Shown here: in pieces, positions 1-35,424 of the stretch
How positions within the stretch are numbered: position 1 is the first letter of the stretch
Layout: each line of letters starts with the position of its first letter
IMG/VR virus record: IMGVR_UViG_3300014039_000010
Coordinates: 1 to 35,424 of that record
Origin: a virus
Direction: 5' to 3' (one strand)
Length of the DNA stretch: 35,424 nucleotides
Position numbers and translations under genes: made by a program
The notes under the pieces: generated by a model
Told to the model about the DNA's origin: nothing
Database searches by the model: none
What the model saw: the letters and a program-made list of their open reading frames with translations, nothing else

Positions 1-135
1 CTTTGTACAAAGAATAATCTCGATAGCCCAGTCACGAAAACAGCAAGTCAGACGATGAAGATCACGTATACGCTGTCCGTCGCAGAAGATGCAGACGCAA
101 GCGATCCAAGCGATACGACAGGAAGTGAGGGATAA
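1..135 (+). CDS. 3' end of the distal tail / receptor-binding-module protein that starts at 33955; it wraps through the circular junction
   Basis: Bases 1-78 equal 35347-35424. The 33955 frame continues in phase from base 1 and stops at TAA 133-135. Confidence 0.75.
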   Translation, partial: LCTKNNLDSPVTKTASQTMKITYTLSVAEDADASDPSDTTGSEG

Positions 136-136
136 T

Positions 137-361
137 ATGCAGAGTGAGATTTTGATTGCAGGAATATCCTTCCTCGGTACTTGCGTCGGAAGTTGGGGCG
201 GTCTGAAGCTTATGTCGTATCGCATTGAGCAATTAGAGAAAAAGGTCGAGAAGCATAATAACTTTGCAGGTCGTATGCCGGTAGTTGAGAATGAAGTGCA
301 GGATATAAAACAGGACATATCAGACATTAAAGCGGATATCAAAGAGTTAAAGAAAGGGTGA
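137..361 (+). CDS. Small membrane-anchored coiled-coil protein (N-terminal TM, then a DIKQDISDIKADIKELK coiled coil). Probably a holin-associated, XhlA-like accessory protein.
   Basis: ATG 137 follows the RBS GAGGGA (127-132). The hydrophobic stretch is ILIAGISFLGTCVGSWGGL. The gene sits directly upstream of the holin. The track start at 89 overlaps the tail gene and has no RBS. Confidence 0.6.
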   Translation: MQSEILIAGISFLGTCVGSWGGLKLMSYRIEQLEKKVEKHNNFAGRMPVVENEVQDIKQDISDIKADIKELKKG

Positions 362-365
362 GTGC

Positions 366-554
366 ATGAGTAAAAAGTGGTTGAAGGCAGCAGGAATCCG
401 TGCAGTCAAGACGATGGCGCAGACCGCCGTGTCAATGCTCACGGTAGGGCAGGCGGTGCTTGATGTGAACTGGGTGAACGTGCTTAGTGTGTCGGTTACG
501 GCGGGGATTATCTCGATGCTGACAAGCGTTGCAGGACTTCCAGAAGTGGAGTAG
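366..554 (+). CDS. Phage holin (small, 2-TM type, ending LPEVE)
   Basis: 62 aa. The pattern KWLKAAGIRAVKTMAQTAV...VNW...AGIISMLTSVAGLPE is typical of Firmicutes phage holins, and the gene sits at the end of the tail module. Confidence 0.75.
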   Translation: MSKKWLKAAGIRAVKTMAQTAVSMLTVGQAVLDVNWVNVLSVSVTAGIISMLTSVAGLPEVE

Positions 555-555
555 T

Positions 556-593
556 GGTTATTTGATAGTGCCAAGTGGTAGTGACAAGTAACC
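556..593. other. Candidate attP core: an imperfect 19+19 bp inverted repeat
   Basis: GGTTATTTGATAGTGCCAA / GTGGTAGTGACAAGTAACC match at 13 of 19 symmetric positions. The site lies in the 70-bp gap between the holin and the 3' end of the serine integrase. Confidence 0.3.
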
Positions 594-601
594 ATAACAA
601 A

Positions 602-625
602 AGAGGGCGCAATGCCCTCTTTTTT
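602..625. terminator. Bidirectional rho-independent terminator between the convergent holin and integrase genes
   Basis: Stem AGAGGGC (602-608) pairs with GCCCTCT (614-620), with a T-run after it and an A-run before it. Confidence 0.7.
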
Positions 626-1964
626 ATTTGAAGTGTATCGTTATGTCATTGCGGTTATTACCTACTTCGATATAGTCAATTATTGACTGCCACAAGTACC
701 TTTTTTCTGTGTCCTTTAGTGTGTGATATATACTTTCAAAGTCCATCGCTAGAACCGAATCTATACTATCCAAGTCGATGCTACTATCTTGCGTTTGGGC
801 TTCGAGTTCTGCTATCATGTCGTTCAAACGCACGTATTCGGCTTTGTAGGCACTTTTGTCTATCAAGTCGTCCAGATATAGGTCTTTTAGTTTTTCGAGC
901 TTATTTCGGCATTTTACGAGCTTACAAGCTATATCTTGCTTGTCTGTCTGCTTCTGCTTGACTTCGTACTCGACCTTGTATCGTTCGAGTTCGGGCTTGA
1001 TGTGCGCAAGCAGATATTTTTCTAATATGCCTGCTTCCGGGAGCGCATAGGTGTTTGTACATACTTTTTCTTTTACGGCTTTTTCGCATCTGTATAGCTT
1101 GTAATATCTGCCGCTTCTCATCCTTGCATTGCCACGAAGTGATCTGCCGCAGTATTTGCAACGTAACAACCCACTGAATATATAATCTATACCCGTGTTG
1201 TATTCGCGCTTGTTCATGCTTAAAAGCCTTTGTACGTTATTAAATTGTTCCGTGCTTATAATTGCAGGGCAATAGTCTTTTATGCCCTTAAATTCGCCTA
1301 TATAACGTTCGCATGATAGCCTACGCCTTATAAGTCCATAATTTACATATTCGTATTTTTCAGTTATATATTTCTTTGTTTTTGACACATTGTTGCATCG
1401 TTCGTAGTAATCAAACATGTCCTTTATTTCTGCCGCCGCTTTTTCGTCAATTACAAGCTTTTTATCCTTTATTATGTAGCCATGCGGAGCGGATGCGTTA
1501 CATACTTCGCCATTTTCTTTTTTGTGCTTAAATACGGCTTTGATACGTTCGCTTGTACGGTCGCATTCGTCTTGATTGACTGATAGCATGATGTTTATAT
1601 GCAGTCTGCCAGAGGCGGTGCTTGTGTCGTAGTCCTCTAATACTGTTTTCCAGTTACAATTATGTGCTTCGAGTATATCTTGCACGGCATAGTAATCTTT
1701 TATATTTCTGAACCATCTGTCTAATTTTGTCACAAGTATTAAGTCTATTTTGTCGTTTTGAACGTCTTTTAATAGCCTTTGCAAGTCTTTTCTGTTTGAT
1801 AGTTTTTTTCTTGCCGTGATCCCTTCGTCGGCATATGTATCTATAATCGTGTATCCTTTTGCTTTGGCATACTCTTTTAGAGTTGCTTCCTGTGCTTCTA
1901 GTGACAAGCCATGCAGAACCTGTTCGTCATGGCTCACACGGATATACAACGCCGCCCTAATCAT
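624..1964 (-). CDS. int: Large serine recombinase (phage integrase)
   Basis: 446 aa. N-terminal resolvase motif AALYIRVSHDEQ...GLSLEAQ, then a recombinase domain, a Cys-rich zinc ribbon (CKYCGRSL...YRCEK) and a C-terminal coiled coil. Confidence 0.95.
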   Translation of the reverse strand: MIRAALYIRVSHDEQVLHGLSLEAQEATLKEYAKAKGYTIIDTYADEGITARKKLSNRKDLQRLLKDVQNDKIDLILVTKLDRWFRNIKDYYAVQDILEAHNCNWKTVLEDYDTSTASGRLHINIMLSVNQDECDRTSERIKAVFKHKKENGEVCNASAPHGYIIKDKKLVIDEKAAAEIKDMFDYYERCNNVSKTKKYITEKYEYVNYGLIRRRLSCERYIGEFKGIKDYCPAIISTEQFNNVQRLLSMNKREYNTGIDYIFSGLLRCKYCGRSLRGNARMRSGRYYKLYRCEKAVKEKVCTNTYALPEAGILEKYLLAHIKPELERYKVEYEVKQKQTDKQDIACKLVKCRNKLEKLKDLYLDDLIDKSAYKAEYVRLNDMIAELEAQTQDSSIDLDSIDSVLAMDFESIYHTLKDTEKRYLWQSIIDYIEVGNNRNDITIHFK

Positions 1965-2427
1965 TGTTTTCTGCCTTCTTTATGCGGTCGTATTGCTCAA
2001 TTTCGCTTGATGTAAGGGCGTAGCTGCTATGTATGTATTCTAATAGGTCTAATATCAAATCCTTTTCTATCTTCTTTATATCAAGGTCTTTTATTGTTTG
2101 TGCGATTTCGTCAAATGTCTCATAAATATGTACTTTTGCCTTAATGCGTTTTATCATAAATACCTTTTCCGCGTCCGACATTTTACTTCTTGTCTTTACA
2201 AGTTTTAGGTCTATCCCTGTGTTATTATCCGCCTGCATCAATTCGCTTGTAGGCACGTCTAGCCACTCGCTTATACGTTGTACCTTGTCAATCGGAGGCT
2301 GGATGTTTCCTTTTTCATAATCTGCATATGTAGTACGTGCTATCCCTATACGTTGTGCCGCTTCAAATTGTGTTAAGCCTTGTCTTTTTCTGTGTTCTTT
2401 CAGTAGTTCATAATTAAATAAATTCAT
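1957..2427 (-). CDS. CI-like XRE-family HTH repressor
   Basis: 156 aa. N-terminal HTH_3 (RKRQGLTQFEAAQRIGIARTTYADYEKGNIQPP). Divergent from the early genes and overlaps int by 8 nt, so probably one operon. Confidence 0.85.
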   Translation of the reverse strand: MNLFNYELLKEHRKRQGLTQFEAAQRIGIARTTYADYEKGNIQPPIDKVQRISEWLDVPTSELMQADNNTGIDLKLVKTRSKMSDAEKVFMIKRIKAKVHIYETFDEIAQTIKDLDIKKIEKDLILDLLEYIHSSYALTSSEIEQYDRIKKAENND

Positions 2428-2460
2428 TTTTCTTCACTTCCTTTTGGTTATTCTGTCTAT

Positions 2461-2567
2461 ATTATACGCTAAAAACGTAATTTATAAACACTTTTTTTGT
2501 GCAAAACTTACAAAGTTGTGAAATTCGTTAAAAACGTATTGCAATTACGCTTGCAACGTAGTATTAT
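2461..2567. promoter_or_regulatory. Immunity-region switch with three copies of the TACGYT-N3-AACGTA operator, a rightward early promoter and a leftward repressor promoter
   Basis: Operators at 2465-2479, 2524-2538 and 2546-2560. Rightward promoter: -35 TTGCAA 2539-2544, 17-nt spacer holding the third operator, -10 TATTAT 2562-2567. Leftward -10 TATAAT is the reverse complement of 2461-2466. Confidence 0.6.
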
Positions 2568-2618
2568 AATTACAGAAGTTAAGGAAAGGAGCTACAAAGG
2601 TAGCAAAGGTAAAAAGAT

Positions 2619-2786
2619 ATGAGAGAATATGAAGTATTTTACAGAACAAGAGGAAACAAGGATGCAAACGTAACAAGCACAACAATAACTTGCAACAGCA
2701 AGGCGGAAGCAAGAAAAAACTTTGAAGAGTGGGATAACACAGGCAAAGAGTGGACGATCGTAAAGATTGAAAGAGTAGACGCATAG
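2619..2786 (+). CDS. Hypothetical small early protein (55 aa)
   Basis: ATG 2619 after the leader ..aaaggtaaaaagat. The ORF is below the track cutoff. It is the first gene after the early promoter. Confidence 0.5.
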   Translation: MREYEVFYRTRGNKDANVTSTTITCNSKAEARKNFEEWDNTGKEWTIVKIERVDA

Positions 2787-2839
2787 AGACAGAATCCGAG
2801 CGGTGGCGGATATGCCACCGCAGAAAGTGAGGCGTAGAT

Positions 2840-3133
2840 ATGATAGTGACTTATTTGTTGCCTACCGTGTGGGCTGGCAAAGTGCCGATTGAGTATAGGA
2901 TCGTAGAGAGAAAGAGAGACATGCGGACGAGATTTTGCAAGAATAACGAGTTTTTCAAAATCGACAAAGGATGGCTGGAGCACATGTTTAAATTCTATGA
3001 GGGCGGGCTTATGATTAAAGGTGACAGAATCCTTATGGCAAATAGCAGGGATGCATCAATGTTTTTCAACGACGTGTATAGATTATTCGATATCGCAAGG
3101 ATGCTGCAAGCAAAAAGTGCGGGGGTGATATAG
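2840..3133 (+). CDS. Hypothetical early protein (97 aa)
   Basis: ORF with RBS GTGAGG (2827-2832) upstream of ATG 2840. Confidence 0.55.
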   Translation: MIVTYLLPTVWAGKVPIEYRIVERKRDMRTRFCKNNEFFKIDKGWLEHMFKFYEGGLMIKGDRILMANSRDASMFFNDVYRLFDIARMLQAKSAGVI

Positions 3134-3288
3134 TGGATGAAATGTATATCGTTAAAGCTTTAAATTTGGATATATATATGCTTATTGACGAAGAATCGTG
3201 CAACGTGCTATGCACAGGCACATATCAAGAATGTGAGGACATGAAAGAGAGATTGATAAGTGCACAGGAAGCAAGCATAAGAGGGTAG
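3133..3288 (+). CDS. Hypothetical small early protein (about 51 aa)
   Basis: GTG 3133 (or ATG 3142) follows the RBS GGGGGTG. It is tightly packed with its neighbours. Confidence 0.4.
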   Translation: MDEMYIVKALNLDIYMLIDEESCNVLCTGTYQECEDMKERLISAQEASIRG

Positions 3289-3296
3289 GTGATTGT

Positions 3297-3473
3297 ATGG
3301 GATATATTATCGTAGGAGATAAGGACGGTGTCAGCGGCTACGTTATAGATTGCGGATTTTATACGCGTGAAGATGCAGAGCGCAGACTGGGACAGATTAT
3401 GGAGTGCCGGTCGTTACCGGATGAGATAATCAATATTGAGTATGACGATATCCGCATAGAAAGAGAGGATTGA
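3297..3473 (+). CDS. Hypothetical small early protein (58 aa), paralog of 3478..3687
   Basis: MGYIIVGDKDG..CGFYTREDAERRLGQIM aligns by eye with MEYVIVGDSEK..CGFKERERAERVLNRML of the next ORF. Confidence 0.55.
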   Translation: MGYIIVGDKDGVSGYVIDCGFYTREDAERRLGQIMECRSLPDEIINIEYDDIRIERED

Positions 3474-3477
3474 TAAG

Positions 3478-3687
3478 ATGGAATATGTTATCGTTGGCGA
3501 TTCAGAGAAGTACAAAGAATGCCTTTTATGCTGTGGATTTAAAGAAAGGGAACGGGCGGAGCGAGTGCTTAATCGGATGCTTAACAATCCGACGCGGGAT
3601 GACGAGCAGATCATGCATGGCATGAGCAATATTCGTGTGCAGGAAGTGGCAAGCGCGGATTGCTGGTGGAATGATAAGTACGATTAG
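3478..3687 (+). CDS. Hypothetical small early protein (69 aa), paralog of 3297..3473
   Basis: Track ORF with the shared N-terminal motif described for 3297..3473. Confidence 0.6.
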   Translation: MEYVIVGDSEKYKECLLCCGFKERERAERVLNRMLNNPTRDDEQIMHGMSNIRVQEVASADCWWNDKYD

Positions 3688-3701
3688 AAGGGAGTTTGCA
3701 T

Positions 3702-3908
3702 ATGGGTTTATCTGCACCATGCAAGGATTGTGGTAACCGGGTTGTTGGTTGTCATTCTACTTGCGACAAATACAGAATGTTTGCGGAAGAGCGTAAAGAG
3801 TATGTGCGAAAAGTAAAAGCTTGCAGGCGTAAAGATAGAGAGTACATGGAAGCAAGGCAGGCAAGTATCTATAAGTCGTTACGGAATGCCGGAAAGAAAG
3901 TGACGTAA
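3702..3908 (+). CDS. Small Cys-rich basic protein (CxxC...CxxxC)
   Basis: ATG 3702 lies 7 nt after the RBS GAAGGGAG. The sequence CKDCGNRVVGCHSTCDKY suggests a zinc-binding knuckle. Confidence 0.55.
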   Translation: MGLSAPCKDCGNRVVGCHSTCDKYRMFAEERKEYVRKVKACRRKDREYMEARQASIYKSLRNAGKKVT

Positions 3909-3913
3909 AAAAA

Positions 3914-3965
3914 TACGTTAAAACCGTAAAAAGTTGTTGACATTACGCTAATAACGTAGTAATAT
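3914..3965 (+). promoter_or_regulatory. Second early promoter with two operator copies
   Basis: Operators at 3914-3928 (TACGTTaaaACCGTA) and 3944-3958 (TACGCTaatAACGTA). -35 TTGACA 3937-3942, 17-nt spacer, -10 TAATAT 3960-3965. Geometry is the same as at 2539-2567. Confidence 0.6.
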
Positions 3966-3997
3966 GTCAATATAGCCGGAAGAAAGGGGGCGAAAAC

Positions 3998-4177
3998 TTG
4001 AATATAAGGGAAAAACGTGAGGAATTAGGCATGAGCCAGAAAGAGCTTGCAGAAAAAAGCGGAATCACGCAAAGCTTCTTATGCGACATTGAGCAAGGCA
4101 GAAGCAAGCCGAGTATTGACGTGGCAATTAAGCTTGCAAAGGTTCTGAAAGTTAAGGATATCAAGTTCTTTGAGTAA
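3998..4177 (+). CDS. Cro-like small XRE HTH protein (59 aa, TTG start)
   Basis: Not in the track because it is under 60 aa. RBS AAGAAAGGGGG lies 7 nt before TTG 3998. The HTH_3 is complete only from this start: IREKREELGMSQKELAEKSGITQSFLCDIEQGRSKPSIDVAIKLAKVL. Confidence 0.7.
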   Translation: MNIREKREELGMSQKELAEKSGITQSFLCDIEQGRSKPSIDVAIKLAKVLKVKDIKFFE

Positions 4178-4267
4178 TGAACGTGCAGGCTTTATATGAG
4201 GCACTTGCAAAGGTGCTGGAAGCAAGGGAGAATGCAATCATTAAAGTGAAAGTGGAGGTAAAAGAAG

Positions 4268-4549
4268 ATGAAGAGGACGGTTGAGGTTGAATATGTTGGT
4301 ATAAAGGATTTGACAGATATTATGTGCACCGCTAAAAGTGTAATGGAGCTTGGGCATTATGTAGCTATCAGTTTTTCAAACTATGAAAGGACTAACCCAC
4401 TTGTGAGCGTGATAATCCGTAGGAAAGACGTTGCAGAAGAGTATGATTTTTGCTTTTACGAAAGTAGCGACTGGAACGATGAATATTCGATTCAGCAGAT
4501 GAATGAATGCAAGAGTATACTTTACAATATATTAGCACAGGAGGACTAA
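4268..4549 (+). CDS. Hypothetical protein (93 aa)
   Basis: Track ORF in the operon, with an RBS-like GGAGGTAAAAGAAG upstream. Confidence 0.55.
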   Translation: MKRTVEVEYVGIKDLTDIMCTAKSVMELGHYVAISFSNYERTNPLVSVIIRRKDVAEEYDFCFYESSDWNDEYSIQQMNECKSILYNILAQED

Positions 4550-4553
4550 ATCT

Positions 4554-5027
4554 ATGAAGTTATATGAAATCGACAATGCAATTTATGAATGCGTGAACGA
4601 GGACGGAGAGGTCATTGATCCGGAGAAGCTGGAAGAGCTTCAGATGGAACGTGACAAGAAGATTGAAGGTATAGCTTGCTGGATAAAAGAGCTTGCAGCA
4701 GAAGCAAATGCAATCAAGGAAGAAAAGTTGAAACTTGAGGCAAGACAGAAGGTTGCAGAAAACAAGGTGAAAAGCCTTAAAGGTTATCTTGCATATGCAC
4801 TGCAAGGGGCAAGCTTCCACACCGCAAAGGCATCTATATCATTCAGAAAGACGGAGGCTGTTGAGGTCACGCCGGACGGGTTGGAAAACTTAAAAGCTAT
4901 GCGTGATGATCTGCTTAAATACAAAGAGCCAGAACCGGACAAGACGGCAATTAAACAGGCACTTAAATCCGGTTTAAACGTAAGAGGTGTACAGCTTGTA
5001 CAGAATACGTCGACGATCATTAAATAG
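4554..5027 (+). CDS. Siphovirus Gp157-like protein (recombination-module accessory)
   Basis: 157 aa. MKLYEI...IDPE..L..L..E...KIE..A..IK.L..E..AIK.E...L is characteristic of the Gp157 family, and the gene sits upstream of a Sak4-like ATPase. Confidence 0.65.
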   Translation: MKLYEIDNAIYECVNEDGEVIDPEKLEELQMERDKKIEGIACWIKELAAEANAIKEEKLKLEARQKVAENKVKSLKGYLAYALQGASFHTAKASISFRKTEAVEVTPDGLENLKAMRDDLLKYKEPEPDKTAIKQALKSGLNVRGVQLVQNTSTIIK

Positions 5028-5038
5028 GGGGTGAGTAC

Positions 5039-5209
5039 ATGACGAACATGTGCGTATTTAGCAGAAGAAAAGGCATGAACGGTTGTTCAGCACTTACACG
5101 TAAGCAGTGCGAATTTGCGGGTGCAGACGAGTGCGAGTGTAGTTTTTTCAAAGATAAAGAGGACTACAAGTTGACAGTAGAAGGATATATCGAAAGAAAG
5201 GAGGATTGA
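5039..5209 (+). CDS. Small Cys-rich hypothetical protein (56 aa)
   Basis: ATG 5039 follows the RBS GGGGGTGAG. Below the track cutoff. Confidence 0.4.
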   Translation: MTNMCVFSRRKGMNGCSALTRKQCEFAGADECECSFFKDKEDYKLTVEGYIERKED

Positions 5210-5211
5210 TT

Positions 5212-5847
5212 ATGGGATTGCCAGTATTGATTGAGGGTGAGAGCGGAAGCGGAAAGACGTACAGTATCAAAGGTCTTGACGTCGACAAAGTAGGAGTTTT
5301 TGCAGTAGAAAAGGCGTTGTTGCCGTTTAGAAACAAGGGATTCAAAGTCGCAAAAAACGCTACATATCAGATGATCATGCAGGCGTTAAAGAATCCGCAG
5401 TTGAAGTGCTACGTAATCGACGACAGTCAGTATTTGATGGTGAATGAGTTTTTCGACCGTGCAAAAGATACCGGGTATCAGAAGTATACGGACATTGGCT
5501 TGCACTTTAGAAACCTTATTCACCATATCAACCAGAACATACCGGATGACGTGATTGTGTACTTCCTGCATCATACAGAGCTTGACAGTAACACAGGCAA
5601 GACAAAGGCAAAGACAGTCGGCAAGATGCTTGATAACTACTTGACGTTGGAAGGCTGCTTTAATATCGTGTTGCAGGCGGTAGCAGAGGGTAAAGATCAC
5701 TACTTTATCACGCAGAGTGACGGAAGCAACACGGCAAAGAGCCCGGAAGAGATGTTTGCCGCTAAGATTGCAAATGACTTAGCGTATGTAGACAAGACGA
5801 TTCGTGAGTATTACGGATTCGAGAGCAAAGAAAGCGAGGATAAATAA
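5212..5847 (+). CDS. Sak4-like AAA/RecA-type ATPase (single-strand annealing / recombination)
   Basis: Walker A GESGSGKT near the N terminus, Walker B-like CYVIDD, about 210 aa, and the Gp157 to ATPase to SSB-like gene order. Confidence 0.7.
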   Translation: MGLPVLIEGESGSGKTYSIKGLDVDKVGVFAVEKALLPFRNKGFKVAKNATYQMIMQALKNPQLKCYVIDDSQYLMVNEFFDRAKDTGYQKYTDIGLHFRNLIHHINQNIPDDVIVYFLHHTELDSNTGKTKAKTVGKMLDNYLTLEGCFNIVLQAVAEGKDHYFITQSDGSNTAKSPEEMFAAKIANDLAYVDKTIREYYGFESKESEDK

Positions 5848-5850
5848 ACT

Positions 5851-6024
5851 ATGGAATATATCAAACAGTTAATCAAAAAAAAAATAAAATTGTGTTTGAG
5901 CGGAATTACAAATACGTCAAATAGTGAAAGCGACGTGAACGAAGCGGAGGCGGTAAAATGTTTGGCACTCGCTTTAACATACGTCGATGGTATAGAAGAA
6001 AGCGAGGACAACAAAAATGAGTGA
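5851..6024 (+). CDS. Hypothetical small protein (57 aa)
   Basis: ATG 5851 follows the GAGGA RBS embedded in the end of the preceding gene. Confidence 0.35.
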   Translation: MEYIKQLIKKKIKLCLSGITNTSNSESDVNEAEAVKCLALALTYVDGIEESEDNKNE

Positions 6025-6128
6025 TGCAGTAATTATAACGATATGCGTATGCGTAACGTTGGTTTTAATCACGGCGATTTCAAACAAAAAAAATAACAAC
6101 AAAAACAAAGAAAGTGAGGATAAATAAT

Positions 6129-6704
6129 ATGATGAATTTCAGCAAACCACAGGGATATGACGAGGTACAGGCAGGTAAAGAGTTCACACCGATTGAGTTA
6201 GGCGGTCACAAGTTGATTATCAAGGCACTTGAGGAATGTAAGGCAAGCAACGGCAACACGTATTTGAAGGTAAGCTTCGATACGGCATCGGACGACAAGC
6301 AGCCGAACTACTACGCCGACGCATGGAAGAATGACACAAGAGATCAGAAGAAATGGGGCGGCGTTGCAATGGTCTTTCCGACCGATAAGAACGGCAAGAC
6401 AAGCAAGACATTTAAGCAGTTCTGCACGAGTATTGAGAGAAGCAATAACTCGCAGATTCAGTGGGGCGCAGGCTTTGAGGCTTCAATCGTAGGTAAGAAA
6501 ATCGGCGGTATCTTTGGTGAAGAGGAATACATGAACAGCAACGGCGATATCAAGGTTGCACACAAGCTTTTCTGGTGGGGGAGCGTTGATAACATGGACG
6601 ATGCAAGAATCCCTGCAAAGAGAGAGCTTGACAAGGATAGCGTAGGCAATGCTGGATTCGTTGATGTATCGAGCATGAGCGTTGATGATCTTCCATTCAA
6701 ATAG
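6129..6704 (+). CDS. Non-canonical ssDNA-binding-like protein with an SSB-type acidic tip (possibly DUF669-like)
   Basis: The C terminus ...SVDDLPFK resembles the bacterial SSB tail D-D-D-(I/L)-P-F. It sits next to the Sak4-like ATPase. No canonical SSB N terminus is visible. Confidence 0.5.
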   Translation: MMNFSKPQGYDEVQAGKEFTPIELGGHKLIIKALEECKASNGNTYLKVSFDTASDDKQPNYYADAWKNDTRDQKKWGGVAMVFPTDKNGKTSKTFKQFCTSIERSNNSQIQWGAGFEASIVGKKIGGIFGEEEYMNSNGDIKVAHKLFWWGSVDNMDDARIPAKRELDKDSVGNAGFVDVSSMSVDDLPFK

Positions 6705-6714
6705 GAGTTAATGC

Positions 6715-7470
6715 ATGAGTATATTTGACGAGGTTAAAAGTCAATTAAATATACAGACTGTAATTGAGCATTATGGGTTCAAAGTGAATAGGGCGCATCA
6801 ATTTGTGTGCCCTTTTCACAACGACCATAAACCGAGTGCATCAATCAAGAATGATTACTTTAATTGCTTCGTATGCGGTACAGGTGGCGATCTTATAACC
6901 TTTACGGCAAAGTATTTAGGTTTAAGTAACATTGAAGCGTGCAAAGAGCTTGTGCAAGTGTTTGGGTTGAATATCGACATAAGCACGACGGAAGAACGCA
7001 AGGCGCAGTACGTAGCAGAAAAGAAAAGAAGAGCAGAGGTAAGCAAGCAGTCAAGCTTGCGTGATAAATTCGCAAAAGACAAGGAAATCAGAGCAGAGCG
7101 CAAAGCCTTTACAGATTACAGGCTTAGAAACGAGGTAAGGCAGGCGCACAGGAAGAAAGAGGAAGAACAGGAAAAAGAGATACAGCGTGTAGGCTTCGTA
7201 TTAGCCGATTTTCACCGCTTTTTATGGCAAAGCATACATTTATACCCTTTTGAAGATAAAATGCATATATGGGCGTTACAGGAGCTTACAACGTGTGAAT
7301 ACTTTTTAGATTGTTACGACGAGAACCCGGCAGAGTTTTGCAAGCATAATATGGGGGTGGTAAGAAGATATGAACAGGAACTATCAAGATTTAGCAAATG
7401 CAGTAGTGACACAGGCGGCGAGAGATTACAAGCATTATCACAGGAGAATAGAGAAGAATCCGGCGGATGA
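6715..7470 (+). CDS. CHC2 (DnaG-type) zinc-finger protein with no visible TOPRIM domain
   Basis: CPFHNDHKPSASI...FNCFVCGTGGDLITF is the primase CHC2 zinc-finger signature. The rest is a Lys/Glu-rich linker plus an uncharacterised C-terminal part. Confidence 0.75.
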   Translation: MSIFDEVKSQLNIQTVIEHYGFKVNRAHQFVCPFHNDHKPSASIKNDYFNCFVCGTGGDLITFTAKYLGLSNIEACKELVQVFGLNIDISTTEERKAQYVAEKKRRAEVSKQSSLRDKFAKDKEIRAERKAFTDYRLRNEVRQAHRKKEEEQEKEIQRVGFVLADFHRFLWQSIHLYPFEDKMHIWALQELTTCEYFLDCYDENPAEFCKHNMGVVRRYEQELSRFSKCSSDTGGERLQALSQENREESGG

Positions 7471-7606
7471 TTATGCGAGGCATGAAGTACGAGAGCTTGA
7501 AGCCTTTTTCAGTAGTAAATGGATGAAGAGGCTTATCAATATAGATGGCACGGAGATATTGGCAAGGATAAAAGGAGAGTTAGAGCATGAAAGAGAACTT
7601 GATTGA
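7370..7606 (+). CDS. Hypothetical small protein (78 aa), overlapping the tail of the CHC2 ORF by 101 nt
   Basis: RBS GGGGGTGGTAAGAAG precedes ATG 7370. The protein looks globular (ANAVVTQAARDY...ELEAFFSSKWMKRL). Confidence 0.55.
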   Translation: MNRNYQDLANAVVTQAARDYKHYHRRIEKNPADDYARHEVRELEAFFSSKWMKRLINIDGTEILARIKGELEHERELD

Positions 7607-9461
7607 GGCGATAAACAGTGAGGACGATTTTCAAGACGATCTTTTTTTTACGATTGTAGAGACGACAGACGTACTAGAAAAGGCGCAGTTTATCGAAGCG
7701 GTGCGCAGGAAGTGCCAGAAAGTAGGACGATTGCGCGAATTTAATAATTTATTAAAAGCATGGATCCTTAAATCTACGCAGTTGCAGAAGCAGGGCAGCA
7801 GCAATAAGACAGCCTTTACAGATGCACCACTTACGCTTAACTGTGGCAAGTGGATTGCAAACGATCTGGGCGTAATTATGACGGATATTACGGCGCAAGG
7901 TGTACCGGTCACGACAAGTGCCTGCCCGCATCCGATACTGCCGGTTGAGCGATACATAAACATTGACACGGACACGGAGAAAGTAAAGCTTGCATTCTTT
8001 AAGGATGGCAGATGGCGAGAGATTACGGTTGATGCAGGTACGGTTATGAATAAGAACAGTATTGTCCAGCTTGCGGATCGTGGCGTGCTTGTGACAAGCG
8101 AGAGTGCAAAAGAACTTGTGCGATATCTGAGCGATACGATCGCATTAAATGCACAGGAGATACCGCTTTATCGCAGTATAGGACGTTTGGGTTGGATAGA
8201 TGGCGACTTTATCCCGTACAACGATGCAGTCAAGTACGATGGCGATTTAGACTTCAAGAGCATATACGATAACGTGAGAAGTGCCGGTCGTCTGGACGTT
8301 TGGTACGATCACGTAAGAGAACTTCGCAAAGATATAAATATCCGCTTAGTGCTTGCAGCATCTTTCGCAAGTCCGCTGATTGAGGTATTAGGGGCATTGC
8401 CGTTTATCCTGCATCTGTGGGGTACTACCGGATTTGGTAAGACTGTATCGCTGATGGTTGCATCGAGCGTATGGGGCAATCCAGAGATGGGATGCTTAAC
8501 AAGGACTATGAACATGACAGCAAACGCGATGGCAAGGACAGCTTGCTTTTTGTACAACGTGCCATTTTGCGCGGATGAATTGCAGCAGATCAAGCAGAAT
8601 TGGGGTAATTACGACCAGCTAGTCATGTACTTAACAGAAGGTATCGACCGAGGACGTGCAAAGGCAAGGGGCGGCGTCGAGCAGACAAAGACGTGGCGTA
8701 ATTCGTTTATATTCACAGGAGAAGAGCCGATCACGAAAGGAGCATCCGGGGGCGGCGTTAAGAACAGGGTTATCGAGATTGAGTGTGAGAATAAGATCAT
8801 CAAAGATGGTAATATGACCGCGAACCTTGTCAAGGCGAACTACGGACACGCGGGAAAGCTTTTTATTCAGTATTTGAGTCATTTAATTGAGACAGACAAA
8901 CAAAGTATCGTTGACGACTATAAAAAGCTGTTTAAGGGCATTTTAGAAGCCACAGACACGACGGATAAGCAGGCACTATCAATGGCTTTGATGCTACTTG
9001 CAGACAAGATCGCTTGTGAGTGTATCTTTGATGATGAGCCGCTGACGATCGACGATGTAAAGCCGTACTTAGTGAGTGAGAGTGCCGTGCGTGTTGAGGA
9101 CAGAGCATATGATGAGCTTGTGTCTCTTATCGGTCGAAACGTCAATAAATTCAGTGAGTTCTCGACAGATGCATGGGGAAGATTGTCCGATGACGTGGCA
9201 ACGATCAATAAGCAGGTGCTGGAGCAGGAGTTGCAGAAGCTGGGCTTTGATTTTGGAAGTGTAAAAAAAGGCTGGGATAAAAAAGGCTACATCATAAAAA
9301 ACAGTGCGGGCAGATATGTACACCAAACACGAGTAAATGGCGTTAGAGGTAATTATATCAAGATCAAGTTGCCAGATGGTATGAACTTTGAGGAAGTTAC
9401 GGACGAAAAAGATATACCATTCGTGCAGTATGAGCAACAAAGTCTTGCGTTTAGTAAATAG
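7587..9461 (+). CDS. SF3-type replicative helicase / replication initiator (DUF927 or VirE-like P-loop NTPase)
   Basis: 624 aa. Walker A GTTGFGKT, followed by VASSVWGNP, and Walker B CADELQ. It lies downstream of the CHC2 protein and directly upstream of the iteron region. Confidence 0.7.
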   Translation: MKENLIEAINSEDDFQDDLFFTIVETTDVLEKAQFIEAVRRKCQKVGRLREFNNLLKAWILKSTQLQKQGSSNKTAFTDAPLTLNCGKWIANDLGVIMTDITAQGVPVTTSACPHPILPVERYINIDTDTEKVKLAFFKDGRWREITVDAGTVMNKNSIVQLADRGVLVTSESAKELVRYLSDTIALNAQEIPLYRSIGRLGWIDGDFIPYNDAVKYDGDLDFKSIYDNVRSAGRLDVWYDHVRELRKDINIRLVLAASFASPLIEVLGALPFILHLWGTTGFGKTVSLMVASSVWGNPEMGCLTRTMNMTANAMARTACFLYNVPFCADELQQIKQNWGNYDQLVMYLTEGIDRGRAKARGGVEQTKTWRNSFIFTGEEPITKGASGGGVKNRVIEIECENKIIKDGNMTANLVKANYGHAGKLFIQYLSHLIETDKQSIVDDYKKLFKGILEATDTTDKQALSMALMLLADKIACECIFDDEPLTIDDVKPYLVSESAVRVEDRAYDELVSLIGRNVNKFSEFSTDAWGRLSDDVATINKQVLEQELQKLGFDFGSVKKGWDKKGYIIKNSAGRYVHQTRVNGVRGNYIKIKLPDGMNFEEVTDEKDIPFVQYEQQSLAFSK

Positions 9462-9462
9462 C

Positions 9463-9730
9463 GTAAGTCAAAATGTAAGACATTAGAAACCTAGTATTTA
9501 TGCGGCTTTAGAGTATATATTTATATAATGTCTTACATTTTTACATGACTTACATATATTATATATATTTTATAGAAAAAATTCTTAAAGCTTATCTTTT
9601 AAGCTAATATAAAATATTTTTTATATATGTGCAGAAAAAATGTAAGAATGTAAGACCATTAGTATTTATGCGGGTTTACGAGGATTTTTATGTAAGACAA
9701 AATGTAAAAGTCTTACATAGAATGTAAGAA
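9463..9730. repeat. Putative replication origin: about 10 copies of the 8-9-mer ATGTAAG(A/T)C in both orientations around an AT-rich core
   Basis: Forward copies at about 9473, 9640, 9648, 9690 and 9722. Inverted copies at about 9530, 9547 and 9710. TAGTATTTATGCGG at 9492-9505 and 9660-9673. The AT-rich stretch is 9556-9635. There is no ORF. Confidence 0.6.
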
Positions 9731-9741
9731 GGGAGAGCGAA

Positions 9742-9873
9742 ATGGACGAAGAAAGAAGCGTATGCGACGATTGCGAGCGTGGCGATACATGGGAATGCCA
9801 ATTCTGCTGTGACAAGTGTTACGAGAACTACGGAGAGTGTCCGAACTCAGATTGTGATCCGTGGGATATTTAA
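9742..9873 (+). CDS. Small Cys-rich protein (43 aa)
   Basis: ATG 9742 follows the RBS AAGGGAGAG. It has 8 Cys, including CDDC and CQFCCDKC. Confidence 0.45.
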   Translation: MDEERSVCDDCERGDTWECQFCCDKCYENYGECPNSDCDPWDI

Positions 9874-9890
9874 GAAGGGAGAGAAGAACC

Positions 9891-10100
9891 ATGAATTTGT
9901 TGGAGCATTATGTAAAAGAGGTACACAGCGTAAAAGATATTACAGAAGGATTTATTAAGCATTGCGGATATGAACCGGACGAGCCGTTGTTTGAAGTCGA
10001 CTTGACATATGACTGTTACGGCGTTGTTAAGAGAGCAAAAAAAACATTCTGGAAAAGCGATTACGAGAGCGTGAAGAAACAGGGATACTTCATGGCATAG
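9891..10100 (+). CDS. Hypothetical protein (69 aa)
   Basis: ATG 9891 follows the RBS AAGGGAGAG. The track GTG start at 9861 is less likely. Confidence 0.55.
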   Translation: MNLLEHYVKEVHSVKDITEGFIKHCGYEPDEPLFEVDLTYDCYGVVKRAKKTFWKSDYESVKKQGYFMA

Positions 10101-10118
10101 TTTAGGAGGGAAAAGAAG

Positions 10119-10532
10119 ATGAACAACAAAAAGTTAGGTAACGATTTTGAGCAGGAACTTTGCGAGATATTGGCAGATCATGGATTCTGGGCGCATAACT
10201 TCGCGAACAGAAAGAACGGACAGCCGGCGGATATTATCGCAGTACAGGGGCGTGTGGCATGGTTGATTGATGCAAAGGAGTGTACCGGTGATGTATTCGC
10301 ACTTAGCAGGATTGAATTTAATCAGAGCGCATCAATGGAGCTTTGGCAGGAGTGCGGTAATACAAGTCCATATTTCGCGCTTAAAACGTCAAAGAATGAG
10401 ATATATATGCTTGCATATGATATCTTGCGAGACTTGGCAAAGGACGGAAAGAAGCAATTAAACGACGTAGAAATGCGATACTATGGCACAGACATTGATA
10501 CATGGTTTAGGATTGTGAAAAGCAGCTTATAA
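10119..10532 (+). CDS. Hjc-like PD-(D/E)XK Holliday-junction resolvase
   Basis: 137 aa. G..FE.EL..IL...GF...........PADIIAV......LIDAKE matches the archaeal Hjc-type nuclease core (E...D...E/D-x-K). Confidence 0.65.
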   Translation: MNNKKLGNDFEQELCEILADHGFWAHNFANRKNGQPADIIAVQGRVAWLIDAKECTGDVFALSRIEFNQSASMELWQECGNTSPYFALKTSKNEIYMLAYDILRDLAKDGKKQLNDVEMRYYGTDIDTWFRIVKSSL

Positions 10533-10555
10533 AAAAAAGAGTGGGAGGCAGAAAG

Positions 10556-10771
10556 ATGAATAATTTATCTGATATTTTTTGTGAGTTCAAAGAAAAGGTT
10601 AATGATTTTGTCGATGGAGTAAGACAGTTTTCGTATAAGCAAGGCTATCGTAACGGAATTGTCGCTTTGTATGACAAACTGTACAAAGTGACGAAAGATG
10701 AAGAAGAGAGGCAAGTTATAACGCAAGCTGTACAGTCGTTGATGGAGGATATAGATAAATGGAGCTTATAA
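10556..10771 (+). CDS. Hypothetical protein (71 aa)
   Basis: ATG 10556 follows the RBS GGGAGG. Track ORF trimmed to this start. Confidence 0.5.
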   Translation: MNNLSDIFCEFKEKVNDFVDGVRQFSYKQGYRNGIVALYDKLYKVTKDEEERQVITQAVQSLMEDIDKWSL

Positions 10772-12144
10772 TCAGTAATGAGATCACGATAAAGGATCCT
10801 ACGCCAGAGGTTAGAGAGTGGGTATATACCCGCTTAAAAGTGGCAAATCCAGAGTATAGCAAAAAGGTAAGGCTTGGCTTATGGGTGGGAAAGACACCGA
10901 AAGACATTGCGCTTTATCGCAACAGCGGTGGCGATCTTATCATCCCGCATGGAGTAAAGGACAGCTTGCTTTATGCATTCCCAGAATTAAATGTCAATGG
11001 TTCTTTTGAGCATCCAGTATTATTTAATTATGCGTCAAATAAGCCAGTAAATTACAACGCAAGTATAAATCTATACGATTATCAGAAAGATGCATTAAAT
11101 AGCCTTGTACGCAGTCGTGGGGGCATATTACAGAGCAAGGCGGGAAGCGGTAAGACGAGAGTAGGTATTGCGCTTGCTTGTGCGCTTGGTAAAAAGACGT
11201 TGTGGCTCACACATACGAACGAGCTTTTGAATCAGTCGTATAATGCGGCAGCAGAATTTATCGACAAGAAGCTGCTTGGAAAGATCACGGCGGGCAAGAT
11301 GCAGATATCAGAGGGCATCACGTTTGCAACCGTGCAGACGTTAAGCAAGGCGGATTTGTTTGCACTTCGTAATGTCTGGGATGTCGTGATCGTGGACGAG
11401 TGCCACAGGTGCGCCGGTACAGTCAATCAAGCAACGATGTTCAGCAAGGTGCTGAATAATCTTGCGGCACCTTATAAATACGGTTTGTCTGCTACGCTTC
11501 ACAGGGCCGATGGACTTATACCTTGCACCTTTGCACTTCTGGGCGGCGTAGCGCATAGCGTGCCAGATAGTGCAGTACATACGATGCAAGTAAAGATTGA
11601 GCGAAAAGATACAGGCGTTAAGATCAGCAGAGCTTGTCTTGATACGGACGGAACGCTTGTATATGCAAAACTTATCAACTACCTTGCAGGACATTATGAA
11701 AGAAATTGCAAAATAGCGGGAGACATTGACTGCCTTGTCTATCAAAAACATAGTATTATACTTTTATCTGATAGAGTAGAGCACTTGAGCACGGTATATG
11801 ATCTTATATATCACAAAGAAGATGCTGTCATCCTACATGGCAAGGTTAAAAAAGCGGACAGGGAACAGGCGTTGGAGCAGATGCGCAACAAGGAAAAGCG
11901 CATATTGCTTGCAACGTATCAGCTTGCAAAAGAGGGGCTTGACGTGCCTTGTCTTGACAGGTTGCTACTTGCTACACCAGTCAAAGACTATGCGATTGTA
12001 GTGCAATCGGTAGGACGTATCGCCAGAGTGTGCGAGGGCAAGGGCGAGCCAGTAGTGTATGACTATGTGGACGACATAGGATTTTTGCAAGGCATGTGGA
12101 AAAAACGCTGTACTTCTTACAGAAAAGACGGCTGCATACTGTAA
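10759..12144 (+). CDS. SF2 DEAD/DEAH-box DNA helicase
   Basis: Motif I AGSGKT, motif II VIVDECHR (DExH), and C-terminal helicase motifs (LLATYQLAKEGLDVP, VQSVGRIAR). Confidence 0.85.
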   Translation: MELIISNEITIKDPTPEVREWVYTRLKVANPEYSKKVRLGLWVGKTPKDIALYRNSGGDLIIPHGVKDSLLYAFPELNVNGSFEHPVLFNYASNKPVNYNASINLYDYQKDALNSLVRSRGGILQSKAGSGKTRVGIALACALGKKTLWLTHTNELLNQSYNAAAEFIDKKLLGKITAGKMQISEGITFATVQTLSKADLFALRNVWDVVIVDECHRCAGTVNQATMFSKVLNNLAAPYKYGLSATLHRADGLIPCTFALLGGVAHSVPDSAVHTMQVKIERKDTGVKISRACLDTDGTLVYAKLINYLAGHYERNCKIAGDIDCLVYQKHSIILLSDRVEHLSTVYDLIYHKEDAVILHGKVKKADREQALEQMRNKEKRILLATYQLAKEGLDVPCLDRLLLATPVKDYAIVVQSVGRIARVCEGKGEPVVYDYVDDIGFLQGMWKKRCTSYRKDGCIL

Positions 12145-12154
12145 TTTGTATAAA

Positions 12155-12190
12155 ATGCACAAAGAGACATTAAAACTTTGTGCATTTTTA
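12155..12190 (+). terminator. Rho-independent terminator ending the replication operon
   Basis: Perfect 10-bp stem, ATGCACAAAG 12155-12164 with CTTTGTGCAT 12176-12185, followed by TTTTT. Confidence 0.75.
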
Positions 12191-12243
12191 TACGCTAAAA
12201 ACGTAATAAAATACTTGCAATTACGTTGTGAACGTAGTATAGT
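12191..12243 (+). promoter_or_regulatory. Third early promoter with two operator copies
   Basis: Operators at 12191-12205 (TACGCTaaaAACGTA) and 12222-12236 (TACGTTgtgAACGTA). -35 TTGCAA 12215-12220, 17-nt spacer, -10 TATAGT 12238-12243. Confidence 0.6.
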
Positions 12244-12291
12244 ATAGACAAGATAAAGAAAGGACCGGCACAGCCGGAAAGGTAAGAAGAT

Positions 12292-12507
12292 ATGAAAACA
12301 ATGAAGTTGACGAACGGAACAAAAGAATTTATCGCAAAAGTAGGGAAAAAATATGTGCATAAGAAATATGGAGTTGTGACAGTCGTTAAAATGTATCGTG
12401 CGCTTGATGATAAGTATATTGTTTTTGAAAATAATTTAGGACAGACATTTAGAGAATACACACATTTGAATTGTAAGTTATTTACAAGAATTATATTTGA
12501 AGTGTAA
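12292..12507 (+). CDS. Hypothetical small protein (71 aa)
   Basis: Track ORF. Its leader is paralogous to the one at 2571-2621. Confidence 0.55.
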   Translation: MKTMKLTNGTKEFIAKVGKKYVHKKYGVVTVVKMYRALDDKYIVFENNLGQTFREYTHLNCKLFTRIIFEV

Positions 12508-12554
12508 ATAACAACCGAGCCGGGGCGGTTACTCCGGCAGAAAGAGAGGAAGAT

Positions 12555-12707
12555 ATGAGGAATAAGCATTATTCAATTACTTGTAGCGACGGAACTGTTA
12601 AGAACTTTCAGAAGTGGCATGATGGCGTAATAACGATGCAGACTATAAGAAATGGAAAGATATTACCGATAAAGGTGTTGAGATATAAAGGAGGTATGAA
12701 GGCATGA
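12555..12707 (+). CDS. Hypothetical small protein (50 aa)
   Basis: ATG 12555 follows the RBS AGAGAGGAAG. Below the track cutoff. Confidence 0.45.
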   Translation: MRNKHYSITCSDGTVKNFQKWHDGVITMQTIRNGKILPIKVLRYKGGMKA

Positions 12708-12850
12708 ATGATTATAATAACTATATGGTTGTAGCGGATAACGATCAAGTACTGGAAAGAAATCTGTACAGGGGTGAAGCTATTAAGCTTGCCGTTGAAA
12801 TGAAAAGAAGATATCCAGAAAGTGATTTTTATATATGTGAGCAGGATTAG
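12704..12850 (+). CDS. Hypothetical small protein (48 aa)
   Basis: ATGA overlap with the previous stop, with the RBS AAGGAGG upstream. Confidence 0.45.
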   Translation: MNDYNNYMVVADNDQVLERNLYRGEAIKLAVEMKRRYPESDFYICEQD

Positions 12851-12862
12851 GAGGTAAAAGAT

Positions 12863-12994
12863 ATGTGGTACATAATCAATGGAGCTGGCGAAAGATGCAA
12901 GGCGGTAGAGACTGAGCCTGAGGCTATCGTCGAGATTGCAAATAACTTATGGTATGTAGAATATGTGTACTCTAACGAAGATCGTATGTGTTAG
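12863..12994 (+). CDS. Hypothetical small protein (43 aa)
   Basis: ATG 12863 follows the RBS AGGAGGTAAAAG. Confidence 0.4.
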   Translation: MWYIINGAGERCKAVETEPEAIVEIANNLWYVEYVYSNEDRMC

Positions 12995-13020
12995 CGAGAA
13001 AGATGAAAGTGAGGGATAAT

Positions 13021-13302
13021 ATGACAGAGAGTGAAGCGGTAGAAAAACTGAAAAATATGCGATTGTTTATGCAGATTGAGGATGAGAAGAGCAAGTGCAA
13101 ATTTACAGAAGATGATTACAAAGCAAATGAAATGGCAATACAGGCACTCGAAAAGCAGATACCGAAAAAACCGCTGCATATTGCAAATTTAGGTTATACA
13201 GCATTATGGTTGTGTCCGGTGTGCGAAAGAAGAATAATTAGAAGTGATTTAAAGTATTGCCACCAGTGCGGGCAAAAAATAGACTGGAGTGATGAAAAAT
13301 GA
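13021..13302 (+). CDS. Small protein with a C-terminal zinc ribbon (CPVC...CHQC)
   Basis: ATG 13021 follows AGTGAGGGATAAT, the same RBS context as at 124-139. Confidence 0.55.
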   Translation: MTESEAVEKLKNMRLFMQIEDEKSKCKFTEDDYKANEMAIQALEKQIPKKPLHIANLGYTALWLCPVCERRIIRSDLKYCHQCGQKIDWSDEK

Positions 13303-13499
13303 TGATATTTAGCTGGATATTGATGTTTGCATCTGTGTTACTTGGGTGCTATGGCTTTTGCATGTCGGATAAAGGGCTGATACCGCAGTATGCAGTGTGG
13401 GTTAATTCAATCGTAGTTATCTTGTTATTTGTATCTGCAATTATGATACAGAAGCGGGAAGCAGAGATAGAGAAAGGAGGTGTAGAGGATGACGATTGA
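13299..13499 (+). CDS. Two-TM small membrane protein with a charged C-terminal tail (class II holin-like architecture)
   Basis: 66 aa. TM1 IFSWILMFASVLLGCYGFCM, TM2 YAVWVNSIVVILLFVSAIMI, tail QKREAEIEKGGVEDDD. It lies two genes upstream of the endolysin. Confidence 0.5.
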   Translation: MMIFSWILMFASVLLGCYGFCMSDKGLIPQYAVWVNSIVVILLFVSAIMIQKREAEIEKGGVEDDD

Positions 13500-13773
13500 T
13501 AGTGTAATAGAAAATTTGAAATATGATGTTGAGATAGATATGTATATTCGTGATATAGCTCCACAGATTGCAGAATGGCTGGAAGAACTAAAAACCACGA
13601 GAAATCTTGATAAAACAAATTTTTCTGATGGCTACAACAAGGCGTTTGAAGATGTAATGAATATGCTGAATGGCATAGAATTTGACGGCGGCACAAAAGA
13701 AACACTTGCTTGTGCAAATGCAACACTTAACTACATCAAGGAGGAAGTAGAGAAGTTAAGAAGTGACGGCTAG
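13489..13773 (+). CDS. Hypothetical protein (94 aa)
   Basis: Track ORF with RBS AAAGGAGGTG upstream. Confidence 0.55.
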   Translation: MTIDSVIENLKYDVEIDMYIRDIAPQIAEWLEELKTTRNLDKTNFSDGYNKAFEDVMNMLNGIEFDGGTKETLACANATLNYIKEEVEKLRSDG

Positions 13774-13814
13774 ACCGTACTTGTGCTACAATGTAAGCAG
13801 AAAGGGGCGATATA

Positions 13815-14750
13815 ATGCAGAAATTTGGTATTGATATTTCAAAATGGCAAAAGGGTTTTGATTTTGACAAGGCAAAGGCAGAGGGCGTGGAGTTCATTAT
13901 CTTGCGTGGCGCATATTCAAATAGCAAGGATTCTTGCTTCGAGGATTTTTATAAGTCATGCAAGGACAGGGGGATCCCAATCGGTGTCTATCATTACTCA
14001 ATGGCGAAGTCTGTTATGGATGCAAAGAAAGAAGCAGAGCTTATGCTTGATGTCTTAAAGGGCAAGCAGCTCGAGTATCCAATTTACTTAGACGTAGAGG
14101 ATGAGACACAGGCGAAATTAGGAAAGTCGGTACTTACGGCTATCATTAAGACATACTGTGACACGCTGGAAGATGCAGGTTATTATGCAGGCATTTATAG
14201 TACGTACAGTTATCTTAACAGCTACACGAATATTGCGGAGCTGTGCAAGTATGATAAGTGGATAGCGCAGTGGCACACAAAGTGCAGTTGTCCGATTGAC
14301 TATGGCATGTGGCAGTTTGGGGGCGAGACAAACAAGATCCGCTCAAACAAGATTGCGGGCGTTACTTGTGACCAGGATTACGCATACTTCGATTATCCGT
14401 CTATTATGCGTAAATCCGGTTTAAACGGCTTTTCTAAGTCCGAGGGTACAAATACACCACCTGTACAGGAAAAACCTCTTAAATCGGCTTTGGACGTTGC
14501 TAGAGAGATATTGGATGGCAAGTGGGGGAACGGTGCAGACAGAAAAGCAAGGCTTACTGCTGCCGGATACAACTATGACGAGGTACAGGCGAAGGTCAAC
14601 GAGCTTTGCAAACCACAAAAGACAGTAGATCAGCTTGCACGTGAAGTTATCGCGGGGCAGTGGGGTACAGGCTTGAATCGCAAGAACAGACTTACACAGG
14701 CGGGGTACGATTATGCCGCAGTACAAAAGAGAGTAAATGAGTTATTGTAG
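13815..14750 (+). CDS. Endolysin: GH25 muramidase with two C-terminal CW_7 (Cpl-7-type) cell-wall-binding repeats
   Basis: N terminus FGIDISKWQ...FIILRGAY...DVE matches GH25. The two repeats are GKWGNGADRKARLTAAGYNYDEVQAKVNEL and GQWGTGLNRKNRLTQAGYDYAAVQKRVNEL. Confidence 0.9.
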   Translation: MQKFGIDISKWQKGFDFDKAKAEGVEFIILRGAYSNSKDSCFEDFYKSCKDRGIPIGVYHYSMAKSVMDAKKEAELMLDVLKGKQLEYPIYLDVEDETQAKLGKSVLTAIIKTYCDTLEDAGYYAGIYSTYSYLNSYTNIAELCKYDKWIAQWHTKCSCPIDYGMWQFGGETNKIRSNKIAGVTCDQDYAYFDYPSIMRKSGLNGFSKSEGTNTPPVQEKPLKSALDVAREILDGKWGNGADRKARLTAAGYNYDEVQAKVNELCKPQKTVDQLAREVIAGQWGTGLNRKNRLTQAGYDYAAVQKRVNELL

Positions 14751-14790
14751 GAGATCATATGGCGAAGAATAAAAGAAAGGAATAACGAAT

Positions 14791-14812
14791 CCTCGGTAAA
14801 CCGAGGTTATCA
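14791..14812 (+). terminator. Weak terminator-like hairpin after the endolysin
   Basis: CCTCGG-taaa-CCGAGG followed by TTATCATCTAT, a poor U-tract. Confidence 0.35.
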
Positions 14813-14988
14813 TCTATATGTGTTAAAGATTTGATATAAAATTCGTAATAGTAGCGTTTGCGATTCGATAAGGTGGAATTTGAAGTATCGCACATAAAGC
14901 ATATTTGACTTATGTGAGTTTCAGACCGCAGGCATGGGAAGCGTATACGAATTATCCACGATTACAAAGCGATTTGTAGCGTGGTGTT

Positions 14989-15744
14989 ATGGCAAAGAGA
15001 AAACTAAAAGTATGTTGGGTAAGTGCTGGAATATCAAGTTTTATGGCTGGATATTTAGCGGAAAATGTAGATGAGTGGATTTACATTGATATATCAGACC
15101 AGCATCCAGATAGTTTGAGATTTATTAAAGATTGTGAGAAAGCAATCGGAAAAGAAATCGGAAAAGAAATGCAGATATTGCAATCAAAGGAATATCGGAG
15201 TGTTGAAGAGTGCGTAAAGGTTTTCGGTGGTTTTAGGAATCCAGGAAACGGATTTGCACCTTGCACGAACTGGCTGAAAAAGAGAGTTCGTAAGGAGTGG
15301 GAAGAACAACACAAAGATTGTGATTTGACTTATGTATGGGGATTTGATTTGAAAGAGAAAAATCGAGCCGAGAGGACAATCGAAGTTAATCCGCAGGCAG
15401 AGCATGAATTTCCACTTATCGACAGAGGCTTGTCTAAGGAAGAGGTACATGGATTGTTTGAACGTACTTTTGATTTTAAGAGACCGAAGATGTATGAAAT
15501 GGGTTATCCGAACAATAACTGCATCGGATGTGTCAAAGGTGGAATGGGTTATTGGAACAAGATCAGAAAAGACTTCCCGGAAGTGTTCGAGAGCCGGGCG
15601 AAGTTGGAGCGATTGGTCGGATATTCAATACTGAAAGACAGTAAAGGCAATCCGATATATCTTGACGAGCTGGATCCAGACAGGGGTAACATGGATACAG
15701 AAATCTTCCCAGAGTGTGGGATCATGTGCTACTTGTCGTTGTAA
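14989..15744 (+). CDS. PP-loop (adenine nucleotide alpha-hydrolase) superfamily enzyme, PAPS-reductase-like
   Basis: 251 aa. N-terminal VCWVSAGISS resembles a degenerate SGGxDS PP-loop. CTNWLKK and NCIGCVKGG are Cys motifs. Similar genes sit next to terminase genes in many phages. Confidence 0.5.
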   Translation: MAKRKLKVCWVSAGISSFMAGYLAENVDEWIYIDISDQHPDSLRFIKDCEKAIGKEIGKEMQILQSKEYRSVEECVKVFGGFRNPGNGFAPCTNWLKKRVRKEWEEQHKDCDLTYVWGFDLKEKNRAERTIEVNPQAEHEFPLIDRGLSKEEVHGLFERTFDFKRPKMYEMGYPNNNCIGCVKGGMGYWNKIRKDFPEVFESRAKLERLVGYSILKDSKGNPIYLDELDPDRGNMDTEIFPECGIMCYLSL

Positions 15745-15753
15745 ACAGAACAG

Positions 15754-15786
15754 GGCTACGCTTTATGTGTAGCCTTTTTTCTTTTT
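15754..15786 (+). terminator. Rho-independent terminator
   Basis: GGCTAC 15754-15759 pairs with GTAGCC 15769-15774, followed by TTTTTTCTTTTT. Confidence 0.7.
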
Positions 15787-15789
15787 ATA

Positions 15790-15816
15790 TGCTAAAATGA
15801 CGGTATAAACGTAATA
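15790..15816 (+). promoter_or_regulatory. Putative late promoter (extended -10 TGCTAAAAT) overlapping the late box ATGACGGTATAAACGTAATA
   Basis: TGn-TAAAAT at 15790-15798. The box at 15797-15816 matches 22752-22771 at 19 of 20 positions. Confidence 0.4.
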
Positions 15817-15831
15817 AAGCGAGGTGATAAT

Positions 15832-16290
15832 ATGGCAAAAATAGCAAAACCGAAGCTGTCAAAAGCGCAAAAAATCTTTGCAGATGAATATTTAATAGAC
15901 TTAAATGCAACAAGATCATACAGTGTGGCTTTTCCTACGGCGAAATACACGACTTGTCAAGTAGAAGGGAGCAAGCTTCTTAGAAACCCTATGATTTCGG
16001 CGTATATTGACGAGAGAATGAAGGGCAAAGAGGATGCAAGAATCATGAAACAGGATGAAGTACTTAGACTGCTTACAGAGATAGCACGTGGCGAGACGAC
16101 AGAGCAGACATTGAAGGGTATCGGCGGCGGCGCACAGGAGATCGTCGAGAATCGTGTATCCGAAAAAGAAAGAATGAAAGCACTTGAATTGCTTGGCAAA
16201 AGATACGGCACATTTGCGGAGAATGTCAATGTGAACGTAAGTAAGTCCGAGAAGCTGGCAGACATTGTGGAGCAGATAAAAGGGGAGTGA
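15832..16290 (+). CDS. terS: Terminase small subunit (P27 / Terminase_2 type)
   Basis: KLSKAQKIFADEYLIDLNATRSYSVAF....A...GSKLLRNP.I..YI is the typical N terminus of this family. Confidence 0.85.
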   Translation: MAKIAKPKLSKAQKIFADEYLIDLNATRSYSVAFPTAKYTTCQVEGSKLLRNPMISAYIDERMKGKEDARIMKQDEVLRLLTEIARGETTEQTLKGIGGGAQEIVENRVSEKERMKALELLGKRYGTFAENVNVNVSKSEKLADIVEQIKGE

Positions 16291-16296
16291 TAAGAT

Positions 16297-17637
16297 GTGT
16301 TTAAGCTATCGCAAAAGTACATAGATTTCATCAAAGATATGGACGTTGACGCGGACTTCCTCGAAGGCACTACTGCATCGGGCAAGACAACTATCGGTGC
16401 GGGCGTTAAATTTATGATAAAGGTGTCGGCAAGCAAAAAGAAGCTGCACATTATCGCAGGCAAAAGTACCGGTGTCGTAGAAAAGAACATCTTGCAACAG
16501 GATAACGGTATATTAGACTTGCATCATAACGCAGTCTACTACGGCAACGGCGACAAAGATTACAAGTTCCCGCATATCAAATTCGAGGACAAGATCATAC
16601 TTGTACTTGGATATGATAACAAGGACAAGTGGGAGAATGCACTTGGCGGTCAGTATGGTTGCGTGTTTATTGATGAGTGTAACATCGCAGACATAGAGTT
16701 CATCCGTGAGATATCAACACGTAATGACTACTTAATTGCTACGCTTAACCCGGACAGCCCAGATATACCTGTTTACAAGGAGTTCATAAACAGGAGCAGA
16801 CCGCTACCGAAGTATGCGCATGATGTACCAGAGAGCATCATGCAAGACTTGAAAGAACCGGAGTATGCAAGGTGGCGTTATTGGTTCTTCACGTTTAATG
16901 ACAACGCAGGACTTACACCGGAGCAGATAGAAAAGAAGAAAGCATCTGCACCGATCGGAACGAAGATGTACAAGAATAAGATACTAGGCTTGCGTGGACG
17001 TGCAACGGGGCTTATACTTCCGCTAAAAAAAGAGAATATCATCACAGAAACAGAAGCTAAGAAGATGAAGTTCCTGTATTATTCAGTTGGATGCGATACG
17101 TCGTATTCTAAAAAGTCGCATGATAAGCTATCCTTTACTTTTGTCGGCATCACGAAAGATAGAAAGTGCGTGTTGCTTGCATCTCAAAGTCAGAATAACA
17201 AGGATGCAGTTATACCGTTTGCGCCATCTGATACAATTCCGATGTTGCTTGAGTTTGTAGAGCAAAACAAGAGCAAGTGGGGATTTGCTAAGACAACATA
17301 CATAGACAGTGCCGATGCGGGAACGATACAAGAGGCGCAGAAGTTTAAGCGCAACAACCCTTGCATATACGACTTTGTAGGGGCATGGAAAAAGACAAAG
17401 ATCATCACACGTTTGCAGTTGCAGCAGTCATGGATGCAGACAGGCGACTTTCTTGTAGTTGACACCTGCACAGATTATATTGACGAGTGCAACACGTACT
17501 CTTATACTGAGGACGGACAACCAGAGGACGGACACGACCACTGCATTAATAGCTGTCAGTACGCGTGGTTGCCGTACAAGTCACGTATCGGTGATATGGA
17601 TGCAATTAAGCAGATTATAAAAGATGCTTATGATTGA
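16297..17637 (+). CDS. terL: Terminase large subunit
   Basis: 446 aa, GTG start. Walker A GTTASGKT, Walker B VFIDEC, and a C-terminal nuclease region (SVGCDTS...IDSADAG...D). Directly follows terS. Confidence 0.9.
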   Translation: MFKLSQKYIDFIKDMDVDADFLEGTTASGKTTIGAGVKFMIKVSASKKKLHIIAGKSTGVVEKNILQQDNGILDLHHNAVYYGNGDKDYKFPHIKFEDKIILVLGYDNKDKWENALGGQYGCVFIDECNIADIEFIREISTRNDYLIATLNPDSPDIPVYKEFINRSRPLPKYAHDVPESIMQDLKEPEYARWRYWFFTFNDNAGLTPEQIEKKKASAPIGTKMYKNKILGLRGRATGLILPLKKENIITETEAKKMKFLYYSVGCDTSYSKKSHDKLSFTFVGITKDRKCVLLASQSQNNKDAVIPFAPSDTIPMLLEFVEQNKSKWGFAKTTYIDSADAGTIQEAQKFKRNNPCIYDFVGAWKKTKIITRLQLQQSWMQTGDFLVVDTCTDYIDECNTYSYTEDGQPEDGHDHCINSCQYAWLPYKSRIGDMDAIKQIIKDAYD

Positions 17638-17707
17638 GTTTAATTGAGTTTTAACTCGAAAAAAAACACTGAATTTTAGAAAAACAGTGAAAAGAAAGGA
17701 GTAAAGG

Positions 17708-19165
17708 ATGTTTGAACGAACAAAGAACGCGCTTAAAAATGCAGTTCGTAGCTTTTTGAGCTTGTCGGAATCGACAGGGATAAGCGCACAGATCAACGAG
17801 CTTTTCGACTTCGAGACGAACGCATTCGTCAATGAGATTTGGTTCCGCGGCGATGGCTACGAGCTGGAACAGTTGTATAAGTCAATCCCGGACTACAAGT
17901 ATTCGTTCTGGGGAGCGGCAAGCACAAAAGGCTTGGAGATACGCAAAATCCACACAGGACTACCGAAAATCATTGTAAACACTTTGACGAATGTATGCGT
18001 TGACGACATGCAGGATATTAAGATTGAGCATATCGGAAAAGAAAACACGTGGGGAGAGATTGAGAAGGAGAACGACTTCAAAGCACTTGTTAAAAAAGCA
18101 GTGCGTAAGGCACTTGTAACGGGCGACGGAGCATTCAAGATCAGCATTGATACGGACGTGTCGCAGTATCCGATTCTAGAGTTCTATGAAGCAGACAGAA
18201 TCGAGGTTGTAAAGAAGCGTGGAAGAGTAAGCGAGATCCGCTTCAAAAAGCATTATGCAAAACAGGGCGTATCTTATGTGTTGAAAGAGTGCTACGGATA
18301 CGGATATATCACGTACAGACTTTTCGATGCTTACGACAACGAGCTTTCACTTGACAAGCTGGATAGTACAAAAGACTTGCAGCCTGTTTACTTCGACAAG
18401 TCCTTTATGATGGCGGAATATTTGTCATTCTTTGCATCGGACAAGTGGGATGGACGAGGACAGAGCATCTATGATAGCAAGCGCGACAACTTCGATTCTT
18501 TAGACGAGGCGTGGTCGCAGTGGGTGGATGCACTTAGAGCGAACCGCACAAAGTCATACATCCCAGAAGATTTGCTTCCAAGGGATCCGGCGACAGGACA
18601 GCTTCGATATGGCAATGCATTTGATAACCGATTCATCGCAACAGGTACACCGATGCAAGAGGGCGCACAGAGTAAGATTGAGACAGTAAACGGAGCAATC
18701 GACACAAACAGCTACTTGTCAACGTACGTCACAGCACTTGACTTATGCTTGCAGGGCTTAATATCTCCGTCAACACTTGGCATTGATGTAAAGAAGCTGG
18801 ATAACGCAGAGGCGCAGAGAGAAAAAGAAAAGACTACGCTATACACACGCCAGACTATCATCTATGCATTACAGGATTGCTTGCAGTCGCTTATCGACAA
18901 AGTATTCAAAGTATATGCGCTGATGAGTGGCGAGGCTTTGGATGTGACGGAAGCAGAAGTAAGTTTCGGCGAATATGCAAATCCGTCGTTTGAAAGTCAA
19001 ATTGAGACAGTCGGCAAAGCAAAGACACAGGGTGTTATGTCGATTGAATCAATCGTGGAAGAGCTTTACGGCGATAGTAAGACAGATGACTGGAAGGCAG
19101 AGGAAATACGCCGCATTAAGAACGAACAGGGCATTGCAGAGCTGGAAGAGCCGAGCATGATATAG
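17708..19165 (+). CDS. Portal protein (SPP1 gp6-like)
   Basis: 485 aa, sitting after terL and before MuF. Its size and acidic C terminus fit this family. Confidence 0.8.
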   Translation: MFERTKNALKNAVRSFLSLSESTGISAQINELFDFETNAFVNEIWFRGDGYELEQLYKSIPDYKYSFWGAASTKGLEIRKIHTGLPKIIVNTLTNVCVDDMQDIKIEHIGKENTWGEIEKENDFKALVKKAVRKALVTGDGAFKISIDTDVSQYPILEFYEADRIEVVKKRGRVSEIRFKKHYAKQGVSYVLKECYGYGYITYRLFDAYDNELSLDKLDSTKDLQPVYFDKSFMMAEYLSFFASDKWDGRGQSIYDSKRDNFDSLDEAWSQWVDALRANRTKSYIPEDLLPRDPATGQLRYGNAFDNRFIATGTPMQEGAQSKIETVNGAIDTNSYLSTYVTALDLCLQGLISPSTLGIDVKKLDNAEAQREKEKTTLYTRQTIIYALQDCLQSLIDKVFKVYALMSGEALDVTEAEVSFGEYANPSFESQIETVGKAKTQGVMSIESIVEELYGDSKTDDWKAEEIRRIKNEQGIAELEEPSMI

Positions 19166-19177
19166 AAGGGAGCAAGC

Positions 19178-19360
19178 ATGGAGCAGAAAGTAATTAAGGG
19201 ATTGACTATTGAATTTAACGGAGAGACTATCGACAACGTAACAAATCTTTGCATTGATACGTGGGATAAGAAGTACGTGCATTTCACGTACAAAAGAAAT
19301 GAGGGTGTATCCGTAAATATTGCTTGCGACTTAAAGGATATCAAGATAAATATTGCTTAG
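19178..19360 (+). CDS. Hypothetical small protein (60 aa) between portal and MuF
   Basis: Track ORF with the RBS GAAGGGAG upstream. Confidence 0.5.
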   Translation: MEQKVIKGLTIEFNGETIDNVTNLCIDTWDKKYVHFTYKRNEGVSVNIACDLKDIKINIA

Positions 19361-19381
19361 AAAAAAGTGAGGAATAAAACT

Positions 19382-19588
19382 ATGATTAAGAATTTCATCG
19401 ACGATATGATACCGGAGTTTGGGTATGATTATGTGATCGGACATTGCCTTTGCAGTGAGTACGACTTGCGTAACAAGGCAAATCGTGAAGAGGACGAGGG
19501 CAAGAAGCGCAGATACTTAAAAACGGCGCAGATGTACAAGAAGAAAGCCGAAGCATTGACAAGGGAGAGGATTGACAATGGCTTATGA
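19382..19588 (+). CDS. Hypothetical small protein (68 aa)
   Basis: ATG 19382 lies 8 nt after GAGGA. The track GTG start at 19367 is within the RBS. Confidence 0.5.
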   Translation: MIKNFIDDMIPEFGYDYVIGHCLCSEYDLRNKANREEDEGKKRRYLKTAQMYKKKAEALTRERIDNGL

Positions 19589-21611
19589 TATCACGGAAGC
19601 TTTCGAGGATATCGAGCTTGCGCTAATTAAATCTATGCGTGCGAATATGCAAAGGCATATCGACGACGAGTACGACGAGGGCATGAACTGGACGCAGTGG
19701 CAGGCAGAGATGCTTGCCGGGTTATCGCAGTATCGAGCCGAGAATCAAGACGTGCTTAAAGGGTACATGGGCAAAATGAACAGCGAGCTTGCCGGGGCAA
19801 TCCGTGATGCATATGCCACAGGAGAAAGTGAGCTTGAAATCGAGCTTTTGAAGCAGATACAAAAGGGATATACGCCGCCTAAAGACGGAAAGAAGGTTAA
19901 TATGCAAGGTGCTTTTTTTCGTAACAATCAGAGAAAGCTCAATGCGCTTGTCAAGGCTACGACAAGCGATATGAAAAAGGCGGAAACAGCACTTTTGCGT
20001 ATGAATGACGACATATATAGGCAGACTATATTTAAGGCGCAGATGTTCTATAATACCGGTGCAGGCAGTATGTGGCAATGCGTAGATATGGCAACGAAGG
20101 ACTTCCTTGCAGCAGGGTATAATTGCGTACAGTACAAGAACGGCGCAAGGGTGAATATCGCAAGTTATAGCGAAATGGCGTTAAGGACTGCAAACAAGCG
20201 TGCAAATTTGATGGGACAGGCAAACTTCCGCGAGAAACACGGTATGCATCTTGTCAAAGTCAATGCACGTGGTACGGCGTGTCCCTTGTGTCTGCCGTAT
20301 CTTGGGAAAGTGTATGTTGACGATGTGTACGGCGGCGGCACTGCTGAGGAAAGCAAGTCAAGCGGATATCCGTTGCTTAGTATTGCAGTAAAGGGCGGGC
20401 TTTTTCATCCAAACTGTAAAGACGCTTGCAGTACGTACTACGAGGGCATCAATCAACCGCCCAAAGAGGTCACGGACGAACAGGCAAAAGAGATCAACCG
20501 CCGATACAATCTGGAGCAAACGCAAAGATACTACGAGCGCAATTACAGAAAGAATGTCAGACTTGCTAATGGCAGCTTGACAGAGGAAAACGTCAAGAAG
20601 TATTCAGCACGTGCAAGCGCATACAAAAAGAAGTTGACTGATCTGTGTGATGCAAACAGTGACGTGCTTCGACTTGACAAGCAGAGGCTTTCGCTACATG
20701 GCGTTTTAAGCGTTGATAATAAGGGTAGGCTTAGTGTTACACCTAAAGCGAATAAAAATGCAACCACGGGCATTATACGCGATTACAACGGTACATTAGC
20801 AACGAAGCTGGGTAAAGATCACTATGATAATATATGCGACAAGGTAGATAAGTGCAAGGACAAGGATCTTGTTGCGTTGTGGCAAGCGCACGCAGATCAT
20901 ATCGGAGTTGGAAGCACTACAAAAAAAGGTGCATATGCTATGAGTGGTAGTATATACTTAGATATTGAGAGGGTAGCAAAAGGCGGCATGATTGAAAAGC
21001 CATATCAGACAGCATTCCATGAGTGCGGACACGTCATTGACGGAAGAGCGAGAAGAAATCTGCAAACGCAAGGAGTTTTTGCAAGCCATTTTTCTGGCGC
21101 ATATAAAGACGGACTATTCCCGCAAACGATCAAAGACGAAGTGCAAGAGTGGGTTATGCGTTATGACAAGGAGTTGAAACAAGCGTTCAAAGATCATGCA
21201 GGCGATGTTGAATGGTTCAGACAGAACGGACATATAGGCGAATGGAGTTACGACAGGTATAAAAACGGATATGCGACGGCAAGCGAAGTAATACCAAAGT
21301 ATCGTAAATCTATGGCATATAATGCAGTCGCAAAAGAATTGAGAAGCTATGATGCAATAGCGGTTGCTGATTTGTGCGATATCGTAGAGGGTGCAACAAA
21401 CGCAAAGATAAGCGTAGTTGCAGGACACGGCGCGAAGTACTGGAAAGATAGGACTGTCGGCGGCATTGCAGATGGACTTGCAACAGAGGCATTTGCGGAG
21501 ATCACGGACAGTACGTTTGCGAATGAAGAAAGTCTGGACTTAATTAAAAAGTATCTGCCTAAGAGCTACGATGTTTACAAGGAAATGGTAAGGGAGATGT
21601 TAAAGCAATGA
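19578..21611 (+). CDS. Head-morphogenesis protein (MuF / SPP1 gp7 family) fused to a C-terminal HEXXH metallopeptidase-like domain
   Basis: ATG 19578 follows the RBS AAGGGAGAGG. The MuF core includes ...TACPLCLPYLGKVY...GGLFHPNCKD. After a coiled linker comes a roughly 280-aa C-terminal domain carrying FHECGH (nt 21018-21032). Confidence 0.8.
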   Translation: MAYDITEAFEDIELALIKSMRANMQRHIDDEYDEGMNWTQWQAEMLAGLSQYRAENQDVLKGYMGKMNSELAGAIRDAYATGESELEIELLKQIQKGYTPPKDGKKVNMQGAFFRNNQRKLNALVKATTSDMKKAETALLRMNDDIYRQTIFKAQMFYNTGAGSMWQCVDMATKDFLAAGYNCVQYKNGARVNIASYSEMALRTANKRANLMGQANFREKHGMHLVKVNARGTACPLCLPYLGKVYVDDVYGGGTAEESKSSGYPLLSIAVKGGLFHPNCKDACSTYYEGINQPPKEVTDEQAKEINRRYNLEQTQRYYERNYRKNVRLANGSLTEENVKKYSARASAYKKKLTDLCDANSDVLRLDKQRLSLHGVLSVDNKGRLSVTPKANKNATTGIIRDYNGTLATKLGKDHYDNICDKVDKCKDKDLVALWQAHADHIGVGSTTKKGAYAMSGSIYLDIERVAKGGMIEKPYQTAFHECGHVIDGRARRNLQTQGVFASHFSGAYKDGLFPQTIKDEVQEWVMRYDKELKQAFKDHAGDVEWFRQNGHIGEWSYDRYKNGYATASEVIPKYRKSMAYNAVAKELRSYDAIAVADLCDIVEGATNAKISVVAGHGAKYWKDRTVGGIADGLATEAFAEITDSTFANEESLDLIKKYLPKSYDVYKEMVREMLKQ

Positions 21612-21763
21612 ATGAACTATTAAAAAAGTATGAGGATGCATTTAATGAGTGTTTCCCGCTTATGCTTATGAGAGGCATGAGCGAAGAGGACGTAAAGGTT
21701 GCTATTGAAAAATGCTTGAAAAATGGCAAGCCTTATGAGGTAGATGCAGAAGGTGATTATTAA
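21608..21763 (+). CDS. Small protein (51 aa) translationally coupled to the MuF fusion; candidate cognate immunity or inhibitor protein
   Basis: ATGA start/stop overlap at 21608-21611. Below the track cutoff. A strong terminator follows. Confidence 0.45.
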   Translation: MNELLKKYEDAFNECFPLMLMRGMSEEDVKVAIEKCLKNGKPYEVDAEGDY

Positions 21764-21767
21764 GCAC

Positions 21768-21871
21768 AAAAAAGAGCAGGCGGGAGGTATCGCTTGCTCT
21801 TTTTCGTAAGAGGAGAATTAAATCATGTCACTTCTAATCACTTACAAGAAGGGAAAGGTTAATAAGAAGAT
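21768..21871 (-). ncRNA. Candidate minus-strand small RNA of about 100 nt
   Basis: Minus-strand -35 TTGACA (reverse complement of 21901-21906), exact 17-nt spacer, -10 TAAAAT (reverse complement of 21878-21883). The transcript would end at the bidirectional terminator. It holds no meaningful ORF. Confidence 0.3.
21773..21804. terminator. Bidirectional rho-independent terminator
   Basis: 10-bp stem, AGAGCAGGCG 21773-21782 with CGCTTGCTCT 21791-21800 (one G-U pair). A-run upstream and T-run downstream. Confidence 0.75.
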
Positions 21872-21937
21872 ACTTTTATTTTACATCTTTGTTAAAAAAA
21901 TGTCAATGTGGCTTACGTGATTACATCGAAAAAGTCC

Positions 21938-22212
21938 ATGTAAACCAAAATGTAAGTCAAAGAAACGTAGTATTTATGCGGTGTTCATACATTTGTCTTG
22001 CAATCTTCCATAATTTTTTCAATTACAAAAAAATATTAGTAAATATATAAAAAATAAAAGAGCTGATATAAAAATCGCTATATGAATATATAAATATAAA
22101 AATTATGTATTTATGTATATATATGTAATAAAAAGGCTTATAAACCCTTATAAATACTACATTCTTGGTGTCTTACATTTTGACTTACATTTGACTTACG
22201 TTTTACATTTTC
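21938..22212. repeat. Second iteron and AT-rich region, related to the 9463-9730 origin
   Basis: A direct copy of the origin unit lies at 21938-21981 and an inverted copy at 22145-22188, flanking an AT-rich core of about 160 bp. Further GACTTAC(A/G)T iterons lie at 22181-22210. Confidence 0.6.
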
Positions 22213-22217
22213 CAGTA

Positions 22218-22245
22218 TTGATTTTTGAAAAATGTATGTTATAAT
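22218..22245 (+). promoter_or_regulatory. Sigma-70-type promoter with an extended -10, for the tandem-HTH gene
   Basis: -35 TTGATT 22218-22223, 16-nt spacer, TGT-TATAAT 22237-22245. Confidence 0.6.
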
Positions 22246-22275
22246 GAGCAAAAACATACAAAACGGAGGATTAAC

Positions 22276-22740
22276 ATGAAGATTAGTTCTGAAAAATTAA
22301 AGTATCACAGAAGAAAGACAGGAAAGACGTCACAGGAGTTTGCGGACTTGTGTGGCATTCCAGTTGGTACATATTTTGCATATGAATCCGGCTGGCGAAG
22401 TCCGAGAAGCGAGCGGATACAGATTATTGCAGACAAATTAGGCGTACTAAAAGAAGATATCACAGAGAGCGACACAGATTACAGGATGATGCAGATAAAT
22501 AAGGGGTGTTTATCAAGCGATGATATCCTAAAAGAGCGAGTTGAGATTGACACAAATCTTTTGAAAGTGAAAAGGCAACAGTATTTTGGGAATGCAACCG
22601 TGTTTGCAAAGTATCTGGGTGTCAGCGTTGCGACATATTACGGCTACGAGAAAGGAAAAGTCAAACCGACAAGGCTTGTCATCAGAAAAATGTGCAATGC
22701 GCTTGATTTGCAGTTTATGAGGCTTGTAAAGACAGTATAA
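22276..22740 (+). CDS. Tandem-HTH (two XRE-type HTH_3 domains) DNA-binding protein
   Basis: ATG 22276 follows the RBS ACGGAGGA. HTH1 is RRKTGKTSQEFADLCGIPVGTYFAYESGWRSP. HTH2 is RQQYFGNATVFAKYLGVSVATYYGYEKGKVKP. The track TTG start at 22225 lies inside the promoter. Confidence 0.75.
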   Translation: MKISSEKLKYHRRKTGKTSQEFADLCGIPVGTYFAYESGWRSPRSERIQIIADKLGVLKEDITESDTDYRMMQINKGCLSSDDILKERVEIDTNLLKVKRQQYFGNATVFAKYLGVSVATYYGYEKGKVKPTRLVIRKMCNALDLQFMRLVKTV

Positions 22741-22746
22741 TCATAA

Positions 22747-22775
22747 TTGACATGACGGTATAAACATAATATAAT
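22747..22775 (+). promoter_or_regulatory. Consensus promoter (TTGACA-17-TATAAT) for the scaffold and capsid operon, with the late box in its spacer
   Basis: -35 at 22747-22752 and -10 at 22770-22775. GACGGTataAACATA at 22754-22768 occupies the same position as the early operators. Confidence 0.6.
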
Positions 22776-22820
22776 GACATTAAGAACGTCGACGGGACGA
22801 TAAAACGGGAGGTCATTTAT

Positions 22821-23438
22821 ATGGCAGATATAAATAATACTGCTACACAGCAGGACAACGGCACGCAGGCACAGGGCGGTAACAGTGCAAATAACACACA
22901 GACACAGACACAGACAGCTGGAGTTGATTATGACAAGATACAGGCTATGATCGACAAAGGTACTACGCAGAAAGAAAACGCAATCCTTAAATCGTACTTT
23001 GAACAGCAGGGTATGAGCGAGGATGATGTTAAATCTGCAATCGGTGATTGGAAATCACGTAAGCAGACACAGGCACAGGAGCAGACAGACAACTTTAATA
23101 AGTTGCAGGAAAGCAACAAGGCTTTGCAGGAACGACTTACACAGGAGCTTCTTAATAAGCAGGCGTTCAACGATTGCTTGGACTTAGGAATTGACAAGAA
23201 CACAATCCCGCACGTGATTAAGTGCGCAGACTTCACAGATGCGATCAACGAAAAGGGAGAGGTCAATGCAGAGAAGGTAAGAGCAAGCGTAGAGCAGGTA
23301 CTTAAAGATGTACCGGCTTTCAAGAGTTCCGCAAGCGAGAAGCAGGGCTTTAAGGTTGGAATCAGCGGAGAGCAGGACGACGCAACCGAACAGGAAAACG
23401 TCTTGCGTAAGGCTTTCGGTCTTGCACCTAAAAAGTAG
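22821..23438 (+). CDS. Scaffolding protein
   Basis: 205 aa with a Q/T-rich N terminus and a coiled-coil body. Directly upstream of the major capsid gene. Confidence 0.75.
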   Translation: MADINNTATQQDNGTQAQGGNSANNTQTQTQTAGVDYDKIQAMIDKGTTQKENAILKSYFEQQGMSEDDVKSAIGDWKSRKQTQAQEQTDNFNKLQESNKALQERLTQELLNKQAFNDCLDLGIDKNTIPHVIKCADFTDAINEKGEVNAEKVRASVEQVLKDVPAFKSSASEKQGFKVGISGEQDDATEQENVLRKAFGLAPKK

Positions 23439-23452
23439 AAAGGAGTAACAAA

Positions 23453-24502
23453 ATGGGCAATAACATTGCATTAGCGAAGGTTTACACAAATCTTCTGGAT
23501 GAAGTTTATCAGCAGTCGGCATTGACTGCAAATCTGGAATCAGATGCGACACTTGCAAGAGCAGGTGCAAATGCAAACGAGATCGTCATTCCTAAGCTGT
23601 CAATGGACGGACTTGCAGACTACAACCGTAACAGCGGCTATGTAGACGGCGACGTTGAGTTGACATGGGAGACAGCTAAGTTCAACTATGAAAGAGGTAG
23701 ATCCTTCACAGTTGACGACATGGATAACGAAGAGACACAGAACATTGCGTTCGGTCGTCTTGCGGGCGAGTTTATCCGTACAAAGGTTGTTCCAGAGCTT
23801 GACGCATTCAGATTCGCTATATATGCGGGTACAAAGGATGCAGGCACAGCAACAGGTACACTGTCAGATGGCGCAGGCGTAATCGCAGCACTTAGAGCTG
23901 CTACATCTGCTATGGACGAGGCAGAAGTACCGATGGAAGATCGTCATCTCTACATCACACCGACACTGTACGGACTTGTACAGGATCTTGACACTACTAA
24001 GTCAAGAGAGGTACTGGGAAGATTCGCTTCTATTACACAGGTGCCGCAGACAAGATTCTACTCTGCTATTGACTTGCAGGATGGCAAGACAGAAGGCGAA
24101 GAGAAGGGCGGATTTAAGAAAGCAGATCACAAGCAGGAGTACACAGTTTCTTCTGCACAGACAGATTTTATCGTAACTGCAAAGCCTGCATCTGTACAGA
24201 AGGTTACACATAATGGCGAATCCGTGGACTTTTCATACGATGCAACTAGCGGCAAGGTTACGATTGCCTCTGTATCTTCTGGCAAGGTTGTAGTTATCTA
24301 CGACACAGGTGTTGAGCTTAACTTTGAGATCATTCACAAGCCAGCAGTATTGCAGTTCACAAAGCACGCAGTACCGAAGATCATCGCACCGGAGCAGAAC
24401 CAGAACGCCGATGCTTGGAAGTACGGATATCGTAACTACGGTCTTTGCGATACTTACGAGAACAAGGCGGCAGGTATCTACGTACATAAGAAGGCACTGT
24501 AA
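23453..24502 (+). CDS. Major capsid protein
   Basis: 349 aa. Position after the scaffold gene and an SPP1 gp13-like N terminus (IALAKVYTNLLDEVYQQSALT). Confidence 0.85.
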   Translation: MGNNIALAKVYTNLLDEVYQQSALTANLESDATLARAGANANEIVIPKLSMDGLADYNRNSGYVDGDVELTWETAKFNYERGRSFTVDDMDNEETQNIAFGRLAGEFIRTKVVPELDAFRFAIYAGTKDAGTATGTLSDGAGVIAALRAATSAMDEAEVPMEDRHLYITPTLYGLVQDLDTTKSREVLGRFASITQVPQTRFYSAIDLQDGKTEGEEKGGFKKADHKQEYTVSSAQTDFIVTAKPASVQKVTHNGESVDFSYDATSGKVTIASVSSGKVVVIYDTGVELNFEIIHKPAVLQFTKHAVPKIIAPEQNQNADAWKYGYRNYGLCDTYENKAAGIYVHKKAL

Positions 24503-24514
24503 GGCGGTGATTTC

Positions 24515-24631
24515 ATGGGAAGAATCGTAGGACTTATCCCAGAGCCAGAGAAGCCACAGACACAGGATAAGAAGCAGGTAAAAAAGCCTGCTTCAAAGCC
24601 TGTTAAATCTTCTGTAAAAGCGGAAAAATAA
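24515..24631 (+). CDS. Small Lys/Pro-rich protein (38 aa)
   Basis: ATG 24515. Below the track cutoff and of low complexity. Confidence 0.3.
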   Translation: MGRIVGLIPEPEKPQTQDKKQVKKPASKPVKSSVKAEK

Positions 24632-24643
24632 GGGGGTGCTTGA

Positions 24644-25024
24644 ATGTACGCAACAGTTGAATATTACAAGGAGACGTACAAAGGCAACCTTGATGATGCA
24701 GATGCAGAAAAGGCTTTGCGTAAGGCGAGCAGGCACATCGACACGCTCACATTCAATCGAATTGTAGGCATCGGCTTTGACAACTTGACTGAGTATCAGC
24801 AGGGAATCGTCGAAGAGTGCGCTTGCCTTATGGCAGACTGGGAGACAGATAACGCAGATTATATTGACAGTATGCTTACAAGCTATTCGCTAAACGGTGC
24901 AAGCATGAGCTTTACTGGTAGTAGTGCAGGAGCCGCGCTTGTGGATGGCATCGTAGTAAGTCGTGATATATATTCACACTTGCAGAAGTGCGGATTGACA
25001 AGCCGAGTGTTGAGGGGGTGCTGA
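24644..25024 (+). CDS. Head-tail connector / adaptor protein
   Basis: 126 aa, first gene after the capsid gene. The N terminus YATVEYYKETYKG......EKALRKASRHID is typical of gp6/gp15-type adaptors. Confidence 0.65.
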   Translation: MYATVEYYKETYKGNLDDADAEKALRKASRHIDTLTFNRIVGIGFDNLTEYQQGIVEECACLMADWETDNADYIDSMLTSYSLNGASMSFTGSSAGAALVDGIVVSRDIYSHLQKCGLTSRVLRGC

Positions 25025-25025
25025 T

Positions 25026-25364
25026 ATGGGCTTCCCTTGCTTGGTAGATAGAAGGTTCTGCAAAACGCCTGTAAAGGTAGTCATAGAATCAGACGAACTA
25101 TCCGAAGATGGCGAACTTGTACCCGCTTTTGAGGTCGAGACGACTTGCAACTTGCAGATGGGTGCAAAGGCGAGCTTGTCAAAGGACAAAGAAAGAATCG
25201 AGCTATCCGGCGTTGCTTTGTTTGTCGGCGATTTGTGTCCTACTCTTCCGGTTATAGCGTCGGGTACGGCGACTATAAACGGCAAAGAGTACACGATCAA
25301 CAAAGGCACAAAGAATTATAACCCGGACGGCACTATCAATTATACGACATTGGAGTTGATATAA
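25026..25364 (+). CDS. Head-closure / neck protein
   Basis: 112 aa. Assigned by synteny in the neck module. Confidence 0.55.
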   Translation: MGFPCLVDRRFCKTPVKVVIESDELSEDGELVPAFEVETTCNLQMGAKASLSKDKERIELSGVALFVGDLCPTLPVIASGTATINGKEYTINKGTKNYNPDGTINYTTLELI

Positions 25365-25738
25365 TGGCGGGTAATGTACAAGTATCAAGTCGAATTGAAT
25401 TAGATCAAGCGATTTTGAGCAGACTTGACGAGGCGGCATATGAGGCACTTGCCGAGACAGCAGATGCAACCTTGACAGAGTTAAGGGATAGACAGGTTAT
25501 GCCGTTTGATACAGGTAATATGCAGAATGACAGTACAAGTGTAGATGACAGTCAAAGGGATAAGGTCAGCATAGCTACCACTGCACCACAGGCGAGGCGG
25601 TTATACTTTCATCCGGAATACAATTTCCGAAGAAATAATAACCGAAAAGCGGGCGGGCATTGGTTTGATAGTCTTTTGAATGATACGTTTATCTTGGAGG
25701 CGTTCTGCAAATTATTAAAGCAGAAAGGGGGGCTTTGA
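25364..25738 (+). CDS. Neck / tail-attachment protein (HK97 gp10-like position)
   Basis: 124 aa, with an ATGA-type overlap. Assigned by synteny. Confidence 0.55.
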   Translation: MAGNVQVSSRIELDQAILSRLDEAAYEALAETADATLTELRDRQVMPFDTGNMQNDSTSVDDSQRDKVSIATTAPQARRLYFHPEYNFRRNNNRKAGGHWFDSLLNDTFILEAFCKLLKQKGGL

Positions 25739-26137
25739 TTGGTTGCATTATCAGATATAAGAGATTGGTTGAAGTCCTTCAAACTGTTTGATAGCTACTA
25801 TATCGGTAGACTTGATACAAAGAAAAAGAATAGCTTGGGTGTCTACAATCTGCAAGACGACGGCAGACGAGAAGTCATAGGCGACTTGAAAAAGTATGAT
25901 AAAAAAGGCGTGAGTTTGCTTATACATGGTGATACGAACAAGACAAATACAGAGCGCAAAGCTTTTGATTTATACGAGAAGCTTGAAGGTCTTATATCTT
26001 CTTGTGAGTATCCAGAGATAGGCGGGAAGAAGGTCTTTTTCATAGCATTGTTAAACAATGAGCCGGTTGATGTAGACAACGACAAGGATAATATATACGA
26101 GTATGTAATAGAGTTAAATATCTACTTTGAAAAGTAG
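25739..26137 (+). CDS. Tail-completion / tail-terminator-position protein
   Basis: 132 aa, TTG start. Directly upstream of the tail tube gene. Confidence 0.55.
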   Translation: MVALSDIRDWLKSFKLFDSYYIGRLDTKKKNSLGVYNLQDDGRREVIGDLKKYDKKGVSLLIHGDTNKTNTERKAFDLYEKLEGLISSCEYPEIGGKKVFFIALLNNEPVDVDNDKDNIYEYVIELNIYFEK

Positions 26138-26151
26138 AGAAAGGAGATCGC

Positions 26152-26619
26152 ATGGGTAAAGTAACGAGCGGAGTTTTCCCGGTGCATGCTGGAAGCTTTG
26201 AAGTTGATACAAGCGAGGCACCACATACTACTCCGGTATGGAGCACTGTTGCAGAGCTTGAGGAAGTAAATCTTGAGATTGACAACAACACAGAGACATG
26301 GAGTTCCTTTGCGGCAGGTGGTTGGGAATCAGCACTTGTAACAGGTAAGTCAGCAAAGATCACTCTTTCTGGTAAGCGTTGCATCGGTGATGCAGGTAAC
26401 GACTTGATCGCAAGCAAGCTTCTTTGCACAGGGCAGGATGCTTATATCAAGTGTAGAATCTGCCATCCAGATGGTTCAACACTTATCTGGGATAAGGCGG
26501 CTTGTGGCGTTAAGAACAACGGCGCAGGCGGTAAGGCGACCGATGTAGGCGCGCTGGAAGCAGAGCTTGCATGTCACGGCAAGCCGACAGAAGGTACGAT
26601 CGACGATGGCGGACAGTAA
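26152..26619 (+). CDS. Major tail (tube) protein
   Basis: 155 aa. It is followed by a terminator and then the chaperone pair and tape measure, which is the canonical order. Confidence 0.75.
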   Translation: MGKVTSGVFPVHAGSFEVDTSEAPHTTPVWSTVAELEEVNLEIDNNTETWSSFAAGGWESALVTGKSAKITLSGKRCIGDAGNDLIASKLLCTGQDAYIKCRICHPDGSTLIWDKAACGVKNNGAGGKATDVGALEAELACHGKPTEGTIDDGGQ

Positions 26620-26628
26620 GTAATCTTT

Positions 26629-26661
26629 ATAGGGTGGGGTTGAATGCCCTACCCTATTTTT
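26629..26661 (+). terminator. Rho-independent terminator or attenuator after the tail tube gene
   Basis: ATAGGGTGGGG 26629-26639 pairs with CCCTACCCTAT 26647-26657 (one G-U), followed by TTTTT. Confidence 0.65.
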
Positions 26662-26695
26662 ATATAAAAATCTAAAAAAAGGATGGTAAAAGATT

Positions 26696-27040
26696 ATGGT
26701 AGTAGATTTCAGCAGTAAGCTTAATTTCGAGGCAAAACAGATTAAATTCGTAGATAAGGTGTACACGCTAAAGACAGATCACAAGACAGGTCTTTTGTTG
26801 CAGGATATGCAGAAGAAAAAGGGCAACGAGGATGGAATCGAGGACAAGATCTTGAAGCTTGTCTTAGGTGAAAAGCAGTATGATGAGCTTATGGAAGAGA
26901 TCGAAGTAACAGGCACAGAGAGAGGATCCGTGAACTACACAGAGAACATGGAAACAATCCTTTGTGCAGTTATCGCAACGCTTTACAATCAAGACTACGA
27001 CGAGTTTAGAGCAAAGGCGGAACAGCAGGCAAAAAAATAG
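26696..27040 (+). CDS. Tail assembly chaperone (G-like)
   Basis: 114 aa, upstream of the tape measure gene. It ends in the slippery run GCA AAA AAA TAG. Confidence 0.75.
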   Translation: MVVDFSSKLNFEAKQIKFVDKVYTLKTDHKTGLLLQDMQKKKGNEDGIEDKILKLVLGEKQYDELMEEIEVTGTERGSVNYTENMETILCAVIATLYNQDYDEFRAKAEQQAKK

Positions 27041-27348
27041 AGAGCTACTATGACTTAGTGGATGACTATGACTTGATAGAAGCGAGCTTTCAAGCGCAGT
27101 ACGGCATAAGACTAAAGACAGCAGAGCTTAATTTCGACGAGTTCTTAAATCTTACATCGTGTCTTATGCCAGACACACCACTTGGGCAGATAGTAGCGAT
27201 TAGAAGTGAAGATGATCCGGACGTTATTAAAGAATTTAATAGCGCACAGAAAAAGATATATAACGATTGGCGAAATCGTAATAAGTCAAATAGTGAGCAA
27301 GAGTATAGAGAAAGCATGGATAAGCTTTTCGCTATGCTTCGAGCTTAG
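26696..27348 (+). CDS. Tail assembly chaperone -1 frameshift fusion (G-T-like)
   Basis: Heptamer A_AAA_AAA at 27031-27037, just before the stop. The -1 frame is open from there (ATA GAG AGC ...) through the track ORF 27058..27348, which is Gp15-like. Confidence 0.65.
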
Positions 27349-27362
27349 GAAGGGGGTTTAGT

Positions 27363-30032
27363 ATGGCACAGACAGTAGGTGCGGTTGCACTTGATATAGT
27401 TATGGGTAAGAATAACGTGAGTAGCGCTGTCAAAGGTGCTGTGAACGAGGCGCAGAATGCCGCGAGTTCTGGAAGCTCAAAGATTAAGAGCGCATTAAGC
27501 GGGATTGGCACGGCGGCAAAGACAGTCGGCAAGGTTGCGGTTGCAGGACTTGGTGTTGCGGCGGCAGGCATTACCGCAGTCGGTAAGACTGCAATAGATG
27601 AGTATGCGAACTACGAACAGTTGGTCGGTGGTGTTGACACGCTTTTCAAGAGCAGTAGCCAGAAGGTGCAGCAGTACGCGGCAAACGCATATCAAACGGC
27701 TGGTATGTCCGCAAATACGTATATGGAGACAGTAACGAGCTTTTCTGCATCACTGTTGCAGTCGCTTGGCGGAGACACAGAAAAGGCGGCAGAACAGGCG
27801 AACAAAGCCGTTGTAGATATGTCCGATAATGCAAACAAGATGGGTACAAATATCGAGGATATCCAGCACGCATACCAAGGCTTTGCGAAGCAGAACTACA
27901 CTATGCTTGACAACCTTAAACTCGGATATGGCGGTACGAAAGAGGAAATGGAGCGACTTCTTGCGGATGCTGAGAAGATATCCGGCATTAAGTACGATAT
28001 ATCAAGTTATAGTGATATTGTAGATGCAATTCATGTAGTACAGGATGAAATGGGTATCACGGGCACGACAGCAAAGGAAGCAAGCACAACTATTGAGGGT
28101 TCTATCAACTCCATGAAAGGTGCATGGTCTAACCTTATGACAGGTTTGGTCGACAGTAATCAGAATATGACGACCTTAACGACCAACTTCGCAAACAGTC
28201 TCTTTACTGTTGCAGATAACATTGTGCCGCGTATTACGCAGGTGTTATCCGGAATAGCAAGTGCGATAGATCAGCTTGCACCGAAAATGACAGAGAAGAT
28301 ACCGGGCATCTTAAATCAGTTATTGCCGGCACTTGTCAGCGGTGCGACTTCCCTCGTCAATTCGCTTGTTACAGTGCTTCCGGGTATCCTTGGCGCGCTG
28401 ACAGGCATCTTGCCGCAGTTGATTGAGGGCGTGGCTACGATTATACAGGGTATATGCAATGCACTGCCGCAGTTGGTGCAGGCGATAGTCGATGCGCTAC
28501 CTTCAATTATACCGGCACTTGTGTCCGGCCTTATCAATGTTGCAGTTAGTCTTATGACGATGCTTCCGCAGATTATCCAGCCGATTATTACGGCATTGCC
28601 GACGATTATCAGTTCGCTTGTGCAAGCATTGATCGCGAATCTTCCGCTATTGATTGCCGGGGCAATTCAGCTTGTTATTGGACTTGTAGCGGCACTCCCA
28701 GAAATCATAGCGGCACTTATAAATGCTATGCCTATGATTGTACAGGGTATCGCAGACGGAATTGTGCAAGCGGGGCATATCTTGACAGAAAAAGCGGGTG
28801 CAATCTTTGAACCTTTGAAGGGCATAGTGCAGGGTGCATGGACGGCAATTAAGACAATTATTGAGGGCGTGCTTACGGCAATCGTTGCAGTAGTTGGCGG
28901 AATATGGATGGCAATTCAGACGGTGATTACAACCGCAATGAATATTATAAAGACAATTATTGAGACTGTATGGAATGTCATAAAGACGGTTATTACGACA
29001 ATTATTACGGCAATTCAAACAGTCATAACGACTGTCTGGAACATTATTAAGACAGTAGTAACGACAGTTGTAACAGCGATTCAGACAGTTATTACGACAG
29101 TATTTAATACAATCAAGACTGTTATAACTACAATCATAAATGCAATAAAGACAGTTATCACAACCGCTTGGAATGCGATTAAGACGGCAGTGACAACAGT
29201 TGTGAATGCAATCAAGACTGTTATTGAGACAGTTTGGAACGCAATAAAGACAGTAGTAACAACGGTCGTGGGCGGTATTAAGAATGCAGTAAGTACAGCT
29301 TGGAACGGCATTAAAACTGCAACGTCTACGATCTTTGGCGGTGTAAAGAGTGCAGCAAGCACAGCCTGGAACGGCATTAAGTCAACGGTATCCACGCTTG
29401 CAAATGGCGCAAAGAGCGCAGCATCTAAGGCGTGGGAAGGTATCAAGTCGAGCATTCAGAACAACAGTGGCGGGATTCAGAACGCGGTATCAAATTGCTT
29501 CAATGGCGCAAAAGATAAGATTTCAAGCTTTGCATCGCAGGCGGTAAGCTGGGGTGCAGATTTCGCGAACGGACTTGCAGATGGTATCAAGGGTGCAGCA
29601 GGCAAGGTTGTTGACGCGGCAAAGAGCTTGGGAAACAAGATTAAAGAGTTCCTGCACTTCTCACGACCAGACAAAGGACCACTTCGTGATTACGAGACTT
29701 GGATGCCGGACTTTGTGCAGGGAATGGCAAACGGAATCGACCAGAACAAGTACAGGTTAATAAATTCTGTACAGAAAATGGCAAATCAGATGGTTATGCC
29801 TGCTATACAGGCACCTGCATTGAAGAACGTCGGAGCAGGCACAGGCTATACTTCAAACCCTAGTACAAGTACGAGTGATGACAGACTGTACGGCTTGCTT
29901 ACTCAGCTTGTAGCCGGTATCAATCGCATGGGCGATATTACAGTGCCGGTATACCTTGGAAACGACTTGATCGACGAACAAATCATAAAAGCGAACGATC
30001 GTAGAACGCTTAGAAGTGGAGGCAGGGCATAA
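27363..30032 (+). CDS. Tape measure protein
   Basis: 889 aa, the longest gene. It has hydrophobic LP-rich and repeat segments and sits after the chaperones. Confidence 0.9.
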   Translation: MAQTVGAVALDIVMGKNNVSSAVKGAVNEAQNAASSGSSKIKSALSGIGTAAKTVGKVAVAGLGVAAAGITAVGKTAIDEYANYEQLVGGVDTLFKSSSQKVQQYAANAYQTAGMSANTYMETVTSFSASLLQSLGGDTEKAAEQANKAVVDMSDNANKMGTNIEDIQHAYQGFAKQNYTMLDNLKLGYGGTKEEMERLLADAEKISGIKYDISSYSDIVDAIHVVQDEMGITGTTAKEASTTIEGSINSMKGAWSNLMTGLVDSNQNMTTLTTNFANSLFTVADNIVPRITQVLSGIASAIDQLAPKMTEKIPGILNQLLPALVSGATSLVNSLVTVLPGILGALTGILPQLIEGVATIIQGICNALPQLVQAIVDALPSIIPALVSGLINVAVSLMTMLPQIIQPIITALPTIISSLVQALIANLPLLIAGAIQLVIGLVAALPEIIAALINAMPMIVQGIADGIVQAGHILTEKAGAIFEPLKGIVQGAWTAIKTIIEGVLTAIVAVVGGIWMAIQTVITTAMNIIKTIIETVWNVIKTVITTIITAIQTVITTVWNIIKTVVTTVVTAIQTVITTVFNTIKTVITTIINAIKTVITTAWNAIKTAVTTVVNAIKTVIETVWNAIKTVVTTVVGGIKNAVSTAWNGIKTATSTIFGGVKSAASTAWNGIKSTVSTLANGAKSAASKAWEGIKSSIQNNSGGIQNAVSNCFNGAKDKISSFASQAVSWGADFANGLADGIKGAAGKVVDAAKSLGNKIKEFLHFSRPDKGPLRDYETWMPDFVQGMANGIDQNKYRLINSVQKMANQMVMPAIQAPALKNVGAGTGYTSNPSTSTSDDRLYGLLTQLVAGINRMGDITVPVYLGNDLIDEQIIKANDRRTLRSGGRA
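28836..29462 (+). repeat. Intragenic tandem array inside the tape measure gene: 19 units of 33 nt (11 aa, consensus xW/xNAIKTVITT)
   Basis: The protein segments exactly into 19 consecutive 11-mers, from AWTAIKTIIEG to AWEGIKSSIQN. Trp falls on alternate units, giving a 22-aa super-period. Confidence 0.85.
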
Positions 30033-30376
30033 TGGATTTAATTAAATTAAACGACTATACACCGCCTGCACCGACGACGTACACGGTCGATTATAGCGAT
30101 GTGAACGGAGAAGAAAGCGGGCTTGAGGATGGCACAACGTATCTTGAACAGGTGCGAGCAGATGTGCCAGAGATAAAGGTCGGCTGGACGAATCTTACGC
30201 AGTCACAGGCGACAGATATTACAACGATCATGTCAAATGACGTTATCACAGTGCAGTACCTTTACGGCACTATGCAGACGGCAAAGATGCGAAAAAGCAA
30301 CAGGAGCTTGAAGCTTAAATTCATTGACGACAACGGTAACACGTACTGGAATCTTGATTTCACGCTTAAAGGATAA
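30032..30376 (+). CDS. Tail protein at the distal-tail-protein position (unusually short, 114 aa)
   Basis: ATGG overlap with the tape measure stop. Assigned by synteny only. Confidence 0.5.
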   Translation: MDLIKLNDYTPPAPTTYTVDYSDVNGEESGLEDGTTYLEQVRADVPEIKVGWTNLTQSQATDITTIMSNDVITVQYLYGTMQTAKMRKSNRSLKLKFIDDNGNTYWNLDFTLKG

Positions 30377-30388
30377 GGGGGTGGCTGT

Positions 30389-32437
30389 ATGTATGCAGTA
30401 AGCGATGCTTACAAGGTGGCAGTAGCAGACAGCCACAGAAAGAGCAAGATGCGAGGTGTATTGACGGTAGGATCTACCGTCATAAACCTTGACGATAACG
30501 ACATTATAAAAGACACTGTATATATCACAAATCAATGCACGAACGGCAACGAATACGAGTATGGATGCACATATGCCGCCGAGTGTGGGTTGACGATTAA
30601 AAGCGCAGTAGACAGATATAGCTTATATGATGCAGAGCTTAAGTTATACTGGTCTTTGTGGACTGGTACGGCATGGGAAGAAATCCCGCTCGGTGTCTTT
30701 CATATTAGCGAACCGAACAGAGTAAACGATAAGATCAGTTTGAAAGCCTTGGACGGCATGACAAAGCTTGATGTAGATATCACAGACGACACGCAAGGCA
30801 CTATGCCGCAGTTGGTATCGTGGATTGCAGAAAAGTGCGGTGTTGAGCTTGCGCAGTCAGAATCAGAGCTTGGTGCGTTCGTCAATGGCAATATACAGTA
30901 TAGCGTACAGGTAGATAAAGTTGAGACATACAGAGACTTGTTATCTTATGCGTGTCAGATGTCAGCTTGCTTTGCGACGTTTGACAGATACGGCAAATTG
31001 AAGCTTGTACAGTATGCAAAAGATACGGCAGTGACACTTGCAAAAAAGCAGAGGTTCACGAACGGTACTTTTTCAGATTATACGACTAAATTTGTCGGTA
31101 TAAAGGCACGATTTATCGCGGATGAAAACTACGCACCGTATGAGGCAGGAGAGACAGGAACGGGGCTTATACTCGACATGGGCGATAATCCAATCGTGCG
31201 AGGACTTCCAGAAACAAAGCACGCAGTCCTTGATGCGGTGTTTGAAGTTTTAAAAGACGTAAGCTATACGCCGTTTGAGATTGAAACAATGGGAAATCCC
31301 GCGCTTGATCTGGGCGACTATGTGAAGAATGTCTCGGTAAGTAAGGATAACAAGACATATTTAAGTCCGATCACGTACTACTACTGGACGTACAGAGGCA
31401 AGCATAAGCTTCGTGCCGTGGGTGGTAATCCGAAGCTGTCCGGCGTAAAGAATAAGCAAGGCAAGCAGATATCAAGTCTTGAAGGAGAAATCAGTTCTAA
31501 AAGTATCCAGATCAAGAGTTATGTCAATGCAGAGGATATATCTTTCAGTAGTGAGGAAAAAGAGATTGCTGCACTTAACTATGCAGCAACAGAAGCAAGC
31601 AAGCTTATATTGCTTATGACTGTGCGACTTAGTGTGTCGCTTGACGGTGTGCTTGTAATTAAGTTTTATACAGATGCACAAGAGGACACTGAGAGGGTGT
31701 TTAAAAAGTATCTCGATCGCGGTGAACACTTTGTGTCTTTATCAGAGCTTTATGCAGTAGAGATGAACGATAGGCACACTTTAAGTATTAAGGCGCATAT
31801 GGAATACTTCGAGAGCGATACAAGAAAGCAAGATGCAGACATTGCGACAAGCAAAAATTTCCTTGCGGCACTTAGTACGACAGGTGCGACAGTTACAGAT
31901 AACATCGTGCAATTTCCAGCATATGCGCCGGGCGTGATTGATACGACTGTGCCGACTGCAACGGTCAAAACGGGCGGATCTAAAGCGTTCATATACGGAC
32001 AAGGTCTTGCTGGCGATGGCAAGTGGGATGGAACTATCAACTTTAGTGAAGATATCAACAAAGTCATCCAGTTTACAGGTGGCTTGTCGTTTGATAAGAA
32101 CGTGTCAGAAGGTATCAACACGTCAACACAGGTGCCAAAGGGCGCAAGTATCGCTGTTGGGCTTGGGCGCGTACAGTTCACTGGATCGCTTAACTTTGAG
32201 CCGGCAGAGATATATACAGATATTATTGAAGTTATCAAAGATTATAGGTTTAACACGGACAAAGCGGACGTATATGAGTTTGACAAGTATGTCACGACAA
32301 ATAACGATATGTTTGCTTTAAAAACTATATATAATTATGAAAGTGCCGAAGAGACGATCGACAGTGGCAAAATGTGCTCAGTTGCGATTGATCTTACCGG
32401 CATTACGGCAGAAAGCGTGGTGATTAAGAGTGAGTAG
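30389..32437 (+). CDS. Tail tip / baseplate hub protein (Tal position; prophage tail endopeptidase-like N terminus)
   Basis: 682 aa. MYAVSDAYKVAV.....K.......G is typical of siphovirus tail-tip proteins. Supported by synteny. Confidence 0.65.
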   Translation: MYAVSDAYKVAVADSHRKSKMRGVLTVGSTVINLDDNDIIKDTVYITNQCTNGNEYEYGCTYAAECGLTIKSAVDRYSLYDAELKLYWSLWTGTAWEEIPLGVFHISEPNRVNDKISLKALDGMTKLDVDITDDTQGTMPQLVSWIAEKCGVELAQSESELGAFVNGNIQYSVQVDKVETYRDLLSYACQMSACFATFDRYGKLKLVQYAKDTAVTLAKKQRFTNGTFSDYTTKFVGIKARFIADENYAPYEAGETGTGLILDMGDNPIVRGLPETKHAVLDAVFEVLKDVSYTPFEIETMGNPALDLGDYVKNVSVSKDNKTYLSPITYYYWTYRGKHKLRAVGGNPKLSGVKNKQGKQISSLEGEISSKSIQIKSYVNAEDISFSSEEKEIAALNYAATEASKLILLMTVRLSVSLDGVLVIKFYTDAQEDTERVFKKYLDRGEHFVSLSELYAVEMNDRHTLSIKAHMEYFESDTRKQDADIATSKNFLAALSTTGATVTDNIVQFPAYAPGVIDTTVPTATVKTGGSKAFIYGQGLAGDGKWDGTINFSEDINKVIQFTGGLSFDKNVSEGINTSTQVPKGASIAVGLGRVQFTGSLNFEPAEIYTDIIEVIKDYRFNTDKADVYEFDKYVTTNNDMFALKTIYNYESAEETIDSGKMCSVAIDLTGITAESVVIKSE

Positions 32438-33953
32438 TTATAAGTATTACAGAATCTATATCACAGATTTCAGACGAAATAATGTCGTGCAGGCGTTCGC
32501 AAATATTGGAGAGATTTATCTATATGATATGAGTGATATAGAGATATCTACGAGAGATGGATGTGTATATACTGCAAGCAGTAGTTATAACAGTGCTAAT
32601 GACGCAAGCAAAGCTTTTGACAAGCTATCATCAACGCAGTGGCACAGTGCGCTTACTGGCACGACGCAGTGGATATGTATAGAGTTCCCAGAAGCGGTAT
32701 CTTTAAAGTCTTTTGGTATAACCGCAGCGCAGGACTGCATTAATTCTTTTTCGTTTGAAGCTTCAAACGACGGGCAGACATGGGATACACTACTTACACA
32801 GACAGACATATACAGCGGATGGACGATGACGGTTGAGCGCAAATTTGACTTGCCTATTATAATTGAATATAGCAGTGCAGAAGATATCGTCTCTGGAGTT
32901 GATAACGCTAAACAGACAAGGACAAACAGCAAGCTTGACGACGGAAGCGACAGTGTTACAGGCGTTGACTTTTTCACGTATAACGGAGATGCGGTAAGCA
33001 ATGTCTATTTAAACGGCAACAGCTATGTCGGATTTGGCAGTGATGCGGCGGATTTAAAGGTCAATAACCGCGATAATGCTATGTATAATAATTGGCGAGA
33101 AGAGGGTTCTTTAAACGGTGTCCGCTTCCTCCGTGTTCGCTGGGGCGGCTATGCAAACTATAACGTGCAGTATGATGAATATAAATTGATTTATGACGTG
33201 CTTATGTTTGAGACTGGCGATATCTGCTTATATATGGCAGATATACCGACAAGCAATAATACAGGCGATTATAAGCTTGGAGATCAGACATTTACCGCAC
33301 CAACGACGGATAACAGGTGGGTTACTTTTTACAAGACGAACACTGGCTTTGAGGTCAAGTATGAACCTATATCTTTTGTACAGTCGCTTACTAAATACTT
33401 GATACGTAACGAAGGTACACTATACACGGTTGCAGATGGCGCACTGTCAGAAGTGACAGGCGATCTTACAGCAGAGCTTTTTCAATCATCCGGAGTTGAT
33501 GAAGTACCAGACGGCACATTACTTATGGCGTTAAGTGCGCCAGAAGTGCTTTGCTGGACGAATAAGGATGCAGTGCCGGTACTTACTGCAACAGTGCAAG
33601 GAGTACCGACGGGGGAGCACGGTATAGTAAGCGACGAGATACCGGTCGGACATTCGAGCATCTATGGAATAAAAAGCGTAGTCGCAACAGCAAGCGACGG
33701 AGCAACATTTTTACTTTCGTTTGACGGAGGCGCATGGATGGCTTATACTGATGGTACGTGGAGTGCATCTGATGACGGAATGACGGCGGCAGAACTTATG
33801 GCGATATCTTCTACGGCGTGGAGTAGCGTTATAAATTCGGCGCAGTATATGCAGTTAAAGGCGATAATCAGCGGTGTTGAGACGGTAACGCAAGTCGTTT
33901 TTAATTTCAATAACGAATCGCCTACGTCTCAGAGCGAAGAAAGCGAGGTATAA
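32430..33953 (+). CDS. Receptor-binding / tail fibre protein with an N-terminal F5/8 type C (discoidin) carbohydrate-binding-like domain
   Basis: 507 aa, GTG start. SANDASKAFDKLSSTQWHS....TQWICIEFPEAVSLKSFGI resembles the discoidin-domain signature. Confidence 0.6.
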   Translation: MSSYKYYRIYITDFRRNNVVQAFANIGEIYLYDMSDIEISTRDGCVYTASSSYNSANDASKAFDKLSSTQWHSALTGTTQWICIEFPEAVSLKSFGITAAQDCINSFSFEASNDGQTWDTLLTQTDIYSGWTMTVERKFDLPIIIEYSSAEDIVSGVDNAKQTRTNSKLDDGSDSVTGVDFFTYNGDAVSNVYLNGNSYVGFGSDAADLKVNNRDNAMYNNWREEGSLNGVRFLRVRWGGYANYNVQYDEYKLIYDVLMFETGDICLYMADIPTSNNTGDYKLGDQTFTAPTTDNRWVTFYKTNTGFEVKYEPISFVQSLTKYLIRNEGTLYTVADGALSEVTGDLTAELFQSSGVDEVPDGTLLMALSAPEVLCWTNKDAVPVLTATVQGVPTGEHGIVSDEIPVGHSSIYGIKSVVATASDGATFLLSFDGGAWMAYTDGTWSASDDGMTAAELMAISSTAWSSVINSAQYMQLKAIISGVETVTQVVFNFNNESPTSQSEESEV

Positions 33954-33954
33954 T

Positions 33955-35424
33955 ATGAGCTTAAAAGGTAGTGCTACTATCGAATTGACAAATGCAGACG
34001 GTAGCAAAGAGATTATTAAGCATGACAATCTTGTCACAAATGCGGTGAATGACTTGTGCATGTCTCAGCGTGGCGAGATGGCAACAATATTGAAAATTGT
34101 CAATAACGGAGACAGCTATGCACAGGCACTTTTTGGCGGTCTGTTACTTTTCGATGAAGAGCTTGACGACGACGCGAATAGTTACTTTTTGCCGACGGTT
34201 AAATGTACCGGGTATGCATCACAGGACGCATATGCAGGACTTGATACGTGTAGAGGTTCGTTTAATGCGTCCGAGGGCGGCGTACAGGATGACGGAAGCT
34301 ATAAGTTTGTATGGGATTTTGCAACATCGCAGGCAAATGGCACGATCAAGTCGCTTGCACTTGTGCCAAACATGATGGGGCAGATTGGGCTTACGTCAAG
34401 CAAGGTTAGTGGTGAAGCTAAGACTATGTATATGAAGCGAACAAATACTGAACCGTTTGATAGCAGAGGATATATGCTTCCGGATGGCACGGTTGATGGT
34501 TTCCAGGCAAATGGACTATATATTGTTGCTGTGGTTGACGATATCGCATATGCTGCATCCGCGGATAACATTGGATATCGAGGATCCGGTGCAAGTTCTA
34601 GCTTATGCATCACGAACAACGGCGGAATATTAAAGCTTTTGCGATTTAAGCTTGGCGCAAGTAGTATCGCACTTACGGATAAAGTGTGTCGTGCGAGCTA
34701 TATTGATACAGTTGACGTCCAACTTCCAACAGATTTTATGAGTACGATTACTTATCAGAATTATCAAAATTTAATTGCGTTAAATTACGACAAAGATAAC
34801 AACAAAATTATCGTTTTTCCATGTGCAAGAGTAAGCAATTTGCCCGCAAATTCGACACTTAAATATTGTGAGATTGATCTAAGTAATAACTACGCTGTTG
34901 CTGTTTACACTTTTACAAATAACACAGGTGGTAGTATCCCAAGCAGTGGAAAGACTGGTATCAATTCATGTGAGTATAAATTTTTCGTCATGAAAGACTA
35001 TATTCTTGTGACTTCTAAATCATCGTCTAATGAGTACAAGATGTATTCTGTGAAGCGAAGCGATAATACGCAGATCAAAGAGATACAGGACATGAACGGG
35101 GCGGCGTTGCAACTTGGTTTAGATATTGGATTTTGTCCTGTTTTTTGGAAAAACAATATCATAGTAATCAAATACAGGTTAAGTGCTAATTACAGGTATC
35201 TTGTGATTGATCTTGCAACAGGAAAGATGAAAGACACTAACACGGCGATAATGTCGGATTTTAACAACATCGACATCGGACATGAATCCGTATTCGCTAT
35301 GACAGGACAGAACTTGACATATAGTATGAGCTTTAATCCTTTTGTGCTTTGTACAAAGAATAATCTCGATAGCCCAGTCACGAAAACAGCAAGTCAGACG
35401 ATGAAGATCACGTATACGCTGTCC
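33955..35424 (+). CDS. Distal tail / receptor-binding-module protein. It runs off the window end and continues at 1..135, for 508 aa in total.
   Basis: ATG 33955 lies 1 nt after the previous stop. I translated 490 codons by hand without a stop. It is absent from the track because it has no in-window stop. Confidence 0.7.
   Translation, partial: MSLKGSATIELTNADGSKEIIKHDNLVTNAVNDLCMSQRGEMATILKIVNNGDSYAQALFGGLLLFDEELDDDANSYFLPTVKCTGYASQDAYAGLDTCRGSFNASEGGVQDDGSYKFVWDFATSQANGTIKSLALVPNMMGQIGLTSSKVSGEAKTMYMKRTNTEPFDSRGYMLPDGTVDGFQANGLYIVAVVDDIAYAASADNIGYRGSGASSSLCITNNGGILKLLRFKLGASSIALTDKVCRASYIDTVDVQLPTDFMSTITYQNYQNLIALNYDKDNNKIIVFPCARVSNLPANSTLKYCEIDLSNNYAVAVYTFTNNTGGSIPSSGKTGINSCEYKFFVMKDYILVTSKSSSNEYKMYSVKRSDNTQIKEIQDMNGAALQLGLDIGFCPVFWKNNIIVIKYRLSANYRYLVIDLATGKMKDTNTAIMSDFNNIDIGHESVFAMTGQNLTYSMSFNPFVLCTKNNLDSPVTKTASQTMKITYTLS
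35347..35424. repeat. 78-bp terminal overlap identical to 1-78 (circular closure of the contig)
   Basis: Base-by-base identity with the first 78 nt. The ORF phase is preserved across the junction. Confidence 0.9.

Follow-up and report, generated by a model that had tools for sequence, protein, structure and literature searches.

We have analysed two non-coding mRNA elements, a leader hairpin and an intercistronic element, each present in two operons of a 35,424-nt stretch of viral DNA (IMG/VR record IMGVR_UViG_3300014039_000010, positions 1 to 35,424; the whole stretch is hereafter the window). Sequence comparison indicates that the intercistronic element is an H-type pseudoknot, a predicted structure with covariation support in both helices, and that both modules are large families in temperate phages whose hosts are Clostridia of the gut and rumen. 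The analysis demonstrates the structures, their covariation, their geometry with respect to promoter, stop codon, Shine-Dalgarno (SD) sequence and start codon, their spread, their hosts and their independence of the gene downstream. As to function, the chances appear about even that both are cis-acting mRNA structures capping the 5' side of the ribosome binding site (RBS), portable modules that would guard cistrons against RNase J acting 5' to 3' and/or make translation initiation stronger and better insulated.

Promoters and gene organization

The promoters, operators, terminator and reading frames that frame the two operons are as follows.

2465-2479 and 2546-2560, plus strand: operator-like palindromes TACG-N7-CGTA at P1 (pattern scan)
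2539-2567, plus strand: promoter P1, TTGCAA, 17-nt spacer, TATTAT (consensus scan, 9/12 matches)
2619-2786, plus strand: first small ORF of operon 1, 55 aa; family matches uninformative
2840-3133, plus strand: ORF2 of operon 1, beginning at ATG 2840, 97 aa
3914-3928 and 3944-3958, plus strand: operators of the 3937-3965 promoter (TACG-N7-CGTA pattern scan)
3937-3965, plus strand: third paralogous promoter, TTGACA-17-TAATAT (repeat family, consensus scan)
12156-12189, plus strand: intrinsic terminator, TGCACAAAG...CTTTGTGCA and a T-run (from sequence; descriptor scan flags both strands)
12191-12205 and 12222-12236, plus strand: operators at P3 (TACG-N7-CGTA pattern scan)
12215-12243, plus strand: promoter P3, TTGCAA-17-TATAGT (consensus scan)
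12292-12507, plus strand: first small ORF of operon 2, 71 aa, unrelated to ORF 2619-2786
12555-12707, plus strand: ORF2 of operon 2, beginning at ATG 12555, 50 aa

A CI-like repressor gene is annotated at 1957-2427 on the minus strand, divergent from P1, and a serine integrase is also annotated among the window ORFs. The palindrome TACG-N7-CGTA occurs six times in the window versus 0.38 expected, twice at each of three promoters, and the copy at 2546-2560 falls between the -35 and -10 boxes of P1. The 3937-3965 promoter drives a Cro-like HTH gene (3998-4177) from a leader without a hairpin, which therefore serves as an internal comparison. The terminator at 12156-12189, whose position is kept in relatives, closes the replication operon 3' of the helicase gene (10759-12144), and a strong plus strand terminator lies at 15752-15776, between the operon starting at 12215 and the terminase genes.

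The two promoter-leader regions are 74% identical across ∼95 nt (E 1e-9), and no mutual similarity was found between the proteins downstream of the two promoters. The shared layout in front of unrelated proteins, first proposed in a sequence-only reading of this DNA, is thus upheld; the sequences and positions given there for leaders and intercistronic elements are correct, and the predicted folds contain exactly the stems noted in both. Relatives of this phage were obtained through a helicase search. Neither BLASTN of positions 1900-4600 against cultured phages nor a scan of IMG/VR for the promoter as an exact pattern matched anything, and a repressor protein search in IMG/VR yielded no relatives.

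The leader hairpin module

Each leader consists of a purine block, a hairpin and the SD of the first ORF.

2584-2590, plus strand: GAAAGGA of leader 1, SD-like (from sequence)
2591-2604, plus strand: leader 1 hairpin, GCTAC-AAAG-GTAGC (sequence, predicted fold)
2605-2609, plus strand: leader 1 SD, AAAGG, 9 nt before ATG 2619
12258-12264, plus strand: GAAAGGA of leader 2 (from sequence)
12265-12277, plus strand: leader 2 hairpin, CCGGC-ACA-GCCGG (sequence, predicted fold)
12278-12282, plus strand: leader 2 SD, AAAGG, followed by ATG 12292

Folding z-scores of the hairpins are -3.3 in leader 1 and -2.5 in leader 2. The module has the order GAAAGGA, a hairpin of 4-7 bp and AAAGGTAA-N6-ATG; GAAAGGA lies 35 nt upstream of the ATG and, by prediction, ∼8-9 nt from the point where transcription starts. 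In the family, the distance from a sigma70-type -10 box to GAAAGGA is 14-17 nt. This is the anatomy by which STAB-SD and aprE-type leaders are recognized, that is, a 5'-proximal SD-like purine block/stem-loop upstream of the initiating SD.

The two paralogous leaders that were originally described are present, though their extent is larger than one genome, since the module is found repeatedly in IMG/VR phages with highly varied stems. Among the IMG/VR pattern matches listed, 49 of 102 carry an end-anchored stem of at least 4 bp versus 2.8 in shuffles. Stem and promoter occur together: 38 of the listed matches have a promoter within 60 nt upstream, 37 of these with a stem, and a promoter is found in only 1 of 53 stemless matches. 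A leader orthologue in relative G001 has the hairpin CTGC-AAGA-GCAG. RNAalifold predicted zero pairs on a MAFFT alignment of 26 leaders because hairpins of unequal length and register were misaligned; leader pairing was judged by per-sequence stem counts against shuffles. The full layout of promoter, leader, ORF1 and pseudoknot is seen in about one third of the leader operons among the matches listed.

The intercistronic element is a predicted pseudoknot

The second element lies between the first and second ORF of each operon.

2795-2821, plus strand: pseudoknot 1 (descriptor scan, predicted fold, family covariation)
2822-2832, plus strand: extended SD AGAAAGTGAGG, directly adjoining pseudoknot 1 (sequence, generic RBS repeat families)
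12514-12538, plus strand: pseudoknot 2 (predicted fold, descriptor scan, orthologues in relatives)
12539-12549, plus strand: extended SD AGAAAGAGAGG, adjoining pseudoknot 2 (from sequence)

In pseudoknot 1, which begins 8 nt past the stop codon TAG 2784-2786, helix S1 is formed by TCCG 2795-2798 and CGGA 2807-2810, loop L1 is A2799, helix S2 is formed by GCGGTGG 2800-2806 and CCACCGC 2815-2821, and loop L3 is TATG 2811-2814. Pseudoknot 2 begins 6 nt past TAA 12505-12507 and has the same organization, with S1 formed by ACCG 12514-12517 and CGGT 12526-12529, L1 being A12518, S2 formed by GCCGGGG 12519-12525 and CTCCGGC 12532-12538 with one G-U pair, and L3 being TA; A12513:T12530 could add a fifth S1 pair. 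Folding z-scores of the S2 hairpins are -2.1 (2795) and -1.7 (12514), and these are the only GC-rich matches to the pseudoknot descriptor in the window. The element had been described as a hairpin with conserved flanks. The S2 stem of that description stands, while the plain hairpin does not: the 5' flank (T/A)CCG can pair with CGG(A/T) in the loop, and the element is therefore assigned as a pseudoknot. The 3' flank, agaaagNgagg, is the generic RBS of this phage and is not specific to the element. The loop lengths satisfy H-type sterics, with a 1-nt L1 crossing an S2 of 6-7 bp and an L3 of at least 2-3 nt crossing a 4-bp S1. A single-nucleotide loop 1 also spans the 7-bp stem 2 of the T2 gene 32 pseudoknot, the same geometry as here, and tmRNA PK1 is a natural 22-nt pseudoknot with a 1-nt loop 1.

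Two copies alone are insufficient to establish a compensatory pattern, and it is the database relatives that provide the covariation. Two independent database scans each kept one helix constant while covariation was read in the other. With S2 and the 3' flank constant, all four Watson-Crick flank-loop pairs of S1 are present in 50 of the 82 distinct IMG/VR matches listed, versus 15.9 ± 3.0 in shuffles (maximum 29 in 2000) and 0-1 in slid registers. In the gap-free subset, 79.0% of cells are paired versus 59.8 ± 1.9 in shuffles, with 37 double-sided changes versus 11.9, and neither the paired fraction nor the double-sided count was attained in any of 500 shuffles. The S1 pair types seen include GCCG:CGGC, ACCG:CGGT, CCCG:CGGG, GGCG:CGCC and AGCG:CGCT, among others. 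When S1 was held constant, an S2 stem of at least 6 bp was detected in 40 of the 100 matches listed versus 0.18 in shuffled sequences, comprising 12 distinct arms; 94.4% of cells are paired in the gap-free set, with double-sided changes in three of seven pairs. Four relatives (L004, L005, L011 and L012) carry orthologues of pseudoknot 2 with compensatory changes, the S2 arms in relatives being GCCAGAG/CTCTGGC, GCCACAG/CTGTGGC and GTCGGG/CTCGAC. Selection on RNA structure, as originally suspected, is thus confirmed for both elements, the varied stems pairing far above shuffled controls.

The resulting consensus is 25-28 nt long, with an S1 of 4-5 bp, a single A as L1, a GC-rich S2 of 6-8 bp and an L3 of 2-5 nt; among the matches listed, L1 is A in 99 of 130 pseudoknots, S2 is mostly 6-7 bp and L3 mostly 4 nt. 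Sequence conservation of S2, the L1 A and the CCG/CGG core of S1 exceeds the needs of pairing.

Placement, spread and hosts

Placement between genes is narrowly confined among the matches listed, the spacer from stop codon to S1 being 6-11 nt in 120 of 187 pseudoknots, the intergenic gap mostly 43-57 nt and the distance to the start codon ∼13-18 nt with a peak at 14-16 nt. When the 3' flank is left unconstrained, AGAAAG occurs at offset 0 in 48 of the 135 matches listed, and the remaining flanks in this set are mostly AGGAGG, AGAAGGAGG or similar, a few nt away. In the unbiased sample, AGAAAGG follows the pseudoknot with zero nt between them in only around half of the members, and stacking on the SD helix is therefore not universal. 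The 16S rRNA 3' end of a pseudoknot-bearing Clostridiaceae isolate reads ...CACCTCCTTTCTA, the complement of AGAAAGGAGG.

This phage and two complete relatives have exactly two pseudoknots each, one after ORF1 of each repressor-controlled operon. Several other loci carry 2-4 at successive junctions, and the genes downstream of pseudoknots are mutually unrelated. Each module occurs in dozens of distinct phage contigs, true membership exceeding the matches listed. The isolate Clostridiaceae bacterium Marseille-Q4145 carries a variant of the pseudoknot (L217), and further variant classes were seen in L316 and L402. Genome matches with intact S1 are almost all from Clostridia among those listed, and GC-rich phyla have hairpins with the same stem lacking S1 pairing. 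RNase J is encoded in all five of five pseudoknot-bearing host genomes. BLASTN of one pseudoknot against cultured phages gave a chance match only. Neither motif was found, even with a relaxed descriptor, in three cultured Lachnospiraceae phages that are primase/helicase relatives, and the modules are therefore dispensable.

Known RNA classes

Rfam 15 gave no match in the whole window at gathering threshold, none at 2500-2900 with E up to 10 and, around 12514 with E up to 10, only chance matches elsewhere. The models without a match at the pseudoknots include those of riboswitches such as preQ1 and of the hammerhead, twister and pistol ribozymes. The DUF805b motif (RF02914), one of the DUF805 leader motifs and catalogued as an RNA of 35 positions, is rejected: its model misses both pseudoknots, its best scores being 9.2 and 6.4 bits at 11155 and 13158 against a cut-off of 35.6, and, in contrast to DUF805b, the elements here have a different consensus, Clostridia as hosts and a canonical extended SD after the pseudoknot. 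A full-text literature search, recent language-model motif preprints included, yielded no description of either motif.

Neither element is an intrinsic terminator, as had been argued from the start, because there is no U-tract on the plus strand and an SD and ATG follow directly. The four elements are all absent from the plus strand scans, and AAAGG or AGAAAG lies immediately 3' of each. The pseudoknot resembles those of frameshift and read-through sites in being a compact H-type fold 6-9 nt downstream of the A-site codon (PMC5009743). However, unlike at recoding sites, the downstream ORF has its own SD and ATG and occurs equally in all three frames (intergenic length modulo 3 is 49/49/46 among the listed pseudoknots), and a role in -1 frameshifting or read-through is therefore rejected. 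By eye, in-frame read-through of TAG 2784-2786 would meet TAG 2835-2837.

The PeSL of T4-type phages RB49 and phi1 are likewise small conserved cassettes of a sigma70-like promoter and a stem-loop, repeated among non-essential ORFan genes with a modular distribution that suggests shuffling (PMC2839356). The PeSL stem-loops are effective terminators and the definition calls for a terminating stem-loop, whereas the present hairpin lies in a 5' UTR downstream of the promoter, has no U-tract and adjoins an SD; assignment as a PeSL is therefore rejected.

Proposed function

Among the roles suggested in the sequence-only reading, that of a 5' stabiliser is the best fit to the family-wide anatomy. 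From a repressor-controlled sigma70-type promoter, transcription would start ∼8-9 nt before GAAAGGA, which is followed by the hairpin, the functional SD (AAAGG) and the ATG; hairpin, decoy SD and bound 30S subunit may together protect the primary 5' end. The pseudoknot would form in the untranslated gap, barely past the reach of a ribosome that has come to the stop codon of the ORF before it, and its 3' end in most cases adjoins an extended SD predicted to pair with the 16S rRNA 3' tail. As a mechanically robust fold it could guard each internal cistron from RNase J after upstream cleavage, keep the adjoining SD single-stranded independently of context and possibly, by stacking on the SD:anti-SD helix, strengthen initiation.

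A more specific form of this proposal, put forward tentatively by analogy, is that the pseudoknot may be a phage exonuclease roadblock that halts RNase J at cistron boundaries and may stack coaxially on the SD:anti-SD helix, the leader being the matching cap for primary 5' ends. The analogy is with viral exonuclease-resistant RNAs, compact structures that resist directional unwinding; we know of no such RNA from bacteria or phages. Should the roadblock exist, each downstream gene would be a self-contained, stabilised and efficiently initiated unit.

Several observations run against the cap model, among them the junctions that are not zero-nt and the three cultured phages that have neither motif. 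The leader hairpin starts ∼15-17 nt from the predicted transcription start, whereas in Bacillus the 5' stem-loop stabilisers that are best characterised are only a few nt away from the 5' end. To insulate an SD, a plain hairpin would be enough. Furthermore, conservation of the single-A L1 and of the S2 sequence is explained by the model only via mechanical robustness.

The nearest known systems are the Bacillus stabilisers cryIIIA STAB-SD, aprE, SP82 polypurine and hbs. For STAB-SD, for the aprE 5' stem-loop with ribosome binding and for the polypurine stabiliser the primary papers are references 106, 109 and 179 of PMC3997798, and on the hbs mRNA initiating ribosomes block RNase J1 (PMC5737220). 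The stabilisers, like the present modules, have a 5' SD-like block too distant to initiate, a 5'-proximal stem-loop and a strong SD, and in Bacillus RNase J1 is blocked by structure or by a 30S subunit that has bound. The phages studied here have Firmicutes encoding RNase J as hosts. Unlike in Bacillus, block, hairpin and SD, whose role in stability is putative, form one cassette of fixed geometry common to many phages, the hairpin is separated from the 5' end by an estimated distance of at least 15 nt, and at internal positions the structure is a pseudoknot.

Alternative explanations

A site for a trans-acting factor, either a small ligand or an RNA-binding protein encoded by phage or host, which would bind the pseudoknot, and perhaps the leader hairpin, and tune downstream translation, appears unlikely. 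It would account for the conservation of S2, the L1 A and the S1 core past pairing needs, the fold is compact in the manner of preQ1-type riboswitches, and, as with the T4/RB69 gene 32 operator, an H-type pseudoknot of ∼28 nt lies 5' of a phage ribosome-binding region (PMC535899). The gene 32 pseudoknot is unique to one gene, is separated from its RBS by >40 unstructured nt and nucleates gp32 binding; the present one, in contrast, is generic, directly adjoins the SD and is found ahead of dozens of unrelated genes across widely differing phages. In addition, no shared neighbouring protein was seen, the fold leaves the SD unsequestered and no riboswitch or other Rfam model matches.

Similarly improbable is that the modules act mainly as DNA homology linkers for cassette swapping, with RNA structure incidental. 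Near-identical modules of 30-45 nt do lie beside non-homologous small ORFs in many phages, close relatives have differing first ORFs at the same promoter position, and PeSL are promoter and stem-loop cassettes linked to shuffling (PMC2839356). Homologous exchange, however, does not require pairing, yet both helices pair through double-sided changes, and the elements are strand-specific and held at fixed distances to stop codon, SD and start codon. A linker role is more probably a by-product of evolution than the function under selection.

In lambda (nutL and nutR) and HK022 (put), two early operons under repressor control each contain a single RNA element, located 3' of the first small gene. 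The pseudoknots could by this precedent be nut- or put-like sites that render RNA polymerase terminator-resistant, a role which we regard as very unlikely. Their number and position, each after ORF1, in the present phage and in both complete relatives do resemble nutR after cro, and the strong plus strand terminator at 15752-15776 precedes the terminase genes. Antitermination, also among the roles first suggested, is disfavoured because family pseudoknots recur at successive junctions 250-400 nt apart with fixed distances to stop and start codons and an adjoining SD, none of which a polymerase-loading site needs. On inspection a boxA-like element was not evident, and a comparison of 20 window ORFs, part of the gene set, with PHROGs revealed no N-like protein.

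Finally, that the leader hairpins are weak terminators of minus strand (antisense) transcription is barely credible: a consensus scan lists both as terminator-like on that strand, where TCCTTTC(C/T)TT follows, but the stems are only 4-5 bp, a C interrupts the tract, the conserved purine block is an anti-SD complement and the element is tied to a plus strand promoter and ATG family-wide.

Implications for the phages of Clostridia

Post-transcriptional control in gut and rumen Clostridia is, to our knowledge, almost unexplored. The modules mark early-transcript starts and early-cistron boundaries in temperate phages of these hosts and could help annotators of metagenomic phage contigs to locate early promoters and to pick the true start codons. 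If the function proposed here, capping of the 5' side of the RBS, is correct, they would provide a first handle on per-cistron stability and translation in these phages and would constitute portable, context-independent RBS caps for engineering of Clostridia.

Intercistronic pseudoknots

The element that follows the first small ORF in each of two early operons is a pseudoknot. The sequence-only reading had described a plain hairpin; its stem (S2) stands, but in both copies the four bases ahead of a lone A complement the first four loop bases, so that the 5′ flank and the loop form a second helix (S1).

Knots of the window
2795-2821, plus strand: knot TCCG-a-GCGGTGG-CGGA-tatg-CCACCGC
12514-12538, plus strand: knot ACCG-a-GCCGGGG-CGGT-ta-CTCCGGC

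All sequences quoted in that reading are found at their positions, and minimum-energy folds of both element types, leader and intercistronic, contain exactly the stems proposed. Conservation of the flanks holds on the 5′ side, which pairs with the loop, but not on the 3′ side, where agaaagNgagg is the ribosome-binding site that this phage uses generally, assigned to its generic repeat families (D5, D7 and D12). The T..A to A..T difference between the two knots is, as read from the sequence, a compensatory change. These knots are the only two GC-rich descriptor matches in the window. Relatives found via the helicase (72-79% identity) have the same element, located downstream of the first ORF to follow the helicase (loci L004 and L005) and also in their other early operon (L012 and L011), with S2 stems GCCAGAG/CTCTGGC, GTCGGG/CTCGAC, GCCGGAG/CTCCGGC and GCCACAG/CTGTGGC. 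Scans against Rfam 15 gave no family match, whether at the gathering score or with E allowed up to 10, the DUF805b model has no match at the knots, and neither the knot nor the leader motif was found in Rfam or in the literature covered by full-text search. A terminator scan detected no U-tract on the plus strand at the elements, as had been noted from sequence.

Covariation of S1 and S2

Selection on RNA pairing, as originally proposed, is upheld among database relatives, in which stems vary yet pair beyond the level of shuffles. With S1 fixed (ACCGAG-N5-8-CGGT-N8-12-CAGAAAG), an IMG/VR scan returned at least 100 distinct matches; among the 100 listed, 40 have an S2 stem of at least 6 bp, compared with 0.18 in shuffles, and 12 different arms occur. 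In the gap-free subset of the matches listed, 94.4% of cells pair and both-sided changes are observed in 3 of 7 pairs. With S2 fixed (GCCGGGG-N5-11-CCCCGGCAGAAAG), the flank and loop pair at 4/4 positions in 50 of 82 distinct matches, compared with 15.9 ± 3.0 in shuffles and 0-1 in slid registers. The gap-free subset comprises 62 sequences; pairing there reaches 79.0% of cells (59.8% in shuffles) and both-sided changes occur in 37 cells (11.9 in shuffles), neither value being reached in any of 500 shuffles. The same stem pattern applied to GTDB as a control gave 21 matches with S1 fully paired, including Lachnospiraceae, Oscillospiraceae, Eubacteriales, Acutalibacteraceae and Peptococcales; by record title all are Clostridia, the exceptions being three metagenome bins under other labels, of which two come from gut or rumen samples. 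Same-stem hairpins of GC-rich Proteobacteria and Actinobacteria in GTDB have neither S1 pairing nor a downstream ATG.

Anatomy of the knot family

In 209 sequences, the window plus viral loci, the knot descriptor gave 151 matches, compared with 16 in shuffles. Of 130 knots, 99 have A as loop L1, and L3 usually spans 4 nt (ATAT, TAAT or AAAT). The knot starts 6-11 nt after the upstream stop codon in 120 of 187 cases, behind an A/C-rich spacer, and its end mostly lies 13-18 nt before the next start codon, within an intergenic gap of mostly 43-57 nt. Since the downstream ORF is evenly spread over all three frames (49/49/46), the knot does not drive frameshifting or read-through fusion. Where the 3′ flank was left free, AGAAAG directly abuts the knot end in 48 of 135 matches, the remainder mostly starting AGGAGG, AGAAGGAGG, ATTGGAGG or similar within a few bases. 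A Clostridiaceae isolate that bears a knot has a 16S gene ending in CACCTCCTTTCTA, so that AGAAAGGAGG complements the rRNA tail in full. Genes after knots encode mainly small hypothetical proteins, with a few RecT, PAPS reductase, anti-restriction and endolysin genes and no common family; at several loci successive junctions hold 2-4 knots.

Promoters and genome context

The phage is a temperate siphophage whose complete 35.3-kb genome comes from IMG/VR; the record is a circularly closed assembly with an exact 78-nt direct terminal repeat (1-78 and 35347-35424) and a unique genome of 35346 bp.

Annotated leftward genes
624-1964, minus strand: serine integrase
1957-2427, minus strand: CI-like repressor

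Rightward, small ORFs, a Cro-like HTH protein, Gam, Sak4, primase/helicase and helicase are followed by further small ORFs, endolysin, a PAPS-reductase-like gene, terminase, portal and tail genes. The closest cultured phages by primase/helicase (33-37% amino-acid identity) infect Anaerostipes, Ruminococcus gnavus and Roseburia. Repeat-family analysis and a promoter scan identify the plus-strand promoters at 2539, 3937 and 12215 as paralogous. Each carries two TACG-N7-CGTA palindromes (six in the window, 0.38 expected), and presumably one and the same repressor controls all three.

The second repressor-controlled operon (12215-15776) includes the endolysin (13815-14750) and PAPS-reductase-like (14989-15744) genes and is closed by a strong plus-strand terminator (15752-15776) directly ahead of the small terminase gene (15832), an unusual order in which lysis genes driven by an operator-bearing promoter precede packaging genes. 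Two AT-rich intergenic regions, 9462-9740, after the primase/helicase gene, and 21940-22215, contain many (A)TGTAAGAC/T copies in both orientations and the 21-nt repeat AGAAACNTAGTATTTATGCGG (at 9485, 9653 and 21961); they look like replication-origin iterons or regulator-binding sites. A 33-nt periodic repeat at 28841-29263 (at least 8 units, 60-70% identity), within an 889-aa ORF (27363-30032), probably reflects an 11-residue repeat of the tape-measure protein.

The leader family

The shared layout claimed for the 2539 and 12215 transcripts is confirmed, the two stretches aligning at 74% identity (E 1e-9) while the proteins encoded downstream are unrelated. At the third promoter (3937), no leader hairpin was found. 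The pattern GAAAGGA-N11-17-AAAGGTAA-N6-8-ATG detects at least 113 stretches, at least 102 of them distinct. An end-anchored Watson-Crick stem of 4 bp or more is present in 49 of the 102 distinct matches listed, compared with 2.8 in shuffles. A TTGACA-N17-TATAAT-like promoter lies within 60 nt of 38 listed matches, 37 of which have the stem. Of the 53 stemless matches, only 1 has such a promoter. Stems of the listed matches are diverse (CAACATC/GATGTTG, GCCCC/GGGGC, AGCC/GGCT, CAACC/GGTTG, GTCC/GGAC, CACCG/CGGTG), with GAAAGGA 14-17 nt beyond the end of the -10 box. One 83-kb phage (L345) has five copies, and in relative G001 the orthologue of the first operon carries the hairpin CTGC-aaga-GCAG. 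The module is optional, because the helicase-proximal leaders of L004, L005 and L006 lack a hairpin. The leader hairpins scored as weak terminator-like sites when the minus strand was scanned, a reading opposed by the family-wide lock to a plus-strand promoter and ATG. A knot or variant knot follows the first ORF in about one third of leader operons among the matches listed, the leader-ORF-knot order present twice in the window.

Variant knots share the topology and placement of the main knot and differ in sequence: one is gcaCCT-g-CCCGGC-a-AGGT-taga-GCCGGG-agaaag; in another, the loop GGAGGTTAC is conserved and an A bulges from the stem. Variant knots directly follow the first ORF behind the leader in L316, L388, L363, L402, L308, L321, L330, L335, L343 and L357, phages of ~45-90 kb mostly from sample 3300045988. 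In L011 (relative G002), a GC-richer leader of ~200 nt between the first early promoter and first ORF replaces the short hairpin leader and may be another structured RNA or a small gene.

A proposed role

A stable structure immediately 5′ of the SD is common to both modules, and RNase J is encoded in all five of the knot-bearing host genomes checked. In Bacillus, 5′-proximal SD-like purine blocks, 5′ stem-loops and initiating ribosomes shield mRNAs from the 5′-to-3′ exonuclease RNase J1 (review PMC3997798, references 106, 109 and 179; PMC5737220). At the primary 5′ end, the leader would join a decoy SD, a hairpin and the true SD. In a polycistronic RNA under dense translation, the knot would fill the sole part that ribosomes need not unwind, right behind the terminating ribosome and right ahead of the initiating one, and a pseudoknot resists directional unwinding better than a hairpin. 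An operator for a trans-acting factor, recombination linkers and nut-like antitermination are less probable, each matching the family-wide geometry more poorly than a 5′ cap. Position between ribosomes, resistance to unwinding and the Bacillus precedent lead us to favour a per-cistron 5′-cap role for knot and leader. Where the junction is zero-spaced, the knot could possibly stack on the SD:anti-SD helix. As a 5′ cap for each cistron, the knot would stop exonucleolytic decay while leaving the SD free and context-independent.

Follow-up and report, generated by a model that had tools for sequence, protein, structure and literature searches.

A MuF2 head protein of a temperate phage carries an exchangeable zincin-like domain paired with a small acidic partner

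The window (the whole 35,424-nucleotide stretch of viral DNA that was analysed) encodes a MuF head protein whose C-terminal domain is a swappable cassette, as comparison with closely related phages supports. This domain is zincin-like and is followed directly by the gene for a 51-residue acidic protein. We favour, with some reserve, a reading in which the products form a virion-associated MuF2 protein with an exchangeable zinc-protease effector and an inhibitory partner, the effector being ejected into the host. The features concerned are the following.

17708–19165, + strand: portal protein gene (phrog_533 portal protein, E = 4.8e-84)
19178–19360 and 19367–19588: two small ORFs between the portal and MuF genes
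19572/19578–21611, + strand: MuF gene ORF, 677 aa counted from the ATG at 19578
19578–20762, + strand: N-terminal MuF2 (Phage_min_cap2) head-morphogenesis module, aa 1–395, from the PF06152 match and homologs
20700–20762, + strand: junction motif GVLSVDNKGRLSVTPKANKNA, aa 375–395, left recombination boundary, from homolog comparison and blastn end points
20763–21611, + strand: variable C-terminal zincin-like metallopeptidase domain, aa 396–677 plus the stop codon, from the AF2 model
21018–21041, + strand: HECGHVID, comprising H481, E482 and H485 (predicted zinc ligands and catalytic base) and D488, invariant (n = 77)
21378–21500, + strand: second conserved block (D601, EGAT, G616-H617, Y621-W, LATE637AFAE641), from conservation
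21608–21763, + strand: acidic partner of 51 aa, a candidate inhibitor or immunity protein, ATGA-coupled, phrog_29127
21766–21807, + strand: intrinsic terminator closing the cassette, hairpin of -22.6 kcal/mol (z = -5.7)

Residues 8–358 of the MuF protein match Pfam PF06152 (Phage_min_cap2) with an E-value of 6.7e-40 and a score of 137.6 bits (cut-off 26.3); this, and not PF04233 (Phage_Mu_F), is the Pfam family to which the N-terminus belongs. PF06152 is the 'MuF2' branch within the MuF superfamily (PMC5576092), so the 'MuF' label given in a sequence-only reading of this DNA is right at the superfamily level. In PHROGs, proteins of this sort are named no more precisely than 'minor head protein' or 'head morphogenesis'. 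The MuF gene is preceded by the terminase gene and followed by the scaffold and major head genes. The same reading had named MuF proteins of temperate Firmicutes phages as known toxin carriers, and the window contains genes for a large serine recombinase (serine integrase; 624–1964, minus strand) and for an HTH_3 CI-like repressor (1957–2427, minus strand). Relatives sit in bacterial genome contigs.

The exchange of C-terminal domains was seen by comparing phages with closely similar N-termini. The N-terminal module matched 3,079 homologs at E <= 1e-20, and the comparison was made with 63 of the best 120 of these (71–95% identity), namely those with a parseable C-terminal extension. The zincin-like domain is absent from all 63. 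A papain-like domain is found instead in 54 of them, and the rest carry either PF15644 Gln_amidase or three other HEXXH domains (zincins); the close N-terminal homologs listed show at least five C-terminal types other than the zincin-like one. PF15644 Gln_amidase is a recognised toxin domain. At the DNA level, similarity to the syntenic phages L133, L134 and L135 breaks at nt 20731–20761 (blastn end points) and returns at the scaffold gene, and phages that share the cassette remain similar up to 21745–21774. The left boundary is marked by the junction motif, seen against homologs P0299, P0303, P0315, P0321 and P0379, after which the homologs diverge. Different C-terminal domains come with a different downstream ORF or with none: the alternative cassettes are followed by a 71-aa DUF7675 protein in L133 and a 66-aa ORF in L135, and the sister zincin cassette of L134 has no small ORF downstream.

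A confident AF2 model was obtained for the C-terminal 282 residues (mean pLDDT 93, pTM 0.90), comprising a three-strand sheet, a helix bearing the HEXXH motif, a long helical insert and a helix bearing a glutamate. Strands 55–57, 65–67 and 70–72 (numbering of the 289-aa model, pLDDT 93) come before helix 89–107, which corresponds to protein residues 477–495 and carries H481-E482-C-G-H485. The 677-aa ORF is therefore a MuF protein fused to an HEXXH domain, as had been proposed, with HECGH at residues 481–485 (nt 21018–21032). The sequence-only reading had assigned these same nucleotides to FHECGH; the motif stands, but the stated range should begin three bases earlier, the Phe codon being 21015–21017. 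The motif is also not decorative. Among 77 diverse relatives, representatives taken from different 50%-identity clusters, H481, E482, H485 and E637 are invariant, as are D488, D601, H617 and Y621. E637 would be the third zinc ligand; it lies on model helix 244–260 and, together with E641, falls opposite the EFFAE block of PPEP-1 only in a negatively scoring alignment stretch. Y621 is a candidate for a residue like Tyr728 of anthrax lethal factor (LF). A conserved Tyr stands 16 residues before the Glu in the zincin-like domain, and the corresponding spacing in LF and PPEP-1 is 7 residues. Judged jointly with the effector-cassette explanation as a whole, it seems reasonably probable that the domain is an enzymatically active zinc metallopeptidase of the HEXXH...E (gluzincin) type.

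The domain defines a family of 1,897 clusters at 50% identity. The C-terminal domain of the window protein has no Pfam match at E <= 10, Peptidase M34 (ATLF) included, and no NCBIfam match; PF18818 MPTase-PolyVal does not match the window protein, and PADLOC returned nothing for either the MuF protein or the 51-aa ORF. Searches of 50,697 phage records gave no match either with the domain (tblastn) or with 9 kb around the MuF gene (megablast). Sub-threshold Pfam matches are found among the 77 family members, to Peptidase_M90 (5/77), ATLF (1/77; E 1.9e-4, whole protein), M91 and MPTase-PolyVal (PF18818; 1/77, E 0.0023). The best PDB relatives by profile and fold are anthrax LF and PPEP-1, all of them weak, with an E-value of 1.1 in the profile search and E >= 1.1 and TM 0.35–0.5 in Foldseek, which are not significant on their own; a full-length profile of the 77 sequences gave no improvement over the domain-only profile. 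Foldseek had been suggested as a way to identify the peptidase family, and it yielded a weak affinity to LF and PPEP-1 but no significant family match. Taken as a whole, the family shows weak affinity to anthrax lethal factor, PPEP-1 and MtfA. The N-termini of the 77 sampled members are MuF1, MuF2 or phage-type only, with no RHS, LXG or other secretion-linked N-terminus among them. Some family members add another effector domain, such as an ADP-ribosyltransferase or a 2H phosphoesterase. The size and conservation of the family would fit a housekeeping virion role as well.

The gene for the partner protein starts within the end of the MuF gene, its ATG (21608–21610) overlapping the MuF stop codon TGA (21609–21611). 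This ATGA overlap and the strong terminator behind the small ORF had both been picked out from the sequence and were confirmed; none of 200 shuffles folded as well as the hairpin at 21766–21807. Given the translational coupling, synthesis of the partner should keep pace with that of the protease. The partner (pI 4.5) is predicted by AF2 to form three short helices with a floppy tail, and a Foldseek search of the model against the PDB returned nothing meaningful. It belongs to phrog_29127, which PHROGs lists as of unknown function, and has at least 160 homologous clusters, with a C-terminal Tyr in 111 of 120 homologs. Between the partner and its L001 ortholog pN is 0.22 and pS 0.74. No promoter of its own was detected for the gene, which lies within the late operon; protection of a lysogen by the partner would thus not be easy, and the protein resembles an in-cis inhibitor for the producer cell more than a superinfection immunity protein for lysogens.

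The partner ORF tracks the zincin-like domain, not the head module. Absence of the small ORF beside homologous domains had been named in advance as a result that would count against the toxin–immunity layout; by HMM, 87 of 110 loci have a partner homolog directly 3' of the domain, at offsets of -106 to +24 nt from the domain stop, and among a further 16 loci inspected, 14 carry a small 66–90-aa ORF with the same Y..F...G.P pattern. In the reverse direction, look-ups from three small-ORF clusters found MuF plus the domain upstream every time. The pairing is independent of the N-terminus, which may be PF04233 (MuF1), PF06152 (MuF2) or non-MuF, and the domain and partner co-diverge (r = 0.66, reached in 0 of 2,000 permutations). 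The 51-aa ORF is a real family.

Swapping, invariant residues, gene pairing and a temperate phage are what the layout of a polymorphic toxin and its immunity gene, proposed in the sequence-only reading, leads one to expect. Because every testable comparative prediction held, we regard that layout as supported. From it we infer proteolysis, toxicity, inhibition by the partner, packaging, ejection and a target along the following lines. The last 282 residues of the MuF2 head protein and the next gene would constitute one exchangeable effector cassette. The partner would bind the protease domain and silence it in the producing cell, possibly with its C-terminal tail laid in the active-site cleft, while the MuF module would take the fusion inside the capsid, at the portal. 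When the phage next infects a cell, the fusion would exit together with the DNA, and the protease, then free of inhibitor, would cut one or a few specific host proteins. By analogy, the window protein may be packaged and ejected like SPP1 gp7 and 80alpha gp44, short MuF pilot proteins which share its superfamily and genome position and provide the experimental basis for packaging at the portal and ejection with DNA. The 80alpha protein is an ejected pilot protein (PMC12323379). Unlike the window protein, neither has a C-terminal enzymatic domain.

Several observations could also be accommodated by a different role for the zincin, as a processing peptidase (for maturation or release) that cuts MuF or other head proteins at assembly or after ejection, the small protein then being its regulator or assembly chaperone. 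Autoproteolytic roles are proposed by Iyer et al. (PMC5512222) for the MPTase domains of virion-packaged polyvalent proteins, and the extra effector beside the domain in some relatives would give such a peptidase something to release; the large and conserved family, confined to head-module proteins in the 77 members sampled, points the same way. The window protein, however, has no second effector domain to release. Near-identical phages fill the slot with a Gln_amidase or papain-like domain, and the lineage therefore needs no such protease for assembly; the idea that the lineage depends on a head maturation protease of this kind was rejected on account of these sister phages, which do without the domain. 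Furthermore, the junction motif is kept whatever domain comes next, a pattern more in keeping with a recombination site than with a protease-specific cleavage site. We consider a processing peptidase unlikely.

It is the role of the small protein, and not of the zincin, that is at issue if the partner assists folding or packaging as a chaperone, activates the protease as a cofactor (like Mlc for MtfA) or is delivered along with it as a substrate. Pairing and co-divergence indicate a partnership but not its sign, the conserved Tyr at the end of a disordered tail might just as well serve in docking or as a substrate, and no promoter was detected for lysogenic expression. On the other hand, the small downstream partner neutralises the toxin in each experimentally studied MuF toxin system that the cited papers describe (PMC12226406, PMC5576092), as is general in polymorphic toxin systems, and translational coupling gives the stoichiometry expected for an inhibitor; a partner of the non-inhibitory kind is accordingly rather improbable. 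We give very little credence to a conserved structural extension with a non-catalytic HEXXH and an unrelated head gene behind it, although no curated peptidase family reaches threshold and the PHROGs names speak only of head proteins. The metal ligands and the catalytic Glu do not vary between relatives from different 50%-identity clusters, the closest N-terminal homologs listed have unrelated domains in place of the zincin, and the small ORF accompanies the domain and not the head module. A non-catalytic HEXXH was rejected in view of the invariant residues in the 77 relatives.

The effector cassette that we favour has precedents. MuF polymorphic toxins of temperate phages are an established concept (Jamet et al. 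2017, PMC5576092), and the window system resembles them in its N-terminal MuF-superfamily domain, its position shortly after the portal gene, its variable and predicted enzymatic C-terminal domain with a small ORF (<150 aa) directly downstream, and its occurrence in a temperate phage of gut Firmicutes. Examples include the MuF2-nuclease of SF370.1 (Jamet et al. 2017, PMC5576092) and MuF-Apk2 of S. pneumoniae, whose immunity protein IapK occludes the toxin active site (PMC12226406). Metallopeptidases make up 20% of 191 reported MuF toxins, and about 75% of MuF toxin domains are common to other polymorphic-toxin families (PMC5576092). In contrast to most polymorphic toxin domains, the present zincin was not seen on non-phage toxin scaffolds (77 sampled members), and its partner, almost always with Tyr as the last residue, is unusually small (~50 aa). 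The definition of Ct_MAD rests on C-terminal extensions matching the C-terminal region of COG2369, and this domain was reported in phages of Proteobacteria (PMC5576092), and is thus probably unrelated to the window domain.

Likenesses to known peptidases are partial. The MPTase domains of polyvalent proteins (Iyer et al. 2017, PMC5512222) likewise have HEXXH with a downstream Glu and are virion-associated, and in one MPTase-PolyVal clade HEXXH is followed at three residues by an Asp, a feature shared with the window domain (HECGHVID); the His that this clade conserves where strand 2 ends is only partly conserved in the present family, and an obligate small partner, such as the window domain has, is not mentioned in the extracts consulted. 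The best profile and fold matches, all non-significant, are anthrax LF with PPEP-1 and PPEP-3 (MEROPS M34) and MtfA (M90), which are highly specific endopeptidases. The alignment to these enzymes is colinear over HExxHxxD and sets the EAFAE block of the domain family against EFFAE of PPEP-1, in a stretch that scored negatively. Unlike the M34 and M90 peptidases, the window domain has a helical insert of ~135 residues between the two active-site helices.

A more speculative version, which we hold to be possible but doubtful, is that the pair is an injected, highly specific anti-host protease restrained by a novel type of mini-inhibitor, as opposed to a growth-inhibiting toxin with its antidote. 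The protease might then cleave, for example, the repressor of a prophage already in the cell, or else a protein that the newly infected host uses for defence or regulation. As for the inhibitor, its free C-terminal tyrosine would block the zinc site by imitating a cleavage product, and the protein would be removed from the protease during packaging or ejection. If true, this would be a new protease–inhibitor pair of ~1,900 clusters, spread over phages of Firmicutes, Actinobacteria, Saccharibacteria and Spirochaetes.

Gut phages are rich in MuF toxins. For these systems our analysis defines one large zincin family that is unnamed in curated libraries, together with its obligate partner of ~50 residues (phrog_29127), maps the swap junction exactly and names the key residues: E482, H481, H485, E637, Y621 and the terminal Tyr of the partner. 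It also provides an annotation rule, in that a MuF module, a zincin-like domain and a mini-ORF are to be treated as a single cassette. Current views are not overturned; the known polymorphic-toxin layout gains a putative effector family and a partner family.

The N-terminus of the 677-aa MuF protein matches PF06152 (Phage_min_cap2; residues 8–358, E 6.7e-40), the MuF2 branch of the MuF superfamily in Jamet et al. (PMC5576092), instead of PF04233. With HECGH at residues 481–485 (nt 21018–21032) of the same ORF, this confirms the fusion of a MuF protein to an HEXXH domain proposed in the sequence-only reading, and the 51-aa ORF described there, overlapping the MuF stop through ATGA (start 21608) and followed by a strong terminator (−22.6 kcal/mol), is likewise found. 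The gene order is terminase, portal (phrog_533), two tiny ORFs, MuF gene, small ORF, variable island, scaffold and major head protein, so that MuF does not directly follow the portal gene. The relevant features of the window are:

624–2427, large serine recombinase and CI-like HTH gene
19178–19360 and 19367–19588, small ORFs of 60 and 73 aa between portal and MuF
19578–21611, + strand, MuF-zincin fusion ORF, 677 aa (ATG 19578, stop 21609–21611)
21608–21763, + strand, small ORF, 51 aa, its ATG within the ATGA shared with the MuF stop
21766–21807, hairpin, −22.6 kcal/mol, z = −5.7
22225–22740, 171-aa protein with two HTH_3 domains, in a second variable island
22747–22775, perfect TTGACA-17-TATAAT promoter, directly before the scaffold gene
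23453–24502, major head gene, 349 aa

The phage is temperate, judging by its recombinase and CI-like HTH gene. No close relatives were found among 50,697 deposited phage records, and from relatives only we infer a host among Clostridia, Lachnospiraceae, Oscillospiraceae and others. Relatives likewise have called genes, comparable in length, between portal and MuF (61 and 73 aa in L133, 70 in L134, 69 in L135, 71 in L001). In L001, a close relative (ena:ERZ27280514:k141_1104205), a free-standing HNH/NUMOD homing-endonuclease gene (3202–3747) interrupts the MuF gene, leaving an N-terminal ORF of 277 aa and a C-terminal ORF of 348 aa, at a point corresponding to window ~20372–20409; the zincin domain and 51-aa ORF downstream are undamaged.

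Residues 389–677 gave no Pfam or NCBIfam match, permissive thresholds included, and the domain falls outside all curated families. An AlphaFold2 model built with 30 homologs as alignment (mean pLDDT 93, pTM 0.90) places N-terminal helices, three short strands, the HEXXH helix, a ~135-residue helical insert and a helix with LATEAFAE in the order expected, as modelled, for a zincin. When 1.84 billion representatives were searched with a profile of the domain, 1,897 proteins scored E<=0.001 and 1,030 of them E<=1e-10; the domain is C-terminal in the 150 best matches, within proteins mostly of 590–700 aa, and H481, E482, H485, D488, D601, H617, Y621 and E637 are invariant across 77 representatives. 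Solved structures resemble the domain only weakly: the best PDB profile match is C. difficile Zmp1/PPEP-1 (E 1.1), where the scoring stretch covers HExxHxxD; HMMER paired the family EAFAE with PPEP-1 EFFAE in colinear order, at a negative score; and Foldseek ranks anthrax lethal factor and PPEP-1/PPEP-3 first (TM 0.35–0.5, no E below 1.1). Sub-threshold Pfam matches in a few family members are to Peptidase_M90 (5 members), ATLF, M91 and MPTase-PolyVal. We therefore call the domain a putative gluzincin-type metallopeptidase, with an unproven nearest affinity to the LF/PPEP/MtfA group.

The same fold occurs in a viral structure library in 'minor capsid proteins' of uncultured siphoviruses (16–18% identity, E 3e-10, TM 0.72). 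Divergent copies lie in Candidatus Saccharibacteria (CPR) contigs (799-aa proteins in L028, L029, L109 and L110, 583 aa in L031) and in a Spirochaetia contig (L027), and the family therefore ranges well past Firmicute phages. P0021, a homolog of 396 aa on a 3,278-nt ENA contig, begins with part of a family-B DNA polymerase (PF03175) and continues with the C-terminal half of the zincin domain, a fusion probably due to chimeric assembly or faulty gene calling.

The small ORF is a real gene: pN is 0.22 and pS 0.74 against the L001 ortholog, at least 160 clusters of 47–89 aa match its profile, and 4 of 7 diverse members match the unannotated phrog_29127. Its product is acidic (pI 4.5), with Y8, F12 and P17 invariant and Tyr as the last residue in 111/120 homologs. 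The AlphaFold2 model has three short helices and, from about residue 40, a low-confidence tail; no structural relative of the model was found.

Seven contexts reached through domain homologs, with N-termini including PF06152, PF04233 and non-MuF, have a small-family member directly downstream in six; in the seventh (L004) it forms the C-terminal half of a downstream 106-aa ORF. Conversely, the gene upstream of three small-ORF clusters (12 places) encodes a long MuF protein every time, and all five scored carry the domain (E 1e-102 to 1e-112). A survey of 112 loci from genome and viral collections, 110 with a complete domain ORF, showed that the small ORF is kept beside homologous domains: its HMM matches in 87/110, in each case within −106 to +24 nt of the domain stop, and 14 of 16 examined loci lacking a match (Collinsella, Bifidobacterium, Saccharibacteria and others) have in the same place an ORF of 66–90 aa that shares the Y..F ... 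G.P pattern. Loci with similar domains tend to have similar partners (correlation of pairwise identities r = 0.66, reached by 0/2,000 permutations), a tendency to which linkage alone would contribute. At L006 (6386–7168) a stand-alone domain with N-terminus 'KPTTVGGIPTG...GNPSHNPDGTFG', in which no Pfam match was found anywhere, precedes the small partner. Three genes downstream of this domain is an ART-PolyVal gene, an arrangement that suggests a group of virion effectors, each with its own gene.

A search with the 380-aa N-terminus found 3,079 homologs at E<=1e-20, and identity is 71–95% in the best 120. A junction-motif parse recovered the C-terminal extension in 63 of these 120 (31 others end near the junction and 26 have no parsing motif), and the window zincin is in none of the 63: 54 carry a Cys/His papain-like domain, three PF15644 Gln_amidase ('papain fold toxin 1') and six other HEXXH domains of three kinds. 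The three other HEXXH C-termini on the same MuF2 N-terminus read HEFTH...DEFIAEAF, HEVTH or HEMGH, with no Pfam match (L134 3892–5883 and proteins P0315, P0377, P0379 and P0344). Homologs are colinear to ...GRLSVTPKANKNA (A395) and unrelated beyond. Compared with syntenic phages whose C-termini differ (L133, L134, L135), DNA similarity stops at nt 20731–20761 and returns, in L133 and L134, at 22781–22827, shortly before the scaffold gene (the L135 contig ends soon after its cassette), while with phages sharing the cassette (L001, L054, L055) it persists through 21745–21774. The downstream ORF varies with the domain, being a 71-aa DUF7675 protein in L133 and a 66-aa ORF in L135; no small ORF was found after the L134 HEXXH cassette. 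These break and resumption points, with the changing downstream ORF, identify the C-terminal domain plus small ORF as the unit of exchange.

The second variable island (21808–22780), between the cassette terminator and the scaffold gene, differs in relatives, with for example a 94-aa HTH protein in L134. The 9-mer TGTAAGWCW occurs 9 times (1.0 expected), 8 copies being grouped in two AT-rich intergenic regions (9474–9717 and 21951–22189); a longer box, AAAATGTAAGxC...GTAGTATTTATGCGG, is common to both and to the matching regions of relatives, and as a group the copies resemble regulator binding sites. At 349 aa, the major head protein is longer than in syntenic relatives (289–290 aa), and DNA similarity in its gene is broken for about 180 nt (~24127–24307). 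Since 346 of its residues span a PHROG profile of 297 positions, a candidate insertion domain of about 55 aa is implied.

SPP1 gp7 is a portal-binding head protein. The 80alpha MuF protein gp44 is described as a DNA-end-binding pilot protein that is ejected (PMC12323379), and the MuF toxin Apk2, toxic in experiment, is neutralised when the product of a downstream gene blocks its active site (PMC12226406). By analogy with these precedents, the MuF-zincin fusion would be packaged, the 51-aa protein, co-made through translational coupling, would hold the protease inactive in the producing cell, and the protease would act once ejected into the next host. A purely hypothetical mode of inhibition, suggested by conservation of the terminal Tyr and flexibility of the tail that bears it, is insertion of the tail into the cleft. 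In-cis silencing is the likely role of the small ORF; protection of a lysogen against incoming phage is not supported, because no good-quality promoter-like site was found upstream of the ORF within the MuF gene.

The small partner could instead be a chaperone or activator, and the zincin is possibly a processing peptidase, as Iyer et al. (PMC5512222) suggest for polyvalent-protein MPTases and as fits some relatives that join the domain with ART or 2H domains, although sister phages do without it. A purely structural, non-catalytic extension is contradicted by the invariant residues and the swapping of the domain.

Jamet et al. (PMC5576092) describe MuF toxins, with metallopeptidases making up 20% of 191 and small downstream ORFs found in 89%, and Iyer et al. 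describe virion MPTases, one clade of which has an Asp at the third position past HEXXH. To these the present analysis adds a specific, very large zincin family unnamed in curated libraries, its obligate mini-partner, the exact swap junction and a set of testable residues.

Follow-up and report, generated by a model that had tools for sequence, protein, structure and literature searches.

The closest described counterpart of the locus analyzed here is the late second origin of phage SPP1, oriR, which falls between gene 7, for the minor head protein, and gene 11, for the scaffold, about 12-13 kb from oriL, in the order gene 7, terminator, oriR, genes 8-10 (accessory, or moron, genes) and gene 11. 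The initiator G38P has been shown biochemically to bind both regions with high affinity; the favored model casts oriR as a fork barrier for the theta-to-sigma switch, and its firing in vivo is not established. In the SPP1 sequence itself, a stretch within gene 38 has a 48-nt match at positions 4901-4948, and SPP1's own coordinates give a separation of about 12.9 kb. Where the replication machinery is concerned, the closest systems are the SaPI satellites and the SCCmec cassettes. SaPI origins consist of iterons directly downstream of rep, arranged around an AT-rich center with at least two iterons per side in opposite directions, and the SaPI Rep binds these iterons through its C-terminal domain and melts the DNA without ATP (PMC9371898, PMC7581432). 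In SCCmec, too, the C-terminal domain binds iterons downstream of the helicase gene (PMC7581432).

The window, by which we mean the whole 35,424-nt stretch analyzed (IMG/VR record IMGVR_UViG_3300014039_000010), derives from a temperate phage of human-gut Lachnospiraceae that encodes a serine integrase and a repressor (Pfam). It carries two regions built from the same iterons: Region A, the putative primary origin 3′ of the initiator gene rep, and Region B, at about 21893-22215 between the MuF and scaffold genes and some 12.5 kb from Region A. We propose, with a probability of roughly 0.6, that Region B is a functional Rep-loading, origin-like element, that is, a conserved second copy of the Rep-dependent origin which may be called "oriR-like". 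What is known here is the SPP1-like late second origin; what is new is a version of it built around an unrelated Rep initiator. The features on which the argument draws are as follows.

6715-7470, plus strand: primase-like gene pri, upstream of rep
7587-9461, plus strand: rep, a SaPI-Rep/Cch-type self-loading initiator helicase with a C-terminal DNA-binding domain
9462-9742, no strand: Region A, putative primary origin with iterons, boxes and an AT-rich core, adjoining the 3′ end of rep
19572-21611: MuF gene
21779-21798, plus strand: terminator-like hairpin ending the MuF operon, with an A-run and a T-run on its flanks
21878-21906, minus strand: leftward promoter-like site, TTGACA-17-TAAAAT (11/12), abutting the left edge of Region B
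21938-21981, plus strand: left arm of Region B, with a degenerate iteron at 21938, an exact iteron at 21950-21958 and a box at 21968-21981
21982-22144, no strand: AT-rich core of Region B, 163 bp, a putative DNA-unwinding element containing the genome's lowest-GC 150-bp window (GC 0.14 at 22010)
22145-22208, minus strand: right, inverted arm of Region B, with a box at 22146-22159 (TAGTATTTATAAGG), exact iterons at 22170 and 22182, and one-mismatch iterons at 22193 and 22200
22218-22245, plus strand: rightward promoter-like site of the HTH gene, TTGATT-16-TG-TATAAT, with equivalents in L011 and L007
22276-22740, plus strand: tandem Xre-type HTH protein, type T1 (Pfam HTH_3 in two stretches, E=6.5e-18)
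22747-22775, plus strand: consensus sigma-70-type promoter, TTGACA-17-TATAAT, preceding the scaffold gene
22821-23438: scaffold gene, matching phrog_2303

The phage replicates by a SaPI/SCCmec-type module, in which pri is followed by rep and rep directly by an iteron origin. The zinc-finger part of pri alone is recognizable (Pfam Zn_ribbon_DnaG CHC2 finger, E=2.7e-16, and several PHROG DNA primase families). Rep matches DUF927 (E=9.8e-37) and HTH_56, the "Cch HTH" (residues 503-597, E=9.6e-14), in Pfam, phrog_8841 (E=2.6e-173) in PHROG, and the PDB entries 8TCH, "Pathogenicity island protein" (E=3.6e-29), and 5DGK, Cch (E=5.4e-14), and no DnaD-like or DnaB-like gene was found among the window proteins scanned with Pfam and PHROG. 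With a DUF927/SF3-MCM-like helicase, a C-terminal winged-helix/HTH domain and an adjacent primase gene, Rep would thus be classed, on its domains, with the SaPI/SCCmec replicons. The likeness to SaPIs extends from the Rep family (8TCH), the upstream primase gene and the C-terminal winged-helix/HTH recognition domain to an origin placed immediately downstream of rep, with short iterons in opposite orientations on either side of an AT-rich center. The differences are that SaPIs are satellites and the present element is a complete phage, that their iterons measure 5-6 nt rather than 7-9 nt, that an extra "box" sits beside the innermost iteron in the phage, and that SaPIs are described with one origin, a second distant copy not being reported in the SaPI literature that we found. 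With SCCmec Cch/Cch2, Rep shares DUF927, the Pfam "Cch HTH" and the 5DGK match; the sequence similarity is distant, and SCCmec is a chromosomal cassette with a single putative origin.

Region A begins 1 nt past the rep stop codon and holds eight iterons (ATGTAAGWC with at most one mismatch, at 9473+, 9530-, 9547-, 9640+, 9648+, 9690+, 9710- and 9722+), two copies of the box TAGTATTTATGCGG (9492-9505 and 9660-9673) and an AT-rich core at about 9506-9655, whose 150-bp window has a GC of 0.167. The same layout and spacing recur in the relatives L127, L004, L130 and L001. With iterons in both orientations around an AT-rich center, Region A follows the SaPI-type origin grammar. An earlier note on this DNA had ascribed origin architecture to the region after the helicase gene, and both the identity of the helicase and a wider survey bear this out: in eight Rep lineages, each has iterons of its own in the roughly 300 bp that follow rep on its 3′ side, namely ATGTAAG, GTAAGTT, GGTAACC, GTAACAA (twice), GTCCCAC (twice) and CCCCACA. 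The HTH_56 domain of Rep is 79-83% identical to that of relatives with the same iteron and 56% identical to that of L005, which has a different one.

Region B is preceded by the MuF gene, a small ORF and the terminator, and is followed by a promoter, the HTH gene and the scaffold gene. Its iterons likewise fit the SaPI origin grammar as read from the sequence, those at 21938 and 21950 pointing forward and those at 22170, 22182, 22193 and 22200 pointing back. The earlier note had placed the element at 21938-22212; the location stands, and the extent should be widened to about 21878-22245 once the conserved flanking promoter-like sites are included. These divergent sites bracket the region and are kept at both edges in five lineages, the leftward one occupying the same position in L012, L011, L013 and L007; hairpins with T-runs, judged by eye, also occur in relatives at the position equivalent to that of the terminator.

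That Region B is a genuine copy of the origin units is statistically solid. The sequences quoted in the earlier note sit where it had placed them, and its alignment is reproduced exactly: the reverse complement of 22145-22188 shares with 9463-9505 an identical 20-nt block, GTAAGTCAAAATGTAAGACA, and an identical 10-nt block, TAGTATTTAT, around a 9-nt variable spacer, and 21938-21981 aligns with the same stretch, including 14 identical bases at TAGTATTTATGCGG. As it had also described, the two copies flank a core of about 160 bp as an inverted repeat, and degenerate iterons run on toward the -35 element of the HTH-gene promoter, stopping 9 nt short of it. The longest inverted repeat of the whole window pairs 9463-9510 with 22141-22188 (48 nt, 81%). 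Its concern that the shared blocks might not exceed a shuffled AT-rich background is answered by several counts. ATGTAAGWC occurs nine times in the window, six times in A, three times in B and nowhere else, against an expectation of 0.61, a count reached by 0/100 shuffles; within B, ATGTAAG is seen three times where 0.1 is expected (0/1000 dinucleotide shuffles reach three); and the three exact copies and one two-mismatch copy of TAGTATTTATGCGG in the window all lie inside A or B. The best local alignment of A with B scores 26.5, compared with 12.5 +/- 1.6 (maximum 18.5) for shuffles of B (z=9) and with at most 16.5 for any other 512-bp window. The cores of B (0.14) and A (0.167) are also the two lowest-GC 150-bp windows of the genome, the next being at 0.24 and the genome at 0.428. 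Among 535 pairs of AT-rich segments, covering all loci compared, comparable sharing was found only in A-B pairs of the clade and in one unrelated pair. Cumulative GC skew rises monotonically with the direction of transcription and cannot locate origins in this genome.

The element is a standing feature of the clade. Relatives were found in IMG/VR with scaffold and TerL queries; HTH and MuF queries there gave no usable relatives, and among cultured phages blastn of Region B returned no close relatives and tblastn of Rep nothing above 36% identity. Scans of IMG/VR and metagenomes with 20-mer iteron sequences added further examples of Region A and one same-species genome, the metagenome matches being mostly unrelated singletons. 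Region B is present in all ten clade genomes sampled across the MuF-scaffold slot (the window, 114144, 108303, 9667_000026, L008, L009, L010, L011, L129/L090 and L233), and in each clade copy surveyed the iteron enrichment is matched by 0/1000 shuffles. The common arrangement is MuF operon, terminator, Region B, promoter, Xre-type HTH gene and scaffold, L011 lacking the HTH gene. Iterons of B stay intact while the proteins of the clade have diverged to 69-88% identity, and the minimum GC of the core remains at 0.11-0.17. In the window, 114144 and the 9667-type genomes, B is simpler than A, with 3-6 recognizable iterons versus 7-10; in L011 and L012 the full-length origin is copied with identical spacing, including the 48-nt gap from the last forward to the first inverted iteron that is common to the A regions of all genomes. 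The description "partial duplicate" therefore suits the window genome and not L011 and L012. The orientation of B in the window is inverted relative to the rest of the clade, which indicates that its function is independent of orientation. Against the same-species contig L233, B is identical at 381/383 positions (99.5%), with a single 1-nt indel in the core, compared with 91-94% in the flanking genes and 93% in the adjacent spacer; a few other 200-bp windows of this pair also reach 98-100%, and recent mosaic exchange could account for the high identity instead of selection.

Outside the clade the slot is occupied differently. The MuF-scaffold interval varies from 250 to 2600 bp across 107 loci, and in more distant phages nothing but a terminator and a promoter, or else other small genes, lies between the two, so that Region B is an insertion relative to them, as the earlier note had suggested it might be. 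No late origin copy with iterons of their own was found in seven distant Rep lineages (AC844P1, phiRg507T2_3, Jekyll, L005, L151, L155 and L132), and Region B is found in one clade only. Several apparent counterparts dissolved on inspection. A weak second GTAACAA cluster in Jekyll (39994-40106) is mostly coding DNA; the long, fairly AT-rich MuF-scaffold gaps of L055 and L051 hold accessory genes and no iterons; and a motif-agnostic two-cluster 7-mer screen proved too noisy, its best lead, CCGACAA at two sites in the clade with 63% TerL identity, having as its second "cluster" a coding repeat in the scaffold N-terminus.

The comparison with SPP1 is closest in layout. Both phages have two regions with common initiator-binding repeats and an AT-rich unwinding element; in both, the second copy interrupts the head genes after the portal and minor head protein and before the scaffold, bracketed by a terminator and a promoter and with accessory genes alongside; and both have the terminase genes between the copies and encode an annealase, an SSB and a Holliday-junction resolvase. 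The earlier note held that a late second origin-like element would not be expected in a siphovirus, a view that oriR, in the same gene-order slot, contradicts. The machinery differs: SPP1 uses the DnaD-like G38P, the loader G39P and the DnaB-type G40P, and the window phage one DUF927/Cch-type helicase that loads itself; oriL is contained within the gene for the initiator, and Region A lies 3′ of rep; SPP1 is virulent, the window phage has its integrase and repressor, and the SPP1 accessory genes are, as far as annotated, not HTH proteins. BLASTP between the head proteins of the two phages gave nothing below E=0.04, so the shared arrangement is either convergent or very ancient. By analogy, the window phage would work like the SPP1 dual origin but is not a member by descent, because its initiator module is pri plus a DUF927/Cch-type Rep.

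Taken with these parallels, Region B is probably a selected Rep-binding element derived from the origin. In the mechanism that we envisage, the C-terminal winged-helix/HTH domain of Rep would bind the B iterons as it is presumed to do at A, and hexamers of Rep would form on each of the arms and open the AT-rich core between them, a melting to which negative supercoiling from the divergent promoter-like sites could contribute. Replication might then start from Region B too, which would make it a second origin at about 12.5 kb from A; we judge the odds of such firing to be a little short of even. Rep-occupied B may also stall forks arriving from A, as proposed for oriR, and the recombination genes (Gam-like, Sak4 annealase, SSB-like and Holliday-junction resolvase, by PHROG) could then turn theta into concatemer-forming replication.

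A first alternative takes this last property for the whole function: Region B would bind Rep without firing and serve as a roadblock to forks from A, so that theta replication gives way to a recombination-dependent mode that forms concatemers. The model published for oriR is the same, and the slot, the A-B distance (12.5 kb vs 12-13 kb), the four recombination functions and the smaller number of iterons in the window's B than in its A all accord with it. Binding sites would suffice for a barrier, however, yet throughout the clade inward-pointing arms are retained around an extremely AT-rich core, and that core is invariant in the close relative; moreover, since SaPI-type Reps melt such DNA without ATP, a bound site of this grammar would be expected to open. 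We regard the roadblock as unlikely to be the full account, and note that it is compatible with a second origin, the two not being mutually exclusive.

The HTH gene invites a further proposal that concerns control of the origins. An HTH_3 gene follows Region B in 8/9 surveyed clade genomes (the window, 114144, 108303, 9667_000026, L008-L010 and L129; L011 is the exception), and also in L233. The companions are of two types, tandem-HTH (T1) and single-HTH (T2), and the box, a variable 13-16 nt that at both A and B separates the AT-rich core from the innermost iteron (14 nt in the window), tracks them within B: tandem-HTH genes accompany the asymmetric TAGTATTTATRMGG and single-HTH genes the quasi-palindromic CCTWG-N6-CWAGG. 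Neither box core is found outside A and B, and L011, with no HTH gene, lacks both. It is conceivable, if doubtful, that Region B and the Xre-type HTH gene form an origin-control cassette, in which the HTH protein would bind the boxes at both origins and gate Rep-mediated melting, for example to silence the origins in the lysogen or at a late stage of infection; the specificities of box and HTH protein would then change in concert. In favor of such a cassette, the A boxes of the window are of the type that goes with its own HTH gene, which sets them apart from the A boxes in the rest of the clade. Against it, 114144 has type-T2 boxes in A yet a type-T1 HTH gene, and simple linkage could explain the correlation within B. 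This regular companionship and the tracking of box by HTH type go beyond the earlier note, as do the conservation of Region B across the clade, its inversion in the window and the divergent promoter-like sites around it.

Second, Region B might act mainly in transcriptional control, with Rep, the HTH protein or both regulating the divergent edge promoters, which would drive the HTH gene and then the downstream scaffold and capsid genes, coupling late expression to replication. The promoter-like sites at both edges in five lineages, the degenerate iterons ending 9 nt from the -35 and the frequent presence of the HTH gene (8/9) are what one would look for in such a device. But the scaffold is provided with a consensus promoter of its own past the HTH gene, L011 keeps a full Region B despite having no HTH gene, no other promoter carries iterons, and an operator array needs neither a 160-250 bp AT-rich core nor the spacing grammar of an origin. 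We consider it improbable that transcriptional control is the main role.

Third, extra initiator-binding arrays outside the primary origin modulate initiation by titration or pairing in iteron plasmids and in P1 (incA), and titration is also how lactococcal phage origins, when cloned, confer "Per" resistance. Region B, whose iterons are the same as those of A, could by the same logic sequester Rep or handcuff A, limiting initiation or excluding related superinfecting phages. To our knowledge, though, control and incompatibility arrays of the plasmid and P1 incA type come without an unwinding element, and Region B contains a 163-bp core with a GC 0.14 window, the most AT-rich of the genome, between inverted arms, and is situated within a late structural operon, in a phage that integrates. 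As a single-copy prophage site it would also titrate poorly, and nothing in the data specifically favors titration, which makes this reading very improbable.

Finally, that Region B is a functionless relic of duplication or illegitimate recombination, origin DNA dropped into a permissive accessory-gene slot, would suit the variable interval, the absence of B outside one clade and its degeneracy in some members, but is hardly credible given iterons intact in 10/10 genomes amid proteins at 69-88% identity, 99.5% identity between flanks at 91-94%, and conservation of the core and edge promoters as well. Other candidates were set aside: Rfam, scanned at its gathering thresholds over the whole window, returned 0 hits to known RNA families; terS and terL lie about 5 kb upstream with nothing linking B to them as a pac site; a remnant of an embedded satellite would amount, with the HTH gene, to about 1 kb with no integrase or rep of its own; and AACGTAGTAT, which the units share with repeat family D6 and which might suggest ordinary sigma-70 promoters, is an incidental overlap, D6 being a separate early promoter-operator with proper 17-nt spacing.

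If Region B is indeed a second copy of the Rep-dependent origin, its meaning reaches beyond one clade. In our literature search SPP1 was the only other example of a second origin in the head-gene slot, and the arrangement now recurs in unrelated temperate phages with a different self-loading initiator, in the same slot and at a similar distance, which suggests that it has been selected for function and is not an SPP1 oddity. The window phage offers a second, simpler system, with one initiator and short exact iterons, in which the origin and barrier roles may be separated. It and its relatives also extend SaPI/SCCmec-type Rep-ori replicons to complete phages whose hosts span several Firmicutes and whose iterons represent at least seven distinct specificities, and vectors that replicate in poorly tractable Lachnospiraceae could be developed from a defined Rep and ori pair. 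On a broader reading, two unrelated phage lineages, with initiators that are likewise unrelated, would have arrived by convergence at the MuF-scaffold slot as the place for a second origin, some 12-13 kb away from the primary one; if true, this would point to a general mechanistic advantage of such geometry.

The first 78 nt of the window recur at its other end as a perfect direct repeat (bases 1–78 = 35347–35424), so the assembly is circular and the genome measures 35,346 bp. The phage is temperate and siphovirus-like, with recognisable endolysin, terS, terL, portal and major capsid protein genes alongside the following:

624–1964, minus strand, serine integrase
1957–2427, minus strand, repressor-like HTH protein
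4554–5027, Gam-like protein
5206–5847, Sak4 annealase
6114–6704, SSB-like protein
6715–7470, CHC2 primase-like protein
7587–9461, Rep (624 aa)
10119–10532, Holliday-junction resolvase
10759–12144, SF2 helicase
19572–21611, MuF-like minor capsid protein
22276–22740, tandem-HTH protein
22821–23438, scaffold

The endolysin gene (13815–14750; GH25 and CW_7 repeats) lies upstream of terS, not after the tail genes, and the tape-measure gene (889 aa) contains at least eight tandem repeats of 33 nt (11 codons; 28905–29263). An early-type promoter-operator, made up of TTGCAA/TTGACA, a 17-nt spacer with AACGTA/TTACG half-sites and TATTAT/TAATAT/TATAGT, occurs in three copies (2521–2564, 3919–3962 and 12197–12240), which are probably bound by the phage repressor or Cro; the sequence they share with the box, an element adjoining the innermost origin iteron, was judged incidental. 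Relatives of this phage come from gut metagenomes, one of them (L090) on a MAG labelled Lachnospiraceae bacterium.

The earlier note had described a partial second copy of the replication origin, and its sequences for both regions are confirmed as quoted. The iteron ATGTAAGWC occurs nine times in the window against an expected 0.61: six times in region A (9462–9742, directly 3′ of rep), three times in region B (about 21893–22215, between the MuF and scaffold genes) and nowhere else. Exact copies of the 14-mer TAGTATTTATGCGG start at 9492, 9660 and 21968, with an inverted copy bearing two mismatches at 22146, and no inverted repeat in the window is longer than the one pairing 9463–9510 with 22141–22188. 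The best local alignment of A with B scores 26.5, compared with 12.5 ± 1.6 for shuffles (z = 9), while the rest of the genome never exceeds 16.5 against A. The arms of B enclose a core of 163 bp (21982–22144), and the two cores are the lowest-GC 150-bp windows of the genome (B, 0.14; A, 0.167; third lowest, 0.24). Among 535 pairs of AT-rich segments from all collected loci, sharing at this level was found only in A–B pairs of the clade and in one unrelated pair, from a Eubacteriales MAG prophage (L125, 5041–5570 and 7091–8240; 149 nt, score 24.5). The observation of a second origin-like copy is confirmed and extended, and its original interpretation is supported in part.

Rep combines DUF927 and “Cch HTH” domains and matches the structures of a SaPI protein (8TCH; E = 3.6e-29) and of SCCmec Cch (5DGK). 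Experimentally defined origins of this family comprise 6–12 short iterons immediately downstream of rep and an AT-rich centre flanked on either side by two or more of them, in opposite directions; the iterons are recognised by the Rep C-terminal domain, two Rep hexamers, one per side, are proposed to load, and melting does not require ATP. The layout of region A fits this definition and marks it as the predicted origin of a SaPI/SCCmec-type replicon. Each of the phage Rep homologs that could be retrieved is followed, in the next 300 bp or so, by a repeated GC-containing motif of its own. The motif is ATGTAAG for Rep relatives sharing 77–83% identity and GTAAGTT in L005 (Rep 63% identity); Anaerostipes phage AC844P1 has GGTAACC, R. 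gnavus phage phiRg507T2_3 and Roseburia phage Jekyll both have GTAACAA, loci L151 and L155 have GTCCCAC, and locus L132 has CCCCACA. With a shared iteron, the Rep DNA-binding domains are 79–83% identical; with a different one, 56%. Jekyll (L089) also has a weak second GTAACAA/AGTAACA cluster at 39994–40106, in largely coding DNA of its early/lysogeny region, which is probably not an origin copy. Directly 3′ of region A lies a Cys-rich 43-aa ORF (9743–9874) with several CxxC-like pairs and no match in a Pfam search.

Sampling of the clade by scaffold and TerL queries and a metagenome scan yielded nine further ATGTAAG-type genomes spanning the MuF–scaffold interval, all nine of which have an iteron cluster there; in each surveyed B, none of 1000 shuffles reaches the observed iteron count. 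Element maps reveal a spacing grammar common to A and B. Region A shows the spacing “< 8-9 > 2-3 > 48 <” in all genomes. L011 and L012 have it in B as well, each with 11 iterons there and the entire origin layout repeated; the window, 114144 and the 9667-type genomes have a simpler B, in which arms pointing inward flank a longer core. The order within the slot is constant: MuF, a 51-aa ORF, a hairpin with a T-run, B, a promoter-like site, an Xre-type HTH gene (in 8/9 surveyed genomes, plus the same-species relative L233) and scaffold. Directly adjoining the leftmost iteron (5/5 lineages checked) is a promoter-like site on the minus strand, and a rightward one occupies the opposite edge, so that B is flanked by divergent promoter-like sites, which we infer favour opening of its core. 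The 51-aa ORF (21608–21763) overlaps the end of the MuF gene, has same-length counterparts in the same position in L007 (8693–8848) and L012 (8844–8999), and found no match in a Pfam search. Every clade member further has, 3′ of the MuF-operon terminator, a strong Shine-Dalgarno sequence and a short non-conserved ORF of 4–31 aa (21813–21921 in the window; about 9113–9143 in L012, 9146–9220 in L013, 8572–8660 in L011 and 8972–9022 in L007) that enters the left edge of B, where it lies antisense to the leftward promoter-like site conserved there; it may represent a small antisense RNA or a leader peptide.

The suggestion that B is an insertion is borne out by relatives. Phages that are more distant but share the Rep family yielded no second iteron cluster in the sequence examined; in L005 and Jekyll the interval between MuF operon and scaffold holds nothing but terminator and promoter DNA, and in the TerL-63% clade MuF and scaffold are about 70 bp apart, with a terminator between them. 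Across 107 loci the interval measures 250 to 2600 bp, with an extreme AT-rich segment in the ATGTAAG clade only. Since distant phages lack B and the interval is variable, B was inserted into a known variable slot, as a derived, clade-specific and maintained element; it accompanies one iteron type, so that the comparison covers a single iteron/Rep specificity.

The iterons of B are still exact though clade proteins have diverged to 69–88% identity. Between the window and L233, 381/383 positions across 21893–22275 are identical, the core differing by a 1-nt indel only, compared with 91–94% identity for the genes on either side and 93% for the neighbouring spacer; a few further 200-bp windows are also near 100%, and the L233 identity thus supports constraint on B without proving it. 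Window B aligns better with all other B regions in reverse complement (score 88 against 26 with 114144), whereas those are co-oriented with one another and with A. This inversion (21929–22215, compared with L127, L012, L130, L008, L011 and L129) is present in the window and L233 and likely arose by recombination between B's inverted arms; its retention in this lineage argues for a function independent of orientation.

The box, 13–16 nt between innermost iteron and core, varies among genomes; window copies lie at 9492–9505, 9660–9673, 21968–21981 and 22146–22159 and were compared with those of L002, L004, L012, L013 and L007. Its type in B tracks that of the downstream HTH protein: an asymmetric box TAGTATTTATRMGG with the tandem-HTH type (window and 114144, mutual identity 49%), and a quasi-palindromic CCTWG-N6-CWAGG with the single-HTH type (108303, 9667 and L008–L010; 79–100% identical). 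Either orientation relative to the iterons occurs. No genome has either box core outside A and B, and L011 has neither an HTH gene nor a box core. Window A boxes match the window's own HTH type, unlike the A boxes of the other clade members. That the HTH protein gates origin opening at both A and B is a possible but less likely reading: 114144 speaks against a functional link, pairing single-HTH-type boxes in A with a tandem-HTH gene, and the pattern within B could reflect nothing more than linkage.

Bacillus phage SPP1 contradicts the expectation that the late region of a siphovirus should lack a second origin-like element: its oriL, inside gene 38, and oriR share an organisation of repeats plus AT-rich unwinding element, lie about 12–13 kb apart and are both bound by the initiator G38P with nanomolar affinity. 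The SPP1 record bears this out: 48 nt within gene 38 match 4901–4948, in the gap that separates gene 7 (minor head protein, ending at 4728, with a terminator hairpin after it) from gene 8; scaffold gene 11 lies farther downstream. Both phages thus place the second copy between minor head protein and scaffold, at the same distance (A–B 12.5 kb in the window, 10.9–13.4 kb across the clade) and with terS and terL between the copies. Their initiators are unrelated and their head proteins lack detectable similarity; judged from sequence, the window phage would work like SPP1 without being related to it. We found no other phage described in the literature with such an SPP1-like second origin.

What the sequences show directly is the Rep family, the origin grammar of both regions, and B's conservation and context. 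Mechanistically, the Rep C-terminal domain would bind the iterons of B; with Rep hexamers then loaded on either arm and the core opened, B would serve as a second site of initiation. For Rep binding alone, as in a pure barrier or a titration array, an AT-rich core and inward-pointing arms would be needless, yet every genome keeps them, and SaPI-type Reps melt such DNA without ATP; a true Rep-loading site is therefore the favoured candidate. Initiation-site and barrier roles are not exclusive: as in the model for SPP1 oriR, B with Rep bound may in addition stall forks arriving from A, and stalled forks may feed the phage Gam, Sak4, SSB and resolvase functions, leading to concatemers.

The arrangement is that of an SPP1-like dual origin, built on a SaPI-type self-loading initiator, and a clade of Lachnospiraceae phages conserves it. 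The function of a second origin is a long-standing question; SPP1 is the precedent, and this apparently convergent case with its simple initiator makes the question more testable.

Follow-up and report, generated by a model that had tools for sequence, protein, structure and literature searches.

In phages related to the one analysed here, the tandem helix-turn-helix (HTH) gene found between the MuF and scaffold genes and the DNA box shared by the two late operons occur independently of each other, and the box resembles the phage's own immunity operators. The window examined is the whole stretch of 35,424 nucleotides, and relatives are designated by L numbers. With moderate confidence, we favor an explanation in which the gene encodes a locally acting accessory XRE repressor, immunity-type operators gate the late promoters, and the head-gene cluster carries a second origin-type element. 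The segment 21764-22820 would represent an insert in that cluster, with the order terminator, outward promoter (possibly for a small RNA), copy of the origin-type element, XRE gene, and a strong promoter that restarts transcription at the scaffold and capsid genes (Table 1). The XRE gene would be driven by its own sigma-A promoter, free of an immunity operator, and the tandem-HTH protein would be a lineage-restricted, replaceable occupant of the slot, most likely a repressor of the HTH promoter itself and perhaps of the neighboring scaffold promoter or iteron region, and not acting via the shared box. The box itself would be a late-class operator variant, GACGGT-N3-AAC(G/A)TA, placed over the start at terS and in the spacer at scaffold. 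If the box is such a variant, both late starts would most simply be held off in the lysogen by the repressor system of the early promoters, that is, by the CI-like protein and possibly the Cro-like protein.

Table 1. Positions of the features discussed, numbered from the first letter of the window
Feature	Position	Strand	Description
Immunity operators O1-O3	2465-2560		between CI-like gene (1957-2427, - strand) and rightward early promoter
Operator pair	3914-3958		promoter TTGACA-T-(operator)-G-TAATAT, ahead of Cro-like gene 3998-4177
Region A (putative primary origin)	9442-9735		iterons in both orientations around AT-rich core; directly 3' of primase-helicase gene 7587-9461
Operator pair	12191-12236		promoter TTGCAA-T-(operator)-G-TATAGT
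First late operon start	15752-15816	+	terminator 15752-15776, extended -10 TGCTAAAAT 15790-15798, box 15797-15816
51-aa ORF	21608-21763	+	final gene of terS-portal-MuF transcription unit, between MuF and hairpin
Candidate small RNA, ~105 nt	21765-21871	-	from leftward promoter to terminator; predicted fold
Bidirectional intrinsic terminator	21766-21807	both	arms 21766-21782 and 21791-21807
Strong Shine-Dalgarno and 31-aa ORF	21825-21920	+	directly 3' of terminator
Leftward promoter	21878-21906	-	TTGACA-17-TAAAAT, 11/12 consensus match
Region B, left arm	21910-21981		iterons GGCTTACGT and inverted GACTTACAT, block CAAAATGTAAGTCAAAGAAACGTAGTATTTATGCGG
Region B, AT-rich core	22020-22140		14% G+C; candidate DNA-unwinding element
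Region B, right arm	22170-22208	+	four direct iterons G(T/A)CTTAC(A/G)T
HTH-gene promoter	22218-22245	+	TTGATT-16-TATAAT, extended -10, TG at 22237-22238
Tandem XRE-type HTH gene	22276-22740	+	154 aa, two HTH_3 domains
Scaffold/capsid promoter	22747-22775	+	TTGACA-17-TATAAT, 12/12 consensus
Late box ATGACGGTATAAACATAATA	22752-22771	+	core GACGGTATAAACATA 22754-22768, spacer positions 2-16 of scaffold promoter
Second, weaker operator-like site GACATTAAGAACGTC	22776-22790	+	5.8 bits; 22 bp downstream of first
Scaffold gene	22821-23438	+	phrog_2303, E = 8.7e-28
Major capsid gene	23453-24502	+	phrog_422, E = 1.3e-71

Late boxes and immunity operators

An earlier reading made from the sequence only had recognized an operator, TACGYT-N3-AACGTA, in the early promoters, and this operator proved to be real, with 23 strand-hits at no more than two mismatches compared to 6.3 expected. 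Seven strong copies are found in three early/middle promoters, arranged as -35 / T / 15-bp operator / N / -10, and the scaffold promoter shares this architecture. As that reading had also claimed, the scaffold and capsid operon is preceded by a perfect sigma-70-type promoter, the sole TTGACA-17-TATAAT element in the window (0.42 expected at one mismatch). The register of the scaffold box equals that of the operators at 2546, 3944 and 12222, and the late boxes share the placement of the operator family, whose members occupy spacer positions 2-16 or cover the transcription start and frequently have a second site at a distance of 22-31 bp. At scaffold the second site, which may be an operator covering the transcription start, is separated from the first by the same 22 bp as the early pair at 2524 and 2546. 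Additionally, the early promoter of L096, TTGACAT-TACGGTATAACCGTA-ATATTAT, is identical to the scaffold promoter and its box at 25 of 29 positions, and in relatives intragenic operator copies lie approximately 85-100 nt into the scaffold ORF.

By sequence the scaffold box is a weak operator, its core matching at 9/12 positions with 8.2 bits (rank 15), where 6.6 such sites are expected by chance per genome; this counts against our preferred explanation, and because of it the case for an operator here leans on register and context. The core of the terS box (15799-15813, upstream of the terS ATG at 15832) matches at 10/12 positions with 13.25 bits, ranking 9 among 35,332 positions with 0.23 expected. 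Recurrence of the 20-nt box at 19 of 20 positions ahead of terS, as previously described, stands (zero matches expected by chance), and so does the operator register at scaffold; the same placement does not hold at terS, where the box lies outside any promoter spacer. There it abuts the extended -10 element and would therefore cover the transcription start. The layout of terminator, extended -10 and box is kept in L001, L002, L009, L013 and L014, and it persists even in operons that begin with a ParB_N gene and not with terS. Identity over 20 nt is unremarkable in this genome, since the early operator is also present as two identical 20-mers (2462 and 12188).

The late box looks like a variant of the immunity operator, with a weak copy at scaffold. 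The "asymmetric half-sites" GACGGT and AACRTA of the sequence-only reading turned out to be the two arms of an ordinary imperfect palindrome, ACG-N7-CGT. In several lineages position 1 of the late boxes is consistently G and position 5 is mostly G, and because of this a distinct late-box binding protein is conceivable, which leaves some room against the preferred explanation. In favor of an operator family, the CI homologue encoded on the L014 contig retains the recognition helix ARTTYADYE together with the same operators. A search of IMG/VR with peptide patterns returned no CI relatives, and tblastn then detected a 64%-identical homologue on L095.

Immunity repressors that act at many sites are known from mycobacteriophage L5, whose gp71 binds "stoperators", and from phiC31, whose c-repressor binds CIR sites. 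The window phage resembles both in that a single operator family spans its early, middle and late units. It differs in that its sites, which are predicted, are 6-3-6 palindromes located mostly in promoters, in contrast to asymmetric 13-mers that point along the direction of transcription. Were immunity-type operators to gate the late promoters directly, the late genes of this phage group would operate without a dedicated late activator, and consensus sigma-A and extended -10 late promoters would, if this is true, be a simple and unusual wiring among temperate Firmicutes phages. The gene upstream of terS encodes a PAPS-reductase-like protein (phrog_424), and the 154-aa HTH protein has no homology to the known Firmicutes late activators (RinA, ArpU, Alt and LtrC types), the matches being to generic HTH families.

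The distribution of box and protein was assessed in relatives. The motif TGnTAAAAT followed by GACGGTATAAACGTA starts the late operon both in L009, whose tandem-HTH protein is 49% identical, and in L013, which has no HTH gene; in L014, which has an unrelated single HTH, the late-start box is the one-base variant GACGTTATAAACGTA (GACGTT). L007/L008 and L009 keep the tandem HTH, and the spacers of their scaffold promoters are without the box. Since each occurs without the other, box and protein dissociate in both directions, and no consistent co-occurrence was found. The claim that both late operons have the tandem-HTH protein as their dedicated regulator, acting at this box, was therefore not supported. 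Annotation may take a lesson from this: an HTH gene beside a shared motif is insufficient for pairing a regulator with a site, and here the relatives separated them. The exact box pattern gave 11 matches in IMG/VR, of which only two came from true relatives (contigs L097 and L102, of L009 and L013) and the others from unrelated contexts, as expected by chance. No match was obtained by blastn of 21600-23000 against GenBank phages, and a metagenome scan with the scaffold profile added only lineages already seen (L108, L109). In a search for 11-mers common to the scaffold promoter region and the rest of each relative, such 11-mers were found in the window lineage only.

The tandem-HTH protein and its slot

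The 154-aa protein was described beforehand as two XRE-type HTH domains, and our analysis agrees. Pfam HTH_3 matched with 65 bits (cut-off 23) in two stretches, and an AlphaFold2 model contains two five-helix bundles (helices 5-55 and 81-143; mean pLDDT 77), so that both domains have the score and the fold of tandem XRE/Cro-C1 HTH_3 proteins. The relative orientation of the domains is undefined at a pTM of 0.44. The two halves share 29% identity, and domain 1 is 35% identical to the HTH of CI. In a Foldseek search of the PDB, all matches were single-domain XRE proteins, and no tandem template was recovered. Relatives form only 6 protein clusters among 5.8 billion sequences, and all clusters with a readable context are located in the MuF-scaffold slot. 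Matches in PADLOC and NCBIfam were all to generic HTH models and stayed below the cut-offs (RmrA, CapH, RstR, Wmk).

The C repressor of phage P2 binds direct repeats that flank a -10 element. It is the best solved relative by sequence (E = 0.002; PDB 2L49 / 2XCJ), with a turn and recognition helix, GVPYGTLSYYESG, resembling GIPVGTYFAYESG of the window protein. The match is weak and covers residues 5-48 only, and P2 C differs in being a 99-aa single-domain dimer. A parallel in domain composition, and a precedent for a two-HTH phage repressor, is phiCDKH01_17 from a C. difficile phage, an XRE protein that lysogens express and that represses promoters of the phage (PMC11172241). Both are single polypeptides with two XRE-type HTH domains from temperate Clostridia phages. 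However, phiCDKH01_17 is encoded in the lysis-lysogeny region as the putative main repressor, whereas the window protein is encoded in the head-gene cluster of a phage with a separate CI-like repressor.

The extended -10 promoter proposed for the HTH gene is present and is retained in L007 and L009 (relatives 60% and 49% identical). With a terminator ahead of it and this conserved promoter of its own, the gene forms a separate transcription unit, as had been suggested. The ATG is located 30 nt past the -10 element with no intervening ORF, and none of the top 25 operator-matrix scores falls within 21800-22280, in or near this promoter. An inverted repeat, TGTATGTT-N12-AACATACA (22233-22260), could be the protein's auto-operator; it is kept in L007, and its absence from L009 weakens the idea.

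The gene ends 7 nt upstream of the scaffold promoter, and no terminator was found between them. A near-consensus promoter occupies the scaffold position in L007, L009 and L010-L015, and the 42%-identity group has none there. In 6/7 lineages of the 70%-identity group, an HTH gene lies directly upstream of a consensus or near-consensus scaffold promoter, and the promoter spacer is different in every lineage. The exception, L013, has the strongest CI-type palindrome beside its scaffold promoter (15.6 bits). In the 42%-identity relatives the slot contains Tad2-like, Rha/ORF6C, ORF6N and crAss001_48-like genes, and in Eggerthella phage PMBT5 it contains Lar-like and pentapeptide-repeat genes. From these occupants the double-HTH gene looks like a swappable passenger of the slot.

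Iterons and alternative roles for the slot protein

The 470-bp stretch upstream of the HTH gene (region B) is a paralogue of the iteron/AT-rich region that follows the primase-helicase gene (region A), which makes region B a putative second origin. Block CAAAATGTAAGTCAAAGAAACGTAGTATTTATGCGG is largely common to 9465-9505 in region A, and all ten exact iterons in the genome fall within the two regions (1.05 expected). The core of region A has 12.8% G+C, close to that of region B, compared to 42.8% for the genome. The right-arm iterons of region B have starts 7-12 bp apart, and the last one ends 10 bp ahead of the -35 element of the HTH promoter. The primase-helicase contains DUF927 and HTH_56 domains and is preceded by a primase-like gene; we assume that the HTH_56 domain binds the iterons, an assumption that counts against the preferred explanation, and origin activity is putative for both regions. 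Iteron clusters directly follow the helicase gene in L092-L095 as well, and region B iterons are found in the MuF-scaffold spacer of L007, L009, L011, L013 and L014. They are identical across lineages with very different slot proteins and track the helicase, which is 80-83% conserved. As a main reading, the iterons were rejected as sites for the HTH protein, since they persist in the gene-less L013 and track the helicase.

In staphylococcal pathogenicity islands (SaPI), the origin layout consists of a primase, a Rep helicase and then iterons flanking an AT-rich center (PMC9371898). Region A follows this layout, lying directly 3' of the helicase gene with opposed iterons around an AT-rich core, with a primase-like gene upstream and a helicase carrying a C-terminal DNA-binding domain. 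The differences are that the window helicase is a DUF927 protein and matches the SCC Cch1 model only weakly, that the iterons are 9-mers, and that the genome contains a second copy of the element.

The duplicate resembles the arrangement in SPP1, where oriR and three morons interrupt the head genes and have transcription signals on either side, gp38 serves as the origin-binding protein for both origins, and oriR has been proposed to stall forks and trigger a replication switch (PMC6316719). The window phage shares with SPP1 the head-gene order portal, MuF-like, insert, scaffold, capsid. It also shares an insert in the virion-assembly genes, with transcription-signal brackets and non-structural moron genes, and a second copy of the origin repeats with an AT-rich unwinding element far from the initiator gene. 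We take oriR to lie between genes 7 and 11 of SPP1, consistent with the gene numbering for a segment of genes 8-10. SPP1 differs in being virulent and in using gp38 with a DnaB-type helicase, whereas the window phage is temperate and encodes a DUF927/HTH_56 primase-helicase of self-loading type; the window cargo is an XRE regulator, transcription restarts there from a consensus sigma-A promoter with an immunity-type operator, and the origin function of region B is putative, known from sequence only. A conserved second iteron element in the head genes would extend the oriL/oriR arrangement to temperate phages with another initiator, and would provide another system in which to test the role in switching to concatemer replication that has been proposed for a second origin.

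The comparisons establish the anatomy, the paralogy of regions A and B, the resemblance to the operator family and the separation of box from protein among relatives; which protein would bind which site, whether either region would act as an origin, and when the HTH gene would be expressed is what we infer. The preferred explanation was weighed against other readings. It seems unlikely that the tandem-HTH monomer binds the 20-nt box, one domain per half-site, as the dedicated repressor of both late operons. The position of the gene 7 nt upstream of the box-bearing promoter, the sharing of the box with the terS start (19/20) and the systematic G at positions 1 and 5 of the late boxes would fit such a role, and a specificity related to that of CI is conceivable given the 35% identity of domain 1. 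However, the late-start box is conserved in L013 without a slot HTH and as GACGTT beside the single HTH of L014, the spacer box is missing in the tandem-HTH lineages L007/L008 and L009, the box is an imperfect palindrome of CI-operator type, and the recognition helices PVGTYFAYE and SVATYYGYE are without the Arg of ARTTYADYE. We give a minor but real chance to slot HTHs, single or tandem, acting as gatekeepers of the scaffold/capsid promoter only, at lineage-specific sites, with the immunity-type boxes as a second layer; a timer for the downstream operon like the controller (C) proteins of restriction-modification systems, or a coupling of capsid expression to events at the adjacent iterons, would be variants of the same modest standing. 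This is suggested by the conserved order of HTH gene and near-consensus promoter with all spacers different, by the lack of a terminator between them, and by structural and profile matches that include C.BclI, C.AhdI and a controller-protein model. The strong CI-type operator of L013, alone in being HTH-less, is a hint that the slot protein helps control the scaffold promoter, and together with the 6/7 lineages it counts against the preferred explanation, although the inverse relation between slot HTH and strong operator is a single case. Against gatekeeping, no motif common to the HTH and scaffold promoters was found within any lineage, spacer divergence is equally expected from neutral drift, and recognition helix 1 is nearly invariant in the tandem lineages, whose spacers differ. 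Decidedly improbable is the stronger form, in which the slot HTHs constitute an undescribed class of capsid-operon gatekeepers between origin-like iterons and a sigma-A promoter, with repression relieved by a replication event or small RNA. If this were true, then a temperate siphophage would couple head-protein synthesis to DNA replication without a late activator, with relief coming from initiator binding or fork passage at the oriR-like element, or from the neighboring small RNA.

There is likewise little probability that the targets of the HTH protein are the second origin-like element or the outward promoter and small RNA belonging to it, with regulation acting, for instance, on initiator access or, with similarly low likelihood, on fork arrest and a switch from theta to concatemer replication. 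The abutment of the HTH promoter on the last iteron (22208 and -35 at 22218), the retention as one block of the terminator, the leftward promoter, the iterons and the HTH gene in L007, L009, L011 and L014, and the role proposed for SPP1 oriR are in its favor; against it, region B is present in L013 without the HTH gene, and the iterons stay constant and track the helicase where slot proteins differ greatly. The sequence-only reading had offered an anti-defense or moron role as an alternative. The part of this that held is an accessory slot with variable cargo, and the part that did not is an Aca-like role. At the equivalent junction of Mu-like Pseudomonas phages, Aca regulators are also encoded by small HTH genes that occupy an accessory slot among the head genes and have a strong promoter. 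However, the window operon has no acr-like gene upstream, no ORF between promoter and HTH start, and no inverted-repeat operator conserved in relatives, the repeat at 22233-22260 being absent from L009; nor was similarity to known Aca/Acr families detected beyond the HTH fold. We regard as very improbable an anti-defense locus in which the HTH protein is an Aca-like autoregulator, or is itself an anti-defense or exclusion factor made from the prophage. The Tad2-like slot genes of distant relatives and the Lar-like and pentapeptide-repeat genes of PMBT5 fit it, as does the HTH promoter, which could be active in lysogens because it has no immunity operator; the generic PADLOC matches and the lack of conservation of the nearby 31-aa ORF do not.

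Left end of the proposed insert

The 31-aa ORF is probably not a conserved protein. A 31-aa gene was called at its position in L001, L003, L004 and L006, and in L007, L009, L011, L013 and L014 only the Shine-Dalgarno sequence and ATG are retained, followed by unrelated ORFs of 2-21 codons. A type I toxin with antisense RNA was considered for this ORF and rejected, as conservation of the peptide stops at the closest lineage and a clear membrane segment is lacking. The 51-aa ORF that ends the upstream transcription unit had no match in Pfam or PHROG; it is 94-96% identical in L001-L004 and 59% identical in L009 and L014, with its position unchanged.

A bidirectional terminator closing the terminase-portal-MuF operon had been placed at 21773-21804, and the hairpin was recovered with arms of 17 nt that are 88% complementary. 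Folding of the + strand gives -22.6 kcal/mol (z = -5.2), and the - strand folds as well; an A-run precedes and a U-run succeeds the hairpin, which indicates termination in both directions. A hairpin is retained at this position in L006, L007, L009, L011, L013 and L014. The leftward promoter ranks second among the sigma-70-type matches of the genome, and its equivalents in the same six lineages match at 9-11 of 12 positions. Rfam gave no match above threshold over 21500-23000, the one sub-threshold match being at the candidate small RNA. In the predicted fold of this RNA, an unpaired UUCUCCUCUU motif is located immediately 5' of the hairpin. The body of the candidate RNA diverges among lineages, and the relative positions of promoter, CCUCC/CUCCU motif and terminator are constant in seven of them.

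The late promoters and the immunity operator

The window begins and ends with the same 78 nt (positions 1-78 and 35347-35424) and is therefore a genome of 35,346 bp, assembled as a circle. It belongs to a temperate siphophage, in which recombination and replication genes (Gam-like, Sak4-like and primase-like, besides a helicase) are accompanied by late genes for terS, terL, portal, a MuF-like protein, scaffold, major capsid protein and tail. Compared by capsid protein, no cultured phage comes closer than Eggerthella phage PMBT5 and Ruminococcus phage RG-TP1, at only 44-48% identity. The lysis module is split, with the endolysin gene upstream of terS and an r1t-type holin gene far off beside the integrase gene (a relative's interval, L090:11874-12062, is cited alongside them). 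A NUMOD4/HNH_3 homing-endonuclease-like gene lies between terS and terL in two close relatives (L001:2108-2650 and L003:2610-3152) and is not in the window.

Features of the phage genome, in window coordinates
Feature	Position	Strand or detail
Serine integrase	624-1964	minus
CI-like XRE repressor	1957-2427	minus
Strong operator sites	2465, 2524, 2546, 3914, 3944, 12191, 12222	
Cro-like gene	3998-4177	
Operator-like site in Gam-like gene	4968-4982	TCCGGTTTAAACGTA
Primase-helicase	7587-9461	DUF927/HTH_56
Region A (putative origin)	9442-9735	iterons at 9473-9718
Endolysin	13815-14750	
Box at terS start	15797-15816	
MuF-like minor head protein	19572-21611	
Terminator hairpin	21766-21807	
Candidate small RNA	21765-21906	minus
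Region B (origin-like)	21900-22210	iterons at 21950-22201
Tandem-HTH gene promoter	22218-22245	TTGATT-16-TATAAT, upstream TG
Tandem-HTH gene	22276-22740	154 aa
Scaffold promoter	22747-22775	TTGACA-17-TATAAT
Box in scaffold promoter spacer	22752-22771	
Scaffold leader motif	22783-22815	
Holin, r1t-type	~34097-34375	

The sequence-only reading had made the tandem-HTH protein, encoded between the MuF-like and scaffold genes, the dedicated regulator of both late operons through a 20-nt box. The DNA elements it named were confirmed: the scaffold promoter is the only perfect consensus promoter in the genome, the box recurs at 19 of 20 positions at the terS start, where chance would yield none, and the operator TACGYT-N3-AACGTA of the early promoters is genuine and enriched. 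Three promoters have a common architecture (-35, one T, 15-bp operator, one base, -10), and that of the scaffold promoter is identical, with GACGGTATAAACATA replacing the operator. When 35,332 positions were ranked by a weight matrix trained on the seven strong operator sites, scores were 13.25 bits for the terS box (9th, with 0.23 such sites expected) and only 8.2 bits for the scaffold box (15th, with 6.6 expected). The terS box is thereby credible as a weaker operator by its sequence alone, and the scaffold box is credible as an operator only by its register and context. The context is a strong one: an early promoter of the relative L096, TTGACAT-TACGGTATAACCGTA-ATATTAT, is identical to the scaffold promoter at 25 of 29 positions. 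Downstream of the scaffold box, at a distance of 22 bp, comes a second weak site, GACATTAAGAACGTC; the early sites 2524 and 2546 are spaced likewise.

The early operator is also present as two identical 20-mers, so the near-identity of the late boxes is no special property. There is nothing unusual in the half-sites described as asymmetric: GACGGT and AACGTA make up an imperfect palindrome, ACG-N7-CGT. Since the terS box adjoins an extended -10 element, TGCTAAAAT, itself 3' of a terminator, the box would cover the transcription start; the positions of both boxes suit a repressor, not an activator. Position 1 of the late boxes is consistently G and position 5 usually so, and a separate conserved protein could therefore still bind them. 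The top non-training match of the matrix in the window lies within the Gam-like gene, and four relatives have the site there as GACGGTTTAA(C/G)CGT(A/C) (L092:3160, L093:7068, L094:1942 and L095:6907).

Box and slot protein across relatives

At the MuF-scaffold junction (the slot), a tandem-HTH gene is found in the lineage of the window (L001-L006 and L108, 87-99% protein identity), in L007/L008 (60%) and in L009 (49%, on a contig shared with L093 and L097). L010-L012, L014, L015 and L109 encode a single-HTH protein of ~94 aa, and the slot of L013 is without an HTH gene. The late-operon start, consisting of a terminator, TGnTAAAAT and GACGGTATAAACGTA, is kept in L001, L009, L013 and L002, the last of which begins the operon with a ParB_N gene, and L014 shows the same arrangement with GACGTT in its box; the box is therefore independent of the slot occupant. 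In the other direction, L007 and L009 both keep a tandem HTH, yet their scaffold promoters have the spacers ACAGAATAATAACTGT and TAGAACGTAAGTTGTG, respectively. As box and protein dissociate both ways, it is highly improbable that the tandem-HTH protein regulates both late operons through the box. The simplest assignment from these comparisons would be that the box is read by the immunity system and not by the slot protein. On the contig of L014 (L095), the CI homologue has an unchanged recognition helix, ARTTYADYE, and the operators are unchanged too; in L092-L095 the Cro-like protein shows 67-74% conservation.

A narrower role, in which the tandem-HTH protein controls the scaffold promoter only, appears unlikely. 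Some part for the slot protein in control of this promoter is hinted at by one case only, L013, which has no HTH gene in the slot and the strongest CI-type palindrome at the scaffold promoter (15.6 bits). Operator-like boxes adjoin the -35 of the scaffold promoter in L007, L011, L013 and L014. Another, with the consensus GACG(G/T)TAA(A/T)A.CG(G/T)A, falls within the scaffold ORF, 84-99 nt from its ATG, in L007, L009, L010, L011, L013, L014 and L109, and is absent from the window lineage. Its second codon positions vary, giving the residues DGKSV, DGKSG, DVNNG, DVNTG and AGNNG, while the operator-critical bases are constant, which suggests selection on the DNA; the box could act as a roadblock or take part in looping.

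The slot protein has two HTH domains, as had been proposed; both are of the HTH_3 family, and they are 29% identical to each other. Its AlphaFold2 model (mean pLDDT 77, pTM 0.44) contains two five-helix bundles joined by an ill-defined helical linker, and comparisons with the protein returned only a generic repressor-like fold. The protein is rare, with six clusters among 5.8 billion proteins searched, and all clusters with readable context are located in the MuF-scaffold slot. The gene has its own promoter, which is conserved, of sigma-A type and without an immunity operator in the operator-matrix scan, and no terminator follows the gene; it could thus be expressed in the lysogen and in early infection. 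We take the protein to be a probable local repressor, and we lean slightly toward the overall picture given here.

An accessory slot beside an origin-like element

The alternative role in anti-defense or as a moron gained support as far as an accessory-gene junction is concerned. Relatives in a 42%-identity group (L016-L089) carry Tad2-like (anti-Thoeris domain), crAss001_48-like, Rha/ORF6C, ORF6N and other genes in the slot, and the PMBT5 slot (L188:1409-4233) holds six, including Lar-like and pentapeptide-repeat genes. An Aca-type role found no such support, since the HTH gene does not have the neighborhood by which Aca regulators are defined. At the junction, the 42%-identity group lacks both an iteron array and, ahead of the scaffold gene, a sigma-70 consensus promoter. 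In this group a hairpin followed by TTTTTATA(C/G)CCCAA(A/G) stands before the scaffold gene as well as before every slot gene (L053:7591-8057; upstream of scaffold in L016, L018, L036 and L058), and the repeated motif could be a non-sigma-70 late promoter. The scaffold 5' leader motif (A)GAACG.C.AC...TAAAACGG(G/A)AGG, with equivalents in L009, L014, L018 and L023, is conserved throughout the 70%-identity group and to some extent in the 42%-identity group, although the promoters of the two groups are unrelated.

The 470-bp spacer that separates terminator and HTH gene is more than a promoter region. The genome has 10 copies of the 9-mer G(A/T)CTTAC(A/G)T (1.05 expected), all confined to two clusters, one in region A and one in region B; the latter region is the MuF-HTH spacer. 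Both regions have AT-rich cores (13-14% G+C) and share the block CAAAATGTAAG.CA..AGAAAC.TAGTATTTATGCGG. Region A starts at the primase-helicase stop codon, with iterons in both orientations around a 12.8% G+C core, and is the putative primary replication origin; the layout is that of SaPI origins, which have a primase, a Rep helicase whose C-terminal domain binds DNA, and iterons in both orientations around an AT-rich center (PMC9371898). Region B corresponds, as a putative origin by sequence, to SPP1 oriR, a second origin copy that together with moron genes interrupts the virion-assembly genes, with transcription signals on both sides; oriR is bound by the origin-binding protein gp38 and is proposed to stall forks and so switch replication to concatemer synthesis (PMC6316719). 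Iteron clusters lie 3' of the helicase gene in L092-L095, and region B iterons occupy the MuF-scaffold spacer of L007, L009, L011, L013 and L014. Lineages with different slot proteins, or with none, share the same iterons, which thus most probably go with the helicase rather than with the HTH protein. The origin-like element and HTH slot are flanked by the two best consensus promoters of the genome, both facing outward.

By the most probable mechanism, the CI-like repressor would in the lysogen occupy paired operators at early and middle promoters and, more weakly matched, the late-class operators that cover the terS start and fill the scaffold promoter spacer. Once the prophage is induced, transcripts begun at the terS promoter would stop at the hairpin behind the MuF unit, shielding region B, and the scaffold promoter would restart transcription for the scaffold and capsid genes, required in bulk. 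Each element has known counterparts (SPP1 oriR, SaPI-type origins, multi-site immunity operators and two-HTH XRE repressors); what is new is the combination of a conserved second origin-like element, an HTH slot and late promoters with immunity-type operators.

The terminator noted after the MuF unit folds as a hairpin (-22.6 kcal/mol, z = -5.2) with an A-run 5' and a U-run 3'. A leftward promoter, TTGACA-17-TAAAAT (11/12), points at this bidirectional terminator ~100 nt off, and a candidate small RNA of ~105 nt lies here. A search of Rfam with it gave a sub-threshold match to BTnc231 and nothing better. Immediately 5' of the hairpin the candidate RNA has an unpaired, anti-Shine-Dalgarno-like UUCUCCUCUU. 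The positions of promoter, CU-rich motif and terminator are constant in 7 lineages, and the body of the candidate RNA is divergent.
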